A stretch of 64,000 bases of DNA from Candidatus Latescibacterota bacterium. Its GTDB lineage: Bacteria; Latescibacterota; UBA2968; GCA-2709665. Numbering within the stretch: the first letter of the stretch is position 1; each line of letters opens with the position of its first letter. The stretch lies in the NCBI GenBank assembly GCA_965237675.1, contig OZ250150.1, positions 736,001-800,000 of the forward strand, given 5' to 3'. This document shows, piece after piece, positions 1-64,000 of the stretch. The translations under genes were made by a program, and so were the position numbers. The notes beneath the pieces are model-generated. The model did no database searches. It was not told where the DNA came from and saw only the letters and a program-made list of their open reading frames with translations.

Positions 1-1142
1 AGCTTTTTCAGCTTGCTTGACGTGGCAATTCTGTATGATCCATCACTCTTTTCGTAGAAGGAGTCGAGCCGCGCCTGGGCGGCTTCCGACAAGCCCATCT
101 TCGCCAGATCGAACATCTCGGATAGCCAGGGCTTTCTCCTGTTGGCGTACATCGAGTCCAAACTGGTCCGGACAGATTGCGGCAGTCCCAACCCGGACAG
201 ATCGATCATTTTGGATAGCTTCGGGCGCAGTCCGTCCTTTTCGTAAAGCGAGTCGAGTTGGGCCTCGGTCTCCTCCGGAAGATCCAGGCTCGTTAGATCG
301 TAAATATCGGAAAGACCGGATGACGTGGGCATCTCCATTAATTCCCGGTCCAGCGTCCGGACAAGAAAGGTATGATAGGGATCCACGCCAATGGCCTTTT
401 CGTCGACCATTGGAATCTGATTCAAGAAATCGTAATATTCCGGAGTAATCTTTCGGTTCTCACGGCCTGTGGCAAACCGGTAATTGGTCGGATAGGAGAT
501 CAACAGGTATGCGTACGTGTAGTTAAAGTAGCGCGACGCATACTCCACAAATCCTGGAGACAGCGCATAAACCGTGCGCCGCCTGTCCAGGTATTCGAGT
601 TGGTCCGCGCGCCACCCGTCCACCATGCGAGTAAAAACATCCGCCTCCATTTCCCGGGAGTCCCTGATTTTCCGCTGGAAATCCTGGAATCGGGGGTACC
701 ATTCGGCAATGAAGCGGTTGTTGTCCGCGTTTTGGCCGCTGAACCGGAACGAAGTGTAGAAAGAACCGGGATGGATGGAAATATGTAGGCTGTCCCCGGG
801 TTCGACGAAGAAAACCAGTGGACTGGGTTTCAGGAGGAACGCCACGGCCTGCCGCACCGGCTTCCATGTGATTCCCCCGCTCTTGTAGCTGCCCCGGACG
901 AGGGTCCCCCGGACGAGGGGAATCTCGAGGGCGAAGCGGTTCCGGTTGTCCAGAACCACGCGCTGCCCGGCCTGTTTCCCCAGCGCCGCGGGCGAGTCGT
1001 AACTGAACGTGATTTCCCGCGAGGTCGGCTCCCGGACTTCACCGGTGATAATCGCGACAGATCGTTCGCTGCTTTCCGCGGCAAAGCCGCCAGTCGCCAT
1101 AACGAGTAGGGCGATCAGAATGAGTATACCTGGATTCTTCAT
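1..1142 (-). CDS. Secreted protein, N-terminal part (runs off the window start); resembles the N-terminal region of TlpA-like redoxin proteins; carries three internal 31-32 aa repeats
   Basis: Absent from the ORF track. Manual translation from ATG 1142 (MKNPGILILIALLVMATGGFAAESS...FFVEPGDSLHISI...FSGQNADNNRF...) is open to base 1 and starts with a signal-peptide-like segment. The family guess comes from recalled motif similarity only. Confidence 0.75.
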   Translation of the reverse strand, partial: MKNPGILILIALLVMATGGFAAESSERSVAIITGEVREPTSREITFSYDSPAALGKQAGQRVVLDNRNRFALEIPLVRGTLVRGSYKSGGITWKPVRQAVAFLLKPSPLVFFVEPGDSLHISIHPGSFYTSFRFSGQNADNNRFIAEWYPRFQDFQRKIRDSREMEADVFTRMVDGWRADQLEYLDRRRTVYALSPGFVEYASRYFNYTYAYLLISYPTNYRFATGRENRKITPEYYDFLNQIPMVDEKAIGVDPYHTFLVRTLDRELMEMPTSSGLSDIYDLTSLDLPEETEAQLDSLYEKDGLRPKLSKMIDLSGLGLPQSVRTSLDSMYANRRKPWLSEMFDLAKMGLSEAAQARLDSFYEKSDGSYRIATSSKLKK

Positions 1143-1197
1143 AAAACGATCCTTCTGAGCGGGTTTCGGGTTATTGCACGCCAAAGTACAAGATTAA

Positions 1198-3054
1198 TCA
1201 AACAATATGCTCAAGTGTAAATTGGAGCAATGGATCTGCTGTCTCCTCATACTTAGATAGTTCGTCCGCCTTCGGTGAGATATCAGGCAGTGTGCCACGA
1301 GCTTCATCGCCCGCTTCAGGCATAGCGGCATAATACATCATTGCTGAAATTCCAAACCTTATCCCGCTCACTGGAAGTAAACCGGTCAAAGCATCGCCCG
1401 TGCTTTGCCTTCTCCCGCCTGTCTCTTCACCTATTAGTTTGCCCAGTCCGTGATCCTTCACGACAGCGGCAAACTCGGCTGCCGCCGAAAAGGTACACGG
1501 ACCAATCAGTACATAGAGATCGCCCGTAAACAGGTCCTCTCGCCGCTGAGGGATTACCAAGTCGTCCGCCTCCGATAGCATTAATCCGGCCAGGTCGCTA
1601 TAACGGGAGTAATTTGAATGCTGCTCGATCAGTAGGTCCGACAGTTTAATATCGACGCGAGACCACATCTTAAACGGCTTCTTTGTAAGAAACTCAAGCA
1701 GAAAAGCGACAAGGTCTGGATTTCCACCACCGTTTTGGCGAACGTCTATGATGAGGCGGTGGGATTTCTTCGCCCTCAATTCACTAAATAGACCTGCTAT
1801 ATACGTCCTTCTATCGTCTGTATCATCGAAACTATCGCAATTAAAATAGCACGTATTATCGTCACGACAGAAATGATGGAACCCTTCTGACTCCTCCCTT
1901 TCAGGTAAGAGGTCGTCATATTCGCGCAACGAAATTAGGTCAATTCGGCGTGTTGAAGTCTTTCGCTTTTCTGCAAATCGCATCGTTACGGGACTTTCGG
2001 TGAACAACGCGCACCACGCTCCGTAGAATCGCTGGTTATCTAAGAATTGCACGAACCGGCGAGTATCCGATTCCCCGGAAATCCTGCACAACGCTGGCTG
2101 CAGAAACTCCTTAATTGGTCTATCGTCTACGGATACAATTGATTTCCGTGTCAAATCCTCCAAACCAGGAATGGTATCCTCTACTACCAAATCGTTAAAG
2201 CGTCGTTTCAACCGAAATGGAAACATAAGAACATCGGGATTGGCTGCTTCAATGATATTTACAGCAGGCATGATCTCCGTATGCCCATCCTTTAAACGGG
2301 CGGCAGCCTCAGCCAGTATGCCTGACAGTTCGGGGTACGAGATATGGCCGCGCGATGCTTCTAGCCGCTGCAGTCGACAGCGAATAGATTTCTTCAGATC
2401 CAGATAGTCCTGTCCGGAAATATGACGCAACGGATAGGGATGTACCCTCTCAAGTGTTGTAAAGAAATACTCTGCGTCGACTTGGCCATCATCGGCGGAG
2501 AACACCAGAGGAGCGAAATTATCGTCCAAATTTCCGCCATTGATGACTTGATCTTGTAATGTGGCAAAAAACGTATAGTTCAACTTTAGACATTTCTTCA
2601 TGCCTGTCAGGACAGTAGGGCTAGGTGCACAAAAGGCCGCTATATGCCCGTCTCCCAAAGGATTGTGGCCGACAGCCGAGAACCCAATTTCGCCCATCCC
2701 GCCTTCGAAAAGCAACTTCTGTTCCTCTTCTGACAGACCAAATGGCGTCTCATTAAACGCTGCAAAGACAAGGTGGTTGGGCTTCGGGTCGAACAAGCCG
2801 TAAACCACATAATTTCCTTTCTTTAGTTCGAGACGTGGGAGACCGTCATTATCGTCCGTGTACCAAAAGGATACGCGTGGTATGGAATGACGCTCCGACC
2901 ATGCCCACCAGTATTCCTTTAGAGCCTGGATCTGTTTTTCCCATCCGGCACAGCCAAAATCAAATATGACGAAAAGCGTATCGCCTGCTGATTCCAATAC
3001 GCGTTCAATTGTCAACGGGGACTGTGATACCGATGAAGGTTTCATAATACTCAT
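1198..3054 (-). CDS. S41-family serine peptidase with an extra N-terminal domain of unknown function
   Basis: Motifs LIIDVRQNGGGN, TFSAAAEF (catalytic Ser), LIGEETGG and GTLPD. The start may be ATG 3045, given the spacing of the AGGAG RBS. Confidence 0.85.
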   Translation of the reverse strand: MSIMKPSSVSQSPLTIERVLESAGDTLFVIFDFGCAGWEKQIQALKEYWWAWSERHSIPRVSFWYTDDNDGLPRLELKKGNYVVYGLFDPKPNHLVFAAFNETPFGLSEEEQKLLFEGGMGEIGFSAVGHNPLGDGHIAAFCAPSPTVLTGMKKCLKLNYTFFATLQDQVINGGNLDDNFAPLVFSADDGQVDAEYFFTTLERVHPYPLRHISGQDYLDLKKSIRCRLQRLEASRGHISYPELSGILAEAAARLKDGHTEIMPAVNIIEAANPDVLMFPFRLKRRFNDLVVEDTIPGLEDLTRKSIVSVDDRPIKEFLQPALCRISGESDTRRFVQFLDNQRFYGAWCALFTESPVTMRFAEKRKTSTRRIDLISLREYDDLLPEREESEGFHHFCRDDNTCYFNCDSFDDTDDRRTYIAGLFSELRAKKSHRLIIDVRQNGGGNPDLVAFLLEFLTKKPFKMWSRVDIKLSDLLIEQHSNYSRYSDLAGLMLSEADDLVIPQRREDLFTGDLYVLIGPCTFSAAAEFAAVVKDHGLGKLIGEETGGRRQSTGDALTGLLPVSGIRFGISAMMYYAAMPEAGDEARGTLPDISPKADELSKYEETADPLLQFTLEHIV

Positions 3055-3507
3055 CTCCTGTAAAGTCTATCCTCGCAGGCGGGTATATCGCAGTAATCGG
3101 TCTACGTTGCTCTCACCTCTCGCCTGTTTGCGTGTCATGTGCCTCGTCAGTTCCGGATACGAACTCTGCACGGGAAACGCCAATTCCATCCCATCGAGAT
3201 ATTTTCAAATGTTGTGGATGTAGGTGAGCGGTCCTGTGGAATTCGGCGGCGACGTTGATGTTTCCATCCTGGAACTGAACCCGTAGGACAGTGAGTTCAA
3301 TAAGTTTGTAACTGTATAATCGGTGGCAGCGATTTTGGGTTTGCGTTGCCAGTAGCAATTGCGTCGTTTTCACCGGACGCTATTCCGTCCTCCGCGGCGC
3401 CTCAAAGATAGCCATTCTGCTGTTCCGAAGCGAACAGAAATGTCCGACCGACGGTATGTACATATCCAACGGCACGTCGCGCCGACGCTTGTCGAATCGA
3501 CCGGTAA

Positions 3508-5589
3508 TTATTCCGATTTCCTGGGTTTTTCGAAGATGGCCAGGTGGTTGTTCAAAAGAGCGTAGATATGATCGCCCTTTGGAATAAACATATCGCGCGC
3601 CGGGTCGACGCCTTGGCTTTTCAGGTCAAGAATGTCGAAATTTCGCCTATGTGCGTCATAGTCGGAGAGCCCCAATTTCTCCCGCCGCGAAAAAGTGCCG
3701 TAGCGGGTCTTGACATAAGTCTGGATCGCTCCCCCGCTCAGGGCGTACGCGGATTCTCCCACAATGGTCATTCGTCGGGGAAGACGCGTCCAGGGTATGT
3801 AATCAACCTCCACCGGCTTAAGGCGGTCGCTGATGTCCACCACCGAAATTTCGCGGGGCAGGTGTCGTTCAATATAGGCCCTGTCGTTCCCGACGGTGAG
3901 GGGCCCCAATCCGGGCGGAACAACAAACGATATATGTCTACCGTGAGTTCCGTACGTGTATTTTTCCGTTGCTGCCAAGTTCGGACCGTACTCTTCGAAC
4001 ATTTGAACGAGAGGTTCAGTAAGCTCCGTAGAGGTTGCTTGTTCGCGGAATTCCTGGACCAACTTCTCGTAAGTGGCGGCGCGTCCGAAGCGACGCAAAG
4101 GTATCCGGCTCAATGTTTCAGGCCGCCCGGGATCGGTTAGATCCAGGACTGCGAATTCCTGTCCCAGTGTCAGAAAAGTGTGCGAACCCACTATCTGCAT
4201 TTCCCATTCGTGATCCCACACATGCTTCGTTGTCTCTTCGATCGGCAATACGTGAACGAGCGGAGGCGGACCACTTTTCCTAACGTCGAAACTGTGCAAC
4301 TCCAGAAAATCCTTGCGGAGTAGACCGGCATACAAATGTCCATGAGATACACCCCACCCCACGAGCCGCGGAATGCGCCGCAACCATGGGGTTGGGCCCT
4401 CCTCCACGGGATAGAGCAGGCTTAGCGCCTGCAACTGAGGGCGATTGGGACGGCTGAGGTCAAATGTTACCACACCGACACTATCCTGAAATTCGCCCCA
4501 TACATAGGCGCGGGAGCCGGTTAACGCGAGCCGTTCGAGCCGCCACCCACCCATCTCCACCTGGCCGATCTCGGTAGGAGCCGACACATCCGACACGTCC
4601 ACCACGCTCAGGCCGCGCTCAAGCAGTACCGCAGCCAATTCATTATTAAGCGCCAGACCCATGGCTGACATCTTATATTTCAGGTGGCCAACCGGCGCCA
4701 CCGGCTCAACCGGAGTGCGCTTTTGGCGAGATTGGGTGACGTCCAATCCGATAACGACAATCGTACAGATTAACGCGAGCGCTCCTACGACCCATTGATA
4801 GCGCCTGCTGGCCTGTGCGCTGAAAACCCTGCAGGCGCAGAACAAAGCGCCGCCGACCAGCATGGCAATTGCCCCTGCCCTCGCCAGTATGAAGGATGGG
4901 TCGAAGGCCTGCCGGAGAATTCCGGCGTGGCTGTTCAATTCAAGAGAGAACACCATCCTGAAATAAAACTCGGAGATCTTCGGAGCGAGCGACCCCGCGG
5001 TCACCAATAGGAATATCCCTACCCAGACGGCCATAAGGCTGGTCATCGCCGCCTTGAGTGGACGATCTGTAAGTATGGAGGCCAACACTGAGATACAATA
5101 CGGTATCAGGTAGATAACAAACCACAATAACACCACACGGATGTAACCCACGTCTGACAGGAGTTCCTCAACCGGAAAACTCTCCACGGCCGTGTAAGTT
5201 CTATTCGAATAAGCCCACGATTGGAAGTCCAGGTCACCCCATTCCAGCAGCCCGATGAATGTCCCACCCCAGTACGACGCCAACACCGTCAGCAGCCCCG
5301 CGGCGCCGACCGCGAACTTAACCGTCAGCATTTTCCAGGGCGCAAAGGGTCGGCACAACAGATAAGGCAGCGTCATCCGGTACCGCTCCTGCGCAATGAG
5401 GTCCATACCCATCAGCACGGCACCGAAAAGGCCTACCAGATGGCTCAAAGGCTGAATTTCTCTATGATATGAGAACACCCCCTCTTGAGTGCAGACCAAC
5501 CCGACAACCAGCGCCAGACCGGCGCCCGCGGCGATTTTGTAGGCGGCCTCACGCCCTTCTTTCCAGAAAAGAGCACCAATCGGGTTCAT
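3508..5589 (-). CDS. ABC transporter permease-like membrane protein fused to a C-terminal LVIVD-like repeat domain
   Basis: N-terminus ALFWKEGRE with several TM segments and ERYRMTLPYLLCRP (ABC-2 permease-like). C-terminal repeats LSVVDVSDVSAP, VVTFDLSRPNRP, FAVLDLTDPGRP and ISVVDISDRLKP. ATGA overlap with the ATPase gene. Confidence 0.8.
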   Translation of the reverse strand: MNPIGALFWKEGREAAYKIAAGAGLALVVGLVCTQEGVFSYHREIQPLSHLVGLFGAVLMGMDLIAQERYRMTLPYLLCRPFAPWKMLTVKFAVGAAGLLTVLASYWGGTFIGLLEWGDLDFQSWAYSNRTYTAVESFPVEELLSDVGYIRVVLLWFVIYLIPYCISVLASILTDRPLKAAMTSLMAVWVGIFLLVTAGSLAPKISEFYFRMVFSLELNSHAGILRQAFDPSFILARAGAIAMLVGGALFCACRVFSAQASRRYQWVVGALALICTIVVIGLDVTQSRQKRTPVEPVAPVGHLKYKMSAMGLALNNELAAVLLERGLSVVDVSDVSAPTEIGQVEMGGWRLERLALTGSRAYVWGEFQDSVGVVTFDLSRPNRPQLQALSLLYPVEEGPTPWLRRIPRLVGWGVSHGHLYAGLLRKDFLELHSFDVRKSGPPPLVHVLPIEETTKHVWDHEWEMQIVGSHTFLTLGQEFAVLDLTDPGRPETLSRIPLRRFGRAATYEKLVQEFREQATSTELTEPLVQMFEEYGPNLAATEKYTYGTHGRHISFVVPPGLGPLTVGNDRAYIERHLPREISVVDISDRLKPVEVDYIPWTRLPRRMTIVGESAYALSGGAIQTYVKTRYGTFSRREKLGLSDYDAHRRNFDILDLKSQGVDPARDMFIPKGDHIYALLNNHLAIFEKPRKSE

Positions 5590-6485
5590 GGCTGTCCTCC
5601 TGAGTCAGGCCGTACGTGGGCGACGAAGGCCTCCTCCAGACCCACGTCCATGACGTCCAGGATATGCCCGCCCTGCGCCTGGATCCGCGCGGCCTGCGCC
5701 TCGCCGTATTCCGCCACGGTCAACAGCCGCTGCGCCCCCTCTCCCTGCACCTGCCGCAGGCCGGCGATTCCGGTCAATTGGTCTGCGTCTTCCAGCATGC
5801 GCACGACCACCCGCTTGACCGACCCTTTCACCTCGTCCACCGTGCCCTCGATCACCAGGAGGCCCTGCTCGATAATGGCCACACGGTCGGCCACGCGCTC
5901 CACCTCATGGACGAGGTGCGAGGACAGGAAGACCGTGCGACCCTCCTCCTGGATCAGCCCGATAATGCTCTCCAGAAAGTCGCGCCGAACCAGTACGTCC
6001 AACCCGGAGGCCGGCTCGTCCAGGATAAGCAGCCGCGGCTCGTGGCCCAGCGCCAGGGCGAGGGCCAGTTGCGCGTTCATACCACGAGACAGGTGCTTCA
6101 CCTTCTGATCCGGGTCCAAGCCGAACCGTTGAATGAGCGCATCCACCCTGTCCTGGTTCCAGGTTTCGTAGAACTGCCCGGTGAACCAGACGAGTTCCCG
6201 CACTTTCATCCAGCCGTACATCACGCGATTCTCGGCCACGTACCCCACCTGCCGGCGAAGCGCCAGGGAATCCGTCACCGGATTCAGCCCCAGAACCTCC
6301 ACTCTCCCGGCGGTTGGCCGCAGCAGGTTCATGAGTATTTGAATCGTCGTGGTCTTACCCGCGCCGTTACGGCCGAGGAATCCGCAGACCGTACCCGCCT
6401 GCACGTCGAGCCGAAGATCGTCCACGGCCGTGAGTTTGCCGAAGCGATGGGTCAACCCTTCAATTGCGATCGCTGAACCGTTCAT
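5586..6485 (-). CDS. ABC transporter ATP-binding protein
   Basis: Walker A GRNGAGKTT, signature LSRGM, Walker B LILDEP, H-loop SSH. Confidence 0.95.
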   Translation of the reverse strand: MNGSAIAIEGLTHRFGKLTAVDDLRLDVQAGTVCGFLGRNGAGKTTTIQILMNLLRPTAGRVEVLGLNPVTDSLALRRQVGYVAENRVMYGWMKVRELVWFTGQFYETWNQDRVDALIQRFGLDPDQKVKHLSRGMNAQLALALALGHEPRLLILDEPASGLDVLVRRDFLESIIGLIQEEGRTVFLSSHLVHEVERVADRVAIIEQGLLVIEGTVDEVKGSVKRVVVRMLEDADQLTGIAGLRQVQGEGAQRLLTVAEYGEAQAARIQAQGGHILDVMDVGLEEAFVAHVRPDSGGQP

Positions 6486-6504
6486 ATCGACTCCTTGTTC
6501 CCGG

Positions 6505-6894
6505 TCAATCTTCTTTCCGAAACCGGTCGAGGCGTTCCCGGATCACCTGCTCCATTTCCTCAGGACTCAGTTCCAGTTCGACGCCCTGCACCAGCGCCCT
6601 GTCGAGTAGTTCCCTCACGATCTCCAGCTTTTCCTCGCGGGATATGGTTACGTCCCGCTCGGCGACGTACGTGCCCATCCCCCGCTTCTTGTAGATGAAC
6701 CCCTCGCGCTCCAGTTCCAGGTAGGCTCGCGCCACGGTATTCGGGTTGATGAGGTACTGTCGGGCGAGATCCCGCACCGAGGGCAACTCTTCGTGCGCCT
6801 TCAGCACCCCCCGGGCCATCTGGTACCTGATCTGCTCCATCATCTGCAGGTAGATGGGAACCCCGTTGGCGGAATTGATGCGCAGAGGCAACAT
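6505..6894 (-). CDS. GntR-family (YtrA subfamily) transcriptional regulator
   Basis: PIYLQ...LPSVRDLA...INPNTVARAYLELEREGFI...GMGTYV with a short C-terminal helix. Located upstream of the ABC genes. Start set at ATG 6894 (MLPLRIN). Confidence 0.92.
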   Translation of the reverse strand: MLPLRINSANGVPIYLQMMEQIRYQMARGVLKAHEELPSVRDLARQYLINPNTVARAYLELEREGFIYKKRGMGTYVAERDVTISREEKLEIVRELLDRALVQGVELELSPEEMEQVIRERLDRFRKED

Positions 6895-7021
6895 GGCATC
6901 GCTCCTGGTTTGTTCCAACCCATCGTCGCCGGCAATCACGCGCATGCGTGCCGGCATTTCGAACATGCAGTCTGGCGAATTTCAGGTCTCGCCACACATT
7001 GTCGCTGGATATTGCACGGAG

Positions 7022-7053
7022 TATTACTGTATGAGTGAACCGATACAGTAATA
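7022..7053. promoter_or_regulatory. Putative YtrA-type GntR operator
   Basis: Perfect 11-bp inverted repeat TATTACTGTAT-N10-ATACAGTAATA (core TGTA-N12-TACA), about 130 bp upstream of the gntR start. Confidence 0.7.
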
Positions 7054-7319
7054 TACTAATTAATCCGCCCCTGTAAAGCAAGTACTTTTTCGCAACCAAG
7101 TTAAACAAAGGGCCGGTACGTGATACCAATATGTAGATAATTTATAAAAGAAACAATATGTTAGTGGAGGGACTTCTTATTCTGGCGGAAACAAAGAAGC
7201 ATTTTGGAGGGGCCGAACGATGCAGGGCACGAGGCAAATCTCGAAAATGTGGTCGAGCACAAAGAGGCGGAAGCATTGTGCAACATTTGTATTTCAACGC
7301 CTAACGCGACCTTAAGAGT

Positions 7320-8513
7320 TTAGAATAAGTCCCGTTGGGTCGACATTAGTTTGTCTGGGGGCTTCGATTCCTCATCGACGCGAATTGCCTCAGATACACT
7401 ATCTGCTGATTCGAATATTTCCTCATCGCATCCATTGTACAATCCACAGTATTTCTCCTGCGGATTCGGATCATAGATCAACTCGATTTCCCCGTTAGCG
7501 AACATTCTCATTTCCCTGACGTCATTGAACAATATTCCCACCTCCTGCTTTGTCATAACGGGAAATCCGTAGTTTTCGTTTCTGTATTTCAACGTACGCC
7601 CTGAAGCTGTTCTTTCCCTTACGAATTCCAGGTGTCTCGCCAATCTCTCGCTAATATACCGATTGGATGATGCCACGATCTCGGTTGTTCTTTTAGCCAG
7701 TGCATCTACAAAGTTAGGGTCAATTTCATAGCCTACGCTGTTTCTACACGAAGCCATCGCAGCCGCCATCGAAGTACCGGTCCCCAAGAATGGATCCAAG
7801 ACTAAATCGCCTTTCACGGAGAACATATTTATTAGCCTGTACGCAAGTTCAAATGGAAAAGCCGCACTTCTCTTGCGGAGATTCTCGTCATCCAGGTCCT
7901 GCTTGGCTCCCTTCAAATCCATCCAGACGTCGGAAAACCATATATTCCTTTCTTCCCAAAAAAAGGCACTTCTCATCCGGAGAAGCTTATCGTTCTGGCT
8001 TACGAACTCTCTCTTTCCACCCTTTCTCAATACAAGGATGAATTCATGCTCCAAGGTTACGTAAGCCCCGGGCGGCAACATTCCACTACCCATAAATTTA
8101 TTCGGTGCGTTCGTCTGTTTTCTCCAGAGTATCTCCGGCAAGGCCTGAAATCCCACTTTCAAACACTGACTCAATATTCTTGAATGGCTTGGATAGAGCT
8201 TGAAGATTCCGTTTATCGTTCGTGTGGCGTCACCCACGTTGATGCATACAATGCCCCCCGGTTTGACGACTCTGTAGACTTCGTTCCATACCTTGTCGAG
8301 AAGCTGATTCATCAACTCGAATGCGCGATTACCATCTTTGCTCTGCAATGCTTTCCCTATTTCAGGATTCTGCCGGGTAAATACTCCATCCCACATCTCA
8401 ATCATAGGATAGGGCGGCGACGTAATCATCAAGTCCACTGAATCGTCCAGGAGTTCTTTCATATTATCGGAATCTGCGTAAAATACCGTATGCGTTGTTT
8501 TCAAGTCGCCCAT
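7320..8513 (-). CDS. Site-specific DNA methyltransferase (N4-C/N6-A, beta class)
   Basis: TSPPY catalytic motif lies N-terminal to the SAM-binding motif VLDPFLGTGTS, followed by GYEID. Confidence 0.93.
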   Translation of the reverse strand: MGDLKTTHTVFYADSDNMKELLDDSVDLMITSPPYPMIEMWDGVFTRQNPEIGKALQSKDGNRAFELMNQLLDKVWNEVYRVVKPGGIVCINVGDATRTINGIFKLYPSHSRILSQCLKVGFQALPEILWRKQTNAPNKFMGSGMLPPGAYVTLEHEFILVLRKGGKREFVSQNDKLLRMRSAFFWEERNIWFSDVWMDLKGAKQDLDDENLRKRSAAFPFELAYRLINMFSVKGDLVLDPFLGTGTSMAAAMASCRNSVGYEIDPNFVDALAKRTTEIVASSNRYISERLARHLEFVRERTASGRTLKYRNENYGFPVMTKQEVGILFNDVREMRMFANGEIELIYDPNPQEKYCGLYNGCDEEIFESADSVSEAIRVDEESKPPDKLMSTQRDLF

Positions 8514-8600
8514 CTTAGCCCATCATCCTCCAGTCTTGTTCCCTCGCTCAATTGCCATATCCAGTTTCTCTTCCAAATCGACGGGAATTTTACTTTCCCG

Positions 8601-8804
8601 TCAAAATAGTGTCGGCGGGTTTTCATCTGGAATTTCTATTGTAATGCCGTCTTTCTTCTTATCATAATAGACGATAGTTACGTAAATTGAATCAGCCAGA
8701 CTCTGCTTTGATTTAAAGGTGATTGGTTTGATTGAAAACGGCTGGTCGCCAACAAATCCATCGATTCCTTGTGCCTCTTCATACGGATGTGCCAGACGGT
8801 AGAG
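8601..8804 (-). pseudogene. C-terminal remnant of an MjaI-family-like restriction endonuclease
   Basis: Manual translation: LYRLAHPYEEAQGIDGFVGDQPFSIKPITFKSKQSLADSIYVTIVYYDKKKDGITIEIPDENPPTLF*. The GIDG..SIKP..YYDKKKDGI pattern recalls MjaI-family enzymes. No start codon; preceded by an in-frame TAG; lies just upstream of the MTase. Confidence 0.75.
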
Positions 8805-8814
8805 CTATGGCTGA

Positions 8815-9204
8815 TCATGCTTTAATTTCGTGTCGTGTGATGTACTCAAATGATCGATAAACGTACTCCCTCGGGATCTTTTCGGAGCGTCCTCTTGGAA
8901 GCAGGTGAATCGCTTGTGTGATGTATATATCCTAACGCTTCATTCCCGCAATGTCGAAGGCGTGGTCAAGCACAATATTGAAGGGTATGTGAGGCAGGTA
9001 ACCCGTTTCCTTCAGCGTGTCTCGGTGCTTAATCGCGGAGGGCCAGTCCAACCAGTGGTATGCAACCAAAAGGGGGCCGGTCTCGTTGTTCGAAATTTTC
9101 TGAATGGGCGCAACATAGTCTCCGTCAAGTCCAACATCGGTGAGTGTCTTATATCCCCGAATCGAGAATCGGCGGCGGCGCGCGATAATGTCGGACCTTG
9201 TCAT
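8815..9204 (-). pseudogene. Uracil-DNA-glycosylase-superfamily-like protein with an internal stop and a 3' truncation
   Basis: MTRSDIIARRRRFSIRGYKTLTDVG...AGMKR*(TAG 8932-8934)DIYITQAIHLLPRGRSEKIPREYVYRSFEYITRHEIKA*. The reading frame continues sensibly past the TAG. The family call is from recalled similarity. Confidence 0.55.
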
Positions 9205-9671
9205 GTTCGGGTCCTTTGTGTCTAAGTGGTTACGTGCGTCCGGTGTACATACCCAAAATTCTTGACAACTACTTGCTTCTTCAGTAGACTTGCCGAAATA
9301 GAAAGAGGCCGAAACGTTCGGGTCCGTACATCCGCTTCCGGTATCCGAATGGGCGTGTAGCTCAATTTGGGAGAGCATGCGTTGTTAAATTTCGTTGTGC
9401 TAAGCTTATTTCCCCCGGAGGATAGCATTCTCCGACCAATGCTCCTGTCCGCGTCAGGGGCATTTCTTTTGCAGACAACATCAAGCATAACATATAGTTA
9501 TCGATCAGTCAAGGAATTAATCGGGGCGCAGGAAGCGGGTGCTGCATCGCGGCGCGACCGGTGGAACACGGCCTTTTTGTTCATCCCCCGCCAAGGCGTG
9601 TTTAGGCATGCCCGTCCGTCACTGACTGACGAAAAGATGATCGACCGATTCCCCCGGGGAGTCGGCTTCTG

Positions 9672-10475
9672 ATGGAGTTGGAATGGCTGGATGCGATCAC
9701 CCGGGATACGGACCTCGTCGTACCCAAACCGATAGCCACCAGGGAGGGTGAATTACTGACGGTCGCCTCGACGTCCGGAATCCCGGAACCGAGAGTCTGC
9801 GCGCTTTTCCGGTGGGTGAAGGGCCGGTTTTGCGGCCAGCGCGACCTGACCGGGGGACATCTGGAAAGGGTCGGCCGCCTTATGGGCCGATTGCATTGCC
9901 ACGCCGCGGGCTTCGTCCCCCCGCCCGGCTTTACGCGCATGCGCTGGGACGCAGGGGGTCTGCTCGGTGGTGTCAACGGTGGAACGATCGATCTCGCAAA
10001 AGCAATGCTCGATCCGCAAAGACTAGCCATTGTCGACCGGGCAGAATCGATTACGCGCAGCGCGATGGCGCAACTGGGAGAGGATTCGTCCGTGTTCGGT
10101 CTCATACACGGGGATCTGCACCAGATGAACTACGTATTCCTGAAGGGAGAAGCGCGCGCCCTCGACTTCGACGACTGCGGATGGGGCTACTTTCTCGGCG
10201 ATATGGGTGCTACCCTCGGCCCGCTGGTCAGCCGGACCGATTTCGCCTCGCTGCGCGCCGCCTTCCTTCACGGATACAGGAGCGTCCGACCCCTTGATGC
10301 CGGCCACGAGCGAATGCTGACCTCCTTCCTGATCGCAGACCGACTGAGGATCGCCCTGTGGATGTCCGGCCGATCGGACAACCCGGACCTGCGGGACAGT
10401 ATCGAGGGATTCGTACGGGACCGGGTCGACCAGATTGACGAAATGATGCGCTGGAGACCCAATGTCTTCGAGTAA
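9672..10475 (+). CDS. Phosphotransferase (APH / homoserine kinase type II-like), probably 5'-truncated
   Basis: LIHGDLHQMN and ALDFDDCGWG motifs. It begins at ELEWL, where homologues have a preceding N-lobe segment. Confidence 0.8.
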   Translation: MELEWLDAITRDTDLVVPKPIATREGELLTVASTSGIPEPRVCALFRWVKGRFCGQRDLTGGHLERVGRLMGRLHCHAAGFVPPPGFTRMRWDAGGLLGGVNGGTIDLAKAMLDPQRLAIVDRAESITRSAMAQLGEDSSVFGLIHGDLHQMNYVFLKGEARALDFDDCGWGYFLGDMGATLGPLVSRTDFASLRAAFLHGYRSVRPLDAGHERMLTSFLIADRLRIALWMSGRSDNPDLRDSIEGFVRDRVDQIDEMMRWRPNVFE

Positions 10476-11433
10476 CCCGACGCCATTGGTTATAAGTATC
10501 CAACAGAGTCGGGCGACGCTTGCCATCCGTGCGACCTTTAACGGGGAAATTCAGGCGTATACCGTTCCTGAGAGGCAAAGGGTATGCGCAAGATTGAAAA
10601 CCATATACAGATTGCTGAATCCCTGGTCATCCTTTTTGGGTGAAATTCATGACTGCTACATCCGCGTCAGGAAGGCAGCCGGACGCCCGGACATTCACGC
10701 CTTGCTCACTGAAGTCGGCCAGCATTTGTACGCCCCAGTTCATCCGTGGATAGAACCCGCTTCGGAAATTGAGATAGTGCTGGATGAGGAGTGTATTGAC
10801 TATCCCCTGGACGCGCTCTATTACCAGGGTAGGCCTCTATTTTTGCATAAACCCGTTACGTACAGTTTGCACACGCACAGCGACACCGTACTTGCAGTCT
10901 CGGAGCAGTGGAAGGGCCTGCTGATTTCGCATCAGACGTCTGACCCCGAACGGGCCGTTCTGGCGGTCAAGACACTCTTCCCCGGTTCCATCTATTATGA
11001 CGACCTGGACGTCCGCCTCGACGATCTGAAAAACATCGCCGCAGCTGATTTCGTGCTAATCAGCGGTCACGGGGGACCAAAGTCGGGAATTGATCTGGAA
11101 CACATTCGGATTCGCCCCGAGACGCTTGTACAAATGGCGCCCGAACTTGTGTATCTGGACTCCTGCCGTTTAGGTTTACATCTAGGCTTTTTGGAAGACC
11201 TGCACCGATCAGGCACACGGTATTATCTCGCCCCGATTCTGAATAACGAATCGGGCGAGTCCTCCACAAGGACAATCAAGCGGTTCTTCGGTGCTTTGCA
11301 CGAAGGCGAATCTCCGTCGAGCGCACTCTTCCTTGCGCGCAAGAAACTGTATGAACACTACACATCTCTGGGGGACGATTTTAATTTGGTGATGATACGT
11401 GCATTCCCTTTCAGAGTTTATCGGCTAAACTGA
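10462..11433 (+). CDS. Stand-alone CHAT (caspase-like, clan CD) domain protein
   Basis: YPLDAL, LISGHGG (His) and VYLDSC (Cys) motifs. The C-terminus RFFGALHEGESPSSALFLARKKL...AFPFRVY is typical of CHAT domains. Confidence 0.7.
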   Translation: MSSSNPTPLVISIQQSRATLAIRATFNGEIQAYTVPERQRVCARLKTIYRLLNPWSSFLGEIHDCYIRVRKAAGRPDIHALLTEVGQHLYAPVHPWIEPASEIEIVLDEECIDYPLDALYYQGRPLFLHKPVTYSLHTHSDTVLAVSEQWKGLLISHQTSDPERAVLAVKTLFPGSIYYDDLDVRLDDLKNIAAADFVLISGHGGPKSGIDLEHIRIRPETLVQMAPELVYLDSCRLGLHLGFLEDLHRSGTRYYLAPILNNESGESSTRTIKRFFGALHEGESPSSALFLARKKLYEHYTSLGDDFNLVMIRAFPFRVYRLN

Positions 11434-11476
11434 TTGCGAGCCAACTCGAACGCAATCGCTTGAGCGGGAGAAAGAT

Positions 11477-11893
11477 ATGTGCGACGCTTCGATCGTCTAC
11501 AGTGAGGCCCGGGACATACCGCTCGATGCCCTATTGAGGCTCTACTCGGCCAATGAATGGTCTTCCGCGAACAAGCCGAACGAGCTTCACGATGCATTGA
11601 TGAACTCCCACTCTCTGCTGACGGCGTGGGATGGCGTCCGCCTTGTCGGGCTGGGCAATGCCATTTCGGACGGGCATCTCGTTGTCTATTATCCGCACCT
11701 GCTGGTGGATCCCGAATACCAGGGTAAAGGAATCGGATCGGAATTGATGAGAAGACTGAAGGCTATCTACGAAGGCTTCCACCAGCACGTGCTGATTGCG
11801 GATGGAAGGGCGATCGATTTCTACGAAAGATGCGGCTTCACCAGGGCCGGCAAGACAGAGCCGATGTGGATCTACGCGGGAAAGGACCATTAA
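11477..11893 (+). CDS. GNAT-family N-acetyltransferase
   Basis: LLVDPEYQGKGIGSELM and AIDFYERCGF motifs. Confidence 0.93.
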   Translation: MCDASIVYSEARDIPLDALLRLYSANEWSSANKPNELHDALMNSHSLLTAWDGVRLVGLGNAISDGHLVVYYPHLLVDPEYQGKGIGSELMRRLKAIYEGFHQHVLIADGRAIDFYERCGFTRAGKTEPMWIYAGKDH

Positions 11894-11896
11894 GCG

Positions 11897-13231
11897 ATGG
11901 GCGAAAAAGATTCGGGCAGCGGACGGGTGTCCCCGGCCTTCCGGGCTACCCTTCGACAGGAACTTGACGTCTGGGTGAACGAAGGCGTTGTCGATTCCGA
12001 TCAGTCCGCCGCGATATCCAAACGCTACGGGCTTAACGAGGTCACGGAGAAGTCCGGCGGCATGGTTGTCCAGGCCCTCTATCTGATCGGGGCCTGCCTG
12101 ATCGGCGGGGGCGCGATCAGCTTCGTGGCGTCACGGTGGGAAGAGATCCCCGTGCCCGTGAGAATGGCGCTCCTGTTCAGTACGCTGCTCGCATTCGAGA
12201 TCGCGGGGTTCTACCTCTGGAAGGTGTCCGGGACCCGAAAAAAACTGGGTGAGGTCCTCGTGGTGCTGGGCGGGCTGGTCTTTGGCGCGAACGTGTTTCT
12301 GATCGCGCAGATGTTCAATCTGCACGGCGAACCATACGGGGCCTTCGGGATCTGGGCGCTCGGAACGGCGGTCATTGCCTTTGCGACGATGAGCGGACCA
12401 TGCATGTTACTGACGTGCGTCACGAGCCTTGTCTGGTTCGTCGGACACACCGAGGGGAACCCTCACGTATTCTGCTGGTATCCTCTCGTGATCGTGGTTG
12501 CCGGTCTTCCGTTTCTGAAGCGTCGCAGCACGCCGGCCTTCGCCGGCGTGATCCTGGCGGCAGGGGCGGCGATTCCGGTATGCGCGGGGTTCGACAGCGG
12601 CGAATCCTGGCCGGCCGCCCTCGCCGTTGCGGGAACCGCCACGCTGGTCTTCGGCGTGGGCCTCCGGTTGGAAAGGATCGAATCGGCCCGGCTTATGGGG
12701 GTCATTGCGAGGATTATCGGGATGGCCGGAATTCTGCTTCTGGCGTATGTGATGTCGTTTCGAGAAGTCGCGAGCGAACTTGCGAAACACCCGTGGGGTT
12801 CAACCGGTTGGTTGTGGACGGTACCCTTCGGTCTGGTCTGCCTGGCGGCAATTGCAGTCTGGAACTCTGTGATTCGGACGCCGCCATCGAGAGACGAACT
12901 GAGACACCGCTCGAAAGCGGTCGTCCTTGCCGGCGTTCTGCTGGCCGCGGGCACGTTGACGATGCAGCCCGTCGGATTCATTCTCGCGGCTCACCTGGCT
13001 GTCGCCGCAATCGGTGCGAGCTTGCTCTATACGGCGGTCAAGATTCATCGACGGACATCTTTCTGGACGGGTCTGTTGCTCCTGTCGTGGGTCGTCTTTC
13101 ACAACTTCATTCAGTGGGAATCCCACCTGCTCCTCAAATCATTCGTCTTCATCGCCTGCGGTATCGGGGTGATTTTCGGAGGAATCCGGTTCGAGCGGCA
13201 TCTCAAACAGGGGGGCGCCGGAAATGGTTAA
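11897..13231 (+). CDS. DUF2157-family membrane protein
   Basis: LRQELDVWVNEGVV...ISKRY, then IGACLIGGGAISFVASRWEEI and FGANVFLIAQMFNL; many TM helices. Confidence 0.88.
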   Translation: MGEKDSGSGRVSPAFRATLRQELDVWVNEGVVDSDQSAAISKRYGLNEVTEKSGGMVVQALYLIGACLIGGGAISFVASRWEEIPVPVRMALLFSTLLAFEIAGFYLWKVSGTRKKLGEVLVVLGGLVFGANVFLIAQMFNLHGEPYGAFGIWALGTAVIAFATMSGPCMLLTCVTSLVWFVGHTEGNPHVFCWYPLVIVVAGLPFLKRRSTPAFAGVILAAGAAIPVCAGFDSGESWPAALAVAGTATLVFGVGLRLERIESARLMGVIARIIGMAGILLLAYVMSFREVASELAKHPWGSTGWLWTVPFGLVCLAAIAVWNSVIRTPPSRDELRHRSKAVVLAGVLLAAGTLTMQPVGFILAAHLAVAAIGASLLYTAVKIHRRTSFWTGLLLLSWVVFHNFIQWESHLLLKSFVFIACGIGVIFGGIRFERHLKQGGAGNG

Positions 13232-13862
13232 GAGATATCTCTGGTTCGCCGCCGCGCTGATCGCGCAGATCGGAATCCTGGCCGCGCTGCCCCTGAATCG
13301 AGGGGATTCGGGAAGGGAAATCTGGCTCCCGGCGAAGGCCACGAATCTTCAACATGTGATGCGCGGCGCCGGCATCCGCATCGAGTATAAATTCGCACGG
13401 ACCGAAGCACATCGCAAACGGGGTGAGACGGTTTACGTCACGTTGAGTATGCAGGCGGATTCCACGTGGGCCGTTGAAAGAACGGGACCGGGGAAACCTT
13501 CAGAGGTTTCTCCGGGAGAGGTCGTGATCCGCGGCAAGACCGCGCATCGATGGGTTCCCATTCACGTTCGTCTTCGACGGGCGGCCTCCGGAGAATGGAT
13601 CGCGGATTCGGTGGTGGCCGGGCAGGAGGACGGACCCTTCGGTTACGGAGAGACGGACCAGACCGTCGCAAGCGGATCGTTCAGGGAGAGATACGTAAAC
13701 TTCGGGATCGGATACTACAATGTGCCGGAGAGATTGCGCAAGCCGATCGTCGAAGACATCATGCAACATCCGGATGAATTCGCAGCGCTCGTCCAGGTCG
13801 ACCCGAATGGTCGCGCGTCGCTCCTTGGTTTCAGAGTTCAGGATCGGGAGTTCAGATTCTAA
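13224..13862 (+). CDS. GDYXXLXY-family-like membrane-anchored protein with a degenerate motif
   Basis: Usual partner of DUF2157, overlapping it by 8 nt. N-terminal TM, GREIWL, GETVYVTL, FGIGYYNVPE. The motif position reads GAGIRIEY. Confidence 0.7.
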   Translation: MVKRYLWFAAALIAQIGILAALPLNRGDSGREIWLPAKATNLQHVMRGAGIRIEYKFARTEAHRKRGETVYVTLSMQADSTWAVERTGPGKPSEVSPGEVVIRGKTAHRWVPIHVRLRRAASGEWIADSVVAGQEDGPFGYGETDQTVASGSFRERYVNFGIGYYNVPERLRKPIVEDIMQHPDEFAALVQVDPNGRASLLGFRVQDREFRF

Positions 13863-13918
13863 TCCTTTAATCTTGGGGCATATATACTTAATTTGACAGA
13901 AAACGAAGGAGTGGATCA

Positions 13919-14458
13919 ATGACTGATTTTGAGTGTAGAGATGCAGTTGAGTCTATAAAAAAAAGAATGGATAGACAGGCTGAAAAATGGAGTGCTTTTT
14001 GGAAAGAGAGCGAAAGAGGATTTGCTGTTCTTGCGTGTTCGTATTTTGAATCTTTTTTGGAAGAGGCAATAGATGAGGCTCTAAGTTGTCTTCCAGAGAA
14101 GATGAAAGGATATCTTCGTGGGCAGTATGGTGGAAAGACGGGCTTATTTAAGAAGATTTGTTTTGCTTATACTGTTGGTCTATTGAATGAGGAAATGTTT
14201 CGTGGTCTAATAACTGCCACAGACATTCGGAATAAATTCGCGCATGGAAAAGATCGGCTATCTTTTGATGACAAAGAGATATTTGATGAATTAGAAAAAC
14301 TTAAGTTTGTGGGGAATTGGGCGTTAAATTGGCAGCAATATGGTGGTTTTTTCACTGTGGCGGAAGAGGAGATACGGGAGAACGTAAAGCATGTTAGAGA
14401 GCACTATAAGAACCGGCCCCATAGGATTTCCAGAGCAAGGACATTCTTTGGACAATGA
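13919..14458 (+). CDS. MtlR-like (mannitol-repressor-like) protein, AT-rich
   Basis: ESERGFAVLACSYFE...KICFAYTVGLL...DIRNKFAH; AAGGAG RBS; GC content clearly below the flanks. Confidence 0.65.
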   Translation: MTDFECRDAVESIKKRMDRQAEKWSAFWKESERGFAVLACSYFESFLEEAIDEALSCLPEKMKGYLRGQYGGKTGLFKKICFAYTVGLLNEEMFRGLITATDIRNKFAHGKDRLSFDDKEIFDELEKLKFVGNWALNWQQYGGFFTVAEEEIRENVKHVREHYKNRPHRISRARTFFGQ

Positions 14459-14505
14459 AAACCAGTGTCAAGTTAAGTATATTAAGCCCTTAATTTTCAG
14501 AAACC

Positions 14506-14541
14506 GAAACTTACATGAATGCACAGGATCGGCAGGACAAA
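14506..14541 (+). repeat. Dispersed repeat; second copy inverted at 32612-32647
   Basis: GAAACTTACATGAATGCACAGGATCGGCAGGACAAA versus the reverse complement of 32612-32647 (GAAATTAACTTGGATGGACAGGATCGACAGGATAAA): 29/36 identical. Confidence 0.6.
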
Positions 14542-14922
14542 AACTAAATGCGGGTTAAGTGCCAGGGGCGGGACAAATGCTCACTGTTCCGGGCTAAAGC
14601 GAGGAATCCTTACCTCTGTAGACCGCGCAATATCACACTGACCAGTCAGATTCCGCGTTTCTTGTAGATGCTGTCGTACAAGACTTCGCTGGGTCTAAAA
14701 AAATAAAACCGATAATTCAACACAACCACCGGTCTTTGTAAATTGTCCACCTTAATAGTGAACCCTCGCGAAACAGGCATGAGAATTCAACTGAATTCCA
14801 AACCTGGTGGGAGGAGAGTATTCGAAATATGTTCTCTGGGGCGCCGTTTGGATCAATCGTAAGATATCCGTAAACGGGAAATTCGGCAGAGTTGGAAATC
14901 TAATATTAAAGGAGAGACGACC

Positions 14923-15300
14923 ATGAAACTGCTTACACTTTGTCTAACCGCCGTATTCGTCGCATTTTCGGCGCAGGAAATGCAAGCCGAAGACCGTGTT
15001 TCGAAACTCGAAAAGCGCATTATCGAGTTGGAACTTCGAGTTGCGAAACTAGAAAAGTTGTTAAGCGCAACGCAATCCGAACCTACCATACAGATCAAGC
15101 CCGGCAATTACCAAAAAATGGCAAACTGGCGGCGGCTAAGAGTGGGAATGACCAAAGCTCAGGTTAAGGCAATCCTTGGAGATCCCCCACGTCGCAGAGT
15201 ATCTCCGATAGGATTCGACTATTGGTATTATCCTGACGAATTAGGGGCACGGGTTCAATTTGATAGGTCTGGCAAGCTTTCAGGTTGGGACGAGCCTTAA
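14923..15300 (+). CDS. Secreted protein with a coiled coil and a SmpA/OmlA (BamE)-like domain
   Basis: Signal peptide, heptad stretch RVSKLEKRIIELELRVAKLEKLL, and LRVGMTKAQVKAILGDP...WYY; AAAGGAG RBS. Confidence 0.8.
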   Translation: MKLLTLCLTAVFVAFSAQEMQAEDRVSKLEKRIIELELRVAKLEKLLSATQSEPTIQIKPGNYQKMANWRRLRVGMTKAQVKAILGDPPRRRVSPIGFDYWYYPDELGARVQFDRSGKLSGWDEP

Positions 15301-15620
15301 CCATCCGAAGAGACACGATAAGAGATCGAAGAAACCACAGGCCACCCGCCAGTGGGACTTAAAGTTACATCTCGCAAATGGCCGAAATCCTCATATACGC
15401 GTGAAATTTGCAATCGATGGTTCCACAGTAAATAGATGTTTCACTTATCCGGAATGGAGCTTTTCGCGTAGTATTCTGCATGACTCTCTTGCTTTCGCTG
15501 TCAGTCTGAAGTCTAAAAAGAGAGATGGCCTCAAGGGCTCGCGCCCCATGAGGCCATCTGTGTTATATGCTGGATTTCGTTTCCTGAATCTATCCGAATT
15601 CTTCTACCGTCTGGTGTGCA

Positions 15621-15788
15621 TTATTCCTCGTTCGTACCTTCCGAAGGAGGAGGACTCTTGAAAAACGTTCCCTTTGATTCTTCCTCCCTTATCCATCTGA
15701 CGAATCTCTCTTCGGCCTCCCGTCGCCCTCTTTTGCGCCCTCTGTTGAATTGCCACTTTCTGACCGTTTCCGTTAACGCACCCGCCAT
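15621..15788 (-). CDS. Small hypothetical protein (55 aa), not in the ORF track
   Basis: MAGALTETVRKWQFNRGRKRGRREAEERFVRWIREEESKGTFFKSPPPSEGTNEE*, with AGAGG 9 nt upstream. Confidence 0.5.
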   Translation of the reverse strand: MAGALTETVRKWQFNRGRKRGRREAEERFVRWIREEESKGTFFKSPPPSEGTNEE

Positions 15789-15838
15789 GTCAAGTGCCTC
15801 TATGGTAAAGAAGGAAATGACAACTGAACACTATAATC

Positions 15839-16420
15839 TTAACTACGGATAGTAGCGTATTCACCAGTACTTAATCTCCTTAAAATCTCTCGTCCAGCAG
15901 CACCTACTATAAAATCCTTATCGCCAGGTCTTGCCATTACGATCTTACCCATTGGCTCGATACTTCTATCAGAATTTGTTGGAGGGCAACGCTCGCATAC
16001 AAATGTCGTTTGCACGAAATCAAATGACGGTACAAGCTATGCATCGCAAATTGGACAGTAGCACCAAAGATTTGAGATCCCATTTCCAGACCATTGCCAA
16101 CGCCATTTAACTCCATAAATGGTGTCTTCTGTATAATTCCGAAATGAAGGTGTCTTGCTAGCTTGTTTTCTTAAACGTAGTTTAATAGAGCGAAATAAAC
16201 CGGCAATTACAAGAACCACAACAATTAAGATTAACCATACTGGTACTGCATAATCCGTAACTAATATTCGCCCTAACCACAAAACACAACTCCAAACCCA
16301 CCACAATAAATCTAAGAAAAACTCACGTACCAATGGTAACAGAATTATACCACCAACTGTCGTACCAATTATCGTTACAAGAATCCCATTTCGAACAGTG
16401 TATGGTTGTTTATCAGGCAT
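15839..16420 (-). pseudogene. Membrane protein with a CxxC...CxxC zinc ribbon, interrupted by an in-frame TAG
   Basis: ...NLWCYCPICDA*(TAG 16037-16039)LVPSFDFVQTTFVCERC...GREILRRLSTGEYATIRS*. The second CxxC pair lies after the stop. Confidence 0.7.
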
Positions 16421-16522
16421 ATTTCTTCCAAACTATCTCCTACCTCAACACCCATCGCTATCGGAAGGCGTTTCGAAGATTGTACTTTGAGGTTCGAATT
16501 GGGTCAATTTGCGAGATTTCCG

Positions 16523-16711
16523 TTATTTCGCCGATCTGATACTTTCGAGCAAGTCACGCAAGGAATATGCTCCACCCACGGCGAGGATTGTTAAGGCACC
16601 CTCCGCCAACTCACCTTCGCCGAAAAGTCCGACAGCTGCGACCGTAAGAAACCACGCGATGATCACAGCAGCCGCACCCTTCGCCGACAACCTGATTCTT
16701 GGAAGTCGCAT
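16523..16711 (-). CDS. Small two-TM hypothetical protein (62 aa)
   Basis: MRLPRIRLSAKGAAAVIIAWFLTVAAVGLFGEGELAEGALTILAVGGAYSLRDLLESIRSAK; GAGGTG RBS. Confidence 0.55.
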   Translation of the reverse strand: MRLPRIRLSAKGAAAVIIAWFLTVAAVGLFGEGELAEGALTILAVGGAYSLRDLLESIRSAK

Positions 16712-16897
16712 AATGACACCTCTATATGCTTGTTTTTCCAGATACACCTGAGCATATGTGAAGGTAGGAATCAGTCAAATGAAATTCCGCTTGAGACTGT
16801 GAACAGAAAATGTGCATTTTATATGTAGTTACTCTACATTTATCAAGGCGTTGCAGACACTTATCCCGTTGAATTGCAACTGGAAGATGGACAATTC

Positions 16898-17635
16898 ATG
16901 GCTCAAATACACTACACCCTTAAAGATCTACTGGACGACAAGAATGCTGAACTGTACGAGACCTTGGTCGCAAGGGTGAAGATAAACCTCAAGGTTAGTA
17001 ATGATGACTGTTGGACATCTGTGCTATCAGAAAACGTCGCATGTATCGGAGTACTCGATTCCGCATATCCAGCAGCCTGTTTCTCGCACGAGCTCTTGCA
17101 CATTAAACTCGAACTTGATGGAATGACCCGTCCATTTTTCATTGACAACGAAGACTTCGGCGAATTTGGCAGTGAGCTTATCTCGTTTCTGTACAACGAA
17201 CTCGCCCACCACAAGATGTATCCGGAATTCTTGGAAATGGGGTATTCACCAGAACAGTTCCTTTACGACTCTGACAGAAAGGATCTACGAAGAAGGTTAA
17301 GGCAGGATGTCCCGAAACTCGAACGGAGATGCAGGAAACAGAGTGGCAAGTTACAGGGTGGGCTAGCGGTCTTGATGCCATATCTGATTCTTAAGAGTCC
17401 AAATGACGCCGATAGGCCTATGCTCAGCATCGGAGAGAGGCTTGTGAAGATCGGCGACCCGCGTTTACTGTCTGGTGTAGACAAAGTTCTCGACACTTGG
17501 GTAAAGGCTCCGACTCTTGATTGCTGTCTCAGTCTCGCTCAACTCTTCAAGCTGGCAGGACGCCCCCGAATCGGATTCAGTCTAACTAAATCGTATAATG
17601 ACCTAATTAAAGCCGCGAATGTCGAGATTGACTAA
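16898..17635 (+). CDS. Hypothetical protein with an HExxH zincin-like motif
   Basis: FSHELLHIKL followed by NELAHHKMY. Start taken at ATG 16898. Confidence 0.65.
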   Translation: MAQIHYTLKDLLDDKNAELYETLVARVKINLKVSNDDCWTSVLSENVACIGVLDSAYPAACFSHELLHIKLELDGMTRPFFIDNEDFGEFGSELISFLYNELAHHKMYPEFLEMGYSPEQFLYDSDRKDLRRRLRQDVPKLERRCRKQSGKLQGGLAVLMPYLILKSPNDADRPMLSIGERLVKIGDPRLLSGVDKVLDTWVKAPTLDCCLSLAQLFKLAGRPRIGFSLTKSYNDLIKAANVEID

Positions 17636-18001
17636 GGTAGTTCAATCGCACTGAACAATTCCATTGAAGATTGCCTTTACCACCTTCTCAACGGCCTCGC
17701 AGGCCAAATACGAGAGAATTAATGGAACGTGATCACGACACAGTCGCGCCTTTACCCAAAAACAGCACGCCCGGTCAACACCCGGTGCAGAGAACAAGAA
17801 AACCCACTAATGGTGTATGCTGTATGTGGCCTCGGTAGATTGCCTTCGCCGCCGAATGGGGCGGCAACGAAGAGCATCTCCTCGTTGATTCAGGCGTTTA
17901 AAGGCAACGATCAACCCGCAACTGTGGCTTTATGACCCGATGACGTCCGGGTCCCGTTCACCACGCACCAGATTTCGCCGGATCTGCCCCTCCTTCCGTA
18001 C

Positions 18002-19861
18002 CTACTCACATTCCCCGTAGCTGTAGACGTGTGAGCCGCTTCCGAAGTAGATGCGTCCGTTCAGCCAGTCCCCGCCGAAGCTGACGGGCACCGGGGACGT
18101 AGCCAGCATGGTGAGGCTGTGGTCGGACGGGTTGACGCGGACGATCCCTTTGACAAAGAGCATGTAGACACTGCCCGCCGGCGTGGTTACGAAGACGCGG
18201 GGGCCCTGCTGCCTGGCCGTCAGTCCGTAACTTTCCGCGGTACGTTCACTGCGAAGGACTTCCCTGGAATCTGGATCAAACGCAAAGAAGCGTTCCTGGT
18301 CTACAACCCCATAGACGAGTCCGTCCGGGCCGGGGCAGAGATCCGTGTACGATTGCGCACCGGGGAAAACGGCCTCGCGCCACAGGACCTGCCTGGATTC
18401 CAGATCCATCACATAGAGTTCGGCTTCTTCCGCCTTCCGCTCGCCCCCCGTGCCGGGATTGGTGGTGGATCCGCCCAGGAGGTTGCCGTCCGAAAGGGCG
18501 ATCAGGCTCATCGTGCTGTGATCGGGGAGAATATCGGTGTGCTCGAGCAGTACGTGCGAGCCGGTTTCCCGATCCCAGAACAGCATCCCGCCGCCCGTGT
18601 GACCGTAATCTGGTGTGCCCGCCAGGATGACGGTCTTGCCGTCCGGGTGGGCGAGCAGTGTATGCGGGCGGTTGATGGCCGGTTTGCATTCGGTCAGGAA
18701 ACGCGGGTTGGAATCGGAGTTGTCCTTGTCGGTAGGGACCCAGGGTCTGGCGGGGTCCCATTCCAGCAGAAAACCGCCCGTGTAGCCGCCGGCAAAATAA
18801 CGGTCCGTCTGCCGGGCAACGGTGTTCCACTGCCCATGGTTGGGGCGGTTGATCCATCTATCGGTCTCAGGATCGTAGCTGAAGAAGCGCGCGGGAAAGG
18901 TGGTGCCCCCGCAAATGGTGTTGTCGGGAGCAGCGGCAAGGCCCATCACGTGGGCGCCTTCGGTCGTGTATTCGAAGTCGACTTCCACGATGTGTCCGGA
19001 TTCGGGATCTTCAACGGATAGGGTTCGCGTTACCAGATCGCACGTCACGATGCGTTTGCCGTCCGGAAAGCGCCGGTGGAACAGGCCCTGGCTTCCCGTG
19101 ACGATCGGTTTTTCGTTCTGCACTTCTAACAAACCGACCGGTTTACGCGTGCCCTTGTAGAGTTCAAACCAGTTGCGGGAAATGTCGCCGGCATGTCCGT
19201 ATACCTTCCCGTCGAGGTCGCGGTAGACGTGGCCGCTCCCCTGCACGCGTTCGCTTTCCGGGAGCATGGGTTCCACGGCGCCGGAATCCGGCTCCAGACT
19301 GATGATCTGGCTGGCGGTGCTGCCGATGCCGAAGTAGACCCAACCGGCGGCGTCAGTTGCGATCGAACGGGGATATTGCCGCCAATTCTGTTTATAGACG
19401 TGACCGTAGTCCCTGAACGCGCGGGTTCGGGGATCGTAAGACAGAACGCCGCTATCCGGATGGGTGGCCGCCCAGATCCGGCCGCTGTCGTCTTCGGTCA
19501 TACCCATGGCCATCTGCGGTACTGTTTCGTGGCAGAACGTAAACGCTCGCTCGCCGGGATCGAAGGCCAGGAAGTGGCTGTGAAAATGGGTGCAAAAGAG
19601 GTTGCCGCTGGAAAGAAGGGACGAAAAAGGGCATGCATTGAAGTCATCGCCCGGAGGAAAAGGGAGGGGGAACTGTTCGCTGGCGCCGGTTTCCGCGTCG
19701 ATCAGCAGGAGGGCGTAGCAGCCCCGACGATCGTACAACCAGAGCAGGACCACGTTTCGGCCCTGTCCGTCCACGGTGGCGACAAGCCCCCGGCTGTTCC
19801 CGATGTCAGTAGCGACACCGTGGTGCCGGAAACCGTTGCCTAGATCCTGTGACACTTGCAT
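18002..19861 (-). CDS. Beta-propeller repeat protein (PQQ/Vgb-like) of unknown function
   Basis: Repeated blades (FLAFDPGER, VLSYDPRT, FFSYDPET, FFAFDPDS, GRIYFGSG). The GAGGAG RBS fits ATG 19861. Confidence 0.75.
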   Translation of the reverse strand: MQVSQDLGNGFRHHGVATDIGNSRGLVATVDGQGRNVVLLWLYDRRGCYALLLIDAETGASEQFPLPFPPGDDFNACPFSSLLSSGNLFCTHFHSHFLAFDPGERAFTFCHETVPQMAMGMTEDDSGRIWAATHPDSGVLSYDPRTRAFRDYGHVYKQNWRQYPRSIATDAAGWVYFGIGSTASQIISLEPDSGAVEPMLPESERVQGSGHVYRDLDGKVYGHAGDISRNWFELYKGTRKPVGLLEVQNEKPIVTGSQGLFHRRFPDGKRIVTCDLVTRTLSVEDPESGHIVEVDFEYTTEGAHVMGLAAAPDNTICGGTTFPARFFSYDPETDRWINRPNHGQWNTVARQTDRYFAGGYTGGFLLEWDPARPWVPTDKDNSDSNPRFLTECKPAINRPHTLLAHPDGKTVILAGTPDYGHTGGGMLFWDRETGSHVLLEHTDILPDHSTMSLIALSDGNLLGGSTTNPGTGGERKAEEAELYVMDLESRQVLWREAVFPGAQSYTDLCPGPDGLVYGVVDQERFFAFDPDSREVLRSERTAESYGLTARQQGPRVFVTTPAGSVYMLFVKGIVRVNPSDHSLTMLATSPVPVSFGGDWLNGRIYFGSGSHVYSYGECE

Positions 19862-19915
19862 TGGCAGCATCTCCTCGTAAACAAGACTTCTGCTTTTCGA
19901 AGGCCGGCAGAAGCG

Positions 19916-21271
19916 TCAGCCCGGGTCCGAAAACCGTCCTTCCATCTCCTTGCGGAGGCGGAAAACGTCGCTGTCTTCGTCGAGTTCCACGTCGGATCGA
20001 AGGATCGGCTGGCCCGCTGTAATTCTGCGTTTCAGCCTGAGTGTGTGCGCCAGGCCGATGGGCAGGACCCCGCGTTTGAACGCGCCGGCCGCTGGCATAA
20101 GTTTGCCGTAAACTCTATATCCGCCCTCGCCGTCCAGGATTTCTCCCTCGTCAAGATCGCGTTTCGCGGTGGCAGCGACGTCTGCGACAAACGCACGGGG
20201 GGAGCCGGTCGCTTCGCCGTGCACACCGGCCCGCATCACGCTGGTGGCAAGTTCCATGCCGACCAGATGGTAGGGACGGTAGATGGCCGTATAACGTCCG
20301 GAGGCATCCGTCGGCAGGCCGTATTCGGCGAAACAGCGAGGTATATAGTCGCCCGCCCCTTCGATGGTGACGTACACACCCCAGCGCAGGTGCTGGTCGA
20401 CCGGCGTTCCGTCCGGTTGCACGCAGGAAACGACCTCGACCGTTCCCTTGTGCGAGAGTTGACCGCCCGCGCTCCGGGGCCGGCAGACCTCGGGCAGGCG
20501 GTCGATTTCGCATGGCGGGAAGTTCAGACCCTCCGGCTGCGGTTCCAGCCCCGTGGCATTTGAGACAGCGGCCATTTCAATGGCCGATTTCGTTCCGTCC
20601 AGGAAGGAATTGAACATCCTCGGGTTCATCCCGCCGCGAGCCGCGGTTTCCGCGTCAATCCCGTAGTGGTCCCAGACGGTATCGGGCGTCGATGCATGGT
20701 AGGCGGGCCGATGTTTCGTGCCTTTACCGGCGCAGACGACGTTGAATCCGTTGGTCCTCGCCCATTCGACGAGTTCACAAATCAAAGCCGGCTGGTCGCC
20801 ATAGGCAAGCGAGTAGACGAGGCCGGCGGATTCCGCCCGTTGCGCCAGTACGGGTCCCGCGAGGACGTCCGCTTCGACGTTGACCATGACCAGGTGGCGG
20901 CCTTCGTCGATGGCTTTAAGGGCGTAGTGGATGCCCGCGAGTGGATTGCCGGTGGCTTCGACAACCACGTCCAGGCCGGCCGCGCAAACCAGAGCATCGC
21001 CGTCGTCGGTGAGGTGGGTGGCCCCGGTCTTAAGGGCATTGTCGAAGTCCGTTGCGGCGAATTGGCCGGGCGGCCACTCCGCGCGCCCGAGGGCTTCGCG
21101 CGCCCGGTCAATGGAGATATCGGCCACACCCAAGACATGCAGATCCGGAATGCGGCGGGCCTGGGCCAGGAACATGGTGCCGAATTTTCCGGCGCCGATG
21201 AGACCCACACGGACGGGATTGTCAGGGTCGGCGTGCGCCGGTCTCCTTCGAGGGCTACGAACGTTATCCAT
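19916..21271 (-). CDS. Homoserine-dehydrogenase-like NAD(P)-dependent oxidoreductase with a C-terminal SAF domain
   Basis: VGLIGAGKFG, MVNVEAD, YGDQP, SFLDGTKSAIEM, AKRDL..GEILDGEGGY. Confidence 0.9.
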   Translation of the reverse strand: MDNVRSPRRRPAHADPDNPVRVGLIGAGKFGTMFLAQARRIPDLHVLGVADISIDRAREALGRAEWPPGQFAATDFDNALKTGATHLTDDGDALVCAAGLDVVVEATGNPLAGIHYALKAIDEGRHLVMVNVEADVLAGPVLAQRAESAGLVYSLAYGDQPALICELVEWARTNGFNVVCAGKGTKHRPAYHASTPDTVWDHYGIDAETAARGGMNPRMFNSFLDGTKSAIEMAAVSNATGLEPQPEGLNFPPCEIDRLPEVCRPRSAGGQLSHKGTVEVVSCVQPDGTPVDQHLRWGVYVTIEGAGDYIPRCFAEYGLPTDASGRYTAIYRPYHLVGMELATSVMRAGVHGEATGSPRAFVADVAATAKRDLDEGEILDGEGGYRVYGKLMPAAGAFKRGVLPIGLAHTLRLKRRITAGQPILRSDVELDEDSDVFRLRKEMEGRFSDPG

Positions 21272-21370
21272 ACCGCACCTTGAAATGCGAAAAGCCTTGC
21301 GTGCCGCGGAGAAATACGATGGATCCAGTCCCGGATTGAATTACAGGTTCATCCGAGACCGGATATGCCA

Positions 21371-22216
21371 CTAACGACCGTTCTCGAAGCAGGCGCCCAT
21401 GTCCTCCAGGAACTGTTCGGGCTCTACCCTGCGATACCTTTCCACGCAACCATGCACGCTACCGGGGTTTTCAACTTCGTCCTGAATCGGGAAATGCCGC
21501 GTAGACAGCCCTTCAAGTTGGGACAGCCTGTAACGGCTTGTCTGTACAACCTCGTTCACGTTCGATTTGGCGCGGATTTCGACATCGGGTTCCGCGGATC
21601 TGTAGTAATGCACGGACTTCAGATGCGTCCGCATGATCTTGAACGCGTAATCCGGAAGACGCGACTCGCGCCCGCCGGGAACGAAGGATTCGGGCCAGAA
21701 GAGTCGATCGATCTGGAGATCGAACGCCTTCTTCAGCGCGCCTGAAACGCTACCGTCAAACGGAACCCACTTCGAGTCGGGCCAGACGTCCAGATTGCCC
21801 CACGGCCATCCCAGACGTTCCTTATCCAGTGAAAGGCGTCCGCTACCGGTATTGACGCCTTCCTTCGAAATGTCGAGAATGGCGAAGTGCTGCGGATAAA
21901 TAAAGAAGTCATCCGTCCGTGCCCGCCAGGCATCGTAAAAGGCCGTGGTTAGCGCCAGAATCGCGTACGAGGTGTGGAGGATGCCGTCTTCGAGGCAGGG
22001 CGAGGCGATTCCCGTGCGATCTGACTCGCGGTAGTCGGGACAGAATTCCTCGAAGGGGACGGACGTAAGGCCGTTCCCCCCGCACTTCCAATATTCGAAA
22101 TCCGGGGCGGCGAGGACTCTGCTGGTATGCATATCGGGTAACCTCGCGAACAGCGATAAACCGGCACTACGTTCGGGCGAGTCATCCACGCGCGGCGTGG
22201 ATTCGGGAATCCTCAA
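21371..22216 (-). CDS. Hypothetical protein
   Basis: 281-aa ORF, co-oriented within the operon and overlapping the upstream gene by 4 nt. No recognised motif. Confidence 0.7.
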   Translation of the reverse strand: MRIPESTPRVDDSPERSAGLSLFARLPDMHTSRVLAAPDFEYWKCGGNGLTSVPFEEFCPDYRESDRTGIASPCLEDGILHTSYAILALTTAFYDAWRARTDDFFIYPQHFAILDISKEGVNTGSGRLSLDKERLGWPWGNLDVWPDSKWVPFDGSVSGALKKAFDLQIDRLFWPESFVPGGRESRLPDYAFKIMRTHLKSVHYYRSAEPDVEIRAKSNVNEVVQTSRYRLSQLEGLSTRHFPIQDEVENPGSVHGCVERYRRVEPEQFLEDMGACFENGR

Positions 22217-22932
22217 TTCGCCTCGCCAGGGGAAACAGCGTCGTTTTGAGGGACGTCACGCGGGTCCCGGATCTGGCCCCTCCGCACCACCGACCTCATG
22301 GATCGATACATCGCGTAGACGGAAATCAGGGCCCAGACCAGAGCGATCGGGTAAGCCAGAAGCGGCGTGTCCCAATGCCGGGCGAGGATGCCCGCATCGG
22401 TGCGTTCGGTATACATCCAGAGATCGGTGCGGAAGTCGTAGAGGCTGTAAAGACAGAGCATCACGCCGAGCCACGTGGCCACCCAACGCGCGACGCCTGG
22501 CAGCAGGACGGCCGGGATCAGAAGAAGGAGGCCGCTCGCGATACCGAACATGAAATCGATGCTGACCAGGGGTATGTAGACTACCGTCATCCCGATGGCG
22601 AGGCCGCCGATCCCGGCAAGTAGTATGCGCTGCAGCCGCGGCCAGGAACTGACGTAGATGAAAAATGCGCCCAGGAAAGCGGAACCGACGTAACCGGCAG
22701 AGGCGATGATCGGAAAAAGACCGCCCCGGCTCTGCGAATGACCCGATTCGTCCCAGTTGACGCGGATTTCAAGGACTTCGCCCCCGGTAGCGATAGTGGC
22801 CCCCGCGTGGCACATTTCGTGTATCAGGACCATGAAGACCCGGAAGGGTTTGACGACGGGCGTGTCCCAAAACGCCAGCGCGATGATGGCGCAGACGATC
22901 GCGGGCCAGAAACGTTTGAGGGTAGTCAGCAT
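22213..22932 (-). CDS. M50B-like membrane metallopeptidase
   Basis: LIHEMCHA, SAGYVGS and TDAGILA motifs; multiple TM helices. Confidence 0.88.
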   Translation of the reverse strand: MLTTLKRFWPAIVCAIIALAFWDTPVVKPFRVFMVLIHEMCHAGATIATGGEVLEIRVNWDESGHSQSRGGLFPIIASAGYVGSAFLGAFFIYVSSWPRLQRILLAGIGGLAIGMTVVYIPLVSIDFMFGIASGLLLLIPAVLLPGVARWVATWLGVMLCLYSLYDFRTDLWMYTERTDAGILARHWDTPLLAYPIALVWALISVYAMYRSMRSVVRRGQIRDPRDVPQNDAVSPGEAN

Positions 22933-23655
22933 TTATTTTCTGTACTTGTTGACGACTCTGAGGTCGGTATCCCCCGACTCGGCATGAATGAACTTGACAA
23001 GCAGGGAGACTCTGTTCGCTGCGTTAAGCACGTCCCAGTAGAAGTCGCGGGTCGTTTCAATTCGGTTGTGCAGTTCGACGGCGTACGGTTCGCCTGAAAA
23101 CGCCGGCGGCGGATCTCCGTCGTCCCTGTACGTGGTGATGCAGTGGCCGAATCCGGGAATGGCCGTTTCGTAGCTGAAGTAGTGCCTGGCGGCGAAATCC
23201 CCACTCCCGTCGACGGCTTTGAGAATAGCGAGCCTGTAGGCGACGCACGGGTCGTCCAGGTTGACGATGCCGGCGATGCGGGGCGTGAAGATGGGAGGAT
23301 CGTGTTCGAAGGTCCGCGTATCCAGGGCGGATTCGAAGGTGCCGCCGCCTTGAAGCATGGCGTAAATGGTATCGGTCTGGTCGCCGTTGGAGACGATGTG
23401 ATGCCGATCGAGGATTCTTATGGGAGTATAGACGACCAGGGCGGGATTCTCCAGCGCGGATTCGTCGAAAGCCCGCGTTCTGACGATGTCGTTCTCGGCG
23501 AGAAAGACCCGGTTCCGACTCCCCGTGCTTCTGCCCATGATCCAGTAGACCTGGACGAAGTTCCTGGCGTCGGGCGTCTGGCCGATAATAATTCCCCGTC
23601 CCGGATACGCGGAGTCTCTAAGCGTGTCCAGGTTGGTTTCAACGGTGCGGCCCAA
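22933..23655 (-). CDS. IMP cyclohydrolase-like protein (PurO-like Ntn fold)
   Basis: YPGRGIIIG, YWIMGRS..SRNR, IVSNGDQTD, FEHDPPIFTPRI, HCITTY. TTG start at 23655 after AAGGAG removes the overlap with the upstream gene. Confidence 0.85.
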   Translation of the reverse strand: MGRTVETNLDTLRDSAYPGRGIIIGQTPDARNFVQVYWIMGRSTGSRNRVFLAENDIVRTRAFDESALENPALVVYTPIRILDRHHIVSNGDQTDTIYAMLQGGGTFESALDTRTFEHDPPIFTPRIAGIVNLDDPCVAYRLAILKAVDGSGDFAARHYFSYETAIPGFGHCITTYRDDGDPPPAFSGEPYAVELHNRIETTRDFYWDVLNAANRVSLLVKFIHAESGDTDLRVVNKYRK

Positions 23656-23689
23656 TTCGCAACTCTCCTTGATTCGTTTCAGGAACCGA

Positions 23690-24559
23690 CTATGCGGCCA
23701 GGGTGTCGTAAACCGCTCTTGCAAGAGCGGCGAGGCGGAGGTCAACGGTCATCCGGTCCCGGCACGTCACCTGTTTGGCCATAATGGCGACCGTATAGGG
23801 ACCGGTCGGCGAAAAGACGATGCCCACGTCGGCACGCACGCCGAGATAGTAACCCGTTTTGTGCGCAACCGTGGTTCCAACAGGCAGTGCGTAGGGGATC
23901 ACGGTTCTGAGTTGCTGACGCTTCAGGATGTCCAGGGCCCCCTCCCGGGACGCGGGTGAAAGGATATCGCCCGAATAGAGCAGTTCCAGAAGACTGCACA
24001 TATCGCGGGGGGAGGAAACGTCTGACCGGTCGAGGTCGTAACCCGCCCCGTCGGGTACGTATTCTTCGTTGAACAGCCGTTCGGTGCAAACGGCATACGT
24101 ATGGTCGGGATTGTTCGGGTCCAGGCCGACGACGCTGAAGAGCAGTTGTCTGACCGTCATCGGGATACGGGTCTTCAGGAGTCCGAGTTGCTGCATCGTG
24201 TTGTTGAGATTGTCTCCGCCAACCAGGTTGTAGAGGATATCCGTCGCGGTGTTGTCGCTGATGATAATCATCAGCATGGCCAGATCGTGCACGGTGGGAT
24301 TGAGACCCCCTGTCATTTCCTTAAGGATACCTGAGCCGGGTACGCGAAGGTTATCGGTGAGTTCGATGCGCTGGTTCAGATCGATATCGCCGCGGTCCAC
24401 CTGGCGGTAGAGTTCGACGAGCAGGGGAACTTTCAGCGTGCTGGCGGTGAAGAACACGTCGGCGGCATTGTGTTGAATGCGCTGGCCGGTTTCCAGGTGT
24501 CTGGCCGACACACCCACGGTCCCCTCGATCCTGGAGATGGCGGTTTCGACAGATGTCAT
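23690..24559 (-). CDS. Class A beta-lactamase-like serine hydrolase
   Basis: ASTLK (SxxK), SDNTA and HKTG motifs; no signal peptide. Confidence 0.9.
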   Translation of the reverse strand: MTSVETAISRIEGTVGVSARHLETGQRIQHNAADVFFTASTLKVPLLVELYRQVDRGDIDLNQRIELTDNLRVPGSGILKEMTGGLNPTVHDLAMLMIIISDNTATDILYNLVGGDNLNNTMQQLGLLKTRIPMTVRQLLFSVVGLDPNNPDHTYAVCTERLFNEEYVPDGAGYDLDRSDVSSPRDMCSLLELLYSGDILSPASREGALDILKRQQLRTVIPYALPVGTTVAHKTGYYLGVRADVGIVFSPTGPYTVAIMAKQVTCRDRMTVDLRLAALARAVYDTLAA

Positions 24560-24618
24560 TTCAAATTATCCAATCTGCGCTTCGGTTTTTGCCTTTTCTC
24601 ACGTCTCCCGTCTTGCTT

Positions 24619-26541
24619 CTACCCGATCTTTGGCATCGCCATTGAGAGTGCTTTTTGCTTCAAAACCCCGTAGCGGCGGGTCTCATAGGACGGCAACTGG
24701 CTTTCGCGCAGGTCAAACCCGAACGCGCGTTTGCTGAGCACAATGATCGGCGGCGCCTGGACACGCTTGAAGTAGTTGAGCCGCACCTGCCGCGCGATCC
24801 ACTCCAGGTCTTCGATCCAGCTGTTCACGTCCGGGAACCAGGCCCGGAATTGCTCCCGGTCATCCCACCCGATCTCATCCAGCAGAGTCCCGTCCAAAAA
24901 CCACTGGAGGAAGTCGAGAGGGTGTTTCCTATACTCGATGATCTGGCGAAGCATGGCATCGTGGTACCCATACTTGATCGGGTCTCCCAGGCCCCGGGTC
25001 ACGTCCTGGGCTTCCGACAATTCCGCACTGGGTACCGTCTCCCCGCTGATCAGGTTACCCGGAATTACTTCCTTTGCAAACACTTGCGCGTTCAAGAACC
25101 GCGCCAGCTGAAGGACCTGCACTTTATAGAGGTCTGCAATCGGGGCCACGGCGCCGTTCACGTCGCCATAAAGCGTGGCGTATCCCAGCGCCGTCTCGGT
25201 CTTGTTGCCGTTGTTCGTAAAGACCAACCCGAACTTCGCGGCCAGTGCGGCGAGAATATCCGCCCCACGAATACGCGCCTGAAGGTTCTCGTCGACGAGA
25301 CGGGTATAGTCGCCCGGCGACCTGGAGAAGCTTACGCCCCTGATCTTATCGGACAGGTACTCGTACAGATCCTGGATCGGGCAACTCAGGTAGTCCACCT
25401 CGAGAGTCCGGCAGACCTGCCTCGCGTTTTTCTGCGTGATGGACGAGTTGAACCGGGTTGGCATATTCACCGCGTACACCCGCTCGGGCCCGAAGGCCTG
25501 CGAGAGCATGCAGGTCACCACGCTCGAATCGATCCCTCCGCTGGCGCCCACCAGAAATTGGTTCTCTGTCTCCAGGATATCGTCGAGGTGCCGCAGTCCG
25601 GTCAGTATGCCATCGTAGATCGCGGCGACCTCATCCTGAGAAGAAGCGGGCGGGTCTCCGCCCCGGCTCAGAATCATCTGCTGCCGCCATGGCTGCGCAC
25701 GCCGCAGAATGTCTCCCGCCGCGGAATAGACCGTCGTATCGCCGTCGAATACGATGATATTCTTGCCGTTGTTCTGCGCCCCCACGTGGTTTACATAAAA
25801 AACAGGGATGGGAGAACGCTTTAGAATCTCCCTGACAACCCGGTTGCGCTTCAGATTCTTCTGCCACGTCCAGGGAGAAGACGACAGATTGAACAGCGCC
25901 TGCGCCCCGCGGTCGTGGAACACGCGCAACGTATCCAGAATATCTCCTCCGTAGCCGTAGTCCTGGCACCATATATCTTCGCAAAGTTGTACGCCGAACC
26001 GAAACGTCCGGCCGTTCTTCAGGCGGACCTCAAAGGGCGCGATCCAGTCGTAAACCGATCTCCCGCAAGCATCGGCCAGTTTCCGGAGCGAGTAGAAGTG
26101 GCGGTCGTCGTCGAAGAACCGGTAGTTCGGATGCAGCGTCTTGGGATGCACCCCGGCCGGCAACCCGGAAGGGATCTCGCTGCGCGTCACATAGCGGCCG
26201 TCGGCGCAGACATAGACGGCATTGTACTTTCGTATCCGGCCGTCCTCTCCGATGTTCGCTCGATCCACCACCACGTTCCCGAAGAGTACGGTAATGTCCT
26301 GACTGGCCTCCCGAATCGTTTCGCTGTATGCCGCGAAATCCTCAACGAGCGCGTCCACCTCCCACAGGTCGCCCAGGATATAGCCGGAAATGCAGAGTTC
26401 CGAAAAAACGATCAGTTCCGCGCCCTCTGCCCTCCCTTTGTCGATGTAACGCAGCATCCGTTCGACGTTCAGATCCGGCCGTGCCGCCTTCACATCCATC
26501 TGGACCAGGGCGATTTCGGGCAACGCGTCAACGCCAGTCAT
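24619..26541 (-). CDS. nadE: Glutamine-dependent NAD+ synthetase
   Basis: Nitrilase domain (FSELC, HPKT, LCEDIW) plus synthetase domain (SGGIDSS, ENLQARIRG, NKTETALGYATLYGD, PSAEL). Confidence 0.95.
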   Translation of the reverse strand: MTGVDALPEIALVQMDVKAARPDLNVERMLRYIDKGRAEGAELIVFSELCISGYILGDLWEVDALVEDFAAYSETIREASQDITVLFGNVVVDRANIGEDGRIRKYNAVYVCADGRYVTRSEIPSGLPAGVHPKTLHPNYRFFDDDRHFYSLRKLADACGRSVYDWIAPFEVRLKNGRTFRFGVQLCEDIWCQDYGYGGDILDTLRVFHDRGAQALFNLSSSPWTWQKNLKRNRVVREILKRSPIPVFYVNHVGAQNNGKNIIVFDGDTTVYSAAGDILRRAQPWRQQMILSRGGDPPASSQDEVAAIYDGILTGLRHLDDILETENQFLVGASGGIDSSVVTCMLSQAFGPERVYAVNMPTRFNSSITQKNARQVCRTLEVDYLSCPIQDLYEYLSDKIRGVSFSRSPGDYTRLVDENLQARIRGADILAALAAKFGLVFTNNGNKTETALGYATLYGDVNGAVAPIADLYKVQVLQLARFLNAQVFAKEVIPGNLISGETVPSAELSEAQDVTRGLGDPIKYGYHDAMLRQIIEYRKHPLDFLQWFLDGTLLDEIGWDDREQFRAWFPDVNSWIEDLEWIARQVRLNYFKRVQAPPIIVLSKRAFGFDLRESQLPSYETRRYGVLKQKALSMAMPKIG

Positions 26542-26596
26542 ATTTGCCGAGCCAAAGATGAAGGTTTGGTTTGACCTTCCCAATCCAACGCATTAC

Positions 26597-27904
26597 CTAC
26601 GAAATGCAGAGGGACCGACTCACGGCGGCGTGGATCCGATCCTCGGTGGAGGCCACGTACGGCCCCGTTCGCTTCCAGTACTGCTGGCTGAACCAGACTT
26701 CGTAGCCCCCTTCGGGGATCTGGCGCTTGACGGGGACGTAGCCGATGATGTCATTGGTATACCCAAGAGCCAGGACGTGGTCAAAATGCGGACCCAGTTC
26801 CCGTTTCAGGCGCAGGCCGTGCTCTACCGTCATTTCGCCCGCGAGTGTGACCACGGCCAGGGCATTTCCGAATCGTACCGTCTGAACTTCAAACGGGATG
26901 GTCGTGGGTACGGGGACATTCTTTTCGACGCATTCAAACAGATGTCGCGCCCACGCCTGAACAAACGCCCGGTTGTCATTCAGACTGGACCTGACGAGGT
27001 CCAAGTCGATGGGTTCGGTTTCCAGACCGAGAACGGTCTGTCTCACGGAAATCGGACCGGTGACCGGCTCGAGGGCGTCCGAGGCGAGGATACGGATCAC
27101 GGATTCCCCCAGCTGGACGCCGATGTCGCGGATTTCTTCAATACTCCTGGATACGAATGTATCCGACGCGGGGTCGACAGGTCTTGTTTTCTGGTCTCCG
27201 GCGCAGCCCTGGAGAAAAAACGCCGTGGCGCCCGGGACCATCGCTTCAACGTGGTCATAGGCGAAACAGACGTAGTCGCCGCCGATAAGGGTGCCGCTCC
27301 GGCTCGTGGGGTGGCACGCGTAGCTGAAGATCACGCTTCGACGTTCGCCTTCGGGAGATTCGACGACCAGCACGTGCACATCGTGGTCGTGAGGCGCTTT
27401 GTCAGAGGCTTTCCACTCCACGCCGCCTTGCCCGTCGGGCTTTCGGCGTGAAACGGCGATGTCACAACTCCCGGTGCCGAAACGAAGCCGGGCGGGCTGC
27501 CGGTTCTCCCATGCCGTTTTCGCGCAACGGGTGACCCGGCTCATGAGTTCCTCGACGTACTCCTCGTCCAGGTCGCCGTGGCGCTGGCGGTCCATTTCAC
27601 GGATACAGGGGCCGCAGTGGGTGTGCGATCCACTGAGAATGATGCTGGCCGGCCCGACGCCCGTTGCGGCGGCAATCCGGGATCGGACCTGGTCCGTGTG
27701 TTCATAGAAGCCGAGGACTTCGGCACTGACGATGAGCAGCGGGCTTGTGCCGTCGTCGATGGCGATGGCATTGGCTTTCAACGAATGGTAGACGGCCGTG
27801 GAGGGGTCCGTGCGGGCGGCGAACCCGGCCAGATAGATGCCGACTGGAGGCGTGATGTCATCGCCGCTCACGCCGATCCGATACGTGTGGTTGGACAACG
27901 TCAT
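26597..27904 (-). CDS. Neutral/alkaline ceramidase-like hydrolase
   Basis: DITPP, GSHTHCGP, YACHPT, FLQGCAGDQ and GGYE motifs. Confidence 0.85.
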   Translation of the reverse strand: MTLSNHTYRIGVSGDDITPPVGIYLAGFAARTDPSTAVYHSLKANAIAIDDGTSPLLIVSAEVLGFYEHTDQVRSRIAAATGVGPASIILSGSHTHCGPCIREMDRQRHGDLDEEYVEELMSRVTRCAKTAWENRQPARLRFGTGSCDIAVSRRKPDGQGGVEWKASDKAPHDHDVHVLVVESPEGERRSVIFSYACHPTSRSGTLIGGDYVCFAYDHVEAMVPGATAFFLQGCAGDQKTRPVDPASDTFVSRSIEEIRDIGVQLGESVIRILASDALEPVTGPISVRQTVLGLETEPIDLDLVRSSLNDNRAFVQAWARHLFECVEKNVPVPTTIPFEVQTVRFGNALAVVTLAGEMTVEHGLRLKRELGPHFDHVLALGYTNDIIGYVPVKRQIPEGGYEVWFSQQYWKRTGPYVASTEDRIHAAVSRSLCIS

Positions 27905-27919
27905 TCAATCTGCTCCCGT

Positions 27920-28921
27920 TTACAGATGGATGGCCTGTTTTTTGTGCGCCGATTCCACGATGGCCAGGCCCACTCGCAGGGCATCGCGCGCATCGTGCAA
28001 TGAGCCATTTTCCGGATTTTGTTGTCTGTGGATGCAGTCCGCGAAGTGCCCGAGTTCCTGCTCCAGCGCGCCGACGATCTTACCGTGGAGTTCGGGTGCA
28101 AGATAGAGATCCGGGCTGGAGGTTCCCTCGCCGGTCCATATCCACGAGGCGTCGTTGGGTTCGGCAATGTGAGCCGTTCCGTCCGTGCCGACCACTTCCA
28201 GGCATGCGTTCGACCAGTAGAGCCGGCGATCGGGCATGAAAAAACTCTGTTCGATCACGCCGACAAGACCGCTTTCGAAAGTGAGCATGGCCCACCACGT
28301 ATCGGGACGGTCCGGTTCCGCCATACTGCGCGTTCTGGTATAGACTTCCCGGACTTCCTCACCGGCCATCCAGAGCAACTGGTCGATGGTGTGAATGCCG
28401 GGCTGAAGGACGAGGGGATAGGGTTTGAAACGAGGCGCATCCAGGATGCCGCGCCAGATGTTTCGGCGGCCGTAGATGGAGACGAGTTCTCCCAGATCTC
28501 CCGCGTCGATTTTCTGTTTGATGTGCCCGCGCCGAACGTCGAAACGTTCGAGGAATCCGACCATGAAAACGGCGCCGCTTTTTTCCGCCTCGTCGATGAG
28601 CCGGTCGTTTTCATCCAGACTGTCGGTCAGGAGGATTTCGCTGAAGACGTGTTTCCGCCGTCGAAGCGCGGCGAGGGCGATTTCGGTGTGCCGGTCCACC
28701 TCGGTGACGATGTCGATGCCTTCCACGTCGGGATCGCGTATCAGGTCTCGATAGTCGGTATAGTGCCTGGGCACGTTGTAGGTCGAGGCGACATTTCCGG
28801 CGCGTTCGGCCGAGCGGGAGCAAACCGCCGTGAGTTCGACATGAGGAAGTTGGGCAAGGACACGGGCGTGCTGGACGCCGAAACGTCCCAGACCGATGAC
28901 ACCGATTTTTGTACGGTTCAT
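27920..28921 (-). CDS. Gfo/Idh/MocA-family oxidoreductase
   Basis: GVIGLGRFG Rossmann motif, KHVFSE (the usual EKP is degenerate here: EIL), IHTIDQLLW. Confidence 0.9.
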   Translation of the reverse strand: MNRTKIGVIGLGRFGVQHARVLAQLPHVELTAVCSRSAERAGNVASTYNVPRHYTDYRDLIRDPDVEGIDIVTEVDRHTEIALAALRRRKHVFSEILLTDSLDENDRLIDEAEKSGAVFMVGFLERFDVRRGHIKQKIDAGDLGELVSIYGRRNIWRGILDAPRFKPYPLVLQPGIHTIDQLLWMAGEEVREVYTRTRSMAEPDRPDTWWAMLTFESGLVGVIEQSFFMPDRRLYWSNACLEVVGTDGTAHIAEPNDASWIWTGEGTSSPDLYLAPELHGKIVGALEQELGHFADCIHRQQNPENGSLHDARDALRVGLAIVESAHKKQAIHL

Positions 28922-29919
28922 GTCGCGTTCAGGTTGACAACAACCCTGCCCTTCTGTTGGCCTTTCAGCATGCGTTGAATTTCCGGCTCAAGCGTTTCCA
29001 GCTCACATTCCGTTACGAGGTCGTCAGACGCATCGATCTTCCAGGGACCCGCGATTTTCTTCCAGAGGTACGTCCGTTCGGACATCGGGCATTCGGCGGA
29101 GTCGATGCCATGGAGGCCGACGCCTCGCAGGATGAACGGGTAGACGCTGGTGTTCAGGTCCGCGGAAGCGACGAGACCGCAGCACAGGACGATGCCCCGG
29201 CGCCGCGTGGATTTGAGGGCGGTTGCCAGGATATTGCCTCCCGCAGTATCCACGACGCCCGCCCAGCGTTCCGCCAATAGTGGACGTCCGCCGGCATCGT
29301 CGACCTCGTTTCGATCCACAACCGCGGTCGCGCCGAGGTCGGACAGGAATTGGGCCTCGTGAGTCTTTCCCGTGGCGGCGGCCACCGTGTACCCGAGCCG
29401 GGCGAGCATGGCGACCGCGAGGCTGCCAACGCCCCCCGTTGCGCCGGTAACGAGAATCTCGCCTGTGTCGGGGGCGACGCCGTGGCCTTCCAGTCTGTGC
29501 ACCGACATGGCGGCGGTGAATCCGGCGGTACCGTAAACCATCGACTCACGCAAGGTAAGGCCGTCAGGCAGCGGGACGATCCATCCGGCAGGCACCCGGA
29601 TGAATTGGCCGAATCCGCCGGGTGTGTTTACACCCAGGTCATAGCTGGTGACGATGACGTTATCACCTGGCCGGAAGCGCGCATCCCTGCTCTCTTCAAC
29701 AACGCCAGCTGCGTCGATGCCGGGCGTATGCGGATAGTGCCTGGTAACGCCGGGATGGCCGGTGGCTGACAACGCGTCTTTATAGTTCAGAGAGGAGTAG
29801 CGCACCCTGACCAGGACGTCGCCGTCGGGCAGGTCGTCGATGGATCGGCGCTCCACGCGCCGAACATAGACGTTGGCCTCATGGCGCACGACCAAGCACC
29901 CGAAGTCATCGGCGGACAT
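28918..29919 (-). CDS. YhdH/AcuI-family zinc-independent MDR oxidoreductase
   Basis: YSSLNYKDAL, PGIDAAG, GTAGFTA, TGATGGVGS, PFILRGV..GIDS. Confidence 0.92.
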   Translation of the reverse strand: MSADDFGCLVVRHEANVYVRRVERRSIDDLPDGDVLVRVRYSSLNYKDALSATGHPGVTRHYPHTPGIDAAGVVEESRDARFRPGDNVIVTSYDLGVNTPGGFGQFIRVPAGWIVPLPDGLTLRESMVYGTAGFTAAMSVHRLEGHGVAPDTGEILVTGATGGVGSLAVAMLARLGYTVAAATGKTHEAQFLSDLGATAVVDRNEVDDAGGRPLLAERWAGVVDTAGGNILATALKSTRRRGIVLCCGLVASADLNTSVYPFILRGVGLHGIDSAECPMSERTYLWKKIAGPWKIDASDDLVTECELETLEPEIQRMLKGQQKGRVVVNLNAT

Positions 29920-29987
29920 CGCACGCTCCGTGTTTTTCCGCGTGGGAAGCGGGTTCCGTTTCGAGGCGCCAAGGCGCGCCCGGTCTT

Positions 29988-31127
29988 TCAGGAGAAGAAT
30001 CGTGTGACTCGATAGGCGTCAAGATCAATTGGAAGGTCCCTATCCAGGAAGAGGTCGGCGATGAGTTTGCCGCTGTACGGGCCCAGTTGCAGGCCGGTGG
30101 GCCCGTGCCCCGTTGCCAGGTAGACGTTTCTCTTGCCGGGAACGGGGCCGAGCACGGGCAACAGATCCTGCGTATACGGACGCAGGCCGACTCGAATGTC
30201 AAGGATTTCCGCCGCAGCCAGGCCGGGCGCCACCCGCAGCGCCTCGGCGAGCACTTCCCTCACCCCGGCGGCCGTGGCGCGGGCGTCGAAACCGGAACCG
30301 GTTTCCCGCGTGGCGCCCACCACCACCCGATTGTCCGGCCAGGGCACCATGTAGTGGCCTCGAACGGCGCTGACGATTGCCCAGGACGACGTATCGGCGG
30401 CGGCAGGCAAACCCAGGTGAATGATCTGGCCGCGCTGCGGTTCTACCGGGATCTGGACCCCCAGTCGAAGGCCGAACGCGTGCGACCACGCGCCGCCCGC
30501 GATGACGACTCCTGTTGCCGATATGGTTCCCGTATCCGTGGCGACGCCGGTGACCGTGTCGTTGTCGATTCGCAATTGCTCGACACCCGCGTGTTCGACG
30601 GCAAGTCCCCTCGCAACCGCGGCCCGACGCAGGGCCTCAGTCAGGAGGCGGCCGTCGACACGAGCGGCCTCGCGGTAGTAGATGGCCCCCTGGACGTCGG
30701 CCAGAGCGGGAAACCGGTTGCGGGCTTCTTTGGGCGATATTTCGTACAGATCCTCCGCGGATGGCTTGCCGCGGCGACTCCGGCGGTTGAATATGCGGCG
30801 GCGGGCCACGTCAAAGGGTTCCAGTTCGTCGTCAGAGACGGCAACGATCATCATGCCGCATTTGGCGAAGCCGGTGTCTCCCGCCTGTTCGGCTGTCAGA
30901 TTCTCAATCAGTCCGGGATAGTATTCAACGGCAAGAGAGGCCAGGCGCTGCCATGGGTCCGGATCCCGGATATTGGTGGCGGGAGACAGAATGCCCGCGC
31001 CGGCATCCGTGGCGCGTCCCTTGTCCTTGCGGTCGACAAGCAGTGTTCTGGCTCCGGCGCAGACGAGATGGTAGGCAGTGGACATACCTACAATCCCACC
31101 GCCGATGACAATAGCGTCATAGCTCAT
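29988..31127 (-). CDS. FAD-dependent oxidoreductase (DadA / glycine oxidase family)
   Basis: IGGGIVG, ATDAGAG, PQRGQ, GLRPYT, TGHGPTGLQLGP. Confidence 0.92.
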   Translation of the reverse strand: MSYDAIVIGGGIVGMSTAYHLVCAGARTLLVDRKDKGRATDAGAGILSPATNIRDPDPWQRLASLAVEYYPGLIENLTAEQAGDTGFAKCGMMIVAVSDDELEPFDVARRRIFNRRSRRGKPSAEDLYEISPKEARNRFPALADVQGAIYYREAARVDGRLLTEALRRAAVARGLAVEHAGVEQLRIDNDTVTGVATDTGTISATGVVIAGGAWSHAFGLRLGVQIPVEPQRGQIIHLGLPAAADTSSWAIVSAVRGHYMVPWPDNRVVVGATRETGSGFDARATAAGVREVLAEALRVAPGLAAAEILDIRVGLRPYTQDLLPVLGPVPGKRNVYLATGHGPTGLQLGPYSGKLIADLFLDRDLPIDLDAYRVTRFFS

Positions 31128-31260
31128 CGCGAACCCTGTGTTTATCGGGAAATCGCATACGAACAGTGCGAAGAAAACGCGCCGGCCGTAACGATTGAGA
31201 CAGCGGGGCGGCTATTTCCTATGCGCCGTTCCCTGAGGCCCTGCGGACCCACCCTGCCCT

Positions 31261-32109
31261 TCAGACCGGGCGGTCGCCGGTGATGGTGATTCTGTGCATC
31301 GTGCGCCGGTGGCCGTGATAGTCGTTGACCGCGTAGTGCTGGGTACAACGGTTGTCCCATAGCCCAACGGTGTTTTCCCGCCAGCGGTAGCGGCAGGTGA
31401 ATTCCGGTTTTGAAGTCTGTTGGTAAAGGTATTCGAGGAGTGGACGGCTTTCGTCCGGGGTCATATCCTTGAAGTGGGATGTAAAGAAGGGATTGACGTA
31501 GAGCAATTTCCGGCCTGTTTCCGGATGGGTGCGGAAAATGGGGTGTTCCACGGGTGGAATGTTTTCGCTGGCGGCTTCGATGTCTTCGGCGCTGGCTTTC
31601 GTTCTGCCTCGCCGCGCCGCCTCCAGAAAGATTCGTGTATAGTCGTGTACGGCGAACCGGCCGCCGAGCATCTGTTTCAGGCCGTCGGAAAGGGATTCGT
31701 AGACAAGGTACATGTTGGCGAAGAGGGTGTCGCCTCCGTAGGGCGGAACCGTCAGGGCGTAGAGGATGGAGCCCAGTGGTGGCGTTTCGAGGAACGACAT
31801 GTCGGAATGCCAGCCATTGCCCACGTTGGTGTCTGCGGTTTCTTTTTTTTGTAAGAGGACGATTTCGGGATGGTCTTCCAGGTTCGGCAGAAAAGGATGG
31901 ATGTCCAGTTCGCCGAATCTCCTCCCGAAAGCAATGAGCGCCCCCGGATCCAGGTGCTGATCGAGAAAGAAGAGCACAAGGTGTTCCAGGAAGGCCGCGT
32001 GGATCCCCGCAAAGGTATCCTCGTCGAGCGGATCTGAAAGATCGACACCCGTGACTTCAGCCCCCAGGGCGCCGGATATGGGTTTGACGTCGGTCTGGCG
32101 CAACCTCAT
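31261..32109 (-). CDS. tauD: TauD/TfdA-family alpha-ketoglutarate-dependent dioxygenase
   Basis: WHSD, GGDTLFAN, HPIFRTHPETG, WDNRCTQHYA motifs. Substrate not provable from the sequence. Confidence 0.85.
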   Translation of the reverse strand: MRLRQTDVKPISGALGAEVTGVDLSDPLDEDTFAGIHAAFLEHLVLFFLDQHLDPGALIAFGRRFGELDIHPFLPNLEDHPEIVLLQKKETADTNVGNGWHSDMSFLETPPLGSILYALTVPPYGGDTLFANMYLVYESLSDGLKQMLGGRFAVHDYTRIFLEAARRGRTKASAEDIEAASENIPPVEHPIFRTHPETGRKLLYVNPFFTSHFKDMTPDESRPLLEYLYQQTSKPEFTCRYRWRENTVGLWDNRCTQHYAVNDYHGHRRTMHRITITGDRPV

Positions 32110-32219
32110 GTCCTCATTCCTGCCGCTTCGTTCGGTTGAACTTGGGCGTTCAAACCCGGTGGCCGGGTTCGCTGAGCTAAATTATCCGCGAAAACCGGTG
32201 GTATTGTCTTATAAATGGG

Positions 32220-32466
32220 TCACACCTGTCCCAGATCGGTTTCTGTCTCGGGCAGCAGTGGCCTTGTAGTTTGCTTAATTACCGCGAAACTTGCGACCCG
32301 ATTGCGATCGTTTCCGCACTGCTCTATACGTTCTGTGCCTTTTGTGCTTTTTGTGGCCATTGTCCTGCTCAACCAGTTTTGGCGCGCAAAAGCAATTGCC
32401 ACAAGAGGCACAAAAACACATTAGATCACACCGGTCCAAAACCGATTCCTGTCTTGGACAGCAGTG
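32220..32466. repeat. Mosaic intergenic repeat: two 41-bp direct repeats flanking an inverted repeat
   Basis: 32220-32260 versus 32426-32466: 33/41 identical. TGTGCCTTTTGTGCTTTTTGTGGC (32334-32357) pairs with GCCACAAGAGGCACAAAAACACA (32398-32420). Confidence 0.75.
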
Positions 32467-32668
32467 ATACTGGGTTGTTTTTCAATAATGTTAGCGTAGC
32501 ATATTACGACAACCTTTTAAATCTCGGAATCCGGTTGGTCAGACCGATGTTGCGCGTTCTATAGTGGGCGGATTCATCGATATAATCCGGAGCTTTCCAG
32601 CTTTTTGGGTCTTTATCCTGTCGATCCTGTCCATCCAAGTTAATTTCGATTTAGGGAATAAAAAAAGG

Positions 32669-33445
32669 CTAGTCCGACATCCCGTCGATTGCGCTCATCT
32701 CGCCATCGGACAAGGTCCATTCAAAGACATCCAGGTTGGCCCGGAGATGCGGTTCCGTGCTGGCTTTCGGAATGACGTTCATGCCTTTCTGGATCAACCA
32801 CCTGAGCGCGACGTGCGCGGACGTCCTGGTGTGGTTGCGGGCGATATTCGAAAGTACGGGATCCTGAAGGATATTCTTCTTTCCCAGTGGCGAGTAGGCC
32901 GTTACGGCCACCTTGTGATCCAGGCACCACTGCAGCACGTCGCGCTGTTCATAGCCAGGATGGGTTTTGATCTGGTTGACGCTGATCGGCGCTTTCGAAA
33001 TCGAACGGGCTTCTTTCATTTGCTCGACGGAGAAGTTGCTGACACCGATACTTCTGGCCTTGCCGGCGTCGACGATCGCGTTGAAGGCGCCGATGGCTTC
33101 TTCCATAGGTACATTATCGGGCGGCCAGTGTACCAGCAGCAAATCCACGTAGTCCATCTGCAGATACTGTAGATTCTCATCCGCCTGTTTGATGGCGACG
33201 TCGTAATGCAGGTAGTCCTTGCCAACTTTGGTCGTCACATACAGCCTTGAACGGTCGAAGCCGGCTTCCCGAAGCGCTTCGCCGATCTCCCGCTGATTCC
33301 CGTAGATCCAGGCCGTATCGAAGTGAGTGTAGCCGAGATCGAGGGCCTTTTTGATCACCTGCTTGCACGGTTCGCCTTTCAGCGGATATGTGCCGAGGCC
33401 CACAACCGGCATGGTGTGACCGGAAAGCAGTGTCAAGGATTCCAT
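32669..33445 (-). CDS. Aldo/keto reductase
   Basis: GLGTY, FDTAWIY, TTK, DLLLVHWP, IGVSNF, AYSPLG, VIPKAS. Start at ATG 33445. Confidence 0.95.
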   Translation of the reverse strand: MESLTLLSGHTMPVVGLGTYPLKGEPCKQVIKKALDLGYTHFDTAWIYGNQREIGEALREAGFDRSRLYVTTKVGKDYLHYDVAIKQADENLQYLQMDYVDLLLVHWPPDNVPMEEAIGAFNAIVDAGKARSIGVSNFSVEQMKEARSISKAPISVNQIKTHPGYEQRDVLQWCLDHKVAVTAYSPLGKKNILQDPVLSNIARNHTRTSAHVALRWLIQKGMNVIPKASTEPHLRANLDVFEWTLSDGEMSAIDGMSD

Positions 33446-33611
33446 CGTCTTCTCCCTGATGTCGAGGTGGCGAAGTGTAACATTATCGCGTGCAAACGAG
33501 TTGAGGGGCAAGGAGCGGATACCTGGTGGCCGCAGCCTGTAAATTACGAAGAAACACGGGGCGACGGCAAGTTGTAACGGAGCCGGGGGCAACGAACAGG
33601 ACGCCAGTCCT

Positions 33612-34388
33612 TCAGCGAGGTGTGACGATATTGGGGCGGTCGTAGGTATCGGGTTCTTCGCGGAGCGAGTAACCCATGTCTTCCAGCCGGTAACGAGGGT
33701 GGTAACCGAGGACCTTCGCCGCCCTGGAGAGATCCCAGCGGCGCCGGCTGCTTTCTCCCACGAGGGTGATTATTTCGTAGCCGATGTCGGGAGCTTTCAG
33801 GGCGAGTTTGTAGGCCTGTATGAGGTCGGGAAAAGCGAGCCACTGGGGCAGAACGGGTGCGTTCCTGATTTCCGGTTCGTCAAGGTCGACGGGTTTGGGG
33901 ATACGCATACAGAGAACCGAGAGGTCATGCATCGTGGCGTAGTATTCGGCGATTTTTTCGCCCAGATATTTGGTAAGCGCGTAGCTCCCTACGGGTTTCG
34001 CCGGCGCGTTGCCCTCAACCCACTGCGGCGCGGGATAGCCCCAGACGACGGTCAGGCTGCTGGTGTAGATCACCCGCTTGAGCCGATGACGCCGGGCGGC
34101 CTCAAAGAGGTTATAGGTGCCTTTGACGTTGATATCCATCCGCTGGCTGTTGAAGGCGTCCTCTTCGTAGTCGCCTTCTCTTCCAGTGGCGATGGCCAGG
34201 TGGATGGCCATGTCCATCCCTTCCGCGGCATCGCAGACCTGGTCGATATCCGTAACGTCTACCTGATGCCAACGGGGGTCATCCGCAATAGAACGCCGGC
34301 TCAGGAGGCGCAGTTCGTGATCGTTCTCAAGCGCGGGTACCAGCCTGCTGCCAATGACGCCCGTGGCGCCTGTGATGAGGATTTTCAT
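33612..34388 (-). CDS. NAD-dependent epimerase/dehydratase (uronate dehydrogenase-like)
   Basis: ITGATGVIG, NVKGTYNL, YTSS, YALTK (YxxxK). Confidence 0.9.
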   Translation of the reverse strand: MKILITGATGVIGSRLVPALENDHELRLLSRRSIADDPRWHQVDVTDIDQVCDAAEGMDMAIHLAIATGREGDYEEDAFNSQRMDINVKGTYNLFEAARRHRLKRVIYTSSLTVVWGYPAPQWVEGNAPAKPVGSYALTKYLGEKIAEYYATMHDLSVLCMRIPKPVDLDEPEIRNAPVLPQWLAFPDLIQAYKLALKAPDIGYEIITLVGESSRRRWDLSRAAKVLGYHPRYRLEDMGYSLREEPDTYDRPNIVTPR

Positions 34389-34937
34389 AGGTGGGTAGTT
34401 TCAGAATACGTTGGGGATCCCCGTCCGGCGACGCGAAACAGGAGGACTCGTGAATTGGGGGAACCGGCAATGGGTGAGACGTTTCTTGCCTTTCCAATAT
34501 GTTAGGATGTCTGCCTGGAAGGTATGTAGATTACACAACTGAACAGCTTTAAATATTCCCCCTTATCAAGGGTGGGCTTGGCGCGATAGACTCACAGATG
34601 GATCGAATAGCATCTCAGTCCGAAACTAAGGATTAATCACGGGGATTTACTGCTTGACCGGGCCGTAGCGCAACACTACACTTTCTTGCATACGCGAACG
34701 TCAGATTCAATTTATGCCATCGCCCCGGAACCACCTAATATCGCTATTGGCGGAACAAATCAGCGAGATCTGCCAACAATGGCGCAGGGGTGCCAAACGA
34801 AATATAGCGGAGGTGGATGCTTTGGTCAATTCAACATCACTGAACCATTAGGCGTGAAGAATCGATCGAAGACAGGGGAAATTACAGGAAGAAGTGCATC
34901 GACTACTGTAAAGCACATAACTGAATGGAGTGATCCA

Positions 34938-35621
34938 ATGCCTATCCAACACACACTCTGGACAATCGACAATCCGCCGGTGGAAGTCGAGACATCCAAG
35001 CTTGCCGATGAGAAACGGCTGGAGGATATGATTGAGTCCAAACTTAGTATCCTTTCAGACGATTGGATGCTGATTGGTCGACAGATAGAAACGGATACTG
35101 GTGGACGAGTCGATCTACTGGCCATTGCATCGGACGCATCTCTAGTGTTGATTGAATTGAAACGCAACAAAACCCCACGCGACGTGATTGCACAGACACT
35201 TGACTACGCCGTTTGGCTGAAAAAATTAGATCCTGAAGATGTAACCGAACTCTATGAAAGATACAATTCCGGCGCGTCGCTCAGTAAGGCCTTTCAAGAT
35301 CGATTTGAAAGGGTCCTCGACGACGACGAAGAGCCAATTAATCATACCCACCAACTCGTCGTGGTCGCGTCAACCCTCGATCCAAGCAGCGAACGCATTG
35401 TAACGTACCTCCAAGGCTGGGGCGTTCCCATCAACGTGCTCACCTTCGAAGTTTTCCGTCATGGCAATACGCAATTCCTCAGCCGGGCCTGGTTGCTACA
35501 ACCGCTGGATACTATGGAATCCGCCACCTCCGGTCCCCGCGAAAGGCTCGCGTGGAACAATGAGTTCTATGCTTGCTTCGGTCACGACGAAAATCGCGAT
35601 TGGGACGAGGCAGTAAAATAT
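34938..35621 (+). pseudogene. 5' half of a NucS/DUF91-like PD-(D/E)xK endonuclease gene interrupted by the transposon
   Basis: EKRLEDMI...IGRQI..DTGGRVDLLAI...LIELKR...AQTLDYA. The frame reaches ...WDEAVKY at the TSD TAAAATAT (35614-35621). Confidence 0.9.
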
Positions 35622-35685
35622 GGGAATTATAACCCAAAGTGCCAAAAAGCAAAGCTTGGAAAGAGAAATCGAATAAGAAATCTGC

Positions 35686-35874
35686 CTACGCCCCCCGATT
35701 CTTTAGCCACGCTTTCCACGCCTTTTTCGTTTCCTCCCCCTTGCCTGATTCCACCAACGGCGGATCATCGGGAAAGATCGCCCGGACCGCTTCCTCTATC
35801 TCCGCTTTGCTCGACTGATACTCACTCCCGACAGCCTTGACAACCGGTTTCTTCTTTGCGGTCTCGGAACCCAT
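35686..35874 (-). CDS. Small cargo protein (62 aa)
   Basis: AAGGA RBS; last gene of the cargo operon, 18 nt downstream of the relE-like gene. Confidence 0.55.
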   Translation of the reverse strand: MGSETAKKKPVVKAVGSEYQSSKAEIEEAVRAIFPDDPPLVESGKGEETKKAWKAWLKNRGA

Positions 35875-35892
35875 AGTGTTTTTCCTTTTTCG

Positions 35893-36228
35893 TTATTTCT
35901 TGTCGTACGCGCCTTGCCGATGGTCCATATCTACGACATAGATTTTCCCCGAAAAACGTTTGTAAAAAATCCGATAGGGCCTCTTTTCAATCCTAAACAT
36001 GGGATCATCAAAAGGTCGTCCTTGTATCTTTTTCGACCCCTTCAGGCTTAGAGGATTTTTGAGACTTTCAATTTTCTCGACGGCAGAACGCCTAACCCTC
36101 GGTTGCAAAGCATCCAAAAATCCCCGGACAGTATCCCGAATGACAATTTCTTGCTCTGCGGGTTCAGGTTGTCCTGTGCCTCCTGTCAGCAAAGGAGCCT
36201 TCCTGGAACCTCCACGTGCTTTATTCAC
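35893..36228 (-). CDS. RelE/ParE-family toxin-like protein
   Basis: FLDALQPRVRRSAVEKIESLKNP...SKKIQG...MFRIEKRPYRIFY...IYVVDMDHRQGAY. GTGA overlap with the upstream gene. Confidence 0.8.
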   Translation of the reverse strand: MNKARGGSRKAPLLTGGTGQPEPAEQEIVIRDTVRGFLDALQPRVRRSAVEKIESLKNPLSLKGSKKIQGRPFDDPMFRIEKRPYRIFYKRFSGKIYVVDMDHRQGAYDKK

Positions 36229-36431
36229 CGACTGTCCCTCTTGGCTTTCTTGAAATATCTCTGTGTCTCCTTAGTGGAAAGCATCCTGCTCTTTCCCGTC
36301 CGAAGTTCCTCATCAATTTCTAAAGACCGGGACAGAAACGGATCTTCCTCCTGTTCCACAATAACATCATCCTGACGAGCACCACCCCGCACCCGTGCAA
36401 TGAATCCAAACACAACATCTGTAACGCCCAT
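36225..36431 (-). CDS. Putative antitoxin (68 aa)
   Basis: AAGGAGG RBS before ATG 36431 (MGVTDVV...). Acidic middle and a C-terminal EELRTGKSRMLSTKE helix. Coupled to the RelE-like gene. Confidence 0.6.
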   Translation of the reverse strand: MGVTDVVFGFIARVRGGARQDDVIVEQEEDPFLSRSLEIDEELRTGKSRMLSTKETQRYFKKAKRDSR

Positions 36432-36457
36432 GACAACCCTCCTTGTCGTTCTCACTC

Positions 36458-36568
36458 TTATCGACACGGACAGCAACGAATATTCGCCAGAACAGCCAGG
36501 ACAATCATCGCGCCCATCATTGTAATCCACATTACGAGGACGATCTTATCTGCCCGGCCCTCTTTCAT
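36458..36568 (-). CDS. 36-aa single-TM micro-peptide with a Cys-rich tail (not in the ORF track)
   Basis: MKEGRADKIVLVMWITMMGAMIVLAVLANIRCCPCR*, with a purine-rich GAGGTAGGGAA stretch upstream. Confidence 0.45.
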   Translation of the reverse strand: MKEGRADKIVLVMWITMMGAMIVLAVLANIRCCPCR

Positions 36569-36593
36569 GATCTCTATTCCCTACCTCTCCGCT

Positions 36594-36728
36594 TTAAAAA
36601 CCGCTCCGTGCGCTCCCGTAAGCCCTCAGAATCGTCTTTCTCTTCCTTGTCCGCATCCAACCCTCAACAACCTCTTTGGCGTCCTCTCCCGCCCTTACGC
36701 GCTCTATTAACTCTGTTGCCTTGTTCAT
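36594..36728 (-). CDS. Small cargo protein (44 aa), possibly frameshifted
   Basis: MNKATELIERVRAGEDAKEVVEG...; AGGGGG RBS and a TTGACA hexamer at 36771-36776 upstream. Confidence 0.45.
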   Translation of the reverse strand: MNKATELIERVRAGEDAKEVVEGWMRTRKRKTILRAYGSARSGF

Positions 36729-36863
36729 GGTAAACCCCCTGCTAAAATTGTCCAGAAAATTCTTGCGTCTTGTCAAGTGAGAATATTATATTGCGCTCGT
36801 TGCCCGACACTCTTTTTACACGGCATAAAGTAAAAGTCCGCCACCAAAAGAGGAGGAAATACC

Positions 36864-37745
36864 ATGCAACATTTATTCGGCTGGCTCTTTATTGCGACCT
36901 TTATTGTCACGATAGTCGGCCTGATAAAACCCTCCGCTTTATGCATAAAACGTCTTGCGACTCGACTTAGAGTCTTCTGGACGGGAACAACTGCATTATT
37001 TGTATTCTTCGTGCTCTTTAGCGCCGTTTCTCCAGAGACGGAAGACGCCAAACAAAGACGATTGGCTGAAGAAACGGAAGCCAAAGATCAAGAACGCGTT
37101 ACGGCTTTGCATGAAGCAGAACAAGCCAGAGCCGATGCAGAAACGCAAGCTAAGATCGAAGCAGAACTGGCCGCCGCCGAAAAGGCCAAAGAACGTGCCC
37201 GAAAAGACAAAGAGACACGAGAAGCCTTAGAACGCAAAGCAAACTTGGAGCGTGAAGCCAAAGAAAAAGCAGAATCCACACCCCATTTTTCCTTTACTGT
37301 AGACCAGTTCATGAATCGGTACACAAAAACAAGAAAAGTGATTGGTATCCGTCCATATTTCCTTCGGGAAACAAAAAAAACTGATTATGACGAATTTCAG
37401 GTGTTGATCCTGCAACCCAACGAAGACTCGCAATGGTACTTCTCAGTAAAAGTATCGAAAATTATAAATACCGTAGTGGCTTTTGAATATGTGCGTTTCA
37501 TCGTGAAAGGCGACGACCCAGGAGAACTCACAAAACAGTTTTTAACGGAAACCGTTGCCTTCATTGTAGGCATTGAGGATTTCGATCTGCCTGATGACAG
37601 ACTTGGGAAAAGACTCGATGATCTTGACTTCAATTCAGTCATGACAGAGGGACAGGAAACAAAAGCCTATGGCGAAAACGTCGTCTACAAAGCCGTATTC
37701 GTAAAAGCCGTATCAATGTTATCGTTGTCCGCAACGCCCCGATAA
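36864..37745 (+). CDS. Membrane-anchored coiled-coil cargo protein
   Basis: GAGGAGG RBS; two N-terminal TM helices, an Ala/Glu/Lys-rich coiled coil and a globular C-terminal domain. Confidence 0.8.
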   Translation: MQHLFGWLFIATFIVTIVGLIKPSALCIKRLATRLRVFWTGTTALFVFFVLFSAVSPETEDAKQRRLAEETEAKDQERVTALHEAEQARADAETQAKIEAELAAAEKAKERARKDKETREALERKANLEREAKEKAESTPHFSFTVDQFMNRYTKTRKVIGIRPYFLRETKKTDYDEFQVLILQPNEDSQWYFSVKVSKIINTVVAFEYVRFIVKGDDPGELTKQFLTETVAFIVGIEDFDLPDDRLGKRLDDLDFNSVMTEGQETKAYGENVVYKAVFVKAVSMLSLSATPR

Positions 37746-37759
37746 ATCTACACCGTCTC

Positions 37760-38104
37760 ATGAGCCAGGAGATACAAATGACCCAAGAATCCGAAGACGA
37801 AAAAATCGACCGGTTGTTTAAAGAACTTGGAACCCGCGTATACGCTGTCGAATGTATGATAGTAGGACTATGCCTACGTTTAGCGAGCACGCTTTCCGAA
37901 GACCCTAAAGCCGAAGTCGAAAAACTCAGAAACAATGCTCACCATATAATGAATCAATTTAACCTACTCCCCAATCTCTACGATTCAGAGTTTCATGGAA
38001 TTGCGGAGGCAAGATTGCATCTCCATGACCGTCTTACTCAGGTGAAGTCAAATATGGATGCTTTCCTCTCGCAACCCGCGCCTCAGACTCGGCACACACC
38101 TTGA
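37760..38104 (+). CDS. Hypothetical cargo protein
   Basis: 114-aa helical ORF 14 nt after the previous gene. An alternative start at the second Met follows AGGAG. Confidence 0.6.
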   Translation: MSQEIQMTQESEDEKIDRLFKELGTRVYAVECMIVGLCLRLASTLSEDPKAEVEKLRNNAHHIMNQFNLLPNLYDSEFHGIAEARLHLHDRLTQVKSNMDAFLSQPAPQTRHTP

Positions 38105-38225
38105 GGAACTCCTCCCTCGCCTCAAGATATGCCTCGTCGCTCGGATAATTTTCCGGTATAAATATGTCTGTATTCGGAATTCTCGGAATATCCTTTGCTA
38201 CTTCACTTGTTGGCCTCAAACTCAT
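38034..38225 (-). CDS. Small protein translationally coupled to the transposase
   Basis: Its ATG overlaps the transposase TGA (ATGA). Contains PENYPSDEAYLEAREEF. Confidence 0.5.
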   Translation of the reverse strand: MSLRPTSEVAKDIPRIPNTDIFIPENYPSDEAYLEAREEFLKVCAESEARVARGKHPYLTSPE

Positions 38226-39166
38226 GCCGTCAGTTCCTCATATTTAAGCCGCTTGCCGATCATGTCCCGGACGATCCACCCCATCTGGACAATCGTATCG
38301 GCCTCGCGGGCGTTGTGTCTTCCTGCAAACTCCGCAACGTACCGCCCAAGATGTTTTACGCTCAGCCGGTGATACGTTCCGTGATAACCCCTCTTGAGTA
38401 ACGCCCAGAAGGACTCCAAACCGTTCGTAGACGCTTGCCCGTCCACGTACTCCCCAGCACTGTGTTTCACCTGTTTGTGATGCACGCCGGACAAGCCTTG
38501 GTACGCAGTCGCTTCGTCCGTAAACACCTGCGCGCCCGGCGCAACCCTGTGATATACAAACTGCTTCAAAGTCTTACCGTCAACAGCCGCCGCAACCTCA
38601 GCGTCAATACGGCCCGTCTCCCGGTCTTTCGCCCCCACCACCGCCGTCTTGCCTACCGTACCACGTCCGGCGTGGAGTTTCTTTTTGGCATGTTTGTTCT
38701 TCTCTTTCCCGCCGATATACGTTTCATCTACCTCTACCGGCCCGGAGAAGAAATCGCCCTCATTCTCGAAAGCCTTGCGGATGCGGTGCGCCAGGTGCCA
38801 TGCGTTCTTCTGGGCGATGTCGAGATCCCGGTGTAACTTCATTGACGATACACCTTTGATGTTTGTGGTGAAAAGGTAGATCGCAATAAGCCAGTCATGG
38901 TATCCCAATTTGGAAGATTGCATGACCGTTCCAACACGGACGCTAAAACGCTTCCGGCAACCGTTACGTCGGCACCGCAAGGGCATGGACTTATGGGCCG
39001 TCCCGATCTGGATGTTGTCATAACCGCAATAAGGGCACCGGGGGCCTTCCGGCCAGCGGATGCGGGAGAAGAACACTTCCGCCGCTGCATCGTCGGGAAA
39101 CACCTTGAACAGTTTCTTGAGAGAAATCCCTTTTCTGTGATTTTTCCCCGGCCCCTTCGGTCCCAT
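38222..39166 (-). CDS. IS1595-family (ISXO2-like) DDE transposase
   Basis: Zn ribbon CPYC...CRRNGC, HTH SSMKLHRDLDI, VEVDETYIGG, VFTDE, V.HS..EYV, TNGLESFW, KHLGRYVAEF..RHN. Confidence 0.95.
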   Translation of the reverse strand: MGPKGPGKNHRKGISLKKLFKVFPDDAAAEVFFSRIRWPEGPRCPYCGYDNIQIGTAHKSMPLRCRRNGCRKRFSVRVGTVMQSSKLGYHDWLIAIYLFTTNIKGVSSMKLHRDLDIAQKNAWHLAHRIRKAFENEGDFFSGPVEVDETYIGGKEKNKHAKKKLHAGRGTVGKTAVVGAKDRETGRIDAEVAAAVDGKTLKQFVYHRVAPGAQVFTDEATAYQGLSGVHHKQVKHSAGEYVDGQASTNGLESFWALLKRGYHGTYHRLSVKHLGRYVAEFAGRHNAREADTIVQMGWIVRDMIGKRLKYEELTA

Positions 39167-39195
39167 CTCATCAACCCCCACAAAGGAGAACTACT

Positions 39196-39441
39196 ATGCC
39201 TCAAAACGAAAAACACACATGGACAACAGGTGAACTCGCCGCTACTTCTTTTCTTGCCATACGGGAAATCATTCGATCCCTCGACGACGAAACTCGACAA
39301 TCTCTTTCGGAAAACCTTCATCGTCGAGCTCTTGAGATTCAACAAGGGACATTATCAATTCATTTTCCTGGGCAAATTGACGGTGTTGTCGCCGAGAGTC
39401 TTCTATTGCTCTCGAAATACTCTGCCACTCCTGAATCCTAA
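39196..39441 (+). CDS. Hypothetical cargo protein (81 aa), antisense-overlapping
   Basis: AAAGGAG RBS at 39182-39188; helical protein-like composition. Confidence 0.45.
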   Translation: MPQNEKHTWTTGELAATSFLAIREIIRSLDDETRQSLSENLHRRALEIQQGTLSIHFPGQIDGVVAESLLLLSKYSATPES

Positions 39442-39457
39442 TAGCGTCCATTCCCAT
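39269..39457 (-). CDS. Small protein (62 aa) between the element promoter and the transposase
   Basis: AAAGGAG RBS, directly downstream of the sigma70-like promoter at 39502-39530. Confidence 0.5.
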   Translation of the reverse strand: MGMDAIRIQEWQSISRAIEDSRRQHRQFAQENELIMSLVESQELDDEGFPKEIVEFRRRGIE

Positions 39458-39501
39458 CGAACATCACTCCTTTAAACTTGTATCGTCTTTGTTTACAATT
39501 A

Positions 39502-39530
39502 AATATAACGATTTTATTAAGGCTTGTCAA
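39502..39530 (-). promoter_or_regulatory. Sigma70-type promoter just inside the transposon end
   Basis: TTGACA-N17-TATATT on the minus strand, pointing towards the transposase. Confidence 0.75.
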
Positions 39531-39570
39531 GCTAATTCTTGGCACTTTGGGTTATAATTCCCTAAAATAT

Positions 39571-39975
39571 GGCTTCATTTCCGGTGGCGGAGGTAAGTGG
39601 TATAGTAGCTCGCTAAAAATGCTGGAGAAGGGTGCCCGTGTCTGGGTAAAGATTCCTGGCAAGGGGTTCGTGGGCGTAGCCCGAATTAAAGGGTCAAGGC
39701 AATCAGCTACGGAGTTTAAGCTTGATGACGGACGTCCAGCGCTTGAAGTGTTGCAGGCGAAACACCACCGCGATGTCGGAGACGACCCCGAATTGATGGA
39801 ATACTTCGTGCCGGTCAAATGGCTCGATACTGTTTCAGTTGGCAAAGCCGTTCGGGAGCCTGGTATGTTTGGCAACCAGAACACTGTCTGTAAACCCAAA
39901 TCGAAAAAATGGCAGCCAACAATCGATAAATTGAAAGACGTTTTCAGAAAGTTTGACGACGAGTTTGAAATGTAA
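39571..39975 (+). pseudogene. 3' half of the interrupted endonuclease (EVE/PUA-like domain)
   Basis: After the second TSD the frame continues GFISGGGGKWYSSSLKMLEKGARVWVKIPGKGFVGVARI...GNQNTVCK. It joins in frame to give 362 aa. Confidence 0.9.
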
Positions 39976-40811
39976 CATTTCGTAGGAGCCTGTCGAAATC
40001 CCTCAGGCAGACACTCACGTCATATTATATATAATGGAATTTCGTAACTTTATATCGATATTTAGTATATCGACGCCTACGACGGGAGGTCCTCCGAAGG
40101 GCTCCTGGTCAACGGCACCGAAATTGCATACATCGATCTCCAAGACAAACTGGTACCCGCGTTCATCGGTTCGTCATTCACAACCTTGTAGATTGGTGCA
40201 AGTCAAACAAACACGCAATGATAAATGCCTGATAGTATTAAAATTCCACTTGTGATATCGATAGATTTATCGATACTATTTACTGCAAAGGAAAACGAAT
40301 CTGCAACGAAGTTCTGGCACGAGCGATATTTACATGGGTCAGATCCAAAGATTCCTGAAAAGAGCCGTGCGTGGGTTTTTGCTGTTTCTGGGTTTTCAAG
40401 TGCCCTGTAAAGTATACGAAATGGTCGAATTGTGATATTCGTAGTGCAGTCTGCATTATGCGTGTTCGGTGGACGTGTTGTGGATGTTCTGCCATGGCGG
40501 GGGGCGAGGTTTAAGGTGGCGCAACTGAGAATAATTGCCCAAATTGAGCAAACGGAATCCACGCCCCAATAGGAATTACACATTCGCCGCCACGGACCTA
40601 ATGGTGCTGAAAATGAGATTTGGCAAATGCCCTCGGTAGCTACGCTGCACGTCTAACCGATACCCATTGCGGGGAATCGAGGCAATGGGACGCGAACGCA
40701 TTGCGGTTCCTTCTGACGGAGCCGAATCGATGAGCGGACCTGTATCCGTTATGCGATCGAATTCAGCGAAATGTCCGTGTTAGTTGACAGCTACTGGAGA
40801 GAGCCGTTAAG

Positions 40812-41513
40812 ATGCGAATCGAGCCGGAAATCAGTGGCGTAACTGTCGTCTTACTAGGCGATTTCAACCCGGCAATTTTCACACCGGCATGGTTCGCACT
40901 GCACGGCCTCCTCCCCGAAAGCGTCGTCGAGGACGCCGACTTGCAGATCGCCCACCCGCATGTGACGCAATTCGCGGCCGACTGGCTTCGCCTGCACGTC
41001 ACGGCCGCTCGTTTTCTCGTCGAGACCTTGCAGTCACCACACGTTCGCCTGCGCGACCTCGTCGCACGGACATTCAAGGAGTACCTGCACCATACGCCCG
41101 TTAGGGCGTTTGGAATCAACCGTGACGTTCATTTCCGGGTGAAGAGTTTCGCGGAACGGGATCGAATTGGCAGGATACTGGCGCCCGTTAAACCTTGGGG
41201 GACTTGGGGGCACGCTCTCGGACTGGATGGCGAGAATAATGGTATGAGGTCGCTAACGATGTCGCAAATGGACCCCGGGGGAAGGCCATCCGGGGGTAAA
41301 ATCAACATTACGATCCAGCCGTCCAATAAAATTGACAAGGCTCGACCTGGTGTCTACGTGGGAGTCAACGATCACTATGCTATCGAGGATTCCGAGTTGG
41401 AAACGGCCAAACATTTGATGGATCTATTCGATGGCAATTTTGAGACCTCTCTTCAGCGTAGCGACGGCATTATTGACCACATCATGTCCTTAGCAGAGAA
41501 AGAGGAGAAATAG
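40812..41513 (+). CDS. Conserved hypothetical protein (TIGR04255-like?), gene 1 of a three-gene operon
   Basis: VVLLGDFNPAIFTPAWF...HTPVRAFGINRDVHF...VYVGVNDHY. The family assignment is tentative. Confidence 0.75.
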   Translation: MRIEPEISGVTVVLLGDFNPAIFTPAWFALHGLLPESVVEDADLQIAHPHVTQFAADWLRLHVTAARFLVETLQSPHVRLRDLVARTFKEYLHHTPVRAFGINRDVHFRVKSFAERDRIGRILAPVKPWGTWGHALGLDGENNGMRSLTMSQMDPGGRPSGGKINITIQPSNKIDKARPGVYVGVNDHYAIEDSELETAKHLMDLFDGNFETSLQRSDGIIDHIMSLAEKEEK

Positions 41514-41516
41514 CTC

Positions 41517-42122
41517 ATGTTGCCTGCGGCTCGATCCACAGCGATCCAACACGCCAATTGGCATGAAGGCCTGACTGATATTGATGAAGATGCCGTGAGT
41601 CAAAGCGTCGTCCCGAATGCGCACCAAGCCATCCGCTCCGCCGTAGAGCAAAGCACGAACTCAGCGACAACAAGCGTCAATGCCCAAGATCCGGAAGCGG
41701 TGACGATGCCACTATTTAACAATCGTGAACAGGCCGGCGATCTACTCTCCGGTATAGTTTTGCTGCTCGAACCGCAAGAACACCGTCCTGCGCCTGTGAC
41801 CTTCCACGCCTTACAAGAATGGGAAGGCTACGTCACTGAGATTAAGGAAACGGAGTTCACAGCACGCCTGACCGACCTGACGTCCGGGGCGAATTATGCG
41901 AGCGAAGAAGCGAATATACCGCTGGACGAAATATCTGAAGACGACGCGGCCAAGATGCAGGTCGGTAGCATCTTCCGCTGGGTAATCGGCTACGAGCGCA
42001 GGGGGGGTTCGAAAAAGCGGGTTTCCCAGATCGTGTTGCGCGACCTTCCCATGATCACGAAGTCCGACCTGCGAGATGGGCGGGAATGGGCACATAGTAT
42101 CGTAGCGACTTTCCAGCAATGA
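41517..42122 (+). CDS. Hypothetical protein with a low-complexity N-terminus and a beta-rich C-terminal domain, gene 2
   Basis: LQEWEGYVTEI...FTARLTDL...EEANIPLDEISEDD...VGSIFRWVIGY. Starts 3 nt after gene 1. Confidence 0.75.
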   Translation: MLPAARSTAIQHANWHEGLTDIDEDAVSQSVVPNAHQAIRSAVEQSTNSATTSVNAQDPEAVTMPLFNNREQAGDLLSGIVLLLEPQEHRPAPVTFHALQEWEGYVTEIKETEFTARLTDLTSGANYASEEANIPLDEISEDDAAKMQVGSIFRWVIGYERRGGSKKRVSQIVLRDLPMITKSDLRDGREWAHSIVATFQQ

Positions 42123-43213
42123 CGGATGCCGCCACATCGTTAGACCGGCCGGGTGAGGACGAGATTGAGGTTGTTTTACTTGGACCCGGTTATGGCGAAA
42201 GCATCGTCCTGCATACAGGCCATGGTAGTTGGGTGATCGTTGATTCCTGCATCAACACCGAAGGAAAACCACGCGCGCTAGAGTACTTAGACAGCATTGG
42301 TGTCAACGCGGGGCAACAGGTTGATTTGGTTGTAGCGACGCACTGGCACGACGATCATATACGTGGGATGGCAACCCTCGTCGAGGTCTGCAGCAGGGCT
42401 GACTTCTGTTGTGCAAACACACTCCTCAACAAGGAGATTCTCGCAGCCATCGACGCTTTGGAGGCACGTCACCTAACCGTGGAAGGTTCAGGCGTTCGAG
42501 AAATCTACCACATTCTTAAATGGCTTCAGTCGAAGTCGTTTCGACCGAAGTTTGCGTCGGCCAATCGAAAGATTCATTCACAAGGCAAGTGTGAAATCTG
42601 GTCTTTGTCGCCGAGTGACGCCGCGTTTCAGAGTTTTCTGCAAACGGTCGGCGCTCTATTCCCCAGAGAAGGTGAGACGAAGACCCGGATTCCATCCATT
42701 TCCCCGAACGATTTTTCCGTCGTCCTGTGGATCGATATTGACGATGTTGTCGTCCTGTTAGGATCGGATCTGGAAAGAAATGGATGGATTGAAATACTGA
42801 ATAGCAGGGAACGTCCGAAAGAGAAAGTGTCGGTATTTAAGGTTCCACACCACGGATCAGAGGGCGCGGATGAACCGAAGGTGTGGAAGAGTATGCTTGC
42901 GTCAGATCCGTACGCACTCCTCGCACCGTGGCGTAGAGGCAACCGCACCTTACCCAGCCAAAAGGATGTACAGAGGATACTTTCTTATACTCCAAACGCC
43001 TATGCGAGCGCGAAAGGGGATCGGACTGCTCGTTCTCCCAGATACGCCAATCGTGCGGTTGCCCGAACTATCCGAAGTACCGGAATCAAGCTTCGAGAGT
43101 TGGATATGTCGCCAGGCGCGATTCGCCTGCGGCGACCTATCAATTCGAGTAAACGCTGGCAGGTCGAGACGTTCGGAGCCGCCTGCCATCTCGAAGACTT
43201 TGCGGTTGAGTGA
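42119..43213 (+). CDS. Metallo-beta-lactamase-fold hydrolase (ComEC/Rec2-like nuclease), gene 3
   Basis: GYGESIVL, IVDSC, THWHDDHIRG (HxHxDH), NDFSVVL, LLGSD, KVPHHGS. ATGA overlap with gene 2; no TM segments. Confidence 0.9.
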   Translation: MTDAATSLDRPGEDEIEVVLLGPGYGESIVLHTGHGSWVIVDSCINTEGKPRALEYLDSIGVNAGQQVDLVVATHWHDDHIRGMATLVEVCSRADFCCANTLLNKEILAAIDALEARHLTVEGSGVREIYHILKWLQSKSFRPKFASANRKIHSQGKCEIWSLSPSDAAFQSFLQTVGALFPREGETKTRIPSISPNDFSVVLWIDIDDVVVLLGSDLERNGWIEILNSRERPKEKVSVFKVPHHGSEGADEPKVWKSMLASDPYALLAPWRRGNRTLPSQKDVQRILSYTPNAYASAKGDRTARSPRYANRAVARTIRSTGIKLRELDMSPGAIRLRRPINSSKRWQVETFGAACHLEDFAVE

Positions 43214-43460
43214 AGTATCTTCGACAAATGGCCACGGTCGATTGCCGACACCGGCCTTATTGGAGGCTCGCTTCCGCTCGCGTATGCTGAGCGCAAAGCG
43301 AGCACGTGCGATTTTTGGTTGAAATAGCAGAGACTTTTTGTTTGGGATCCGATTCTTAATCAGTCAGTATGCGCCGGCAAAGGATGAGATCGAAGCAAGG
43401 CCGACCGGATCGCTCGTGGGAGAAACGCCAGTAACCGTTGCCGCAAATGTTGTCTAATTG

Positions 43461-43495
43461 AAAAACAGCCGATCTCCTTTGGATCGGCCTTTTTT
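43461..43495. terminator. Bidirectional intrinsic terminator
   Basis: AAAAACA-GCCGATC-TCCTTTG-GATCGGC-CTTTTTT between convergent genes. Confidence 0.8.
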
Positions 43496-43600
43496 ATTGA
43501 TTTGGCGTTGTTTAACCGAAGCGGATTCTATCATATTACACGGTAATACGATGTAACGCACCGGATTCTTGCGCCAGGAGCATGGAAATCTTTTCCTTCC

Positions 43601-44686
43601 CTACAGGCTGGCGTACGCCAGACCCAGAACGGCGATGATGCCTGTGGAGACGAGGCCCAGTGCAAAGGGGCGAACCCCTCCGGTCTTGAGCGCGCGGAAC
43701 TCGGTGATAAGGCCCACGGCTGCCATCGCTCCCGTAATCAGCCATTTGCCGGCGGACGCCAGCAGCAATCCCAGGTGGAATGTGCGGTCTCCGCCGCCGA
43801 GCAGGAAACGGTCCGTCATATGGACGGTGACTTCCGGTAGAAATCCCGTGGTTCTCAGAAACGCCAGCGCGAGGAAGAAGATGACAAACGTGGGAATCAG
43901 CCTGGCGTAGTTGACCCTTTGCCCCACGTAGACCTCCTGTTTGCGCCGCTGATGGGCGTACACCACGCCAAGAATAAAGAGCGCGGGACCAAGCAGTGAG
44001 ATCCGGGTGAGTTTGACAATTGTGGCGATTTCACCCGCGGACTGCCCGCCGGTGGGGTGGGCGAATCCGGCCGCGATGACCTGCGGCGTGGCGTGTATGG
44101 CCAGGCCGCACCATTCCCCGTAGGTCTCGGGTGACAGCAGAAGTAGCGTGCCCACGACCGGGAAAAGCAACATGGCCATGACGCCGAGCAGATTGACGGC
44201 GGCGATCGAAATCGCGATATCTTCTTCATCGGATTCAATAACAGGTGCGGCGGCAACGATGGCAGCGCTACCGCAGATGGCGGTGCCAATACCGATCAGC
44301 ATGGCCAGCTTGCGTTTGACGCTGACAAACCTGGACAGATACGGGGTCGCCAGAACGATGGCGGCGATGATGAACGCGGCGCCCACCAGAACCCGCATCC
44401 CGACCATCAGGAGGTTGTAGAAGTCCAGTCCAGCGCCCAGAAGGACGATGCCCATGGGCAGGATCCTTCTGATGACAAGGTCTGCCCCGGTCTTGAGCTG
44501 CGCGGTCGCGGGTATCAGGTTCCGAAGGATGAGGCCGAATAACAGAGCGAGGAGGACGGCGCTGATGGGGTGGCGGTTGTCGGACAGGGTGAACGGTGGG
44601 ACCGGATACTGGTGCAGGACGAACGCCAGCCATGTAAGCGCCGCACAGACCGCGATACCGGGCCAGGGGCTGGCGCGGTTCCACAT
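43601..44686 (-). CDS. YeiH-family (putative sulfate exporter) membrane protein
   Basis: GIVLLG, LIGIGTAICGSAAIVA, GLAIHATPQV, IVKLTRI. Start uncertain (ATG 44686 or slightly upstream). Confidence 0.88.
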   Translation of the reverse strand: MWNRASPWPGIAVCAALTWLAFVLHQYPVPPFTLSDNRHPISAVLLALLFGLILRNLIPATAQLKTGADLVIRRILPMGIVLLGAGLDFYNLLMVGMRVLVGAAFIIAAIVLATPYLSRFVSVKRKLAMLIGIGTAICGSAAIVAAAPVIESDEEDIAISIAAVNLLGVMAMLLFPVVGTLLLLSPETYGEWCGLAIHATPQVIAAGFAHPTGGQSAGEIATIVKLTRISLLGPALFILGVVYAHQRRKQEVYVGQRVNYARLIPTFVIFFLALAFLRTTGFLPEVTVHMTDRFLLGGGDRTFHLGLLLASAGKWLITGAMAAVGLITEFRALKTGGVRPFALGLVSTGIIAVLGLAYASL

Positions 44687-44775
44687 GGCGAGTTTTTTGC
44701 GGAACTGTCTTTCGAAGGCATCTTCACGACGGCTAAGATCCAAGCGTTCGGGTCTCCTTCGTTTATCCTTTGGGA

Positions 44776-45729
44776 CTACAACAGGACGCCGGTCTGGTAG
44801 TCCTTTTCCTGATTGAAGTACTCTTCCACGCTGAAGTAGCGGGTTCCCGTGTCGCACAGAATCGTGACAACGTTCTGACCCGGGTCGAGGCGTTCAGCGA
44901 CCTGTCGGGCCGCGACCACGGCCGCGCCGGAAGAGATACCCACGAGGAGAGACTCCTCTCTGGCCAGGGCCTGGGTCATATTGAAGGCCGCGCGGTCCTC
45001 CACGGAGATAACGTCATCGATGATGCCGCGGTTGAGAATGGCAGGGATAAACCCCGCGCCGATCCCTTCGATGGCGTGGGGGCCGTGCGATTTCCCGCTG
45101 AGCACCGCCGAGGCGGCCGGCTCGACGGCGACGATGCGGACGTTCGGAATGGCGCCCTTGAGGGCCTCGCCCGCGCCGGTTATCGTGCCGCCGGTGCCGA
45201 CACCGGCGACAAACGCCGCGATATTTCCTTCCACCGTCTCCAGGATCTCGGGACCGGTGGTCTTCCGGTGAACGTCCGGGTTCGCCGGGTTTTCGAATTG
45301 CCGGAGTTCGATGCAGTTGGGGTTCTGCGCAACGATCTCCCTCGCTTTTCGTACGGCGCCCGCCATGTCCTGGTCGCCTGGCGTCAGCATGACTTCCGCG
45401 CCATAGCGGGTCACGAGAGCGCGCCGCTCGAAGCTCATTGTCTCAGGCATCGTGAGAATGAGACGGTAGTTGAACTGTGCGCAAATCATCGCCAGTCCGA
45501 TGCCGGTATTTCCACTGGTAGCCTCCACGATGGCCATCCCGCGTTTCAGCCTGCCGGTTCGTTCGGCATCCCGGATCATACTCAGGGCGATGCGGTCCTT
45601 CACGCTGCCGCCCGGATTAAGGTATTCGAGCTTGGCGAGAATCGCGGCGGCGCCGGGCGGCGAGAGATTGTTGAGCCGGACCATCGGGGTCCGGCCGATG
45701 AGGTCCGCGATCCGGTTGTGCATTGCCAT
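44776..45729 (-). CDS. cysK: Cysteine synthase A
   Basis: IGRTPMV, KLEYLNPGGSVKDRIA, EATSGNTGIG, QFENPAN, GVGTGGT, IEGIG, GISSGA. Confidence 0.95.
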   Translation of the reverse strand: MAMHNRIADLIGRTPMVRLNNLSPPGAAAILAKLEYLNPGGSVKDRIALSMIRDAERTGRLKRGMAIVEATSGNTGIGLAMICAQFNYRLILTMPETMSFERRALVTRYGAEVMLTPGDQDMAGAVRKAREIVAQNPNCIELRQFENPANPDVHRKTTGPEILETVEGNIAAFVAGVGTGGTITGAGEALKGAIPNVRIVAVEPAASAVLSGKSHGPHAIEGIGAGFIPAILNRGIIDDVISVEDRAAFNMTQALAREESLLVGISSGAAVVAARQVAERLDPGQNVVTILCDTGTRYFSVEEYFNQEKDYQTGVLL

Positions 45730-46058
45730 GGGGTTGCTCCGGAAAAATATGAAGACGCGACCGGGCCGCGCCTGCCGCGAATTGCGGGTAGAGTACCAAG
45801 AATGACATGGGGTGTCATCGGGAAACGTGACCGGACCCGGCAGAAACCGGTCACCCAGTCCCGCTCGCCGGTCCAGGCGGAAAAACCGTGTCGTCGCGGA
45901 AAAGCCCACGTTCCATCGGGCAGCCGGTACGAATCGTTTCGGTCCACACGCGGCGCACAAAACAAGTCGTTTTTCTTTTTCCTTTTTCCCGTTTTCCTGC
46001 TTACTTTGCTCCTAAAGGGCACAATTCTCAATTCGACGGGAACGAAAGGAACTTTGAA

Positions 46059-49000
46059 ATGAAGACCGGTCGCACTTTACATGCGGAGGATGCGGTCCGC
46101 CGGATGAGGGACCACGTGGAGCGGTTTCCGGCTGCGAAGAAGATCGCGAATGAGATTGTCGACCGTGCGGAGGTCTGGGCGGAACTGGATGATGCCTTTG
46201 TTCGCGACCTGCCGCCCCCGGCGGACATATTTCGGGGGTTTCTGCCGTCGTTTGGCGGGTGTCCGGTTCACGGCGAGGCGGTTTTCCAGGCGCCGGGCGG
46301 GCCCTGGCAGGCGGATGTCTTCAACCGTCCGTGGAAAATAAAATGTTCCGTGGGCGGCGAGGAGTATCCTTCGAACGACTTTATGGCGTTTCACAGAACC
46401 GGAGACCGGTCCTTGCTTTCCGGCGACTATGCGGACGACGGGCTGGGGTGGGATCCTGGAGACGGACGACCCCGGTTCTGGTTCGTGGCGCACTACTGTT
46501 ACCGTCTATGGCACCGGTTGATTCCGGCGCTTCAGGATCTCGGGCGGGCGTACCTGATAACCGGAGACGCACGGTACGGCCGTAAGGGGGCAATCCTGCT
46601 GGACAGGATGGCCACGCTGTTTCCGACCATGGACCATGCCGCGCAGTCCTGGTACGGCCTGAACTATCAGAAGGGATATACGGGGCGTTTTCTGTACGCC
46701 GTTCAGGAGTCGTTTAATATCGGACTCTATGCCGAAGCGTACGACAATCTGTATCCGGCATTGCAGTCCGACAGTGAAGTGCATGCGTTTCTGGACAAGG
46801 AACCCGAAGCGTTGGTCCGGCACGTGGAAGACAATCTGGTGCGGCAGTCGGTGCGGGATATCTGGGAGGGCAAGATCCGGGGGAACTACGGGCTGCACCA
46901 GGCCTCGGCGGTGAAGGCGCTGGCGGTACTCGACGACGAGGCATTTACGGATTGGGCGATAAATAAACTCCAGGGGTACACGGGATGCGGACCCAACACG
47001 GAGGTATGGGCATACGGCGTGGAGGGATGGGATCACGCGCTGGACAATTTCCTGTTCCGAGACGGGGTGTCGTTCGAGGTGGCCATCGGGTACTCGGCGG
47101 GCTGCTGGACGCGGTATATGCTGGATACGGACCTGGTACTGAAACGGCTGGGCAAACGCCGGCTGCCGGGCGAACACGTGCGTTCGCTGGGAAGCTGGTC
47201 CCGAAGACTGGCATGCTGGGACGGAAAGTTGCCGGCAATCGCGGATACGGGCGCGGAGGTAACCTATCCTCAGTTGGACCTCTCATCGCTGCAGCGGTTC
47301 TTCAGGGGTTACGGATGGCCGGAGTACGCCCGTGCACTTTTGAACGAGGGCGTGACGGACGAAAACGGGTTCAGGAGTTACGACGATCTGTTCGAAGTAC
47401 CGCTGGCGAAAGCCGAACTGGAACGCGCCGCCGCGAAACTCCCGAAATGGCCCGAGGAAAGCGATAACCTGGGTGGGGTGGGATTTGTGATTCTGCGCAG
47501 CGGACGTGCGGAGAACCAGTTGGCGGCGGTGCTTCAGTACGGCCACGCCAACGCCGGCCACGCGCATCGGGACCGGTTGAACCTGGAGGTCATCGCGGGC
47601 GGCAAGAGGGTTGTGCCCGATACGGGCTATCCCACCCACGCCGCCGAACATCCGGACCCGCCGGCCTGGGAAAAGAATACCGTCAGCCACGTCACCGTGG
47701 TCGTGAACGAGAGCCGGCAGGATACGGCGGACGAAGGCCGCCTGGAACGGTTCGGAGCAACCCCTCGTGTGCAGCACGTGGAACTGTCGGCGCCGAGGGC
47801 CTACCTGGATGCCGACGTGTATCGACGCGGGGTGACGCTGTTGAACCTGGCGCCGGACCTGCAGATCCTGGTGGACCTTTTCCGCGTAAATGGCGGATGG
47901 GCGCACGACTATTCGTTTCATGGGTTCGATGGGACGTTCTCAACCTCGGGCGTCTCGTTTCAAGCGCAGAAGGGCGGCACCTTGGCGGGCCCGGACGTCC
48001 CGTTTCGAAAGCTTTACGACGATCCCGAACTGGAACGTCACGCCGCGATGCCGGGCCTGCCGGGGACAAAAAGCAAGCGCAGCTACCACTCGTACCGGGG
48101 CAGCGGCTTTTCCTACCTGTACGACGTGCATCGCGGGCAACCGTCGGGTGAATTCCGGGCCGAGTGGCGGGATGAGGAGATGGGATTGCGGATGATTGTG
48201 CCGGATGGGGTCGCTCAGGAGGTCGTTACGACCCATGGAAAACCGCCGGTCAGGCCGGGTGCGGCCGAACACCTGGACTATGTTCTGCTGCGGAATCGCG
48301 GAGACCGAGAACGAGGCGGCCTGAACAGTCTGTTCGCCGTTGTCTGCGAGGCGTATCGGAAAACCCCCAAGTTGACGGGTGTGAGGCGCCTGGACCTGGT
48401 CGCAGGCGAGGACGCAATCGGTTTGGAAATCTCCTGGAAGGGTGGAAAATGTTATCTGCTAAGCGGGTTGGAGGACGAGGGGAAATCCGTGTTCGAGGAC
48501 GGCATTGAACTGGACGGCGGTCTCGGGGTGCTGGCCCTCGACGCGAAGGGCCGTCCGTCATGGGCGTGTTTATCGGGAAAGAGGCTGGGAGCCGGCAACG
48601 TCGATGTCAAGGGCGCGGGCACCTGGCGAGGGCGGATTGCCGGAATGGACGCCGGGAACTGCCGGGTGACGGTAACGTCGGACGCCGGAGGCGCGCCCAG
48701 TGCGGGCGAGACGCTGATGGTGTCGAACCCACCCCACGCATGCAATTTCCCGGTGAGGTCGGTGGAGCCGGCGGGTGACAGTTGGTTGTGCACTCTGGAT
48801 GCGGAGCGGCTGCACATCGGGCGATTTGTGGTGGAGGCGGAAACCGACGACGGATTGCTGACGCGGACGTGGATTCACAGGGAGTGGGAGGATACGGAGG
48901 ACTCGGGATGTCACTATTTGAAGGGAGCTCGTTTGGCCTACAAGGGGCGGCTCCACACCATCGAGCGGGTGATACCGCGAGAGGAGGGCGGACACCGGCT

Positions 49001-49115
49001 GGTGCTTCGGGACGCAATTCCGTGGCCCGACGCGCCGGACGACATGCCGGTGATCTACGACCTGGGGCCGGGGGATTCGTGCGTTGTGCGGCCGATGGTG
49101 CTCGTGGAACTTTGA
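46059..49115 (+). CDS. Heparinase II/III-like polysaccharide lyase
   Basis: GRAYLITGDARY, GNYGLH, DGVSFE...GYS, GHAHRDRLNL, DTGYP, TVSHVTVVVN, DLFRVNGG..HDYSFHG; AAAGGA RBS. Confidence 0.85.
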   Translation: MKTGRTLHAEDAVRRMRDHVERFPAAKKIANEIVDRAEVWAELDDAFVRDLPPPADIFRGFLPSFGGCPVHGEAVFQAPGGPWQADVFNRPWKIKCSVGGEEYPSNDFMAFHRTGDRSLLSGDYADDGLGWDPGDGRPRFWFVAHYCYRLWHRLIPALQDLGRAYLITGDARYGRKGAILLDRMATLFPTMDHAAQSWYGLNYQKGYTGRFLYAVQESFNIGLYAEAYDNLYPALQSDSEVHAFLDKEPEALVRHVEDNLVRQSVRDIWEGKIRGNYGLHQASAVKALAVLDDEAFTDWAINKLQGYTGCGPNTEVWAYGVEGWDHALDNFLFRDGVSFEVAIGYSAGCWTRYMLDTDLVLKRLGKRRLPGEHVRSLGSWSRRLACWDGKLPAIADTGAEVTYPQLDLSSLQRFFRGYGWPEYARALLNEGVTDENGFRSYDDLFEVPLAKAELERAAAKLPKWPEESDNLGGVGFVILRSGRAENQLAAVLQYGHANAGHAHRDRLNLEVIAGGKRVVPDTGYPTHAAEHPDPPAWEKNTVSHVTVVVNESRQDTADEGRLERFGATPRVQHVELSAPRAYLDADVYRRGVTLLNLAPDLQILVDLFRVNGGWAHDYSFHGFDGTFSTSGVSFQAQKGGTLAGPDVPFRKLYDDPELERHAAMPGLPGTKSKRSYHSYRGSGFSYLYDVHRGQPSGEFRAEWRDEEMGLRMIVPDGVAQEVVTTHGKPPVRPGAAEHLDYVLLRNRGDRERGGLNSLFAVVCEAYRKTPKLTGVRRLDLVAGEDAIGLEISWKGGKCYLLSGLEDEGKSVFEDGIELDGGLGVLALDAKGRPSWACLSGKRLGAGNVDVKGAGTWRGRIAGMDAGNCRVTVTSDAGGAPSAGETLMVSNPPHACNFPVRSVEPAGDSWLCTLDAERLHIGRFVVEAETDDGLLTRTWIHREWEDTEDSGCHYLKGARLAYKGRLHTIERVIPREEGGHRLVLRDAIPWPDAPDDMPVIYDLGPGDSCVVRPMVLVEL

Positions 49116-49125
49116 TGGCAGCGAA

Positions 49126-49241
49126 CTAATGTCCCGTCCCAGAAATATGTCACCATTCTTCCAACGATTCATCCCGTCTGACTGCGTTGCCTTCGCTCGT
49201 CGGCCGAATTTAGGCAATCTATTTCCGGGACAGAACACTGG
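49126..49241. repeat. MITE-like element with imperfect terminal inverted repeats
   Basis: CTAATGTCCCGTCCCAGAAATA (49126-49147) versus the reverse complement of 49220-49241 (CCAGTGTTCTGTCCCGGAAATA): 17/22 identical. Confidence 0.55.
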
Positions 49242-49311
49242 CTGAGGTTCGAAGTCCCTTTACCCGTTCATTTGAAACGACACAAAGACTTAGAGTTAAG
49301 GAGGGAAGCAG

Positions 49312-50346
49312 ATGACGCAGCGCGTGGGTGTGATCGGCCTCGGTATTATGGGCAATAGCGTGACGCAGGTCCTGCACCGGAATCCGCAGGTTGAGTTGGC
49401 GGCATTCTGCACGCTGGACGCCGAAAAGCTCCGCAAGGCACAGGCCGAATTTTCGGTTTCCGGCGGGTATGTGAATTATCACGAGATGCTGGAGAAGGAA
49501 ACGCTGGACATGGTCTACATCGCCACGCCGGACTGGGCCCACCGCGATCCGGTCATTGCCTGTCTGGAGGCGGGTTGTCACGTGCACGTGGAGAAACCGA
49601 TGACAACGGACCTGAGCGAGGCCACTGAAATCGTGGAGAAAGTGAAGAGCACCGGACTCAAGCTTCAGGTCTCGTATAACCACCGGTGGCTGGCGCCTTA
49701 CAATGCCACGTGGAATATGATCCGGGAGGGAGATATCGGCAAACCGCTGATGGGTTATGCGCGAAAAAACAATCCCATTTCCGTGCCGACGGAGATGCTG
49801 CCGTGGTCAGCGCGGTCTTCTCCCGCGTGGTTCCTGTCGGCGCACGATATCGACCTGATGTGCTGGTGGTTCGATCAGAGTCCGGTCGAAGTCCACGGCT
49901 ACGGAATCAAACAGGTGCTCGCGGCCAGGGGCATCGATACGTACGACATGCTGCAGGGGCTCGTGAAGTTCGACGGCGGATCCATCGCCACGTTCGAGTC
50001 GGCCTGGATCTACCCCAATACCCATCCGTCGATGCCGGATTCCTTCATGGAGGTGATCGGCGAGAAGGGCCATGTACACCTGGACCGGAAGGCCGAGGCG
50101 ATTGAGATGAGTACCGAGGAGAAGTTTAAATGGCCGCGGTCACTGCTGAATTACAAGGTGTTCGATAAATGGGTGGGCGCGTTTCCGTCTTGCGTGAACA
50201 GCTTTGTGGATGCCGTCATTGAGGACCGGACGCCTTTCGTGACGGCGTTGGACGGCTGGCGCGCGACGGCGGTACTGGAAGCGTGGCACCAGTCCGCGGA
50301 ACGAGGCGGCATCGTGCGGGTGGCGGATGCACCCGCGTGGCCGTAA
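49312..50346 (+). CDS. Gfo/Idh/MocA-family oxidoreductase
   Basis: GVIGLGIMG, IATPDWAH, HVEKP, HDID; AAGGAGG RBS. Confidence 0.93.
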   Translation: MTQRVGVIGLGIMGNSVTQVLHRNPQVELAAFCTLDAEKLRKAQAEFSVSGGYVNYHEMLEKETLDMVYIATPDWAHRDPVIACLEAGCHVHVEKPMTTDLSEATEIVEKVKSTGLKLQVSYNHRWLAPYNATWNMIREGDIGKPLMGYARKNNPISVPTEMLPWSARSSPAWFLSAHDIDLMCWWFDQSPVEVHGYGIKQVLAARGIDTYDMLQGLVKFDGGSIATFESAWIYPNTHPSMPDSFMEVIGEKGHVHLDRKAEAIEMSTEEKFKWPRSLLNYKVFDKWVGAFPSCVNSFVDAVIEDRTPFVTALDGWRATAVLEAWHQSAERGGIVRVADAPAWP

Positions 50347-50361
50347 AAGGGGATCTGGACG

Positions 50362-51210
50362 ATGTCAAAACCAGAAAAGCGGATCGGGTTTGTGGATTAC
50401 AATCTGGAGAACTTTCATTCCAATGTCTACCTGAAGCTTCTCCGCAATGAACTGAAGCATCGGGGGTTTATCGTCGCCGGTTGTACGGGGATGCGCCCGA
50501 GAGCCGGCAGGACGTGGGCCGAGGCGAACGACGTGCCCTATTTTCCCGATGCGGCCGGGTTGAACGAGGCGGTGGACTATTTCATGGTATTGGCGCCGTC
50601 AACGCCGGAAACGCACCTTGAGCTGTGCAGACAGGTATTTCCATTCGGTAAGCCCACGTACGTGGACAAGACCTTCGCGCCGGACCTGCGAACGGCCAGG
50701 CGAATTTTCGCGCTGGCGGACAGGCATCGGGTGCCCATGCAGACGACATCCGCGTTGCGCTATACCGAGGTGCAGGACTATGTGGAGGAGGTCGGGCGCG
50801 GTCAGGTCCGGCACATGGTAACCTGGGGCGGCGGAAGGTCCTTTGCCGAGTACGCGATCCATCCGCTGGAATTGGCCGTCAGCTGTATGGGGCCAAGCGT
50901 GCACAGGGCCATGCGCCGGGGCGCCGGCAAACAATCCCAGTTGCTGCTGGATTTATCGGGCGGACGCACGGCCGTGGTGAATGTATATACCGGAGCGAGC
51001 ACACCCTACGCGGCTTCCGTGACCACCGCTGCGGCGACACGGCACTTCCAGGTCGACTCCGGTCGCATTTTTCTGAATACCGCGGATGCCGTGCTGGATC
51101 TGTTCGAGCTTGGGGAACCCGGAATCGACAGGAAAGAGACCCTGATCATTCGCAGGATTCTGGATGTCGCCGGACAGAAGCGGGCGCTGTCGGGCTTTGT
51201 GAGACTGTAG
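50362..51210 (+). CDS. Gfo/Idh/MocA-like oxidoreductase (divergent)
   Basis: KPTYVDKTFA, TSALRY, EYAIHPLE. Confidence 0.8.
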   Translation: MSKPEKRIGFVDYNLENFHSNVYLKLLRNELKHRGFIVAGCTGMRPRAGRTWAEANDVPYFPDAAGLNEAVDYFMVLAPSTPETHLELCRQVFPFGKPTYVDKTFAPDLRTARRIFALADRHRVPMQTTSALRYTEVQDYVEEVGRGQVRHMVTWGGGRSFAEYAIHPLELAVSCMGPSVHRAMRRGAGKQSQLLLDLSGGRTAVVNVYTGASTPYAASVTTAAATRHFQVDSGRIFLNTADAVLDLFELGEPGIDRKETLIIRRILDVAGQKRALSGFVRL

Positions 51211-51212
51211 AC

Positions 51213-51630
51213 AAGACGGGGAGAGGGAAGAGGGGAGACGGGAGAAGTGCTGGTAACTATTCCGTATGAGACGCCCCGGAATCAACTCACGCTGTTGTTC
51301 TACGAGAAGTGGATTGCTGAATGCGGCGCGAGACCGGTGGGGTGTGGCGGGGTCCTCTTCCTTCTACCGTCTCACGTCTTCCCGCTCTTGAAAGAAGGGC
51401 GCCGCTCGGCGCGGGGCCGGGGGTAGAGGTCCCCCGCAGCCGTCGTGGATTGGCATCGCCAGGCCGTATCGCAATCCGCTTTTAGCTTTTCGATTTTAGC
51501 TGACAGCTGACCACTGATAGCTGATAGCTCTGTCTGAGGGGGCCGGGGGGAGAGGTCACCGCGCTGACGTCAATTGATTGGGTTTTTGCTTCAAGCTGAT
51601 AGCTGTAAGCTGATGGCTAATAGCTGCTGT
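51213..51630. repeat. Composite intergenic repeat region
   Basis: A purine tract at about 51213-51247 is inverted against 51361-51389. Two GGGGCCGGGGG(T/G)AGAGGTC copies (51413, 51539) are each followed by heptamer (A)GCTGAT-type arrays (51498-51529, 51594-51626). Confidence 0.65.
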
Positions 51631-51685
51631 TGCTGCTTCTCGACGGCTAAAGTCTGGCGATCAATTGCCGGAACAAACAACGGCG

Positions 51686-54400
51686 TCAGTCCCCCTTTAC
51701 GAACCCGGCGGCCCGGAGGAGGGTGACGGCGTCGCAATGGGTGGCGGGGTAGTCGCGTACGGTAATGGACTTCTCCGTAGCGGCTTCGATTTCGTACCCG
51801 GTGTCGTCACATAGCAAATACGTCCCGGGAAGGGTATGGGGGTCGGGCACGGCGTTTCGGACGTGGTAGGTGCGATCGGTGACGTCGGTGACCTCGAGGG
51901 AGATCTCCGCATGTTCGATGGTCAGCGCGTGCCCGTTGCAACGGATTTCGGTACCGCGCAGCAGATAGGCGCGGAGCAGGCGGCCACGGTCATCGACGGA
52001 CGCAAAGGCGAACCGGCCAGTGATCGATAAGGGACCGACCTCATGGGTGCCGCCCTCGGGGGCGGAGAGAATATAGTCTGTACAGCCATGCCGTTCGACC
52101 GCGACCGCCATGGTCCCGTTGGCAGGATCGTCGAGAACCAGGCGAGACGACTGGACGGGCGTACGATCGACGTAGGGAGAAATCACCGAGGCGAACCGGC
52201 TGTTCAGGTGCGTGTCGTCGCTGCGTTCCGCCAGGACCTGCTGGACAGGAGGGGCATTGAGCTCATCGCCCAGGTCCGAGCGCCATCCCGGCGCGTCCAC
52301 GAGAAGAAGACGATGGATGGGGTTGAGCAGCGTGAGGTCCAGTCGCACGTCCTGGTTTTCCCATGTCGCGGTGAATGGCTCCTGAGGCCGGTCGGCGCGG
52401 ATGTTGTCCAGCCACTCGAACGGTTCGTCGACGGGTTTCAGGTCGGCCCCGATAATGCCGGCGAGGCGGCCGTTGCTGTGGAAGCCGTACTGGTGCAGCG
52501 TGCCGCCGTCGATTCGGAAAAAGTCGACAGCGTAGGTCTGATCGCCGGGGATCTGAACCAGGACGCAGGTGCGCCGGTACAGATGGCACTGCCGGTAAGG
52601 CGTTGCCGACGCCTGCACGACTTCCACGCCCGCACCCATGCCGAAGAGTTCCAGCGCTGCCGGTTTATTGCTGCCGATCTGGTTCTGGCCGTCTACGGTG
52701 ACGATGTTGTGGGAAAGCGTGCTGTTGGTCCATGCGTTTCTGGGGTCGTCCCAGATATAACCCCTATCCGCCGCCATCTCCCGTCCATGGGCGATATAGA
52801 TGATCCCCAGGGTGTCGTTGTGGCGATGGCCGCCGTGCGCGTAGCCGTTGAGGTAGAACGCAGTATGGCCTTTCGGGTTTCCGCCGCGAAGAACGGCAAC
52901 GTGCCATCCCGGAAACCATTCCGTACGTTGGGGCAGGTCGGTATCCTCGTCCACTTTCAAATCGGGATCCCGGTGCCAGAGGGCGTATTCTTCCCCTTTT
53001 AGTGACAGTGGCGCACCCTGAGATTTCTCCAGCAGGCCGGCGTAGCGGCTGCCGTAGTGGGCGGCCAGGATCTCGGCGTAGATCGGGTCGATGGTCCGAC
53101 CTTCCCTGGAGTCTCCGATGACGGGCTCCCGAAGGTTCGGATCCAGCATGCGAACCATGCTCTCCAGGGCCAGACGGTAGCGGTCGAAGTGTTGAAAAGG
53201 ATCCAGGTCTTTGAGGGCTGGGCCGGTCTCCGGTTCGTAGCCGTCGGGATCGGCGTATCCGTCGAGAAGTTCCGGTATTTCGCGCAGCAGGTCGAGATGC
53301 ATGGAGGAATAGCTCGGGGATTCCGTGCAGAAGCCATCAAAATGGAAGGCGTCTTCCATGAGCGCTTCAAACGCCTGAATCGCCCGGCGTACGCTCTCCG
53401 GTTTCTTGAAGAGAATGCCCACCGCGGCGCTGAGTGCCCGCCCCGGACCGCATTTGTTGTTGATATCGTTCCAGTTTTCGGTGTCCGCACAACCGGCCAG
53501 GATGAGGTCGTCGACAATGCGCCGCTCCATTTGGGAACTGATGACGGGAGAGCCATCCGGATGCCGCGCCGTTCGGACCAGGTCGTAGGCCAGCGCGACC
53601 CGGAGAATGTATCCGCCATCGGAGCCGCTGCAGCCAAAGCGTCCGGCGCCCCAGAAGCCGTTGTTGAGTACCGCGTGGTTATCCACCCGGTGACGGCCTT
53701 CAAAGGCGGAGATGATGGTTTCAACGGGAAACCGGCCGGCGGGTGGGTATTTGCCCATGGATGCCGCGGCTTCGGCGGGTGGACAATCCGCAACGGTACC
53801 GTCGTAGGAATGGAACAGCCAATTGGGATACCGCCGCGCCATACAGTCCATAATCCACGCGCTCCACTGCGCGTACTGCACGTCGTCGGTGAGTGCGTAC
53901 AACTTGGCGAGAGGAAGCATCTGTTCGAAGCACCAGCGGCTTTTCTTTGAGCGGATGACGCCGGTCCAGCTTGTGTGGACGGGCCATCGGACCCATTTGA
54001 ACGCGTGTTCGCCCGATCTGTCTTCAGGGTGTGCGCGTTCCGCATCGGTGAGATAGAAGGTGAACGTCTGGTTCATCCTGGGTGCGGTGACGCTGCCGGT
54101 CTCGGGATAATCGGCGTTGGGGTACTCGGTTTTGCAGTATCTGCAGATAAGCCGGTCCGGATCGGTCGGGTCCCAGTCGTAGATACCGCATTCGCCCATG
54201 GAGGAGAGACGGTCCACACAGGCTGGGCAGTTCTGGCCGTACTCGGGCCATGGGGTGAGTTCCGGCATCATCGCCTCGACAAAATCCATGTCCCGGCCAG
54301 TGAGGTAGTCGACCTCTTTTTTCCAGTCTTCGACGATGGCCTGCGCCCAGGAATAGCGACGCACGTTCTCTCGTGCGATTTCTACGTTGAGAAGGGGCAT
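51686..54400 (-). CDS. Heparinase II/III-like polysaccharide lyase (paralogue)
   Basis: CPAC...CRYC N-terminus, LYALTDD..YA, DGFCTESPSY, GHRHNDTLG, DRGY, TLSHNIVTVDG, DFFRIDGG..HQYGFH; AAGGAG RBS. Confidence 0.85.
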   Translation of the reverse strand: MPLLNVEIARENVRRYSWAQAIVEDWKKEVDYLTGRDMDFVEAMMPELTPWPEYGQNCPACVDRLSSMGECGIYDWDPTDPDRLICRYCKTEYPNADYPETGSVTAPRMNQTFTFYLTDAERAHPEDRSGEHAFKWVRWPVHTSWTGVIRSKKSRWCFEQMLPLAKLYALTDDVQYAQWSAWIMDCMARRYPNWLFHSYDGTVADCPPAEAAASMGKYPPAGRFPVETIISAFEGRHRVDNHAVLNNGFWGAGRFGCSGSDGGYILRVALAYDLVRTARHPDGSPVISSQMERRIVDDLILAGCADTENWNDINNKCGPGRALSAAVGILFKKPESVRRAIQAFEALMEDAFHFDGFCTESPSYSSMHLDLLREIPELLDGYADPDGYEPETGPALKDLDPFQHFDRYRLALESMVRMLDPNLREPVIGDSREGRTIDPIYAEILAAHYGSRYAGLLEKSQGAPLSLKGEEYALWHRDPDLKVDEDTDLPQRTEWFPGWHVAVLRGGNPKGHTAFYLNGYAHGGHRHNDTLGIIYIAHGREMAADRGYIWDDPRNAWTNSTLSHNIVTVDGQNQIGSNKPAALELFGMGAGVEVVQASATPYRQCHLYRRTCVLVQIPGDQTYAVDFFRIDGGTLHQYGFHSNGRLAGIIGADLKPVDEPFEWLDNIRADRPQEPFTATWENQDVRLDLTLLNPIHRLLLVDAPGWRSDLGDELNAPPVQQVLAERSDDTHLNSRFASVISPYVDRTPVQSSRLVLDDPANGTMAVAVERHGCTDYILSAPEGGTHEVGPLSITGRFAFASVDDRGRLLRAYLLRGTEIRCNGHALTIEHAEISLEVTDVTDRTYHVRNAVPDPHTLPGTYLLCDDTGYEIEAATEKSITVRDYPATHCDAVTLLRAAGFVKGD

Positions 54401-54566
54401 GACAACTCCTTTATTACACGTCAGGACCGAAACACACGGCACGGTGCTGATGGAACCTGGCCTGAAAAATTCATGCAATTGTCACGGTTAGCAGCGTAAT
54501 TCGCGGATCAATCAACTCCACCGCCACAGAATGGATTTTCGAGCCGTTGAGAAAGCGTTTGTGAAG

Positions 54567-54590
54567 GTGGGGCAGACATTCCTGTCTGCC
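54567..54590 (+). repeat. REP-like hairpin
   Basis: GTGG tetranucleotide followed by the perfect hairpin GGCAGACA-TTCC-TGTCTGCC. Confidence 0.65.
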
Positions 54591-54736
54591 GTGCTCATTG
54601 TGCTTCTGCCGGAATGCGAACGGGAGACAGGCTTGCGCCGCCTGCACTTAGCTTGTCGAAGAGATGCCATCCGGGCGACTCGTCGGCCGAATTTTGGTGA
54701 TCTATTTTCGGGACATAACGCACGCGCACGGAACGT

Positions 54737-55951
54737 CTATTTCTCCATGAAAGGGCCGCGCTGTTCGAGGCGTTGCAGCGTCTCTTGAAACGCCTCCGTG
54801 CCGTCGTCCTCCCACACGTCCAGACGGATGCCACGGGTATTGCCTTCCGGGAAGCCGGTGACGCGGGCGACGTTCGGAAATCCCTTCGTATAAAGCCTGT
54901 TTCCGCCCGGCAGGTGCAGGATGCCGATCGTGGTTGGGATAACCGTGGGTTTGTTGGCCGCACATACGGCCAGAGCGTCTTCATCGACCTCGACGCCGAG
55001 GCCGGGGCCCTCCGGTACCGGAGACGAACCGGCCGCCACCTCGATTCGCTGGCTGACAACGTCTTCGTCGTACTGATCGTCCAGGTTGGTGGAATGGGCC
55101 ACGTTCGGAATAACGGCGCCCATATGCAGGGCCATCGCCTTTGTGAGGGTACCGCCCGTGAGCTGGATGACCGACGAGACATTGGCCAGTGCCGCGGCAA
55201 AGCCGCGCACGATAGTGGGGCCGATTCCGCCTTCGCCGATCATATAGGCGTCGGCGCAACCCCGGATGATTTCCTGGCCGCCACCGAGCTGAGGGACGTG
55301 CATCAGCAGAGGAAAGCTGGTCTTCTGCCGCAGCAGGCGCCACCCTTCCACGTCGGACAGAACGAGAGGATCCTCGATCATACCGACCACGGGTGAGCCT
55401 TCCAACTCCTTCAGAATTCTCAGGACGGCCGCAAGCGGCCGATTGTGATTGAAGTCGTAGTGCATCTTGAATCCCGGCGGCGCCACCTCCTCCACCGCCC
55501 GGGTCTGTTCAAAAACGTCATAATAGGCGGACGTATGGATCTTGAAGATCATATATCCCTGGTCAACCGCCCGCACCACCTCCTTGGCCAGGTCTTCCGG
55601 TGACGCAGGGCGGGTCCACGCCGCCACGGGCACCCGGTCGCGTATCTTCTGGCCCATGAGCTTGTACGCGGGAATCTCCAGATGCTTGCCCATGGCGTCG
55701 TACAGAGCGCCCATCAGGCCGGAATTGAGATCGGCGTTGATAAAGTCGAAGGGGTCGCGGCCGACAAGGTGCTCGACAGTGGATCTGTCGGGCGCCTCGC
55801 AGCGCGCGTCGCCGTACCCGACGATGTCGTTGTCCGTTGTAATTTTGAAAACAGTGCGATGGTTCAAGTTGATGAACCGCGCTTTCTGATCGGCGTTCCG
55901 GTCGGCGATTCTCGGATAGATGGGGATGATTTCGATGTCGGTAATTTTCAT
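54737..55951 (-). CDS. Mandelate racemase / muconate lactonizing enzyme (enolase superfamily)
   Basis: MKITDIEI, ALYDAMGK..EIPAYKLMG, FKIH, HYDFN, IEDP, VPEGPGLGVEVDE. Confidence 0.9.
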   Translation of the reverse strand: MKITDIEIIPIYPRIADRNADQKARFINLNHRTVFKITTDNDIVGYGDARCEAPDRSTVEHLVGRDPFDFINADLNSGLMGALYDAMGKHLEIPAYKLMGQKIRDRVPVAAWTRPASPEDLAKEVVRAVDQGYMIFKIHTSAYYDVFEQTRAVEEVAPPGFKMHYDFNHNRPLAAVLRILKELEGSPVVGMIEDPLVLSDVEGWRLLRQKTSFPLLMHVPQLGGGQEIIRGCADAYMIGEGGIGPTIVRGFAAALANVSSVIQLTGGTLTKAMALHMGAVIPNVAHSTNLDDQYDEDVVSQRIEVAAGSSPVPEGPGLGVEVDEDALAVCAANKPTVIPTTIGILHLPGGNRLYTKGFPNVARVTGFPEGNTRGIRLDVWEDDGTEAFQETLQRLEQRGPFMEK

Positions 55952-56254
55952 GATGAATTCCTTAATAACGGGATAACGGGAAGATTACGGCCTGGAATCG
56001 CGGCAATGTCCGTATATCAGGGTTGTCGAACTCCGCTCGTCAGACCTCAGCGGGCCTCGTAATATCGACGCGGGGCAGTATCCTGCGCAAGAGGGATCTT
56101 GACCGGTCCGCCGTGGACCGGATTTGCGCTGTGCGCCTATGCGTGCTATATATCGCCGTGTTACCTTGACAACAAGGATGTTTCGATAATATCACTTGAC
56201 TTCCATCTATTCAAAGACCGACATTTGCTCGATGGAGAGAGGAATCCACATATC

Positions 56255-56920
56255 ATGGCTGTAGAGGTAGGACAGTTGGCGCCCAACTTCGGGGTCTCAA
56301 GCTGGGTGCAGGGCGCCCCGACCAACTTCGACCGGGAGAGGGATCACATCGTGGTGCTGGAAGTCTTCCAGGTCAATTGTCCCGGATGCTTCATGTATGC
56401 CATTCCTGATGCGATACGCGTGTACAACAGGTCCAAGGACGACGGGGTGCGCGTCCTTGGACTGGCCACCGCCTTTGAGGACTTTGACAAAAACACGCTT
56501 GACAACCTCAGGCTCCTGGCTGAAACCGGTCAGGTGATAGGGGAGACCAGGAGTGCCCTTGCCATGAGCGGGCAGTTGCACGAGGGTGACAGGCTGTCCT
56601 ACAGGATCCCGTTTCCGCTCGGGATGGACCACCTTACGAGGATGCCCGGCGAACCCGGCCACGAAGCGATTATGGACGTGATATACCCCCAGATACCCAA
56701 CTTCGACTCGCAGCCTGAGAACTACAGGGTGCAGATCATACAGAGGGTGAAGGACTATCTGAGGGCAAAGGAATATTCGGCCGAGACGTTTGAGAAGTTT
56801 GACCTGCGCGGAACGCCGTCCACCATACTCGTCGACCGCAAGGGAGTCCTCAGGGACGTCTCTTTTGGCCGGACGGACCGCCTTGGGGAGATGATCCAGG
56901 GGATCCTCAGCGAAGACTGA
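56255..56920 (+). CDS. TlpA/AhpC-like thioredoxin-fold redoxin with archaeal-like codon usage
   Basis: APNF.VSSWVQG, FQVNCPGC (CxxC), ATAFEDFD, GTPSTILVDRKG. Start at ATG 56255. Confidence 0.9.
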   Translation: MAVEVGQLAPNFGVSSWVQGAPTNFDRERDHIVVLEVFQVNCPGCFMYAIPDAIRVYNRSKDDGVRVLGLATAFEDFDKNTLDNLRLLAETGQVIGETRSALAMSGQLHEGDRLSYRIPFPLGMDHLTRMPGEPGHEAIMDVIYPQIPNFDSQPENYRVQIIQRVKDYLRAKEYSAETFEKFDLRGTPSTILVDRKGVLRDVSFGRTDRLGEMIQGILSED

Positions 56921-56965
56921 GTCCGCGAGAGCGCATCTCAATCGCGGCTGATTGGATGTCGCTTT

Positions 56966-57886
56966 TCATACCTCGACGGGTCGTGTAATATCCACGCCGG
57001 GCAGTATGCAGCGCAAGAGGGATCTTAACTGACCTGAGGTGGACGGATCGATGTTGGCGCCGGGGTGGCGGACGTAGCTGCTTCTGATCAGCCCGCGCAG
57101 CCGGAAAATCTCCTTACGGATCGCCACGCCGGGTTGCTGTTCAAAGACGATGAGTGGCAGGTAGCGGCGATAAATGTCGTGCACGGCGTCGAAGTCGCTG
57201 CTCCGTGCAGCCCGGACCATGGCAATCAGAACTTCAGGGAAGGCGAAGCCGGTCATGAAACCGTGGGCGCCGCGGGCCAGGTCATATGCGGCGTAGAGGG
57301 CGCCAAGCCCGGTGAGTACGGTTACTGAACGGTCCCCGATGCCATTCAGGATGGCGGTAATTCTGGGCGGGGTGGGTGTTGCCTCTTCCTTGATGCATGC
57401 CACACGCGGTATCTCGCGGATCAGACGGTGAATGAGGGAGACAGACATGTGGACCTGGGTGGAGGCGGGGTGGTCCTGCACGACGATGGGAATGGAGATT
57501 CCCTCGGAAACTTCGCTGAAGAATTCAAAGATGCGGTCTTCGTTGGGAACCGGTTCTCGCATCGGCGTGACCATCACGCCAGCCGCACCGAGAGATTCGG
57601 CCATCCGGCTGAGTTCCAGGGTAGCCTGGGTCCCGCTGTGGCTTGTGCCGACGATAACCGGGATGCTGCCGTCCAGGGCGTTCACGGCGGTCCCGATCAG
57701 CCGCTCCCGTTCGGCATCCAGCATCCGGTTGGATTCACCCAGTACGCCGATCATCGTGACGCCGTCGACGCCGATGTCGGCCATAAAGCGTACCGTCCGG
57801 TCGAAGGATTCCAGGTCGAGGTCGCCGCTGTCGTCAAACGGCGTAACGAGGATGGGAAAAACGCCTTCGAAGGTTACGGTCGCCAT
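56966..57886 (-). CDS. Dihydrodipicolinate synthase (DapA/NanA)-family aldolase
   Basis: GVFPILVTPF, GVLGE, VPIVVQD-like segment, CIKEE (Schiff-base Lys), GFMTG. Confidence 0.9.
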   Translation of the reverse strand: MATVTFEGVFPILVTPFDDSGDLDLESFDRTVRFMADIGVDGVTMIGVLGESNRMLDAERERLIGTAVNALDGSIPVIVGTSHSGTQATLELSRMAESLGAAGVMVTPMREPVPNEDRIFEFFSEVSEGISIPIVVQDHPASTQVHMSVSLIHRLIREIPRVACIKEEATPTPPRITAILNGIGDRSVTVLTGLGALYAAYDLARGAHGFMTGFAFPEVLIAMVRAARSSDFDAVHDIYRRYLPLIVFEQQPGVAIRKEIFRLRGLIRSSYVRHPGANIDPSTSGQLRSLLRCILPGVDITRPVEV

Positions 57887-58083
57887 ATTTGAATATGCTG
57901 CCTTTTGTCCGTCATCATGGTAGCAATTCGAAAAAACGGTGCGGTCCAAGGAGAAAACAGGGGTTCACACCGGGCTCCAGGGCACCGGTTTCGATCGTCC
58001 AACGGGGCTGACCGGTCTGATTCCGTAACGGTATGTCGGTGATATCGGATACCCGGGCCTGGGTGTTAATTTTCGACCCGCAT

Positions 58084-61000
58084 TCAAGCTTTCAATACGT
58101 GGAGGCCGCCATCCTCTGAACAAACAACGATTTCAGGGATGCCGTCCCCGTCGACGTCCGCGGGAACAATATCCAGGATGGGGCCGCCGGCTTGAAATCG
58201 GCCGACCTGGCGTCCATCCGCATTGGCGAGGAGGCGCACGGTACCGTCCTCGACGCCCGCCGCGACTTCGAGTTTTCCGTCGCCGTTGAAGTCGGCCGCC
58301 GCGATGCAGCGAACGACTTCGCCGAGGTCGGCGCGCCAGTGCAATGTCTTACCATCGCCCTTGACGACGTAGACGTTGAAACTCATGGACGATGCGACGA
58401 TTTCATCCAGGCCGTCGCCATCCATGTCGGCCATCAGGACCCGGGTGACTTCGTCGCCCGTGTTGAATTGCGAGATGAGAGCCCCGTCGGCGTTGAGAAG
58501 GTGGATGTGGGTGTCCGCGCCGGCGAAGGCGACTTCCTTCAGACCGTCGCCGTCGACGTCGGCGGCCGCGGCGCAATTGGCGCGAGGGCCCGTGGACGGA
58601 TGATAGGACCAGCGGATTTCGCCGGTCCCGTCGATGCAGTGCCAGCGGTGGTAGTCCGTCCCGGCGATAACCTCGTCCCGGCCGTCGCCATCCAGGTCGG
58701 CGGCGCAACCGGTGGACGAGGGGCGCACGGTCATCTGGCGCCAGAGTTCTTCCCCCTCGTGGGTGAAGGCGTGATAGCGCCACGATTCCACGGCGGCGAT
58801 GACCTCGAGGTTGCCGTCGCCGTTGATGTCGCCGGTGAAAACGGACCGCACGACGGGATCCTGGAAGTAAAAGGGGATTTTGACGTCCCATTTCAACTTC
58901 CCCCTCGCGTCGAGGACGTACACCCGGGTGTCTTCCGAACCGGCGATGATTTCTGGCCGCCCGTCGTTTTCCAGGTCAGCGGTCCACACGGAGCGGACAA
59001 CGCCGCCGGTGGGATAGTGCCACAGGGAGCTACCGTCTTTATATGCGTGAATCGAATGGGTGCGGCCGCCGGCAACGATTTCGTCCTTACCGTCGCCGTC
59101 CAGATCTGAGGCCCGTACAGACAGCAAAGCGCTGTCCTCCCTGCGAGACCAGAGCGCGGGAAGATCCGGAATGCGGCCCCTCCTGCGCGAGGTCCGGAAG
59201 CGTGGCGCGAAATGCGGTCCGCTCTTTTTGGCCGCGGCCCTGCGGAGTCTCGCCAGGACCGGGGAGTTCAGAGCGATGCGGTGTCTACCTCCCGGCGCAC
59301 GGAACGTGACGGCGCCGTTCGAACCATCGGCGGCGATCGGCTTGCCGTCCACTTCGACCTCCGCTCCGCTTCCCGCGGACAGAGTAATTGTTGTCGGAAC
59401 GGAGGTGACGAGAGTGCCCCGCGCCACTGACAGATCGTATTCGAGGGACACGGGATGGTCACTCTTGAACGTGGTATCTTCCCACGCAACTTCCGTTCCG
59501 TCCACAATAGCAATTGTGCACGGTGAGATCTGAAATTGGGCTGCCGCAACGGTGGGCCCGGAAGGTAGCGCCAGCGCTCTGCCGGACGTGCCGACGCCGG
59601 CAAAGAGGGTTTCCGATCCGCCATCGATGCGTACGGCATTCTCCGCGATCCGTGTCATTCTCAGCTTCTGCGGATTGCAATAAAGCAGGTTGAAATAGCG
59701 GTAGGGTTCCCCTTTTTTGAGATGCACGTCAACGATCTGCTGAAGTACGCGTACGACGGGTTCGGCGTGGGTGTAGTCGGCCCAGTTTTTCCCGGTAACG
59801 GGGTCATCCTCGAGCTTGAGCCTGGGACCGGGCAGACCATGGATAAAAAAGGTTTTGCCGCTTTGTTCGACGGCCAGGCCGCCGTTGCGACACTGCACCG
59901 AGCCCAGGGTCTGCCAGACGGCGCGGAAGCAATAGTCCGCTTCTTCAAGCGCTTCCATTTCGTCGACGACCAGGAAAAAGGCCCCCCGGTTCCACAGGAT
60001 ATTCCGGCGCCAGTCCACGCCGCTGTACGAACGAAGGGTAGTCTGAGAGAATCCGGTATTCACATTGGCGGAAAATCGTTCCAGTTCCGCAAAGGGCGGG
60101 ATTTCGGCGGATTGCCCGTTTTTGAGAACGAGGACACCGTTGTGGAACTTGGGCAGCGATTTGATGTAGTCGCAATCGGCCAGCCAGATGCGGTTATTCT
60201 GGGTCAGGCGGCAGATCGAGTTGCCGTCGTAATGTTTGTGGCCGCCGTTGGAGAGGCCGTCGAGAAAGAGATACTGGTTCTCAGGGTCGAAACCATCCCG
60301 GAAGACGACCTTGTCGAAGGTCTTGTTCAAAGGCAGATGGTCGCTGCCACTGTTGGATTCGTAATAGAGCGGATCCACCGGGTAGACCTGAGCGCCCTCC
60401 ATGTCCGTGGGTTCGACCGGATCGACGTCTCGGCTGTGTTCATATGGATGCGATTTGGGGGCCATGGCCCTTTTCTTGTCGAGCATCCACTGGTAACGGC
60501 CGTCGCCGGTCACGCAGACCATGGCTCGCAGGTAGGGCACTTCAGTCCACGTTCCGAACGGGGAGGCCGTGTCTCCGTTGGGCACGGCGCAGCCCAGGTT
60601 ATCCGTTGTAAGGATGGCGTAATCGCCGGCGCGCTGCGCATTGCCGGTATCGAAGAAAGTCATATCACCCGAACTGAGGGTGTAGCGCATCGCGTGGAAG
60701 TGCGTGCGCCACTGGTAGTGGCCGCAGTCCTCCAGGGGTTTGAAGGCGTTGACCTGCGCCCTGAAGCATTTCTCCGAGATGGCCAGCCACCGGTAGGCCT
60801 GCGTAGCTTTGTAATATTTCTTAAAATAGACCCCGGCATAGTGCAGGCCCAGGGCGGCGTACGTGGCGTGGTTGTGACGGACGTGCTCATTGTCGACGTT
60901 GCCGACGTGCGATACGCAGTCTGTGATGAACTCGAACAGGATGCGGGTAATCCGCAGGCGGTCTTCATCGGAGATGACAGGGCTCTCTTCCACGAGGTCC

Positions 61001-61770
61001 CATCCCGGCATGACGTACTGCAGCGCGAAGTCCGCGTCGAAACCCCACACGCTGCCATAGTTGTCCGGATCGGACCTGACATGGTCGTACATCCGGTAGA
61101 CCAGTCGCTTATAAATCTCCGCGTAGACGTTGTTTCCGGTGAGCCCGTAGTGCAGGCCGCGCTGGCCGATCCGGCCCCACAGCCCGGTATGACATCCCCG
61201 CTTGAGGTCATCGTCGGCTTCCGCCATCTCGGCGTCGGGATCCGGTTCGACGCGGATACCGGCAACATCCCGGGCATCCGCACCGCATCGAAGATCGAAT
61301 ACGGGACCCAGGGTGAGGGTAGACCCCGCCTTGAGGCGATCCAGCAGGATTCCTGTAGCGGTTTCGACACCGGACAGGTCGCTGCCGAAGACACCCACGG
61401 CATTCCTGCCGTTGCCCCAGGGATCATGAATTGTATGAAGAAGATGGCCGCCTTTACCGGGGTAGTGGTCGTCCGCCGGGGTGTAGCTGTAGCCGTAGAG
61501 CCGGAAGACCGCCCGGTTGGTGTTCACGTTGCCAAGCAGGATGAGGTTTCTTCGCGGAGTCTTTGAGACGGCGGCATGGTCCAGTATGGGAAGTTCGGCG
61601 CCGGAAAGGTCGTGGATTTTTGTCTGGACTGACTCGGCAAGGGCGGCGTACCGTTCATCCGACGGACGCACGATGGCGGCCATGGGTCGCCCGTCTTCCA
61701 CCAGGCTGGTGTCCGGGTACCGCGGCTTGGGCTTTTTGAGGCTTTTGAGAGATGGGTTCCGAGGTGGCAT
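58084..61770 (-). CDS. Large lyase-like protein with a C-terminal FG-GAP/VCBS repeat propeller
   Basis: HNHATY and GHKHYDGNSI..HNGVLV (heparinase/alginate-lyase-like). Repeated DLDGDGxxE motifs at the C-terminus. Start at ATG 61770 or GTG 61809. Confidence 0.8.
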   Translation of the reverse strand: MPPRNPSLKSLKKPKPRYPDTSLVEDGRPMAAIVRPSDERYAALAESVQTKIHDLSGAELPILDHAAVSKTPRRNLILLGNVNTNRAVFRLYGYSYTPADDHYPGKGGHLLHTIHDPWGNGRNAVGVFGSDLSGVETATGILLDRLKAGSTLTLGPVFDLRCGADARDVAGIRVEPDPDAEMAEADDDLKRGCHTGLWGRIGQRGLHYGLTGNNVYAEIYKRLVYRMYDHVRSDPDNYGSVWGFDADFALQYVMPGWDLVEESPVISDEDRLRITRILFEFITDCVSHVGNVDNEHVRHNHATYAALGLHYAGVYFKKYYKATQAYRWLAISEKCFRAQVNAFKPLEDCGHYQWRTHFHAMRYTLSSGDMTFFDTGNAQRAGDYAILTTDNLGCAVPNGDTASPFGTWTEVPYLRAMVCVTGDGRYQWMLDKKRAMAPKSHPYEHSRDVDPVEPTDMEGAQVYPVDPLYYESNSGSDHLPLNKTFDKVVFRDGFDPENQYLFLDGLSNGGHKHYDGNSICRLTQNNRIWLADCDYIKSLPKFHNGVLVLKNGQSAEIPPFAELERFSANVNTGFSQTTLRSYSGVDWRRNILWNRGAFFLVVDEMEALEEADYCFRAVWQTLGSVQCRNGGLAVEQSGKTFFIHGLPGPRLKLEDDPVTGKNWADYTHAEPVVRVLQQIVDVHLKKGEPYRYFNLLYCNPQKLRMTRIAENAVRIDGGSETLFAGVGTSGRALALPSGPTVAAAQFQISPCTIAIVDGTEVAWEDTTFKSDHPVSLEYDLSVARGTLVTSVPTTITLSAGSGAEVEVDGKPIAADGSNGAVTFRAPGGRHRIALNSPVLARLRRAAAKKSGPHFAPRFRTSRRRGRIPDLPALWSRREDSALLSVRASDLDGDGKDEIVAGGRTHSIHAYKDGSSLWHYPTGGVVRSVWTADLENDGRPEIIAGSEDTRVYVLDARGKLKWDVKIPFYFQDPVVRSVFTGDINGDGNLEVIAAVESWRYHAFTHEGEELWRQMTVRPSSTGCAADLDGDGRDEVIAGTDYHRWHCIDGTGEIRWSYHPSTGPRANCAAAADVDGDGLKEVAFAGADTHIHLLNADGALISQFNTGDEVTRVLMADMDGDGLDEIVASSMSFNVYVVKGDGKTLHWRADLGEVVRCIAAADFNGDGKLEVAAGVEDGTVRLLANADGRQVGRFQAGGPILDIVPADVDGDGIPEIVVCSEDGGLHVLKA

Positions 61771-61878
61771 GCCGGGCTCCTGAGAGAGAGTCGAATCGTG
61801 GGTCTGCACCCGTTAATGGAGTTCGGTCTACGTATCGGCCGGGACACCGTGCCGCCTCCGAAACGGGTAAGATCTTCC

Positions 61879-62661
61879 CTACTGTTTACCGATGAGTTTC
61901 TTCAGGTAGGCGATTTCATGTTCGGCGGTCTCGTAGGGCGGATGATGGCTGCCGTGTTCGATCGAAATATAGCCGTCGAAGCCCTTGGATTGGAGTCGAC
62001 GCAGGAATGCGGCGAAGTCCACGTCGCCGGAGTCCAGAAACGTGAGCCGCGGCCAGTTTCCCAACCAGTTGTGGGCGTGTAGATGGACAACGTGTTCACC
62101 GAGTTGCTCGGCGGTATGAAAGACGGATTCGCCGACGAGCGGGGTCTGGAGGTTGACGACGAGGTTGTCCATACCCACGTCATCGAGTAGTTTCAGAGTA
62201 CTCGGACTGGTGTCCGTTAGGTTGGGGCCGTGGTGGATGATCTGGTGGGTTTCCAATGGGAAGACGATATCGTGGACGGCGCCCATTTCACAGATTTTCT
62301 GCAAGCCCCTGACACAGGCGTCCCATTGCCGGGCTGCGGCGTCCGCACTCCCCACGTTGCCGGTGTAGGTGCGTATAAACGGACAGTTCAGTTCGACCGC
62401 ATAGCCGATGAAGGTTTCAGCATCCCGGATACTCTGGTCCCACGTCGCCCGGCTGGTGGTGAAGTCGAAGTAGGGGCAGATTTGCACGATCTGAAGGTTG
62501 TGTTCGGCCGCGGTTGAACGGACCCACCCCAGATCCGCGTGGCAGAGGTACTGTTGCCACAGTTCGATGCCGTCATAGCCCAGTCCGGCAAGGTAGGGGA
62601 TGGCTTTTTCCTGGTCGGCCTGCGTATTGCCGAAGGCGTTGGTGCAGAAAGCGGATTTCAT
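61879..62661 (-). CDS. Sugar phosphate isomerase/epimerase (xylose isomerase-like TIM barrel)
   Basis: GYDGIELW, LETH, HLHAHN, GDVDF, GFDGYISIEH. Confidence 0.9.
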   Translation of the reverse strand: MKSAFCTNAFGNTQADQEKAIPYLAGLGYDGIELWQQYLCHADLGWVRSTAAEHNLQIVQICPYFDFTTSRATWDQSIRDAETFIGYAVELNCPFIRTYTGNVGSADAAARQWDACVRGLQKICEMGAVHDIVFPLETHQIIHHGPNLTDTSPSTLKLLDDVGMDNLVVNLQTPLVGESVFHTAEQLGEHVVHLHAHNWLGNWPRLTFLDSGDVDFAAFLRRLQSKGFDGYISIEHGSHHPPYETAEHEIAYLKKLIGKQ

Positions 62662-62808
62662 CGGATCGAAAGGGCCGAAAATGCAGCCGCAGAGGTGTCT
62701 TGTTGGGTAATATCATACCATGGGTTCAGCAGGTCCGTAAAATAGAAGGAACCCTGGCAAAGTCAAACGCTAATTGGATGGAGTTCACCCGCCATATGGG
62801 AGGAGTTT

Positions 62809-64000
62809 ATGTCCGGACCCTTTGACTACGGGATCATCTACAACTGGGACGGGGCGCCACACGGCTATTCCGAAGTGCCGCAGTCGATGGACGCGTTCCT
62901 GGAGAAAACCTACGCACCCCTCGAGGAGACGCAGGTGGGGGCGTTGTTCTGGTGCATCGGCGAGCACGCTGCCCGTTGGCCGGACTCCGAGCTGGAACTC
63001 CTGGGAGACGTCCATGGGCGAAGGTACGAAAACGCCTCGGCCTATACCCACACTGAAAACATCCGCCGGATGCTCGAGCGGGGGGAGGATCCGCAGGCCT
63101 CGCTGATCGAACGCGGCCACGCCCTGGGCATGGATGTCTACGCATCCGTGCGCATGAACGATAATCACTTCGACGGGGCGCAGGTGGAAGACCTGCCCAC
63201 GCTCCACCACTCGGAGTTGACGCGGATGCGCCGGGAACACCCGGAGTGGGTGCTCGGCGATCGGACGTCGGAGTGGTTCGCGCTTTCGTGGAATATGGCT
63301 GTCCCGGAAGTCCGCGAGCACCGGTATACCCATATCGAGGAGATCGTTACGCGGTACGACTGGGACGGCGTGGAACTGGACTGGCAGCGCCATGCGTTTC
63401 ACCTTCCCGAGGACGAGGCCTACCGACTGCGGTACGTGCTTACTGATCTCCAGCGACGGGTCCGGCAACTCACAGACGACCTGGCGAAGCGGCGAGGCAG
63501 GCCGTACTATCTGGCGGCGCGCGTGGCCGGTTCACAGGAGATGTGCCGCCGCATCGGCTACGATATTCCGGTGTGGATCGAGGAGGGGCTGGTGGACATC
63601 CTGATTCTGGGAGGCGGCGCGGTAACCGACGCGTCTCCGGAGGTGGCCGAGTTTGTCGGTATGTGCCGGGACAGGGGGATCGCAGTCTATCCTGGATTTG
63701 ACAGCGGGTTGCCCGACCCGTTTGTGGGCCCCGAAACGCTTGACGCCAAGGATCGAATGCGCACGCGTGCTATAGCCGCCCGCTACCATCGCGCCGGCGC
63801 CAACGGCATCTATGTGTTCAACTGGCATGCCAACCGGGACTCCAGGCGGGAGTTGCTTTCGCAGATCGGCTCAGTCGAGACGCTTCGCCGCACCGACAAG
63901 ATCTACGCGGCCACACACAGGTTCATCCAGGAAAAGGGACCCTGGCGCGGCGCCTATCGCATCGACCGGATCCTGGGCGAGGTGCCGGTGGCCCTCAAGG
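62809..64000 (+). CDS. Glycosyl-hydrolase-like 10 (GHL10)-type protein, partial (runs off the window end)
   Basis: Absent from the ORF track. GGGAGGAG RBS then MSGPFDYGIIYNWDG...ASVRMNDNH...HPEW...PEVREHR...YDWDGVELDWQRH...W.EEGLVD...GANGIYVFNW, open to the window end. Confidence 0.8.
   Translation, partial: MSGPFDYGIIYNWDGAPHGYSEVPQSMDAFLEKTYAPLEETQVGALFWCIGEHAARWPDSELELLGDVHGRRYENASAYTHTENIRRMLERGEDPQASLIERGHALGMDVYASVRMNDNHFDGAQVEDLPTLHHSELTRMRREHPEWVLGDRTSEWFALSWNMAVPEVREHRYTHIEEIVTRYDWDGVELDWQRHAFHLPEDEAYRLRYVLTDLQRRVRQLTDDLAKRRGRPYYLAARVAGSQEMCRRIGYDIPVWIEEGLVDILILGGGAVTDASPEVAEFVGMCRDRGIAVYPGFDSGLPDPFVGPETLDAKDRMRTRAIAARYHRAGANGIYVFNWHANRDSRRELLSQIGSVETLRRTDKIYAATHRFIQEKGPWRGAYRIDRILGEVPVALK

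Follow-up and report, generated by a model that had tools for sequence, protein, structure and literature searches.

A horizontally mobile three-gene unit with a ComEC-type MBL hydrolase, a probable unnamed defence or addiction module

Three coupled genes in a low-GC island

Within the window, i.e. the whole 64,000-nucleotide stretch of Latescibacterota DNA that was analysed, three ORFs follow one another on the forward strand next to a transposase gene and several fragmentary or weakly matching features:

40812-41513, plus strand: gene 1, ORF of 233 aa, proposed sensor/regulator subunit without a named family
41517-42122, plus strand: gene 2, ORF of 201 aa, acidic, proposed bridging adaptor/inhibitor
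42119-43213, plus strand: gene 3, ORF of 364 aa, soluble ComEC-type MBL-fold hydrolase, proposed DNase effector
34686-35840: NucS_C-like ORF (weak match), neighbour of the trio
38222-39181, minus strand: IS1595 transposase, neighbour of the trio
39478-39975: C-terminal fragment of the PADLOC candidate PDC-S11, neighbour of the trio
40516-40683, plus strand: DUF7680 gene remnant, found by tblastn with the DUF7680 protein of locus L008 as query
43467-43489, T-runs on both strands: terminator-like hairpin from a consensus scan, between gene 3 and a convergent yeiH-type gene

The TAG stop codon of gene 1 (41511-41513) is separated from the ATG of gene 2 (41517) by the trinucleotide 'ctc', and an ATGA at 42119-42122 is common to the end of gene 2 and the start of gene 3. 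These junctions agree with an earlier note on this DNA, made from the letters alone, which had described three coupled genes, the first two 3 nt apart and the last two overlapping by ATGA. Its account of the surroundings was likewise accurate: the trio lies inside a low-GC island (GC 0.44-0.55 across ~34.5-43.5 kb vs 0.60-0.65 in the flanks), and its neighbours include an IS1595 transposase and a weakly matching NucS_C-like ORF. The DUF7680 remnant covers residues 1-57 at 46% identity (E 2.6e-8). In Hma/BREX-related loci, a small DUF7680 gene lies ahead of the trio.

Scanning the region for promoters and terminators yielded a site count not above shuffled expectation, and since such sites are no commoner than that, the hairpin downstream of gene 3 carries little weight. 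Neither Rfam over 34-44 kb nor a tRNA search over the whole window returned a match, so nothing pointed to an RNA component or a tRNA integration site.

Gene 3 resembles MBL proteins of defence systems

The metal ligands that had been described as intact in gene 3 are all in place, within the motifs THWHDDH (residues 74-80), GSD (215-217) and HHGS (244-247), with H75, H77, D78, D79, H80, D217, H244 and H245 being invariant in 30 homologues. The protein matched Pfam Lactamase_B (3.1e-6) and the PADLOC models for an LmuA-labelled MBL (3e-16), RTasMBL (RT-associated MBL; 6e-15) and Avs1a (1.3e-4), and weakly PDC-M48B (7.6e-7 to 9e-4). It also matched PHROG 28593, a family of unknown function, at 1.7e-33. 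Scores fell far under the NCBIfam cut-offs for Avs1a (22 bits vs 420) and 6A-MBL (25 vs 220); on the latter score, the 6A-MBL system was rejected for the trio.

By sequence, the closest solved relatives of gene 3 are MBL domains of ComEC (9ic4_A, 1.3e-4; 30bt_A, 1.3e-3), relative to which gene 3 carries ~40 extra residues between the aligned blocks. The NCBIfam ComEC model (TIGR00361) scored 27 bits, with its cut-off at 190, and covered only the C-terminal MBL part. Pfam gave no match to a competence domain, and Kyte-Doolittle analysis (19-residue window, maximum 1.49) found no membrane segment, as expected from the earlier description of a protein lacking those of ComEC. Judged by these sequence matches, gene 3 is a defence-type soluble ComEC-type MBL hydrolase and a relative of the MBL pro-nucleases found in defence systems.

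Genes 1 and 2 lack named families

Gene 1 had no match in Pfam, NCBIfam, PADLOC v2 or PHROG, and a sequence-profile search against PDB sequences returned nothing below E 0.5. Its family is sizeable, with 706 homologues and, at E<=1e-3, 2317 representatives (>2,300 clusters at 50% identity); four His and several Ser/Asp residues are invariant. The AF2 model (pLDDT 82.5, pTM 0.80) is of the alpha+beta type and is predicted to adopt a TBP-like, duplicated alpha+beta fold. A fold search ranked a viral protein without a name first (E 8e-10) and giant-virus TBPs next, and fold matches comprised the phosphagen-kinase-like McsB kinase domain (Z 8.2), AdoMetDC, TBP and RepD. The alpha/beta character assigned to gene 1 in the earlier note thus stands, but the tentative likeness to TIGR04255 does not, as none of 30 close relatives (E<=10) and none of 30 divergent ones (E<=1) matched the NCBIfam model. 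The sole lead in that direction was an ESM-Atlas cluster auto-named 'TIGR04255 family protein' (cosine 0.97). The proposal that gene 1 is a chaperone is likewise unsupported: no signature of SecB or another chaperone emerged from Pfam or NCBIfam, and the listed fold matches, of TBP, AdoMetDC and phosphagen-kinase type, do not include SecB, an absence that is not decisive.

Gene 2, represented by 897 homologues, had no family match in Pfam, NCBIfam or PADLOC v2 and none in a sequence-profile search against PDB sequences; its model found no PDB entry with Foldseek at E<=1e-3. The motifs HALQEWEGYV, FRWVIGYER and RVSxIVFRDLP are invariant. The N-terminus (about residues 1-90) is variable and disordered, with AF2 pLDDT values <50 at residues 1-36 and 45-84, and is followed by a confident domain of five strands and a helix (about 90-200), the conserved part of which (about 93-201) forms an OB-like beta-barrel plus C-terminal helix. 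Fold matches were of the OB, cold-shock and EF-P type (Z<=7.0). A disordered N-terminus and a compact beta-rich C-domain had both been anticipated; the accompanying claim of Ser/Thr/Ala/Gln richness needs toning down, as these residues make up 37% of positions 1-90 vs 28% elsewhere, a modest enrichment. Because Z values of 8.2 (gene 1) and 7.0 (gene 2) are middling, in a range common for models without true relatives, no function can be assigned to either protein from its fold matches. Gene 2 has a net charge of -13, and the C-terminal extension of gene 3 (residues 260-364) one of +10.

The trio is inherited and transferred as a unit

Genes 2 and 3 lay downstream of gene 1, in this order, at all 80 genome loci fetched. 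The order 1-2-3 was also kept in 43/43 long-enough loci of a divergent metagenome branch, whose gene 1 is only 32-49% identical, as well as on a plasmid of the cultured Adhaeribacter swui KCTC 52873 and on one IMG/VR contig. This consistency, found by the kind of neighbourhood survey that the earlier note had proposed, puts the association far beyond chance. No other effector was paired with the divergent gene 1 relatives (all 43 loci keep the trio), i.e. there was no effector swap. Pairwise identities of the three proteins correlated at r 0.88-0.89 across 91 loci and the window, a value reached by none of 999 permutations; such co-divergence is expected from co-inheritance alone. In one representative (P0362), genes 1 and 2 are naturally fused, with the disordered part of gene 2 serving as the linker, although this is the only fusion among 150 listed representatives and may reflect an artefact of assembly or read-through.

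The trio was present in 27 of 168 genomes of the phylum and in 3 of 14 other genomes of the genus, at one copy per genome and without a conserved housekeeping partner. Its tree requires at least 23 changes of phylum, compared with a minimum of 9, and includes starred cross-phylum sister pairs. Decayed copies occur as well: an IS1595 element sits within gene 3 at one locus (L012), and two further loci (L007, L076) are truncated. Phage carriage was restricted to one relative among 38 IMG/VR pattern matches, with no relatives among 50,697 phage records. We found no name for the trio in the literature, and the Adhaeribacter swui copies bear the RefSeq label 'hypothetical protein'; together with the lack of database models for genes 1 and 2, this agrees with the earlier note, which did not recognise the trio as a named system. 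We conclude that the trio is an obligate, co-inherited and horizontally mobile unit.

Gene 2 is predicted to bridge genes 1 and 3

Multimer modelling, another follow-up proposed in the earlier note, gave a 1-2-3 complex that passed its controls (ipSAE 0.75 vs 0.44 for the best control) and in which gene 2 is predicted to contact both genes 1 and 3. An ipSAE of 0.75 was reached by 116/157 solved complexes and 2/215 mismatched pairs, a calibration set unlike the present case of three chains folded from unpaired alignments. Runs shared at least 78% of contacts, with a partner pLDDT of at least 62. The modelled interface on gene 3 comprises residues 103-145, 182-192 and 307-329, along with Y25, D78 and R82 near the metal site. 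That gene 2 binds gene 3 to regulate or inhibit it would be compatible with the charge complementarity, the bridging model and the natural gene 1-gene 2 fusion. The predicted OB-like fold could equally speak for nucleic-acid binding in place of inhibition.

Association with defence loci is partial

Hma/Type-2 BREX-related systems share a core of a DUF499 ATPase, an N6-methylase, an HKD(PLD)-Swi2/Snf2 helicase and a small standalone gene. Such genes accompanied the trio at 33/80 loci, where the host systems have this core, and flanked it on both sides in 23. The nested trio always sat between HmaC/DUF7680 and the HmaB methylase on the same strand (33/80 loci), with the DUF499 ATPase and DUF7680 on one side and the DUF1156 methylase and the PLD-SNF2 helicase on the other. 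DUF7680, intact or as a remnant, was found upstream of gene 1 at 31 of the 80 genome loci. The gap to DUF7680 measured 1-13 nt at five nested loci (L030, L060, L062, L070, L078), and three others overlapped with HmaB (L009, L048, L049). Elsewhere, the same slot was occupied by Septu, GmrSD-like, SLOG+TIR or AAA_15+DUF3226 genes, which suggests a cargo hotspot rather than functional dependence.

The remaining 47/80 loci of the window's branch had no Hma component. None was detected at 80 loci of the divergent branch or near the Adhaeribacter swui plasmid copy. In the window, where only the 57-residue DUF7680 remnant is left, no HmaA, HmaB or HmaC match was better than E about 1, and the sole DUF499 gene of this genome lies ~1.03 Mb from the trio. 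On the trio tree, the Hma association changes at least 13 times. Neighbours in the divergent branch include BrxA/BrxB and a pAgo-associated SIR2-like gene. At non-Hma loci, PADLOC matches were obtained for 6/79 scanned proteins of 150 selected nearest neighbours (4/70 from 18 loci at E<=1e-10 plus 2/9 from a separate scan), a raw count, and several loci had housekeeping flanks (acetate kinase, M17 peptidase). The defence-island context, which the earlier note had proposed to survey, is thus partial: strong in the 33/80 Hma-nested loci and weak elsewhere.

These data bear on whether DUF499-centred BREX-related (Hma, Type-2-like) systems use the trio as an accessory or back-up effector module, co-transcribed with its host system, fired by the ATPase or helicase of the latter and hence not independent. 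The fixed slot and strand at 33/80 loci, the very short gaps and the DUF7680 remnant in the window are what this would produce, and the main text of a paper on BREX-related systems (PMC12839542) describes auxiliary and back-up nucleases inside such loci; the whole words 'MBL' and 'lactamase' do not occur in that main text. We nevertheless regard this explanation as unlikely, given that most trio copies have no such system nearby, that the association is repeatedly changed on the tree, with the window genome's own DUF499 gene far away, and that unrelated complete systems such as Septu fill the same slot. Moreover, none of the trio proteins is a core component of these systems or matches a PADLOC Hma model.

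A self-contained nuclease module as the favoured reading

The trio is probably an undescribed nuclease-based defence or addiction module, because it moves together across many groups and often resides inside anti-virus clusters. The specific form that we favour, with a probability of about one half, is a self-contained mobile nuclease module that acts against phages or plasmids and follows toxin-antitoxin-like logic. For this module, we infer a DNase activity, inhibition by gene 2, a trigger and a protective phenotype. Gene 3 would be the effector, a ComEC-type and probably Zn-dependent DNase broadly like the MBL pro-nucleases of Hachiman, AVAST, Lamassu and DRT systems. The beta-barrel of gene 2 would clamp the inserted segments and the basic C-terminal extension of gene 3 while also binding gene 1, so that the proposed resting state would be a 1-2-3 complex without activity. 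For the sensor, the candidate is gene 1 with its TBP-like fold. Once triggered, possibly when gene 1 or gene 2 binds a phage factor or when gene 2 is lost, the complex would release gene 3, leading to DNA degradation.

A purely selfish addiction cassette, in which the DNase toxin gene 3 is neutralised by genes 1 and 2 and which stabilises mobile DNA without an anti-phage role, would share much of this scheme; indeed, the two readings overlap, as many toxin-antitoxin modules are themselves abortive-infection systems. The tight gene overlap, the small acidic partner predicted to bind the nuclease, the plasmid copy, the IS-rich, low-GC islands with decayed copies and the many loci that lack known defence neighbours are all compatible with such a cassette. 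Still, three components kept down to ~30% identity exceed a minimal toxin-antitoxin pair, and the trio recurs in slots for defence cargo and has BREX and pAgo genes among its neighbours, which makes a solely selfish role improbable.

The earlier note had likened the trio more narrowly to toxin-antitoxin-chaperone (TAC) systems. TAC systems comprise a SecB-like chaperone, an antitoxin of a known type II family that has a chaperone-addiction segment, and a toxin of the HigB, MqsR or HicA type. The trio shares with them the arrangement of three small genes transcribed together, a disordered segment in one of the proteins and a putative toxic enzyme that its partners hold. However, Pfam, NCBIfam and PADLOC detected neither a HigA/MqsA/HicB-type antitoxin nor a known TAC toxin family in the trio; no known antitoxin domain is present in gene 2, whose disordered part is N-terminal and acts as a linker in the gene 1-gene 2 fusion. 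With no chaperone signature detected in gene 1, the analogy is not supported. For the earlier note as a whole, the observation is confirmed and the interpretation partly supported.

Comparison with ComEC and with protease-gated MBL nucleases

In ComEC, an OB fold and an MBL domain accompany a membrane channel. With an MBL domain of ComEC as the nearest solved relative of gene 3, and an OB-like protein encoded next to it, the trio echoes the soluble parts of ComEC/Rec2, and it might accordingly be imagined as a housekeeping or niche nucleic-acid-processing complex for DNA uptake, repair or RNA maturation, all the more as some loci have housekeeping-type flanks. In ComEC/Rec2, however, a membrane competence domain is fused to the MBL, whereas the trio consists of separate proteins with no hydrophobic segment and is mobile and patchily distributed. 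The occurrence in 27/168 genomes of the phylum, sister copies that cross phyla, low-GC islands, IS insertions and decay, and single copies with no conserved housekeeping partner render a housekeeping role highly improbable.

Turning to defence systems, protease-associated MBLs of gene 3's kind act as gated nucleases on dsDNA, as described by Tuck et al. (PMC12799240) and by Evans et al. (bioRxiv 10.1101/2025.11.14.688446). Gated MBL pro-nuclease modules include HamM of Hachiman, the MBL partners of Avs1/2/4, Lamassu and DRT, and caspase-nuclease 'canu' loci. Like the trio, they comprise a stand-alone ComEC-like MBL of ~360-370 aa with an HxHxDH site, encoded beside a regulator, and they have been carried recurrently into unrelated defence loci. 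They differ in having an adjacent gene for a trypsin-, caspase- or subtilisin-like protease, where the trio has no detected protease gene, and a STAND, Hachiman or RT sensor, of which the trio has no fused counterpart. Control is by cleavage in these modules, which have two insertions that block the active site and contain one conserved cleavage-site isoleucine each, as opposed to the stoichiometric binding predicted for the trio. A search of 168 genomes of the phylum for an Avs1a-type MBL suited to residue-level comparison gave no match at 1e-20. Lamassu further places the SMC-like ATPase LmuB beside its effector, while the window trio has no adjacent SMC-type gene, and among the neighbours scanned at the 80 loci, the recurrent ones were Hma components and not LmuB. 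PADLOC PDC-M48 needs both an A and a B component, of which the trio offers only the weak B match of gene 3, with none for genes 1 and 2.

That the trio is itself a protease-gated pro-nuclease of the HamM/Avs-MBL kind, with gene 1 or 2 a cryptic protease that cleaves gene 3, is the least probable explanation by our assessment and scarcely credible: gene 3 does match PADLOC models of protease-associated MBLs, is similar in size to HamM (~42 kDa), may hold gating insertions in its ~40 extra residues between the ComEC-aligned blocks, and is accompanied by the invariant His, Ser and Asp residues of gene 1, but Pfam, NCBIfam and PADLOC assigned neither gene 1 nor gene 2 to a protease family (E<=0.01), and no trypsin, caspase or subtilisin fold was among the listed matches of either, an absence that is not decisive.

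An extension of the favoured self-contained module, which we put forward tentatively and hold to be less likely than the module itself, is a widespread three-component immune module in which a ComEC-type MBL DNase is gated by genes 1 and 2 without a protease. In this form, a TBP-fold sensor would be tethered to an acidic OB-like clamp over the DNA-binding face of gene 3, and the module would span >10 phyla, with BREX-related systems preferentially taking it up as a second layer. Recent work showed that several bacterial immune systems share MBL pro-nucleases as death effectors, which a protease licenses in every case. If the extension is true, control of an MBL effector by two non-protease families would be a second regulatory solution, two sizeable orphan families (gene 1 with its >2,300 clusters) would gain a role, and BREX-related loci would be documented to hold a defined cargo slot in which independent defence modules collect. 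The plasmid copy in Adhaeribacter swui, a harmless soil bacterium available in culture, makes the proposed function of the trio directly testable.

A conserved three-gene module in a low-GC island

The three genes at 40812–43213 form a real, strictly conserved and mobile module, which is probably an unnamed nuclease-based defence or addiction system. The open reading frames (ORFs) proposed in an earlier note proved exact in their coordinates, genes 1 and 2 lying 3 nt apart (TAG, ctc, ATG) and genes 2 and 3 overlapping by ATGA. The lower-GC island described there was likewise recovered, the trio lying within a ~34.5–43.5 kb stretch with a GC content of 0.44–0.55 as compared to 0.60–0.65 in the flanks, where housekeeping genes, including one for a YeiH-type membrane protein, are found on both sides.

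Features of the low-GC island (window coordinates, strand, description)
34686–35840, +, NucS_C-like ORF, 384 aa; sub-threshold nuclease-domain match (1e-4; 22.8 bits, cut-off 24)
35893–36228, −, ParE-like ORF, 111 aa; weak ParE-toxin match (7e-3)
36225–36530, −, ORF, 101 aa
36864–37745, +, ORF, 293 aa; N-terminal hydrophobic stretch and Glu/Lys/Ala-rich segment
37760–38104, +, ORF, 114 aa, adjoining the 293-aa ORF
38222–39181, −, IS1595 transposase
39478–39975, +, apparently truncated PDC-S11-like ORF, 165 aa; PADLOC PDC-S11 match (E 2.7e-47)
40516–40683, +, DUF7680 remnant, 57 residues (E 2.6e-8)
40812–41513, +, gene 1, 233 aa
41517–42122, +, gene 2, 201 aa
42119–43213, +, gene 3, 364 aa

The match to PDC-S11, a PADLOC candidate system, covers only the C-terminal third of the profile (positions 226–355 of 358), and the ORFs adjoining 39478–39975 did not contain the N-terminal remainder; this ORF looks like a truncated defence-candidate gene beside the IS1595 element. 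The 111-aa ParE-like ORF overlaps the stop of the 101-aa ORF, and the two possibly constitute a toxin-antitoxin pair, while the 293-aa and 114-aa ORFs have no family in Pfam or PADLOC.

In a 90%-cluster collection, genes 1, 2 and 3 have 706, 897 and 2168 homologues, respectively, and a gene 1 profile search returned 2317 50%-identity representatives (E ≤ 1e-3). Using the gene 1 alignment as query, the best 80 of 142 gene 1 relatives in one-genome-per-species contigs were taken as genome loci, and tblastn placed genes 2 and 3 directly downstream of gene 1, in the same order, in all 80; the PDC-S11-like neighbour was present at none of them. From 390 metagenome stretches reached through nine of the most divergent gene 1 relatives listed, 80 were retained. 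In this branch, gene 1 is 32–49% identical to that of the window, and genes 2 and 3 again follow in order in all 43 loci that extend 1900 nt or more beyond gene 1 on the downstream side, in keeping with the operon initially proposed. The trio also occurs on one IMG/VR contig and on a 117-kb plasmid of the cultured Adhaeribacter swui KCTC 52873, where RefSeq labels it as two hypothetical proteins and an 'MBL fold metallo-hydrolase' (MBL, metallo-beta-lactamase). Among the loci examined, we saw no case of gene 3 being swapped for another effector. Pairwise identities of the three proteins correlate with r of 0.88–0.89 across 91 complete loci and the window (reached by none of 999 permutations), which indicates co-inheritance as a unit but does not alone show binding. 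Some copies have decayed: an IS1595-family transposase gene sits inside gene 3 of L012 (8754–9707), the ~120 N-terminal residues of gene 3 are followed by an in-frame HmaB methylase remnant in L007 (8272–11055), and truncations or fusions occur in L007 and L076.

Predicted structures of the three proteins and their complex

Gene 3 matches Lactamase_B in Pfam (3.1e-6) and several PADLOC MBL models (LmuA-labelled, 3e-16; RT-associated MBL, 6e-15; PDC-M48B, ~1e-6; Avs1a, 1.3e-4), and every NCBIfam match falls far under its cut-off. Its closest solved relatives by sequence are ComEC MBL domains (1.3e-4 and 1.3e-3). As had been read from the sequence, gene 3 is devoid of ComEC membrane segments (no hydrophobic segment is present) and its metal ligands are intact, with H75, H77, D78, D79, H80, D217, H244 and H245 invariant in 30 homologues, as are several arginines of a conserved C-terminal extension carrying a net charge of +10. 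Matches to the uncharacterised PHROG 28593 (E 1.7e-33) and, weakly, to a phage tail-protein PHROG (2.3e-8) indicate that related MBL proteins exist in phage genomes, though the trio is almost absent from viral collections.

Gene 2 encodes an acidic protein (net charge −13) for which no family was found in Pfam, NCBIfam, PADLOC or a PDB-sequence profile search. Its model agrees with the disordered N-terminus and compact beta-rich C-domain suggested earlier: residues 1–36 and 45–84 fall below pLDDT 50, followed by a confident five-strand barrel and helix (~residues 90–200). The barrel resembles OB, cold-shock and EF-P-type barrels at Z ≤ 7.0 only, and Foldseek returned nothing at E ≤ 1e-3. Conservation is strong in the C-domain, the N-terminus being variable.

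Gene 1 also lacks a family match in Pfam, NCBIfam and PADLOC. A tentative likeness to TIGR04255 did not hold up, the TIGR04255 model being matched by none of 30 close and none of 30 divergent relatives, at odds with the automatic naming of its Atlas cluster as TIGR04255. The confident gene 1 model (pLDDT 82.5, pTM 0.80) resembles duplicated alpha+beta folds, i.e. the McsB/phosphagen-kinase domain (Z 8.2, 165 residues aligned, rmsd 4.1), AdoMetDC, TBP and RepD, and its C-terminal half resembles SRPBCC proteins. In a viral structure library, an unnamed protein scored best (E 8e-10, TM 0.61/0.68), ahead of giant-virus TATA-binding proteins. These fold scores do not assign a function.

One of 150 gene 1 representatives listed (P0362, 438 aa) is a natural fusion of gene 1, a low-complexity linker and the gene 2 C-domain (53% identity, 8e-41). 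In a three-chain model, gene 2 scored an ipSAE of 0.75 versus 0.44 for the best control; the mark applied is one that 116 of 157 solved complexes attain, as do 2 of 215 mismatched pairs, a calibration set from which this job differs in having three chains and its own alignments. Runs share at least 78% of contacts, with partner pLDDT of at least 62. The model supports, but does not show, binding. The best control was the one with gene 3 replaced, which fits gene 2 binding gene 1 too. On gene 3, the modelled interface comprises residues 103–145, 182–192 and 307–329, plus Y25, D78 and R82 beside the metal site, and strand 320–329 is predicted to pair with gene 2 residues 130–135. Gene 2 residues 51–54, including the nearly invariant T52, also lie within the modelled interface.

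We favour, at a probability of roughly 0.5, a resting 1-2-3 complex in which the acidic product of gene 2 would be anchored to the TBP-fold product of gene 1 and would mask the face with which gene 3, a ComEC-type DNase, binds DNA, until a trigger removing or rearranging gene 2 would release the nuclease. The broad roles first given to genes 2 and 3 (antitoxin and nuclease effector) survive, but the analogy to toxin-antitoxin-chaperone systems is not supported.

Genomic neighbourhood

In 33 of the 80 genome loci, the trio occurs together with components of Hma, a DUF499-centred BREX-related system: HmaC (DUF499 ATPase) in 25, the small DUF7680 gene in 31, HmaB (DUF1156 methylase) in 25 and HmaA (PLD-SNF2 helicase) in 16. 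They lie on both sides of the trio in 23 loci by a scripted criterion that counts remnants, and the nested order is invariably DUF499 ATPase, DUF7680, trio, DUF1156 methylase, PLD-SNF2 helicase. These host systems correspond to 'Type-2 BR' systems (PMC12839542), a paper whose main text does not contain 'MBL' or 'lactamase' as whole words. Between the DUF7680 and methylase genes, L016, L019, L030 and L049 also carry other cargo, i.e. Septu PtuAB, a GmrSD_N/NsnA-like gene, SLOG (LD_cluster2) with ThsB-TIR, AAA_15/AAA_21 with DUF3226, or AAA_14-DUF4143, and this slot looks like a hotspot for stacked defence modules. Given its DUF7680 remnant, the window copy appears to descend from a nested Hma arrangement. 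The sole DUF499 gene of the window's genome lies ~1.03 Mb away (G000:C1:1804924-1806117, locus L163; 1112-aa open frame) and possibly belongs to a separate Hma/BREX-related system.

That the trio is a dependent accessory of BREX-related systems would accommodate these 33 loci; we consider it unlikely, with 47 genome loci having no Hma and Hma components occurring in none of the 80 divergent loci. From the 47, 150 nearest-neighbour representatives were chosen and 79 scanned, giving PADLOC matches at E ≤ 1e-10 for 4 of 70 plus 2 of 9 (raw counts). The defence-island setting suggested earlier is strong for the Hma-associated loci and weak for these. In the divergent branch, 9 of 38 neighbours, located in 6 of 10 long loci, gave PADLOC matches at E ≤ 1e-8 (raw count), including BrxA (8e-70), BrxB (4.5e-69) and a pAgo-associated SIR2-like protein (2.5e-17); L151 and L153 look like near-copies and are hence not independent.

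Distribution and mobility

The trio is accessory: it occurs in 27 of 168 genomes belonging to the window's phylum and, within the genus, in 3 of 14 genomes besides the window's own, which has a single copy. A tree of genes 1 and 3 covering 60 loci plus the window (20 being left out for short or interrupted matches) requires at least 23 phylum changes versus a minimum of 9, and contains well-supported, short-branched sister pairs across phyla (e.g. L001 and L006), for which mis-binning is a caveat as nearly all records are metagenome-assembled genomes. A purely selfish addiction cassette could account for such mobility, though the Hma co-occurrence speaks against it, and is about as unlikely as BREX dependence. 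More doubtful still is a housekeeping nucleic-acid-processing complex: plain metabolism genes flank the trio in several loci, and its patchy presence within phylum and genus speaks against this role.

The 80 genome loci have gene 1 identities of 52–77%, and nearly all stem from metagenome-assembled genomes of Latescibacterota, Gemmatimonadota, Acidobacteriota, Ca. Entotheonella, Ca. Binatia, Alpha- and Gammaproteobacteria, Spirochaetia, Nitrospirales and Dehalococcoidia. Such a mix of taxa is characteristic of a particular type of marine community associated with a host, and would fit transfer inside one habitat.

Relation to protease-associated MBL nucleases

Lexical searching of the open-access full-text literature returned no description of the trio. 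A protease–MBL pair has been repeatedly acquired by Hachiman, AVAST, Lamassu and DRT systems, its MBL being a zymogen in which cutting of two linkers exposes a Zn-dependent dsDNA nuclease (PMC12799240; 10.1101/2025.11.14.688446). These MBLs are relatives of gene 3, but none of the searches run identified its obligate partners as proteases, and no protease fold is among the gene 1 fold matches listed. A cryptic protease-gated version, for which that kinship could speak, is the least probable alternative. The module probably combines an effector of a known kind with a new form of regulation. Of the MBLs in the set of Evans et al., 15 lack an associated protease (bioRxiv 10.1101/2025.11.14.688446).

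Follow-up and report, generated by a model that had tools for sequence, protein, structure and literature searches.

A thioredoxin-fold gene of probable Nitrosopumilaceae ancestry, long resident in a Latescibacterota genus, with atypical arginine codon usage

Positions 56255..56920 of the 64,000-nucleotide stretch of Candidatus Latescibacterota DNA that was analysed (hereafter, the window) hold a plus-strand open reading frame (ORF) that is open throughout and encodes a protein of 221 amino acids. This gene, here called redoxin, is the single plus-strand gene amid minus-strand genes, and the ORF layout bears out the lone plus-strand insert described in an earlier reading of the same DNA (the sequence-only reading). 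The ATG at 56255 was taken as the start codon, not that of the longer TTG-initiated ORF from 56099, because the 120 listed relatives mostly measure 220-221 amino acids and a conserved leader ends at this ATG. The features of the locus are as follows.

54737..55951, minus strand: enolase-superfamily (MR_MLE) sugar-acid dehydratase-like gene, the native left neighbour (Pfam PF13378, E 6e-21)
56034..56118, no strand assigned: left 85-nucleotide direct repeat upstream of redoxin, an eroded duplicate of the DHDPS-family gene's 3' end (78% identity, spacing 926)
56232..56254, plus strand: purine-rich leader with an AAAGGA-type Shine-Dalgarno sequence ~11 nucleotides before the ATG, common to bacterial copies
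56232..56927, plus strand: putative unit moved between bacteria, with full DNA homology to other-family copies (blastn)
56255..56920, plus strand: coding sequence of the 221-amino acid thioredoxin-fold CPGC protein, of probable Nitrosopumilaceae ancestry (ORF, codons, relatives, fold, purifying selection)
56378..56389, plus strand: codons of the C42-P-G-C45 active site (CPGC at residue 42)
56960..57044, no strand assigned: right 85-nucleotide direct repeat, overlapping the last ~26 DHDPS codons (repeat search)
56966..57949, minus strand: DHDPS-family lyase, the right neighbour (Pfam PF00701, E 5e-35)
58084..61809, minus strand: FG-GAP/beta-propeller protein, a native neighbour (FG-GAP repeats, Pfam)
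61879-62661, minus strand: ORF (ORF list)

The minus-strand setting also includes a heparinase II/III-like gene. A promoter and terminator scan of 55900-57100 returned no terminator and a single promoter-like site. That site lies on the minus strand, with none on redoxin's own strand, which is no more than shuffled sequences yield.

The contig is not chimeric at the redoxin locus. An identical 2911-nucleotide contig covers 55700-57300 in run X1 (possibly the source run), and in a run that belongs to a different study identical contigs bridge 55898-56270 and 56841-57272 with 0 differences.

The AF2 model of the protein (mean pLDDT 93) has a thioredoxin fold. All 500 counted Foldseek matches in the PDB have E <= 0.001 and the 37 printed rows are thioredoxin-fold proteins, the best being the TlpA-like proteins 3eyt and 3lor (E 1e-12, TM to target 0.80-0.87). 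The CPGC motif is present in 107 of 107 aligned close copies, bacterial and archaeal. Across 37 sequences that include distant relatives, Q39, N41, C42 and G186-T187-P188 do not vary, and conservation of C45 is at least 90%. In thioredoxins, the cis-Pro loop faces the active site. The gene product is most likely a soluble thioredoxin-fold dithiol oxidoreductase with a CPGC active site and a conserved Gly-Thr-Pro loop. As in the window protein, the CxxC opens the first long helix in 3lor (Corynebacterium glutamicum 'thiol-disulfide isomerase') and 3eyt (SPOA0173), which match it in sequence with E 2.8e-18 and 1.2e-14 at just 25-27% identity. These two proteins have ~160 residues, whereas the window protein adds a segment of ~85 residues (roughly 89-173), modelled as mostly helical, between the two matched stretches; the phmmer match to 3lor (2.8e-18) leaves out query residues ~89-173. 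The titles of both PDB entries suggest structural-genomics depositions.

Two family assignments were rejected. Peroxiredoxins (AhpC/Prx) carry their peroxidatic Cys in a PxxxT/SxxC motif. The residues leading to C42 are instead V-F-Q-V-N-C, with the invariant Gln39 and not Thr/Ser at position -3, and peroxiredoxin structures appear only from Foldseek rank 31 on (TM to query 0.43-0.47). As a ResA/TlpA envelope reductase, the protein reaches 19.7 bits with the NCBIfam ResA model (a weak match, E 6e-4) against a cut-off of 170. ResA, TlpA and DipZ-C, envelope oxidoreductases of cytochrome maturation, have fold class and CxxC chemistry in common with the window protein (Foldseek ranks 8-50), but the latter has no hydrophobic N-terminal anchor or signal as judged by eye, and no cytochrome-maturation neighbour was found in the 64-kb window. 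The scores for Pfam AhpC-TSA (PF00578, 23.0 bits) and Redoxin (PF08534, 20.4 bits) fall below the gathering cut-offs of 26 and 26.6 and cover residues 5-77 only. Many close relatives carry these two labels in a precomputed table, and so the family is borderline for these models rather than alien to them.

The 18 arginine codons of redoxin comprise 11 AGG, 5 CGC and 2 CGG, and its 13 isoleucine codons comprise 6 ATA, 5 ATC and 2 ATT, exactly the AGG and ATA counts of the sequence-only reading. The flanks differ, as that reading had stated: the seven flanking genes pooled have AGG at 24/256 and ATA at 6/185 (Fisher p 5e-7 and 2e-5 versus redoxin). The genome-wide background, established from 3591 non-overlapping ATG-initiated ORFs of at least 150 amino acids, is 11.4% AGG among Arg and 11.4% ATA among Ile codons. 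Redoxin is the sole ORF of this set with an AGG share of at least 0.6, and it ranks first of the 3506 ORFs of the 5.6-Mb genome that have at least 10 Arg codons, with the runner-up at 0.47. The GC content of redoxin (0.58) equals that of the genome.

The sole close non-bacterial relatives of redoxin belong to the Nitrosopumilaceae, where matches occur in 367 of 401 sampled genomes and identity never exceeds 74% (359 of 393 when 8 genomes flagged as unpublished are excluded). A foreign origin of redoxin with respect to its host lineage is supported, with this family as its nearest non-bacterial relatives. The resemblance to Nitrosopumilus proteins that the sequence-only reading proposed is real: the N. 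maritimus TlpA-family disulfide reductase (its source name; P0053) is 72% identical over 100% of the length. More broadly, the 221-amino acid Nitrosopumilaceae proteins, labelled 'TlpA family protein disulfide reductase / peroxiredoxin', are collinear with the window protein over residues 1-221 at 65-74% identity, and they have the same length, CPGC motif and inserted segment. They differ in several respects. The Lys and Arg contents change places, from K 18 / R 5 in AT-rich archaeal copies to K 7 / R 17 in bacterial ones, a TATA-like box stands upstream where bacterial copies have a Shine-Dalgarno leader, and constraint is tighter, with dN/dS of 0.07 as opposed to 0.17 in the bacterial copies.

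Redoxin is a core, chromosomal, syntenic gene of Nitrosopumilaceae. Among the 52 archaeal loci that extend 1.6 kb or more to both sides, it is accompanied by ribosomal protein L15e in 50, by a 192-amino acid ORF in 50 and by a HEAT-repeat gene in 51, and these neighbours were found in none of the five bacterial loci tested. The archaeal neighbours are housekeeping genes (a Rad50-like ATPase, the HEAT-repeat protein, ribosomal protein L15e and a CxxCxxCC protein); no redox partner that might hint at function was found among them. The archaeal and bacterial copies together are split from outgroups at 99* and 99/89 in two trees, as expected of orthologues. The next relatives beyond this clade are mixed: MAGs of Acidobacteriota and Gammaproteobacteria reach 53-55% identity and the archaeal Nitrososphaeraceae 48%, and therefore the deeper history of the family is not purely archaeal.

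The closest homologues of all are bacterial, with 79-91% identity in 10 named Latescibacterota MAGs. In a survey of the phylum, 18 of 168 genomes match (three of these as fragments only), of which 8 are among the 15 genomes of the window's genus and 10 among the 76 of a second family; in all, 5 of 49 genera are represented. Carriers thus fall in two Latescibacterota families and at least one bacterium outside the phylum. A second scan, of species-representative genomes, found no further bacterial phylum near the L044 protein, and after Latescibacterota the remaining ~70 listed rows were archaeal. The sequence-only reading had held that bacterial, vertically distributed homologues would speak against a transfer. 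The closest homologues are indeed bacterial, and vertical within the genus, but their distribution in the phylum is patchy.

Bacterial copies form one clade with supports of 100/99 in a protein tree of 73 rows and 100/100 in a DNA tree, and the sister of this clade is P0033, which lies on a 2404-nucleotide contig. The backbone of the protein tree is weakly supported (81/20, 68/89, 44/75), and a tree holding all 43 archaeal rows together is not rejected by the AU test (p 0.30). The proximity to Nitrosopumilaceae holds, but a position of the bacterial clade inside the archaea is not proven by the tree on its own. The direction of transfer was deduced from distribution, synteny and codons.

A similar leader precedes the gene at 13 of the 15 other bacterial loci printed, among them copies from the second family; the resemblance is weak in L044 and lacking in L089. 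In contrast, it is absent from 17 of 17 archaeal loci printed, 16 of which have a TATTTAA- or TTTTTAA-like box roughly 25-45 nucleotides upstream. When 55950-57050 was compared by blastn with six loci whose flanks are unrelated to those of the window (L002, L003, L004, L005, L008 and L087), only the segment from 56232/56240 to 56923/56929 matched, at 86-92% identity, such that homology ends within ~25 nucleotides of the ORF. An integron cassette or transposon-borne gene was considered and rejected, given that homology between copies stops 3-10 nucleotides past the stop codon. Inverted repeats in 55500-57600 amount to just one 14-nucleotide pair, 1.8 kb apart, and no mobile-element gene was found beside L002, L005 or L044 among ORFs judged by their first residues and best G000 matches. 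Redoxin occupies at least four different bacterial neighbourhoods. Between the two families it is 84-88% identical, whereas the genes beside L002 and L003 have 32-63% protein identity to their best G000 matches. The one bacterial clade and the ~20-nucleotide leader common to bacterial copies and absent in archaea suggest that the gene passed from archaea to bacteria once and then spread from one bacterium to another; the direct transfer into this genome that was first proposed is not supported.

In the window's genus, the insertion site is the same in 8 genomes. A repeat-like piece lies upstream of redoxin in all seven other carriers (L001, L086, L006, L007, L009, L010 and L088) and at the scar locus L082, which retains the repeat and the final ~50 nucleotides of the redoxin gene. 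We rejected the 85-nucleotide repeat as a dispersed element, as it has just two copies genome-wide. The enolase-family neighbour is 90-96% identical in 12 same-genus loci, redoxin present or not, and this gene and the FG-GAP gene are adjacent in the insert-free loci L081, L083, L084 and L085 (L083 has a 70-bp gap between them, L081 one of 118 bp). The DHDPS gene, whose stop codon lies at 56966 on the minus strand, stands beside redoxin only in the window, L001 and L086, and as a 42-amino acid remnant in L007; the search for it at the remaining 8 same-genus loci was negative.

Between the window and five species of the genus, redoxin dS is 0.53-0.67 and flank dS is 0.50-0.84. Empty sites are nested among carriers in the flank tree, which requires at least two losses. 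The transfer is old, not recent as had been supposed, because there is one site in the genus, redoxin has diverged along with most of its flanks, and at least two losses have occurred, one with a deletion scar. Median dN/dS across 105 Latescibacterota pairs is 0.17, indicating purifying selection. The best explanation is that redoxin was inherited vertically in the window's genus, under purifying selection, and was deleted in several species. Its patchy distribution, top-ranking AGG share, empty and scarred sites (read as secondary losses) and a similarity between copies at odds with that of their neighbours are the marks of a xenologue.

The AGG excess was earlier read as a donor signature. 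Each of the 11 AGG sites is matched in archaea by Lys AAR or Arg AGA/AGR (in at least 93% of 81 AT-rich copies), compared with 1 of 7 CGN sites (Fisher p 4e-4). Of the 11 sites, 7 remain Lys (AAA or AAG) in at least one other bacterial copy, and so the signature is not simply a donor preference, some of it having arisen after transfer. The sum of Lys and Arg stays at ~23-26 while K/R shifts from 18/5 to 7/17, and AAA, AAG, AGG and CGG occur at the same sites across orthologues. In the consensus of five more derived genus members, AGG 8 stands beside CGN 13, and ATA 2 beside ATC 11. The AGG/ATA habit that had been attributed to Cenarchaeum-like symbionts does exist in GC-rich Nitrosopumilaceae. 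Their copies, 65-72% identical to the window protein, have AGG at 10/15 (L107), 9/16 (L111), 9/14 (L112), 7/12 (L113) and 10/15 (L114) with 4-7 ATA, and their adjoining ORFs are likewise AGG- and ATA-rich. The consensus of other-family bacterial copies (AGG 11, CGN 5, ATA 8, ATT 0) lies near that of GC-high archaeal copies (AGG 10, CGN 4, ATA 5, ATT 1). A Cenarchaeum-like donor is plausible given this common habit, and we lean slightly towards a GC-rich donor, a matter distinct from whether transfer was recent or direct.

We consider it likely, with a probability of roughly 80%, that an old transfer from Nitrosopumilaceae to bacteria was followed by spread among bacteria and vertical inheritance in the window's genus, and that the codon excess is left over from these events. 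The ancestor would have been a core chromosomal gene of ammonia-oxidising Nitrosopumilaceae, one copy of which entered bacteria, where a short Shine-Dalgarno leader took the place of its TATA-type box. A bare unit of ~0.7 kb, leader plus ORF, would then have passed among bacterial lineages. In the ancestor of the window's genus, it presumably inserted between the DHDPS-family and enolase-family genes of a minus-strand sugar-acid locus, and the insertion would have left the 85-nucleotide duplication of the DHDPS 3' end; vertical inheritance, purifying selection and deletion in several species have followed. The archaeal protein is rich in Lys (AAA) and uses AGA for Arg. GC pressure would have driven AAA > AAG > AGG > CGG and AGA > AGG in single-base steps, along a path that may have begun in a GC-rich archaeal donor or after transfer and demonstrably went on inside bacteria.

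Other histories were weighed against this one. If the gene had come recently and directly from a co-resident, GC-rich, Cenarchaeum-like thaumarchaeon, the AGG and ATA codons would be inherited from the donor. The habit of GC-rich Nitrosopumilaceae copies and their neighbours fits such an origin, as do the similar bacterial and GC-high archaeal consensus codons and the occurrence of ATA where AT-rich archaea have ATT, a change hard to derive in an ATC-preferring host. It is nevertheless very unlikely, as the nearest copies are bacterial while none of the 401 archaeal genomes exceeds 74% (the GC-rich ones reach 65-72%), the single site in 8 genus genomes shows flank-like divergence to five, the bacterial copies form one clade with their own leader, and at most AGG sites other bacterial copies retain Lys. 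Had the gene crossed from archaea to bacteria several times, once for each bacterial lineage and neighbourhood, this would account for the four or more genomic contexts across the two families and a further lineage; the firmly supported single clade and the common non-coding leader make this highly improbable.

An origin in bacteria, with acquisition by the Nitrosopumilaceae ancestor and Latescibacterota copies stemming from the donor side, draws on the unrejected archaeal monophyly and on nearest outgroups that include bacterial MAGs at 53-55%. We regard it as very unlikely, because redoxin is rare and patchy in bacteria, where it is a bare ORF in unrelated neighbourhoods, has its genome's most atypical Arg codon use and is decaying in several genomes, but is near-universal and syntenic in the archaeal family; the Lys-to-Arg changes (AAR > AGG > CGG) in the bacterial clade, moreover, run towards host usage. 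Finally, odd codons, opposite strand and an estimated genome contamination of 8% might suggest an archaeal fragment misjoined into a bacterial contig through chimeric assembly or bin contamination. The chance of this is practically negligible, given a gene GC equal to that of the genome, the same flanks in 7 other genus genomes, the bridged junctions and archaeal copies without any flank in common.

A simple vertical history does not explain the low dS among the closest carriers. In the closest three genomes, redoxin dS is 0.084 and 0.16, 2-5x below that of adjacent genes, and dS between the window's redoxin and an other-family copy is just 0.21. We tentatively suggest that an archaeal core gene, bacterialised once through the gain of its leader, circulates as a naked, niche-adaptive ORF of ~0.7 kb, lacking any recognisable mobile element, among unrelated bacteria whose animal (sponge) hosts are probably also those of the donors. 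Selection would retain it wherever it is of use and it would be deleted elsewhere, and the low dS would reflect ongoing allele exchange in the common community; the odds are against this proposal in full.

Archaea-to-bacteria transfers are reported much less often than the reverse. A literature search found nothing on Nitrosopumilaceae-to-Latescibacterota transfer or on this protein. The present case is anchored by a near-universal syntenic gene on the donor side, a single bacterial clade, a switch of translation signal, a defined insertion site marked by a duplication, recurrent loss and the AAA/AAG/AGG/CGG codon series. Horizontally acquired genes drift towards host composition (amelioration), and GC pressure turns AT-rich Lys into GC-rich Arg. 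The direction is the same here, but the intermediate codons are caught in the orthologue series, which shows the stepwise remoulding of a foreign gene, and the signature is still visible after a whole genus has radiated. Caution is warranted when transfers are dated by codons, since the strongest codon outlier of this genome predates its genus. If carriers and donors share sponge hosts, redoxin would be a candidate marker of cross-domain gene flow within one microbiome.

Sequencing runs provided some minor observations. RNA run X20 has one 195-nucleotide contig over 55860-56047, comprising the neighbouring gene and spacer and not the redoxin gene. In a run labelled sponge metagenome, one 195-nucleotide contig matches the gene neighbouring redoxin. 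RNA run X18 has one 169-nucleotide contig over 56814-56878, which comes from a relative, since it shows 3 differences and then diverges into unlike sequence.

The sequence-only reading had taken the AGG- and ATA-rich redoxin gene as a recent transfer from a Cenarchaeum-like thaumarchaeon. Our recount of the open reading frame (56255-56920, plus strand, 221 residues) matches its AGG and ATA counts exactly: 11 AGG, 5 CGC and 2 CGG codons for Arg, and 6 ATA, 5 ATC and 2 ATT codons for Ile. In the seven neighbouring genes pooled, AGG stands at 24/256 and ATA at 6/185, and genome-wide each makes up 11.4% of its codon family (3591 non-overlapping ORFs, 5.6-Mb genome, 58% GC). The redoxin gene alone among the 3591 ORFs has an AGG share of at least 0.6, and it ranks first of the 3506 ORFs that contain 10 or more Arg codons, so that the comparison with the host genome makes it the genome's top AGG outlier. 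The codon observation is correct and far beyond chance. The GC content of the gene (0.58) is the same as that of the genome, and its oddity is confined to synonymous codon choice and the choice of Lys versus Arg. The gene was also confirmed to be a lone plus-strand insert, the sole plus-strand gene within a minus-strand run:

56255-56920, plus strand: redoxin gene
Minus strand: heparinase II/III-like gene, in the run around the redoxin gene
Minus strand: enolase superfamily gene, neighbour of the redoxin gene
Minus strand: dihydrodipicolinate synthase (DHDPS) family gene, neighbour of the redoxin gene
Minus strand: FG-GAP gene, in the run around the redoxin gene
61879-62661, minus strand: further ORF of the same run

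A TTG start at 56099 (273 aa) in a mechanical ORF list was rejected, because the conserved leader ends at 56254 and the 120 relatives listed are mostly 220-221 aa long.

The arrangement was found again in seven other genomes. A 2911-nt contig from sequencing run X1, which may be the source sample, spans 55700-57300 with 0 differences. Identical contigs from run X3, which belongs to another study, bridge 55898-56270 and 56841-57272, and thus support the junctions on both sides of the gene. Across 56240-56890, X3 yields several variant contigs with a word depth of 41-75, with window-identical contigs at 15-18; the variants exceed the flanks in depth, which suggests that several carriers occur together in the sample.

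Searching 5.8 billion clustered proteins yielded 7338 matches. Among the matches listed, one group shows 76-91% identity and a second large group, which includes proteins named Nitrosopumilus, shows about 71-75%, bearing out the resemblance to Nitrosopumilus proteins proposed in the sequence-only reading. The ten best loci in species-representative genomes (79-91% identity) are titled Latescibacterota, Latescibacteria or uncultured bacterium. Among the best 80 such loci, one further record (L044, 73% identity) is titled 'bacterium' only, and the other 69 are Nitrosopumilus, Nitrosarchaeum and other thaumarchaeal records (68-75%). The L044 genome is not among the matches of the Latescibacterota phylum scan and is therefore taken to lie outside this phylum. 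In L044, a DHDPS-family gene (L044:4979-5953) sits directly upstream of the redoxin gene in the same orientation, and two sulfatase-like genes come next; because this DHDPS-family gene shares no more than 24% identity with the DHDPS of the window, the recurrence may be chance. Protein P0021 (81% identical to the window protein), from an 82-kb contig of a MAG named Gemmatimonadetes/Gemmatimonadota, groups inside the clade of the window's genus, beside carrier L007, in both the quick and the careful tree. Either its label is outdated or it represents a further carrier lineage.

Archaeal ancestry of the gene is well supported by the contrast between its two sets of hosts. Within Nitrosopumilaceae, 367 of 401 genomes carry a match (359 of 393 without the 8 flagged unpublished), at no more than 74% identity, and genes for ribosomal protein L15e, a 192-aa ORF and a HEAT-repeat protein recur in 50-51 of the 52 loci with enough flank. 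The bacterial gene is rare and scattered: 18 of 168 Latescibacterota genomes and 5 of 49 genera have a match (8/15 genomes in the window's genus, 10/76 in a second family), and the archaeal neighbours are absent from all five bacterial loci tested. Three second-family genomes hold only fragments, which are decaying copies (loci L090-L092): residues 103-221 in G102 (C1:6914676-6915032), residues 184-221 in G164 (C2:306121-306234), and residues 1-91 in two frames in G165 (C15:30138-30406). Because the gene is near-universal and syntenic in the archaea, because the bacterial copies are rare and scattered, have a foreign composition and show repeated decay, and because codon changes inside the bacterial clade head towards host usage, we give transfer from archaea to bacteria a probability of about 0.85-0.9.

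Trees were built from 150 rows (quick), from 73 rows including 10 GC-rich archaeal copies retrieved by DNA search (careful), and from 24 rows of DNA. All three recover one bacterial clade, with support of 95 (starred), 100/99 and 100/100, respectively, and protein P0033 is its sister. With distant relatives as the root, the careful tree has this clade inside Nitrosopumilaceae, after three GC-rich archaeal lineages. The expected nesting within Nitrososphaerota is thus recovered, but the backbone branches behind it are weak (81/20, 68/89, 44/75), and an AU test does not reject a tree with all 43 archaeal rows together (difference of 7.9 log-likelihood units, p 0.30). Therefore, the direction of transfer rests on the contrast between archaeal and bacterial hosts. 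The closest outgroups come from both domains: MAGs of Acidobacteriota and Gammaproteobacteria show 53-55% identity, and Nitrososphaeraceae 48%. Beyond the archaeal-plus-bacterial clade, the subfamilies closest to it are P0121 and P0122 (53-55%; MAGs named Acidobacteriota and Gammaproteobacteria/Arenicellales), which are possibly tied to the archaeal family via other transfers.

The unusual codons could have arisen in the bacteria or arrived with the gene. In AT-rich archaeal copies (81 rows), the median is 18 Lys and 5 Arg residues, versus 7 and 17 in bacterial copies, with the sum unchanged. Each of the window gene's 11 AGG codons falls at a site with AAA, AAG, AGA or AGG in at least 93% of the 81 archaeal copies (majority Lys at 8, Arg as AGA at 3), compared with one of seven CGN codons (Fisher p 4e-4); four of these seven align to archaeal CAA or CAT. 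AGG and CGG coexist at several aligned sites among the bacterial copies, and the series AAA, AAG, AGG, CGG is visible in living copies. Some of these steps postdate the transfer, since Lys remains in at least one other bacterial copy at 7/11 AGG sites. Five more derived members of the genus are further along (consensus AGG 8 and CGN 13, ATA 2 and ATC 11). ATA is the bacterial consensus codon at 6 sites; AT-rich archaea have ATT at 5 of them, and a change from ATT to ATA would not be expected in a host with a preference for ATC. In GC-rich Nitrosopumilaceae (flank GC 0.58-0.71), AGG and ATA are heavily used in both the redoxin gene and its neighbours. Their consensus codon profile is similar to the bacterial one, which makes an archaeal donor of moderately to strongly elevated GC content plausible and slightly favoured. 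As for the proposed Cenarchaeum-like donor, the GC-rich Nitrosopumilaceae share the codon habit, but their copies show only 65-72% identity to the window protein and are not joined to the bacterial clade in trees.

DNA similarity between the window and other-family copies (86-92% identity) is limited to 56232/56240 through 56923/56929. The moved unit thereby extends about 20 nt upstream of the ATG, a stretch that contains a Shine-Dalgarno sequence of the AAAGGA type. Of the 15 other bacterial loci compared, 13 have a similar leader, L044 has a weakly similar one, and that of L089 is unlike it. The 17 archaeal loci compared lack this leader, and 16 of them carry a TATTTAA- or TTTTTAA-like box about 25-45 nt upstream. 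For genes adjacent to the second-family copies L002 and L003, the best matches in the window genome show 32-63% identity, versus 84-88% for the redoxin gene. The common non-coding leader and the single clade argue for one entry into bacteria followed by spread between bacteria, and direct transfer into the window genome is not supported. No integrase, transposase or attC-like repeat was found with the moved unit at the window locus or among the ORFs listed beside L002, L005 and L044.

Nor is a recent transfer supported. Eight genomes carry the gene immediately upstream of one and the same enolase-family gene, and for the five more distant carriers redoxin dS (0.53-0.67) matches flank dS (0.50-0.84). 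The DHDPS gene is also kept in three carriers (window, L001 and L086); L007 retains a 42-aa remnant, and four carriers have none beside the redoxin gene. In four further genomes the enolase and FG-GAP genes are adjacent, with gaps of 70 bp in L083 and 118 bp in L081. One more genome, L082, has a 340-bp gap holding the repeat described below and the final ~50 nt of the redoxin gene. A tree of three flanking genes (5709 columns, 9/10 branches starred) puts empty sites in two places among carriers, and therefore indicates at least two losses, plus the L082 scar. An 85-nt direct repeat (78% identity, two copies in the whole genome) brackets the insert. On the right, the repeat is formed by the 3' end of the DHDPS gene; on the left, it sits upstream of the redoxin gene, where all seven other carriers of the genus also have part of it. 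Insertion would have occurred at the DHDPS 3' end with target duplication. Among the three closest genomes, redoxin dS (0.084 and 0.16 for the window versus L001 and L086) is lower than in adjacent genes by a factor of 2-5, and dS to L002 is 0.21, yet L002 falls outside the genus clade (98/99, starred). These low values are at odds with a simple vertical history; slow synonymous change or allele exchange may underlie them.

Pfam matches of the protein to AhpC-TSA and Redoxin are below threshold and cover residues 5-77 only, and an NCBIfam match to ResA is far below threshold. An AlphaFold2 model (mean pLDDT 93, 37 aligned sequences as input) is nearest to the TlpA-like structures 3eyt and 3lor, proteins of about 160 residues each. 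These are also the top PDB matches by sequence, in two stretches; unlike in either structure, the redoxin protein has a segment (residues ~89-173, mostly helices in the model) outside both stretches. C42-P-G-C45 is present in 107/107 aligned close copies, and Q39, N41, C42 and G186-T187-P188 are invariant even in distant relatives. Peroxiredoxins have Thr or Ser three residues before the Cys, whereas this protein has Gln. No N-terminal hydrophobic segment was seen by eye. Based on these features of sequence and modelled fold, the protein is a putative soluble dithiol-disulfide oxidoreductase.

A full-text literature search, at the level of listings and abstracts, found no paper on this archaea-bacteria transfer or protein. 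The gene is a well-documented new instance of an already known type of event. PMC8163846 describes sponge-associated Latescibacteria (class UBA2968) as enriched in glycoside hydrolases and carbohydrate esterases, which is consistent with the gene content of the window but does not establish its habitat.

Stretches of 42-49% GC at 7001-9000, 14001-17000 and 35001-40000, in a window otherwise of about 58-64% GC, may be other foreign or mobile segments. Two low-GC ORFs (both 0.47) are among the genome's next-highest AGG shares and are possible further foreign genes: G000:C1:1917221-1917736 (AGG 6/14, ATA 7/14) and C1:752898-753635 (window 16898-17635; AGG 6/15).
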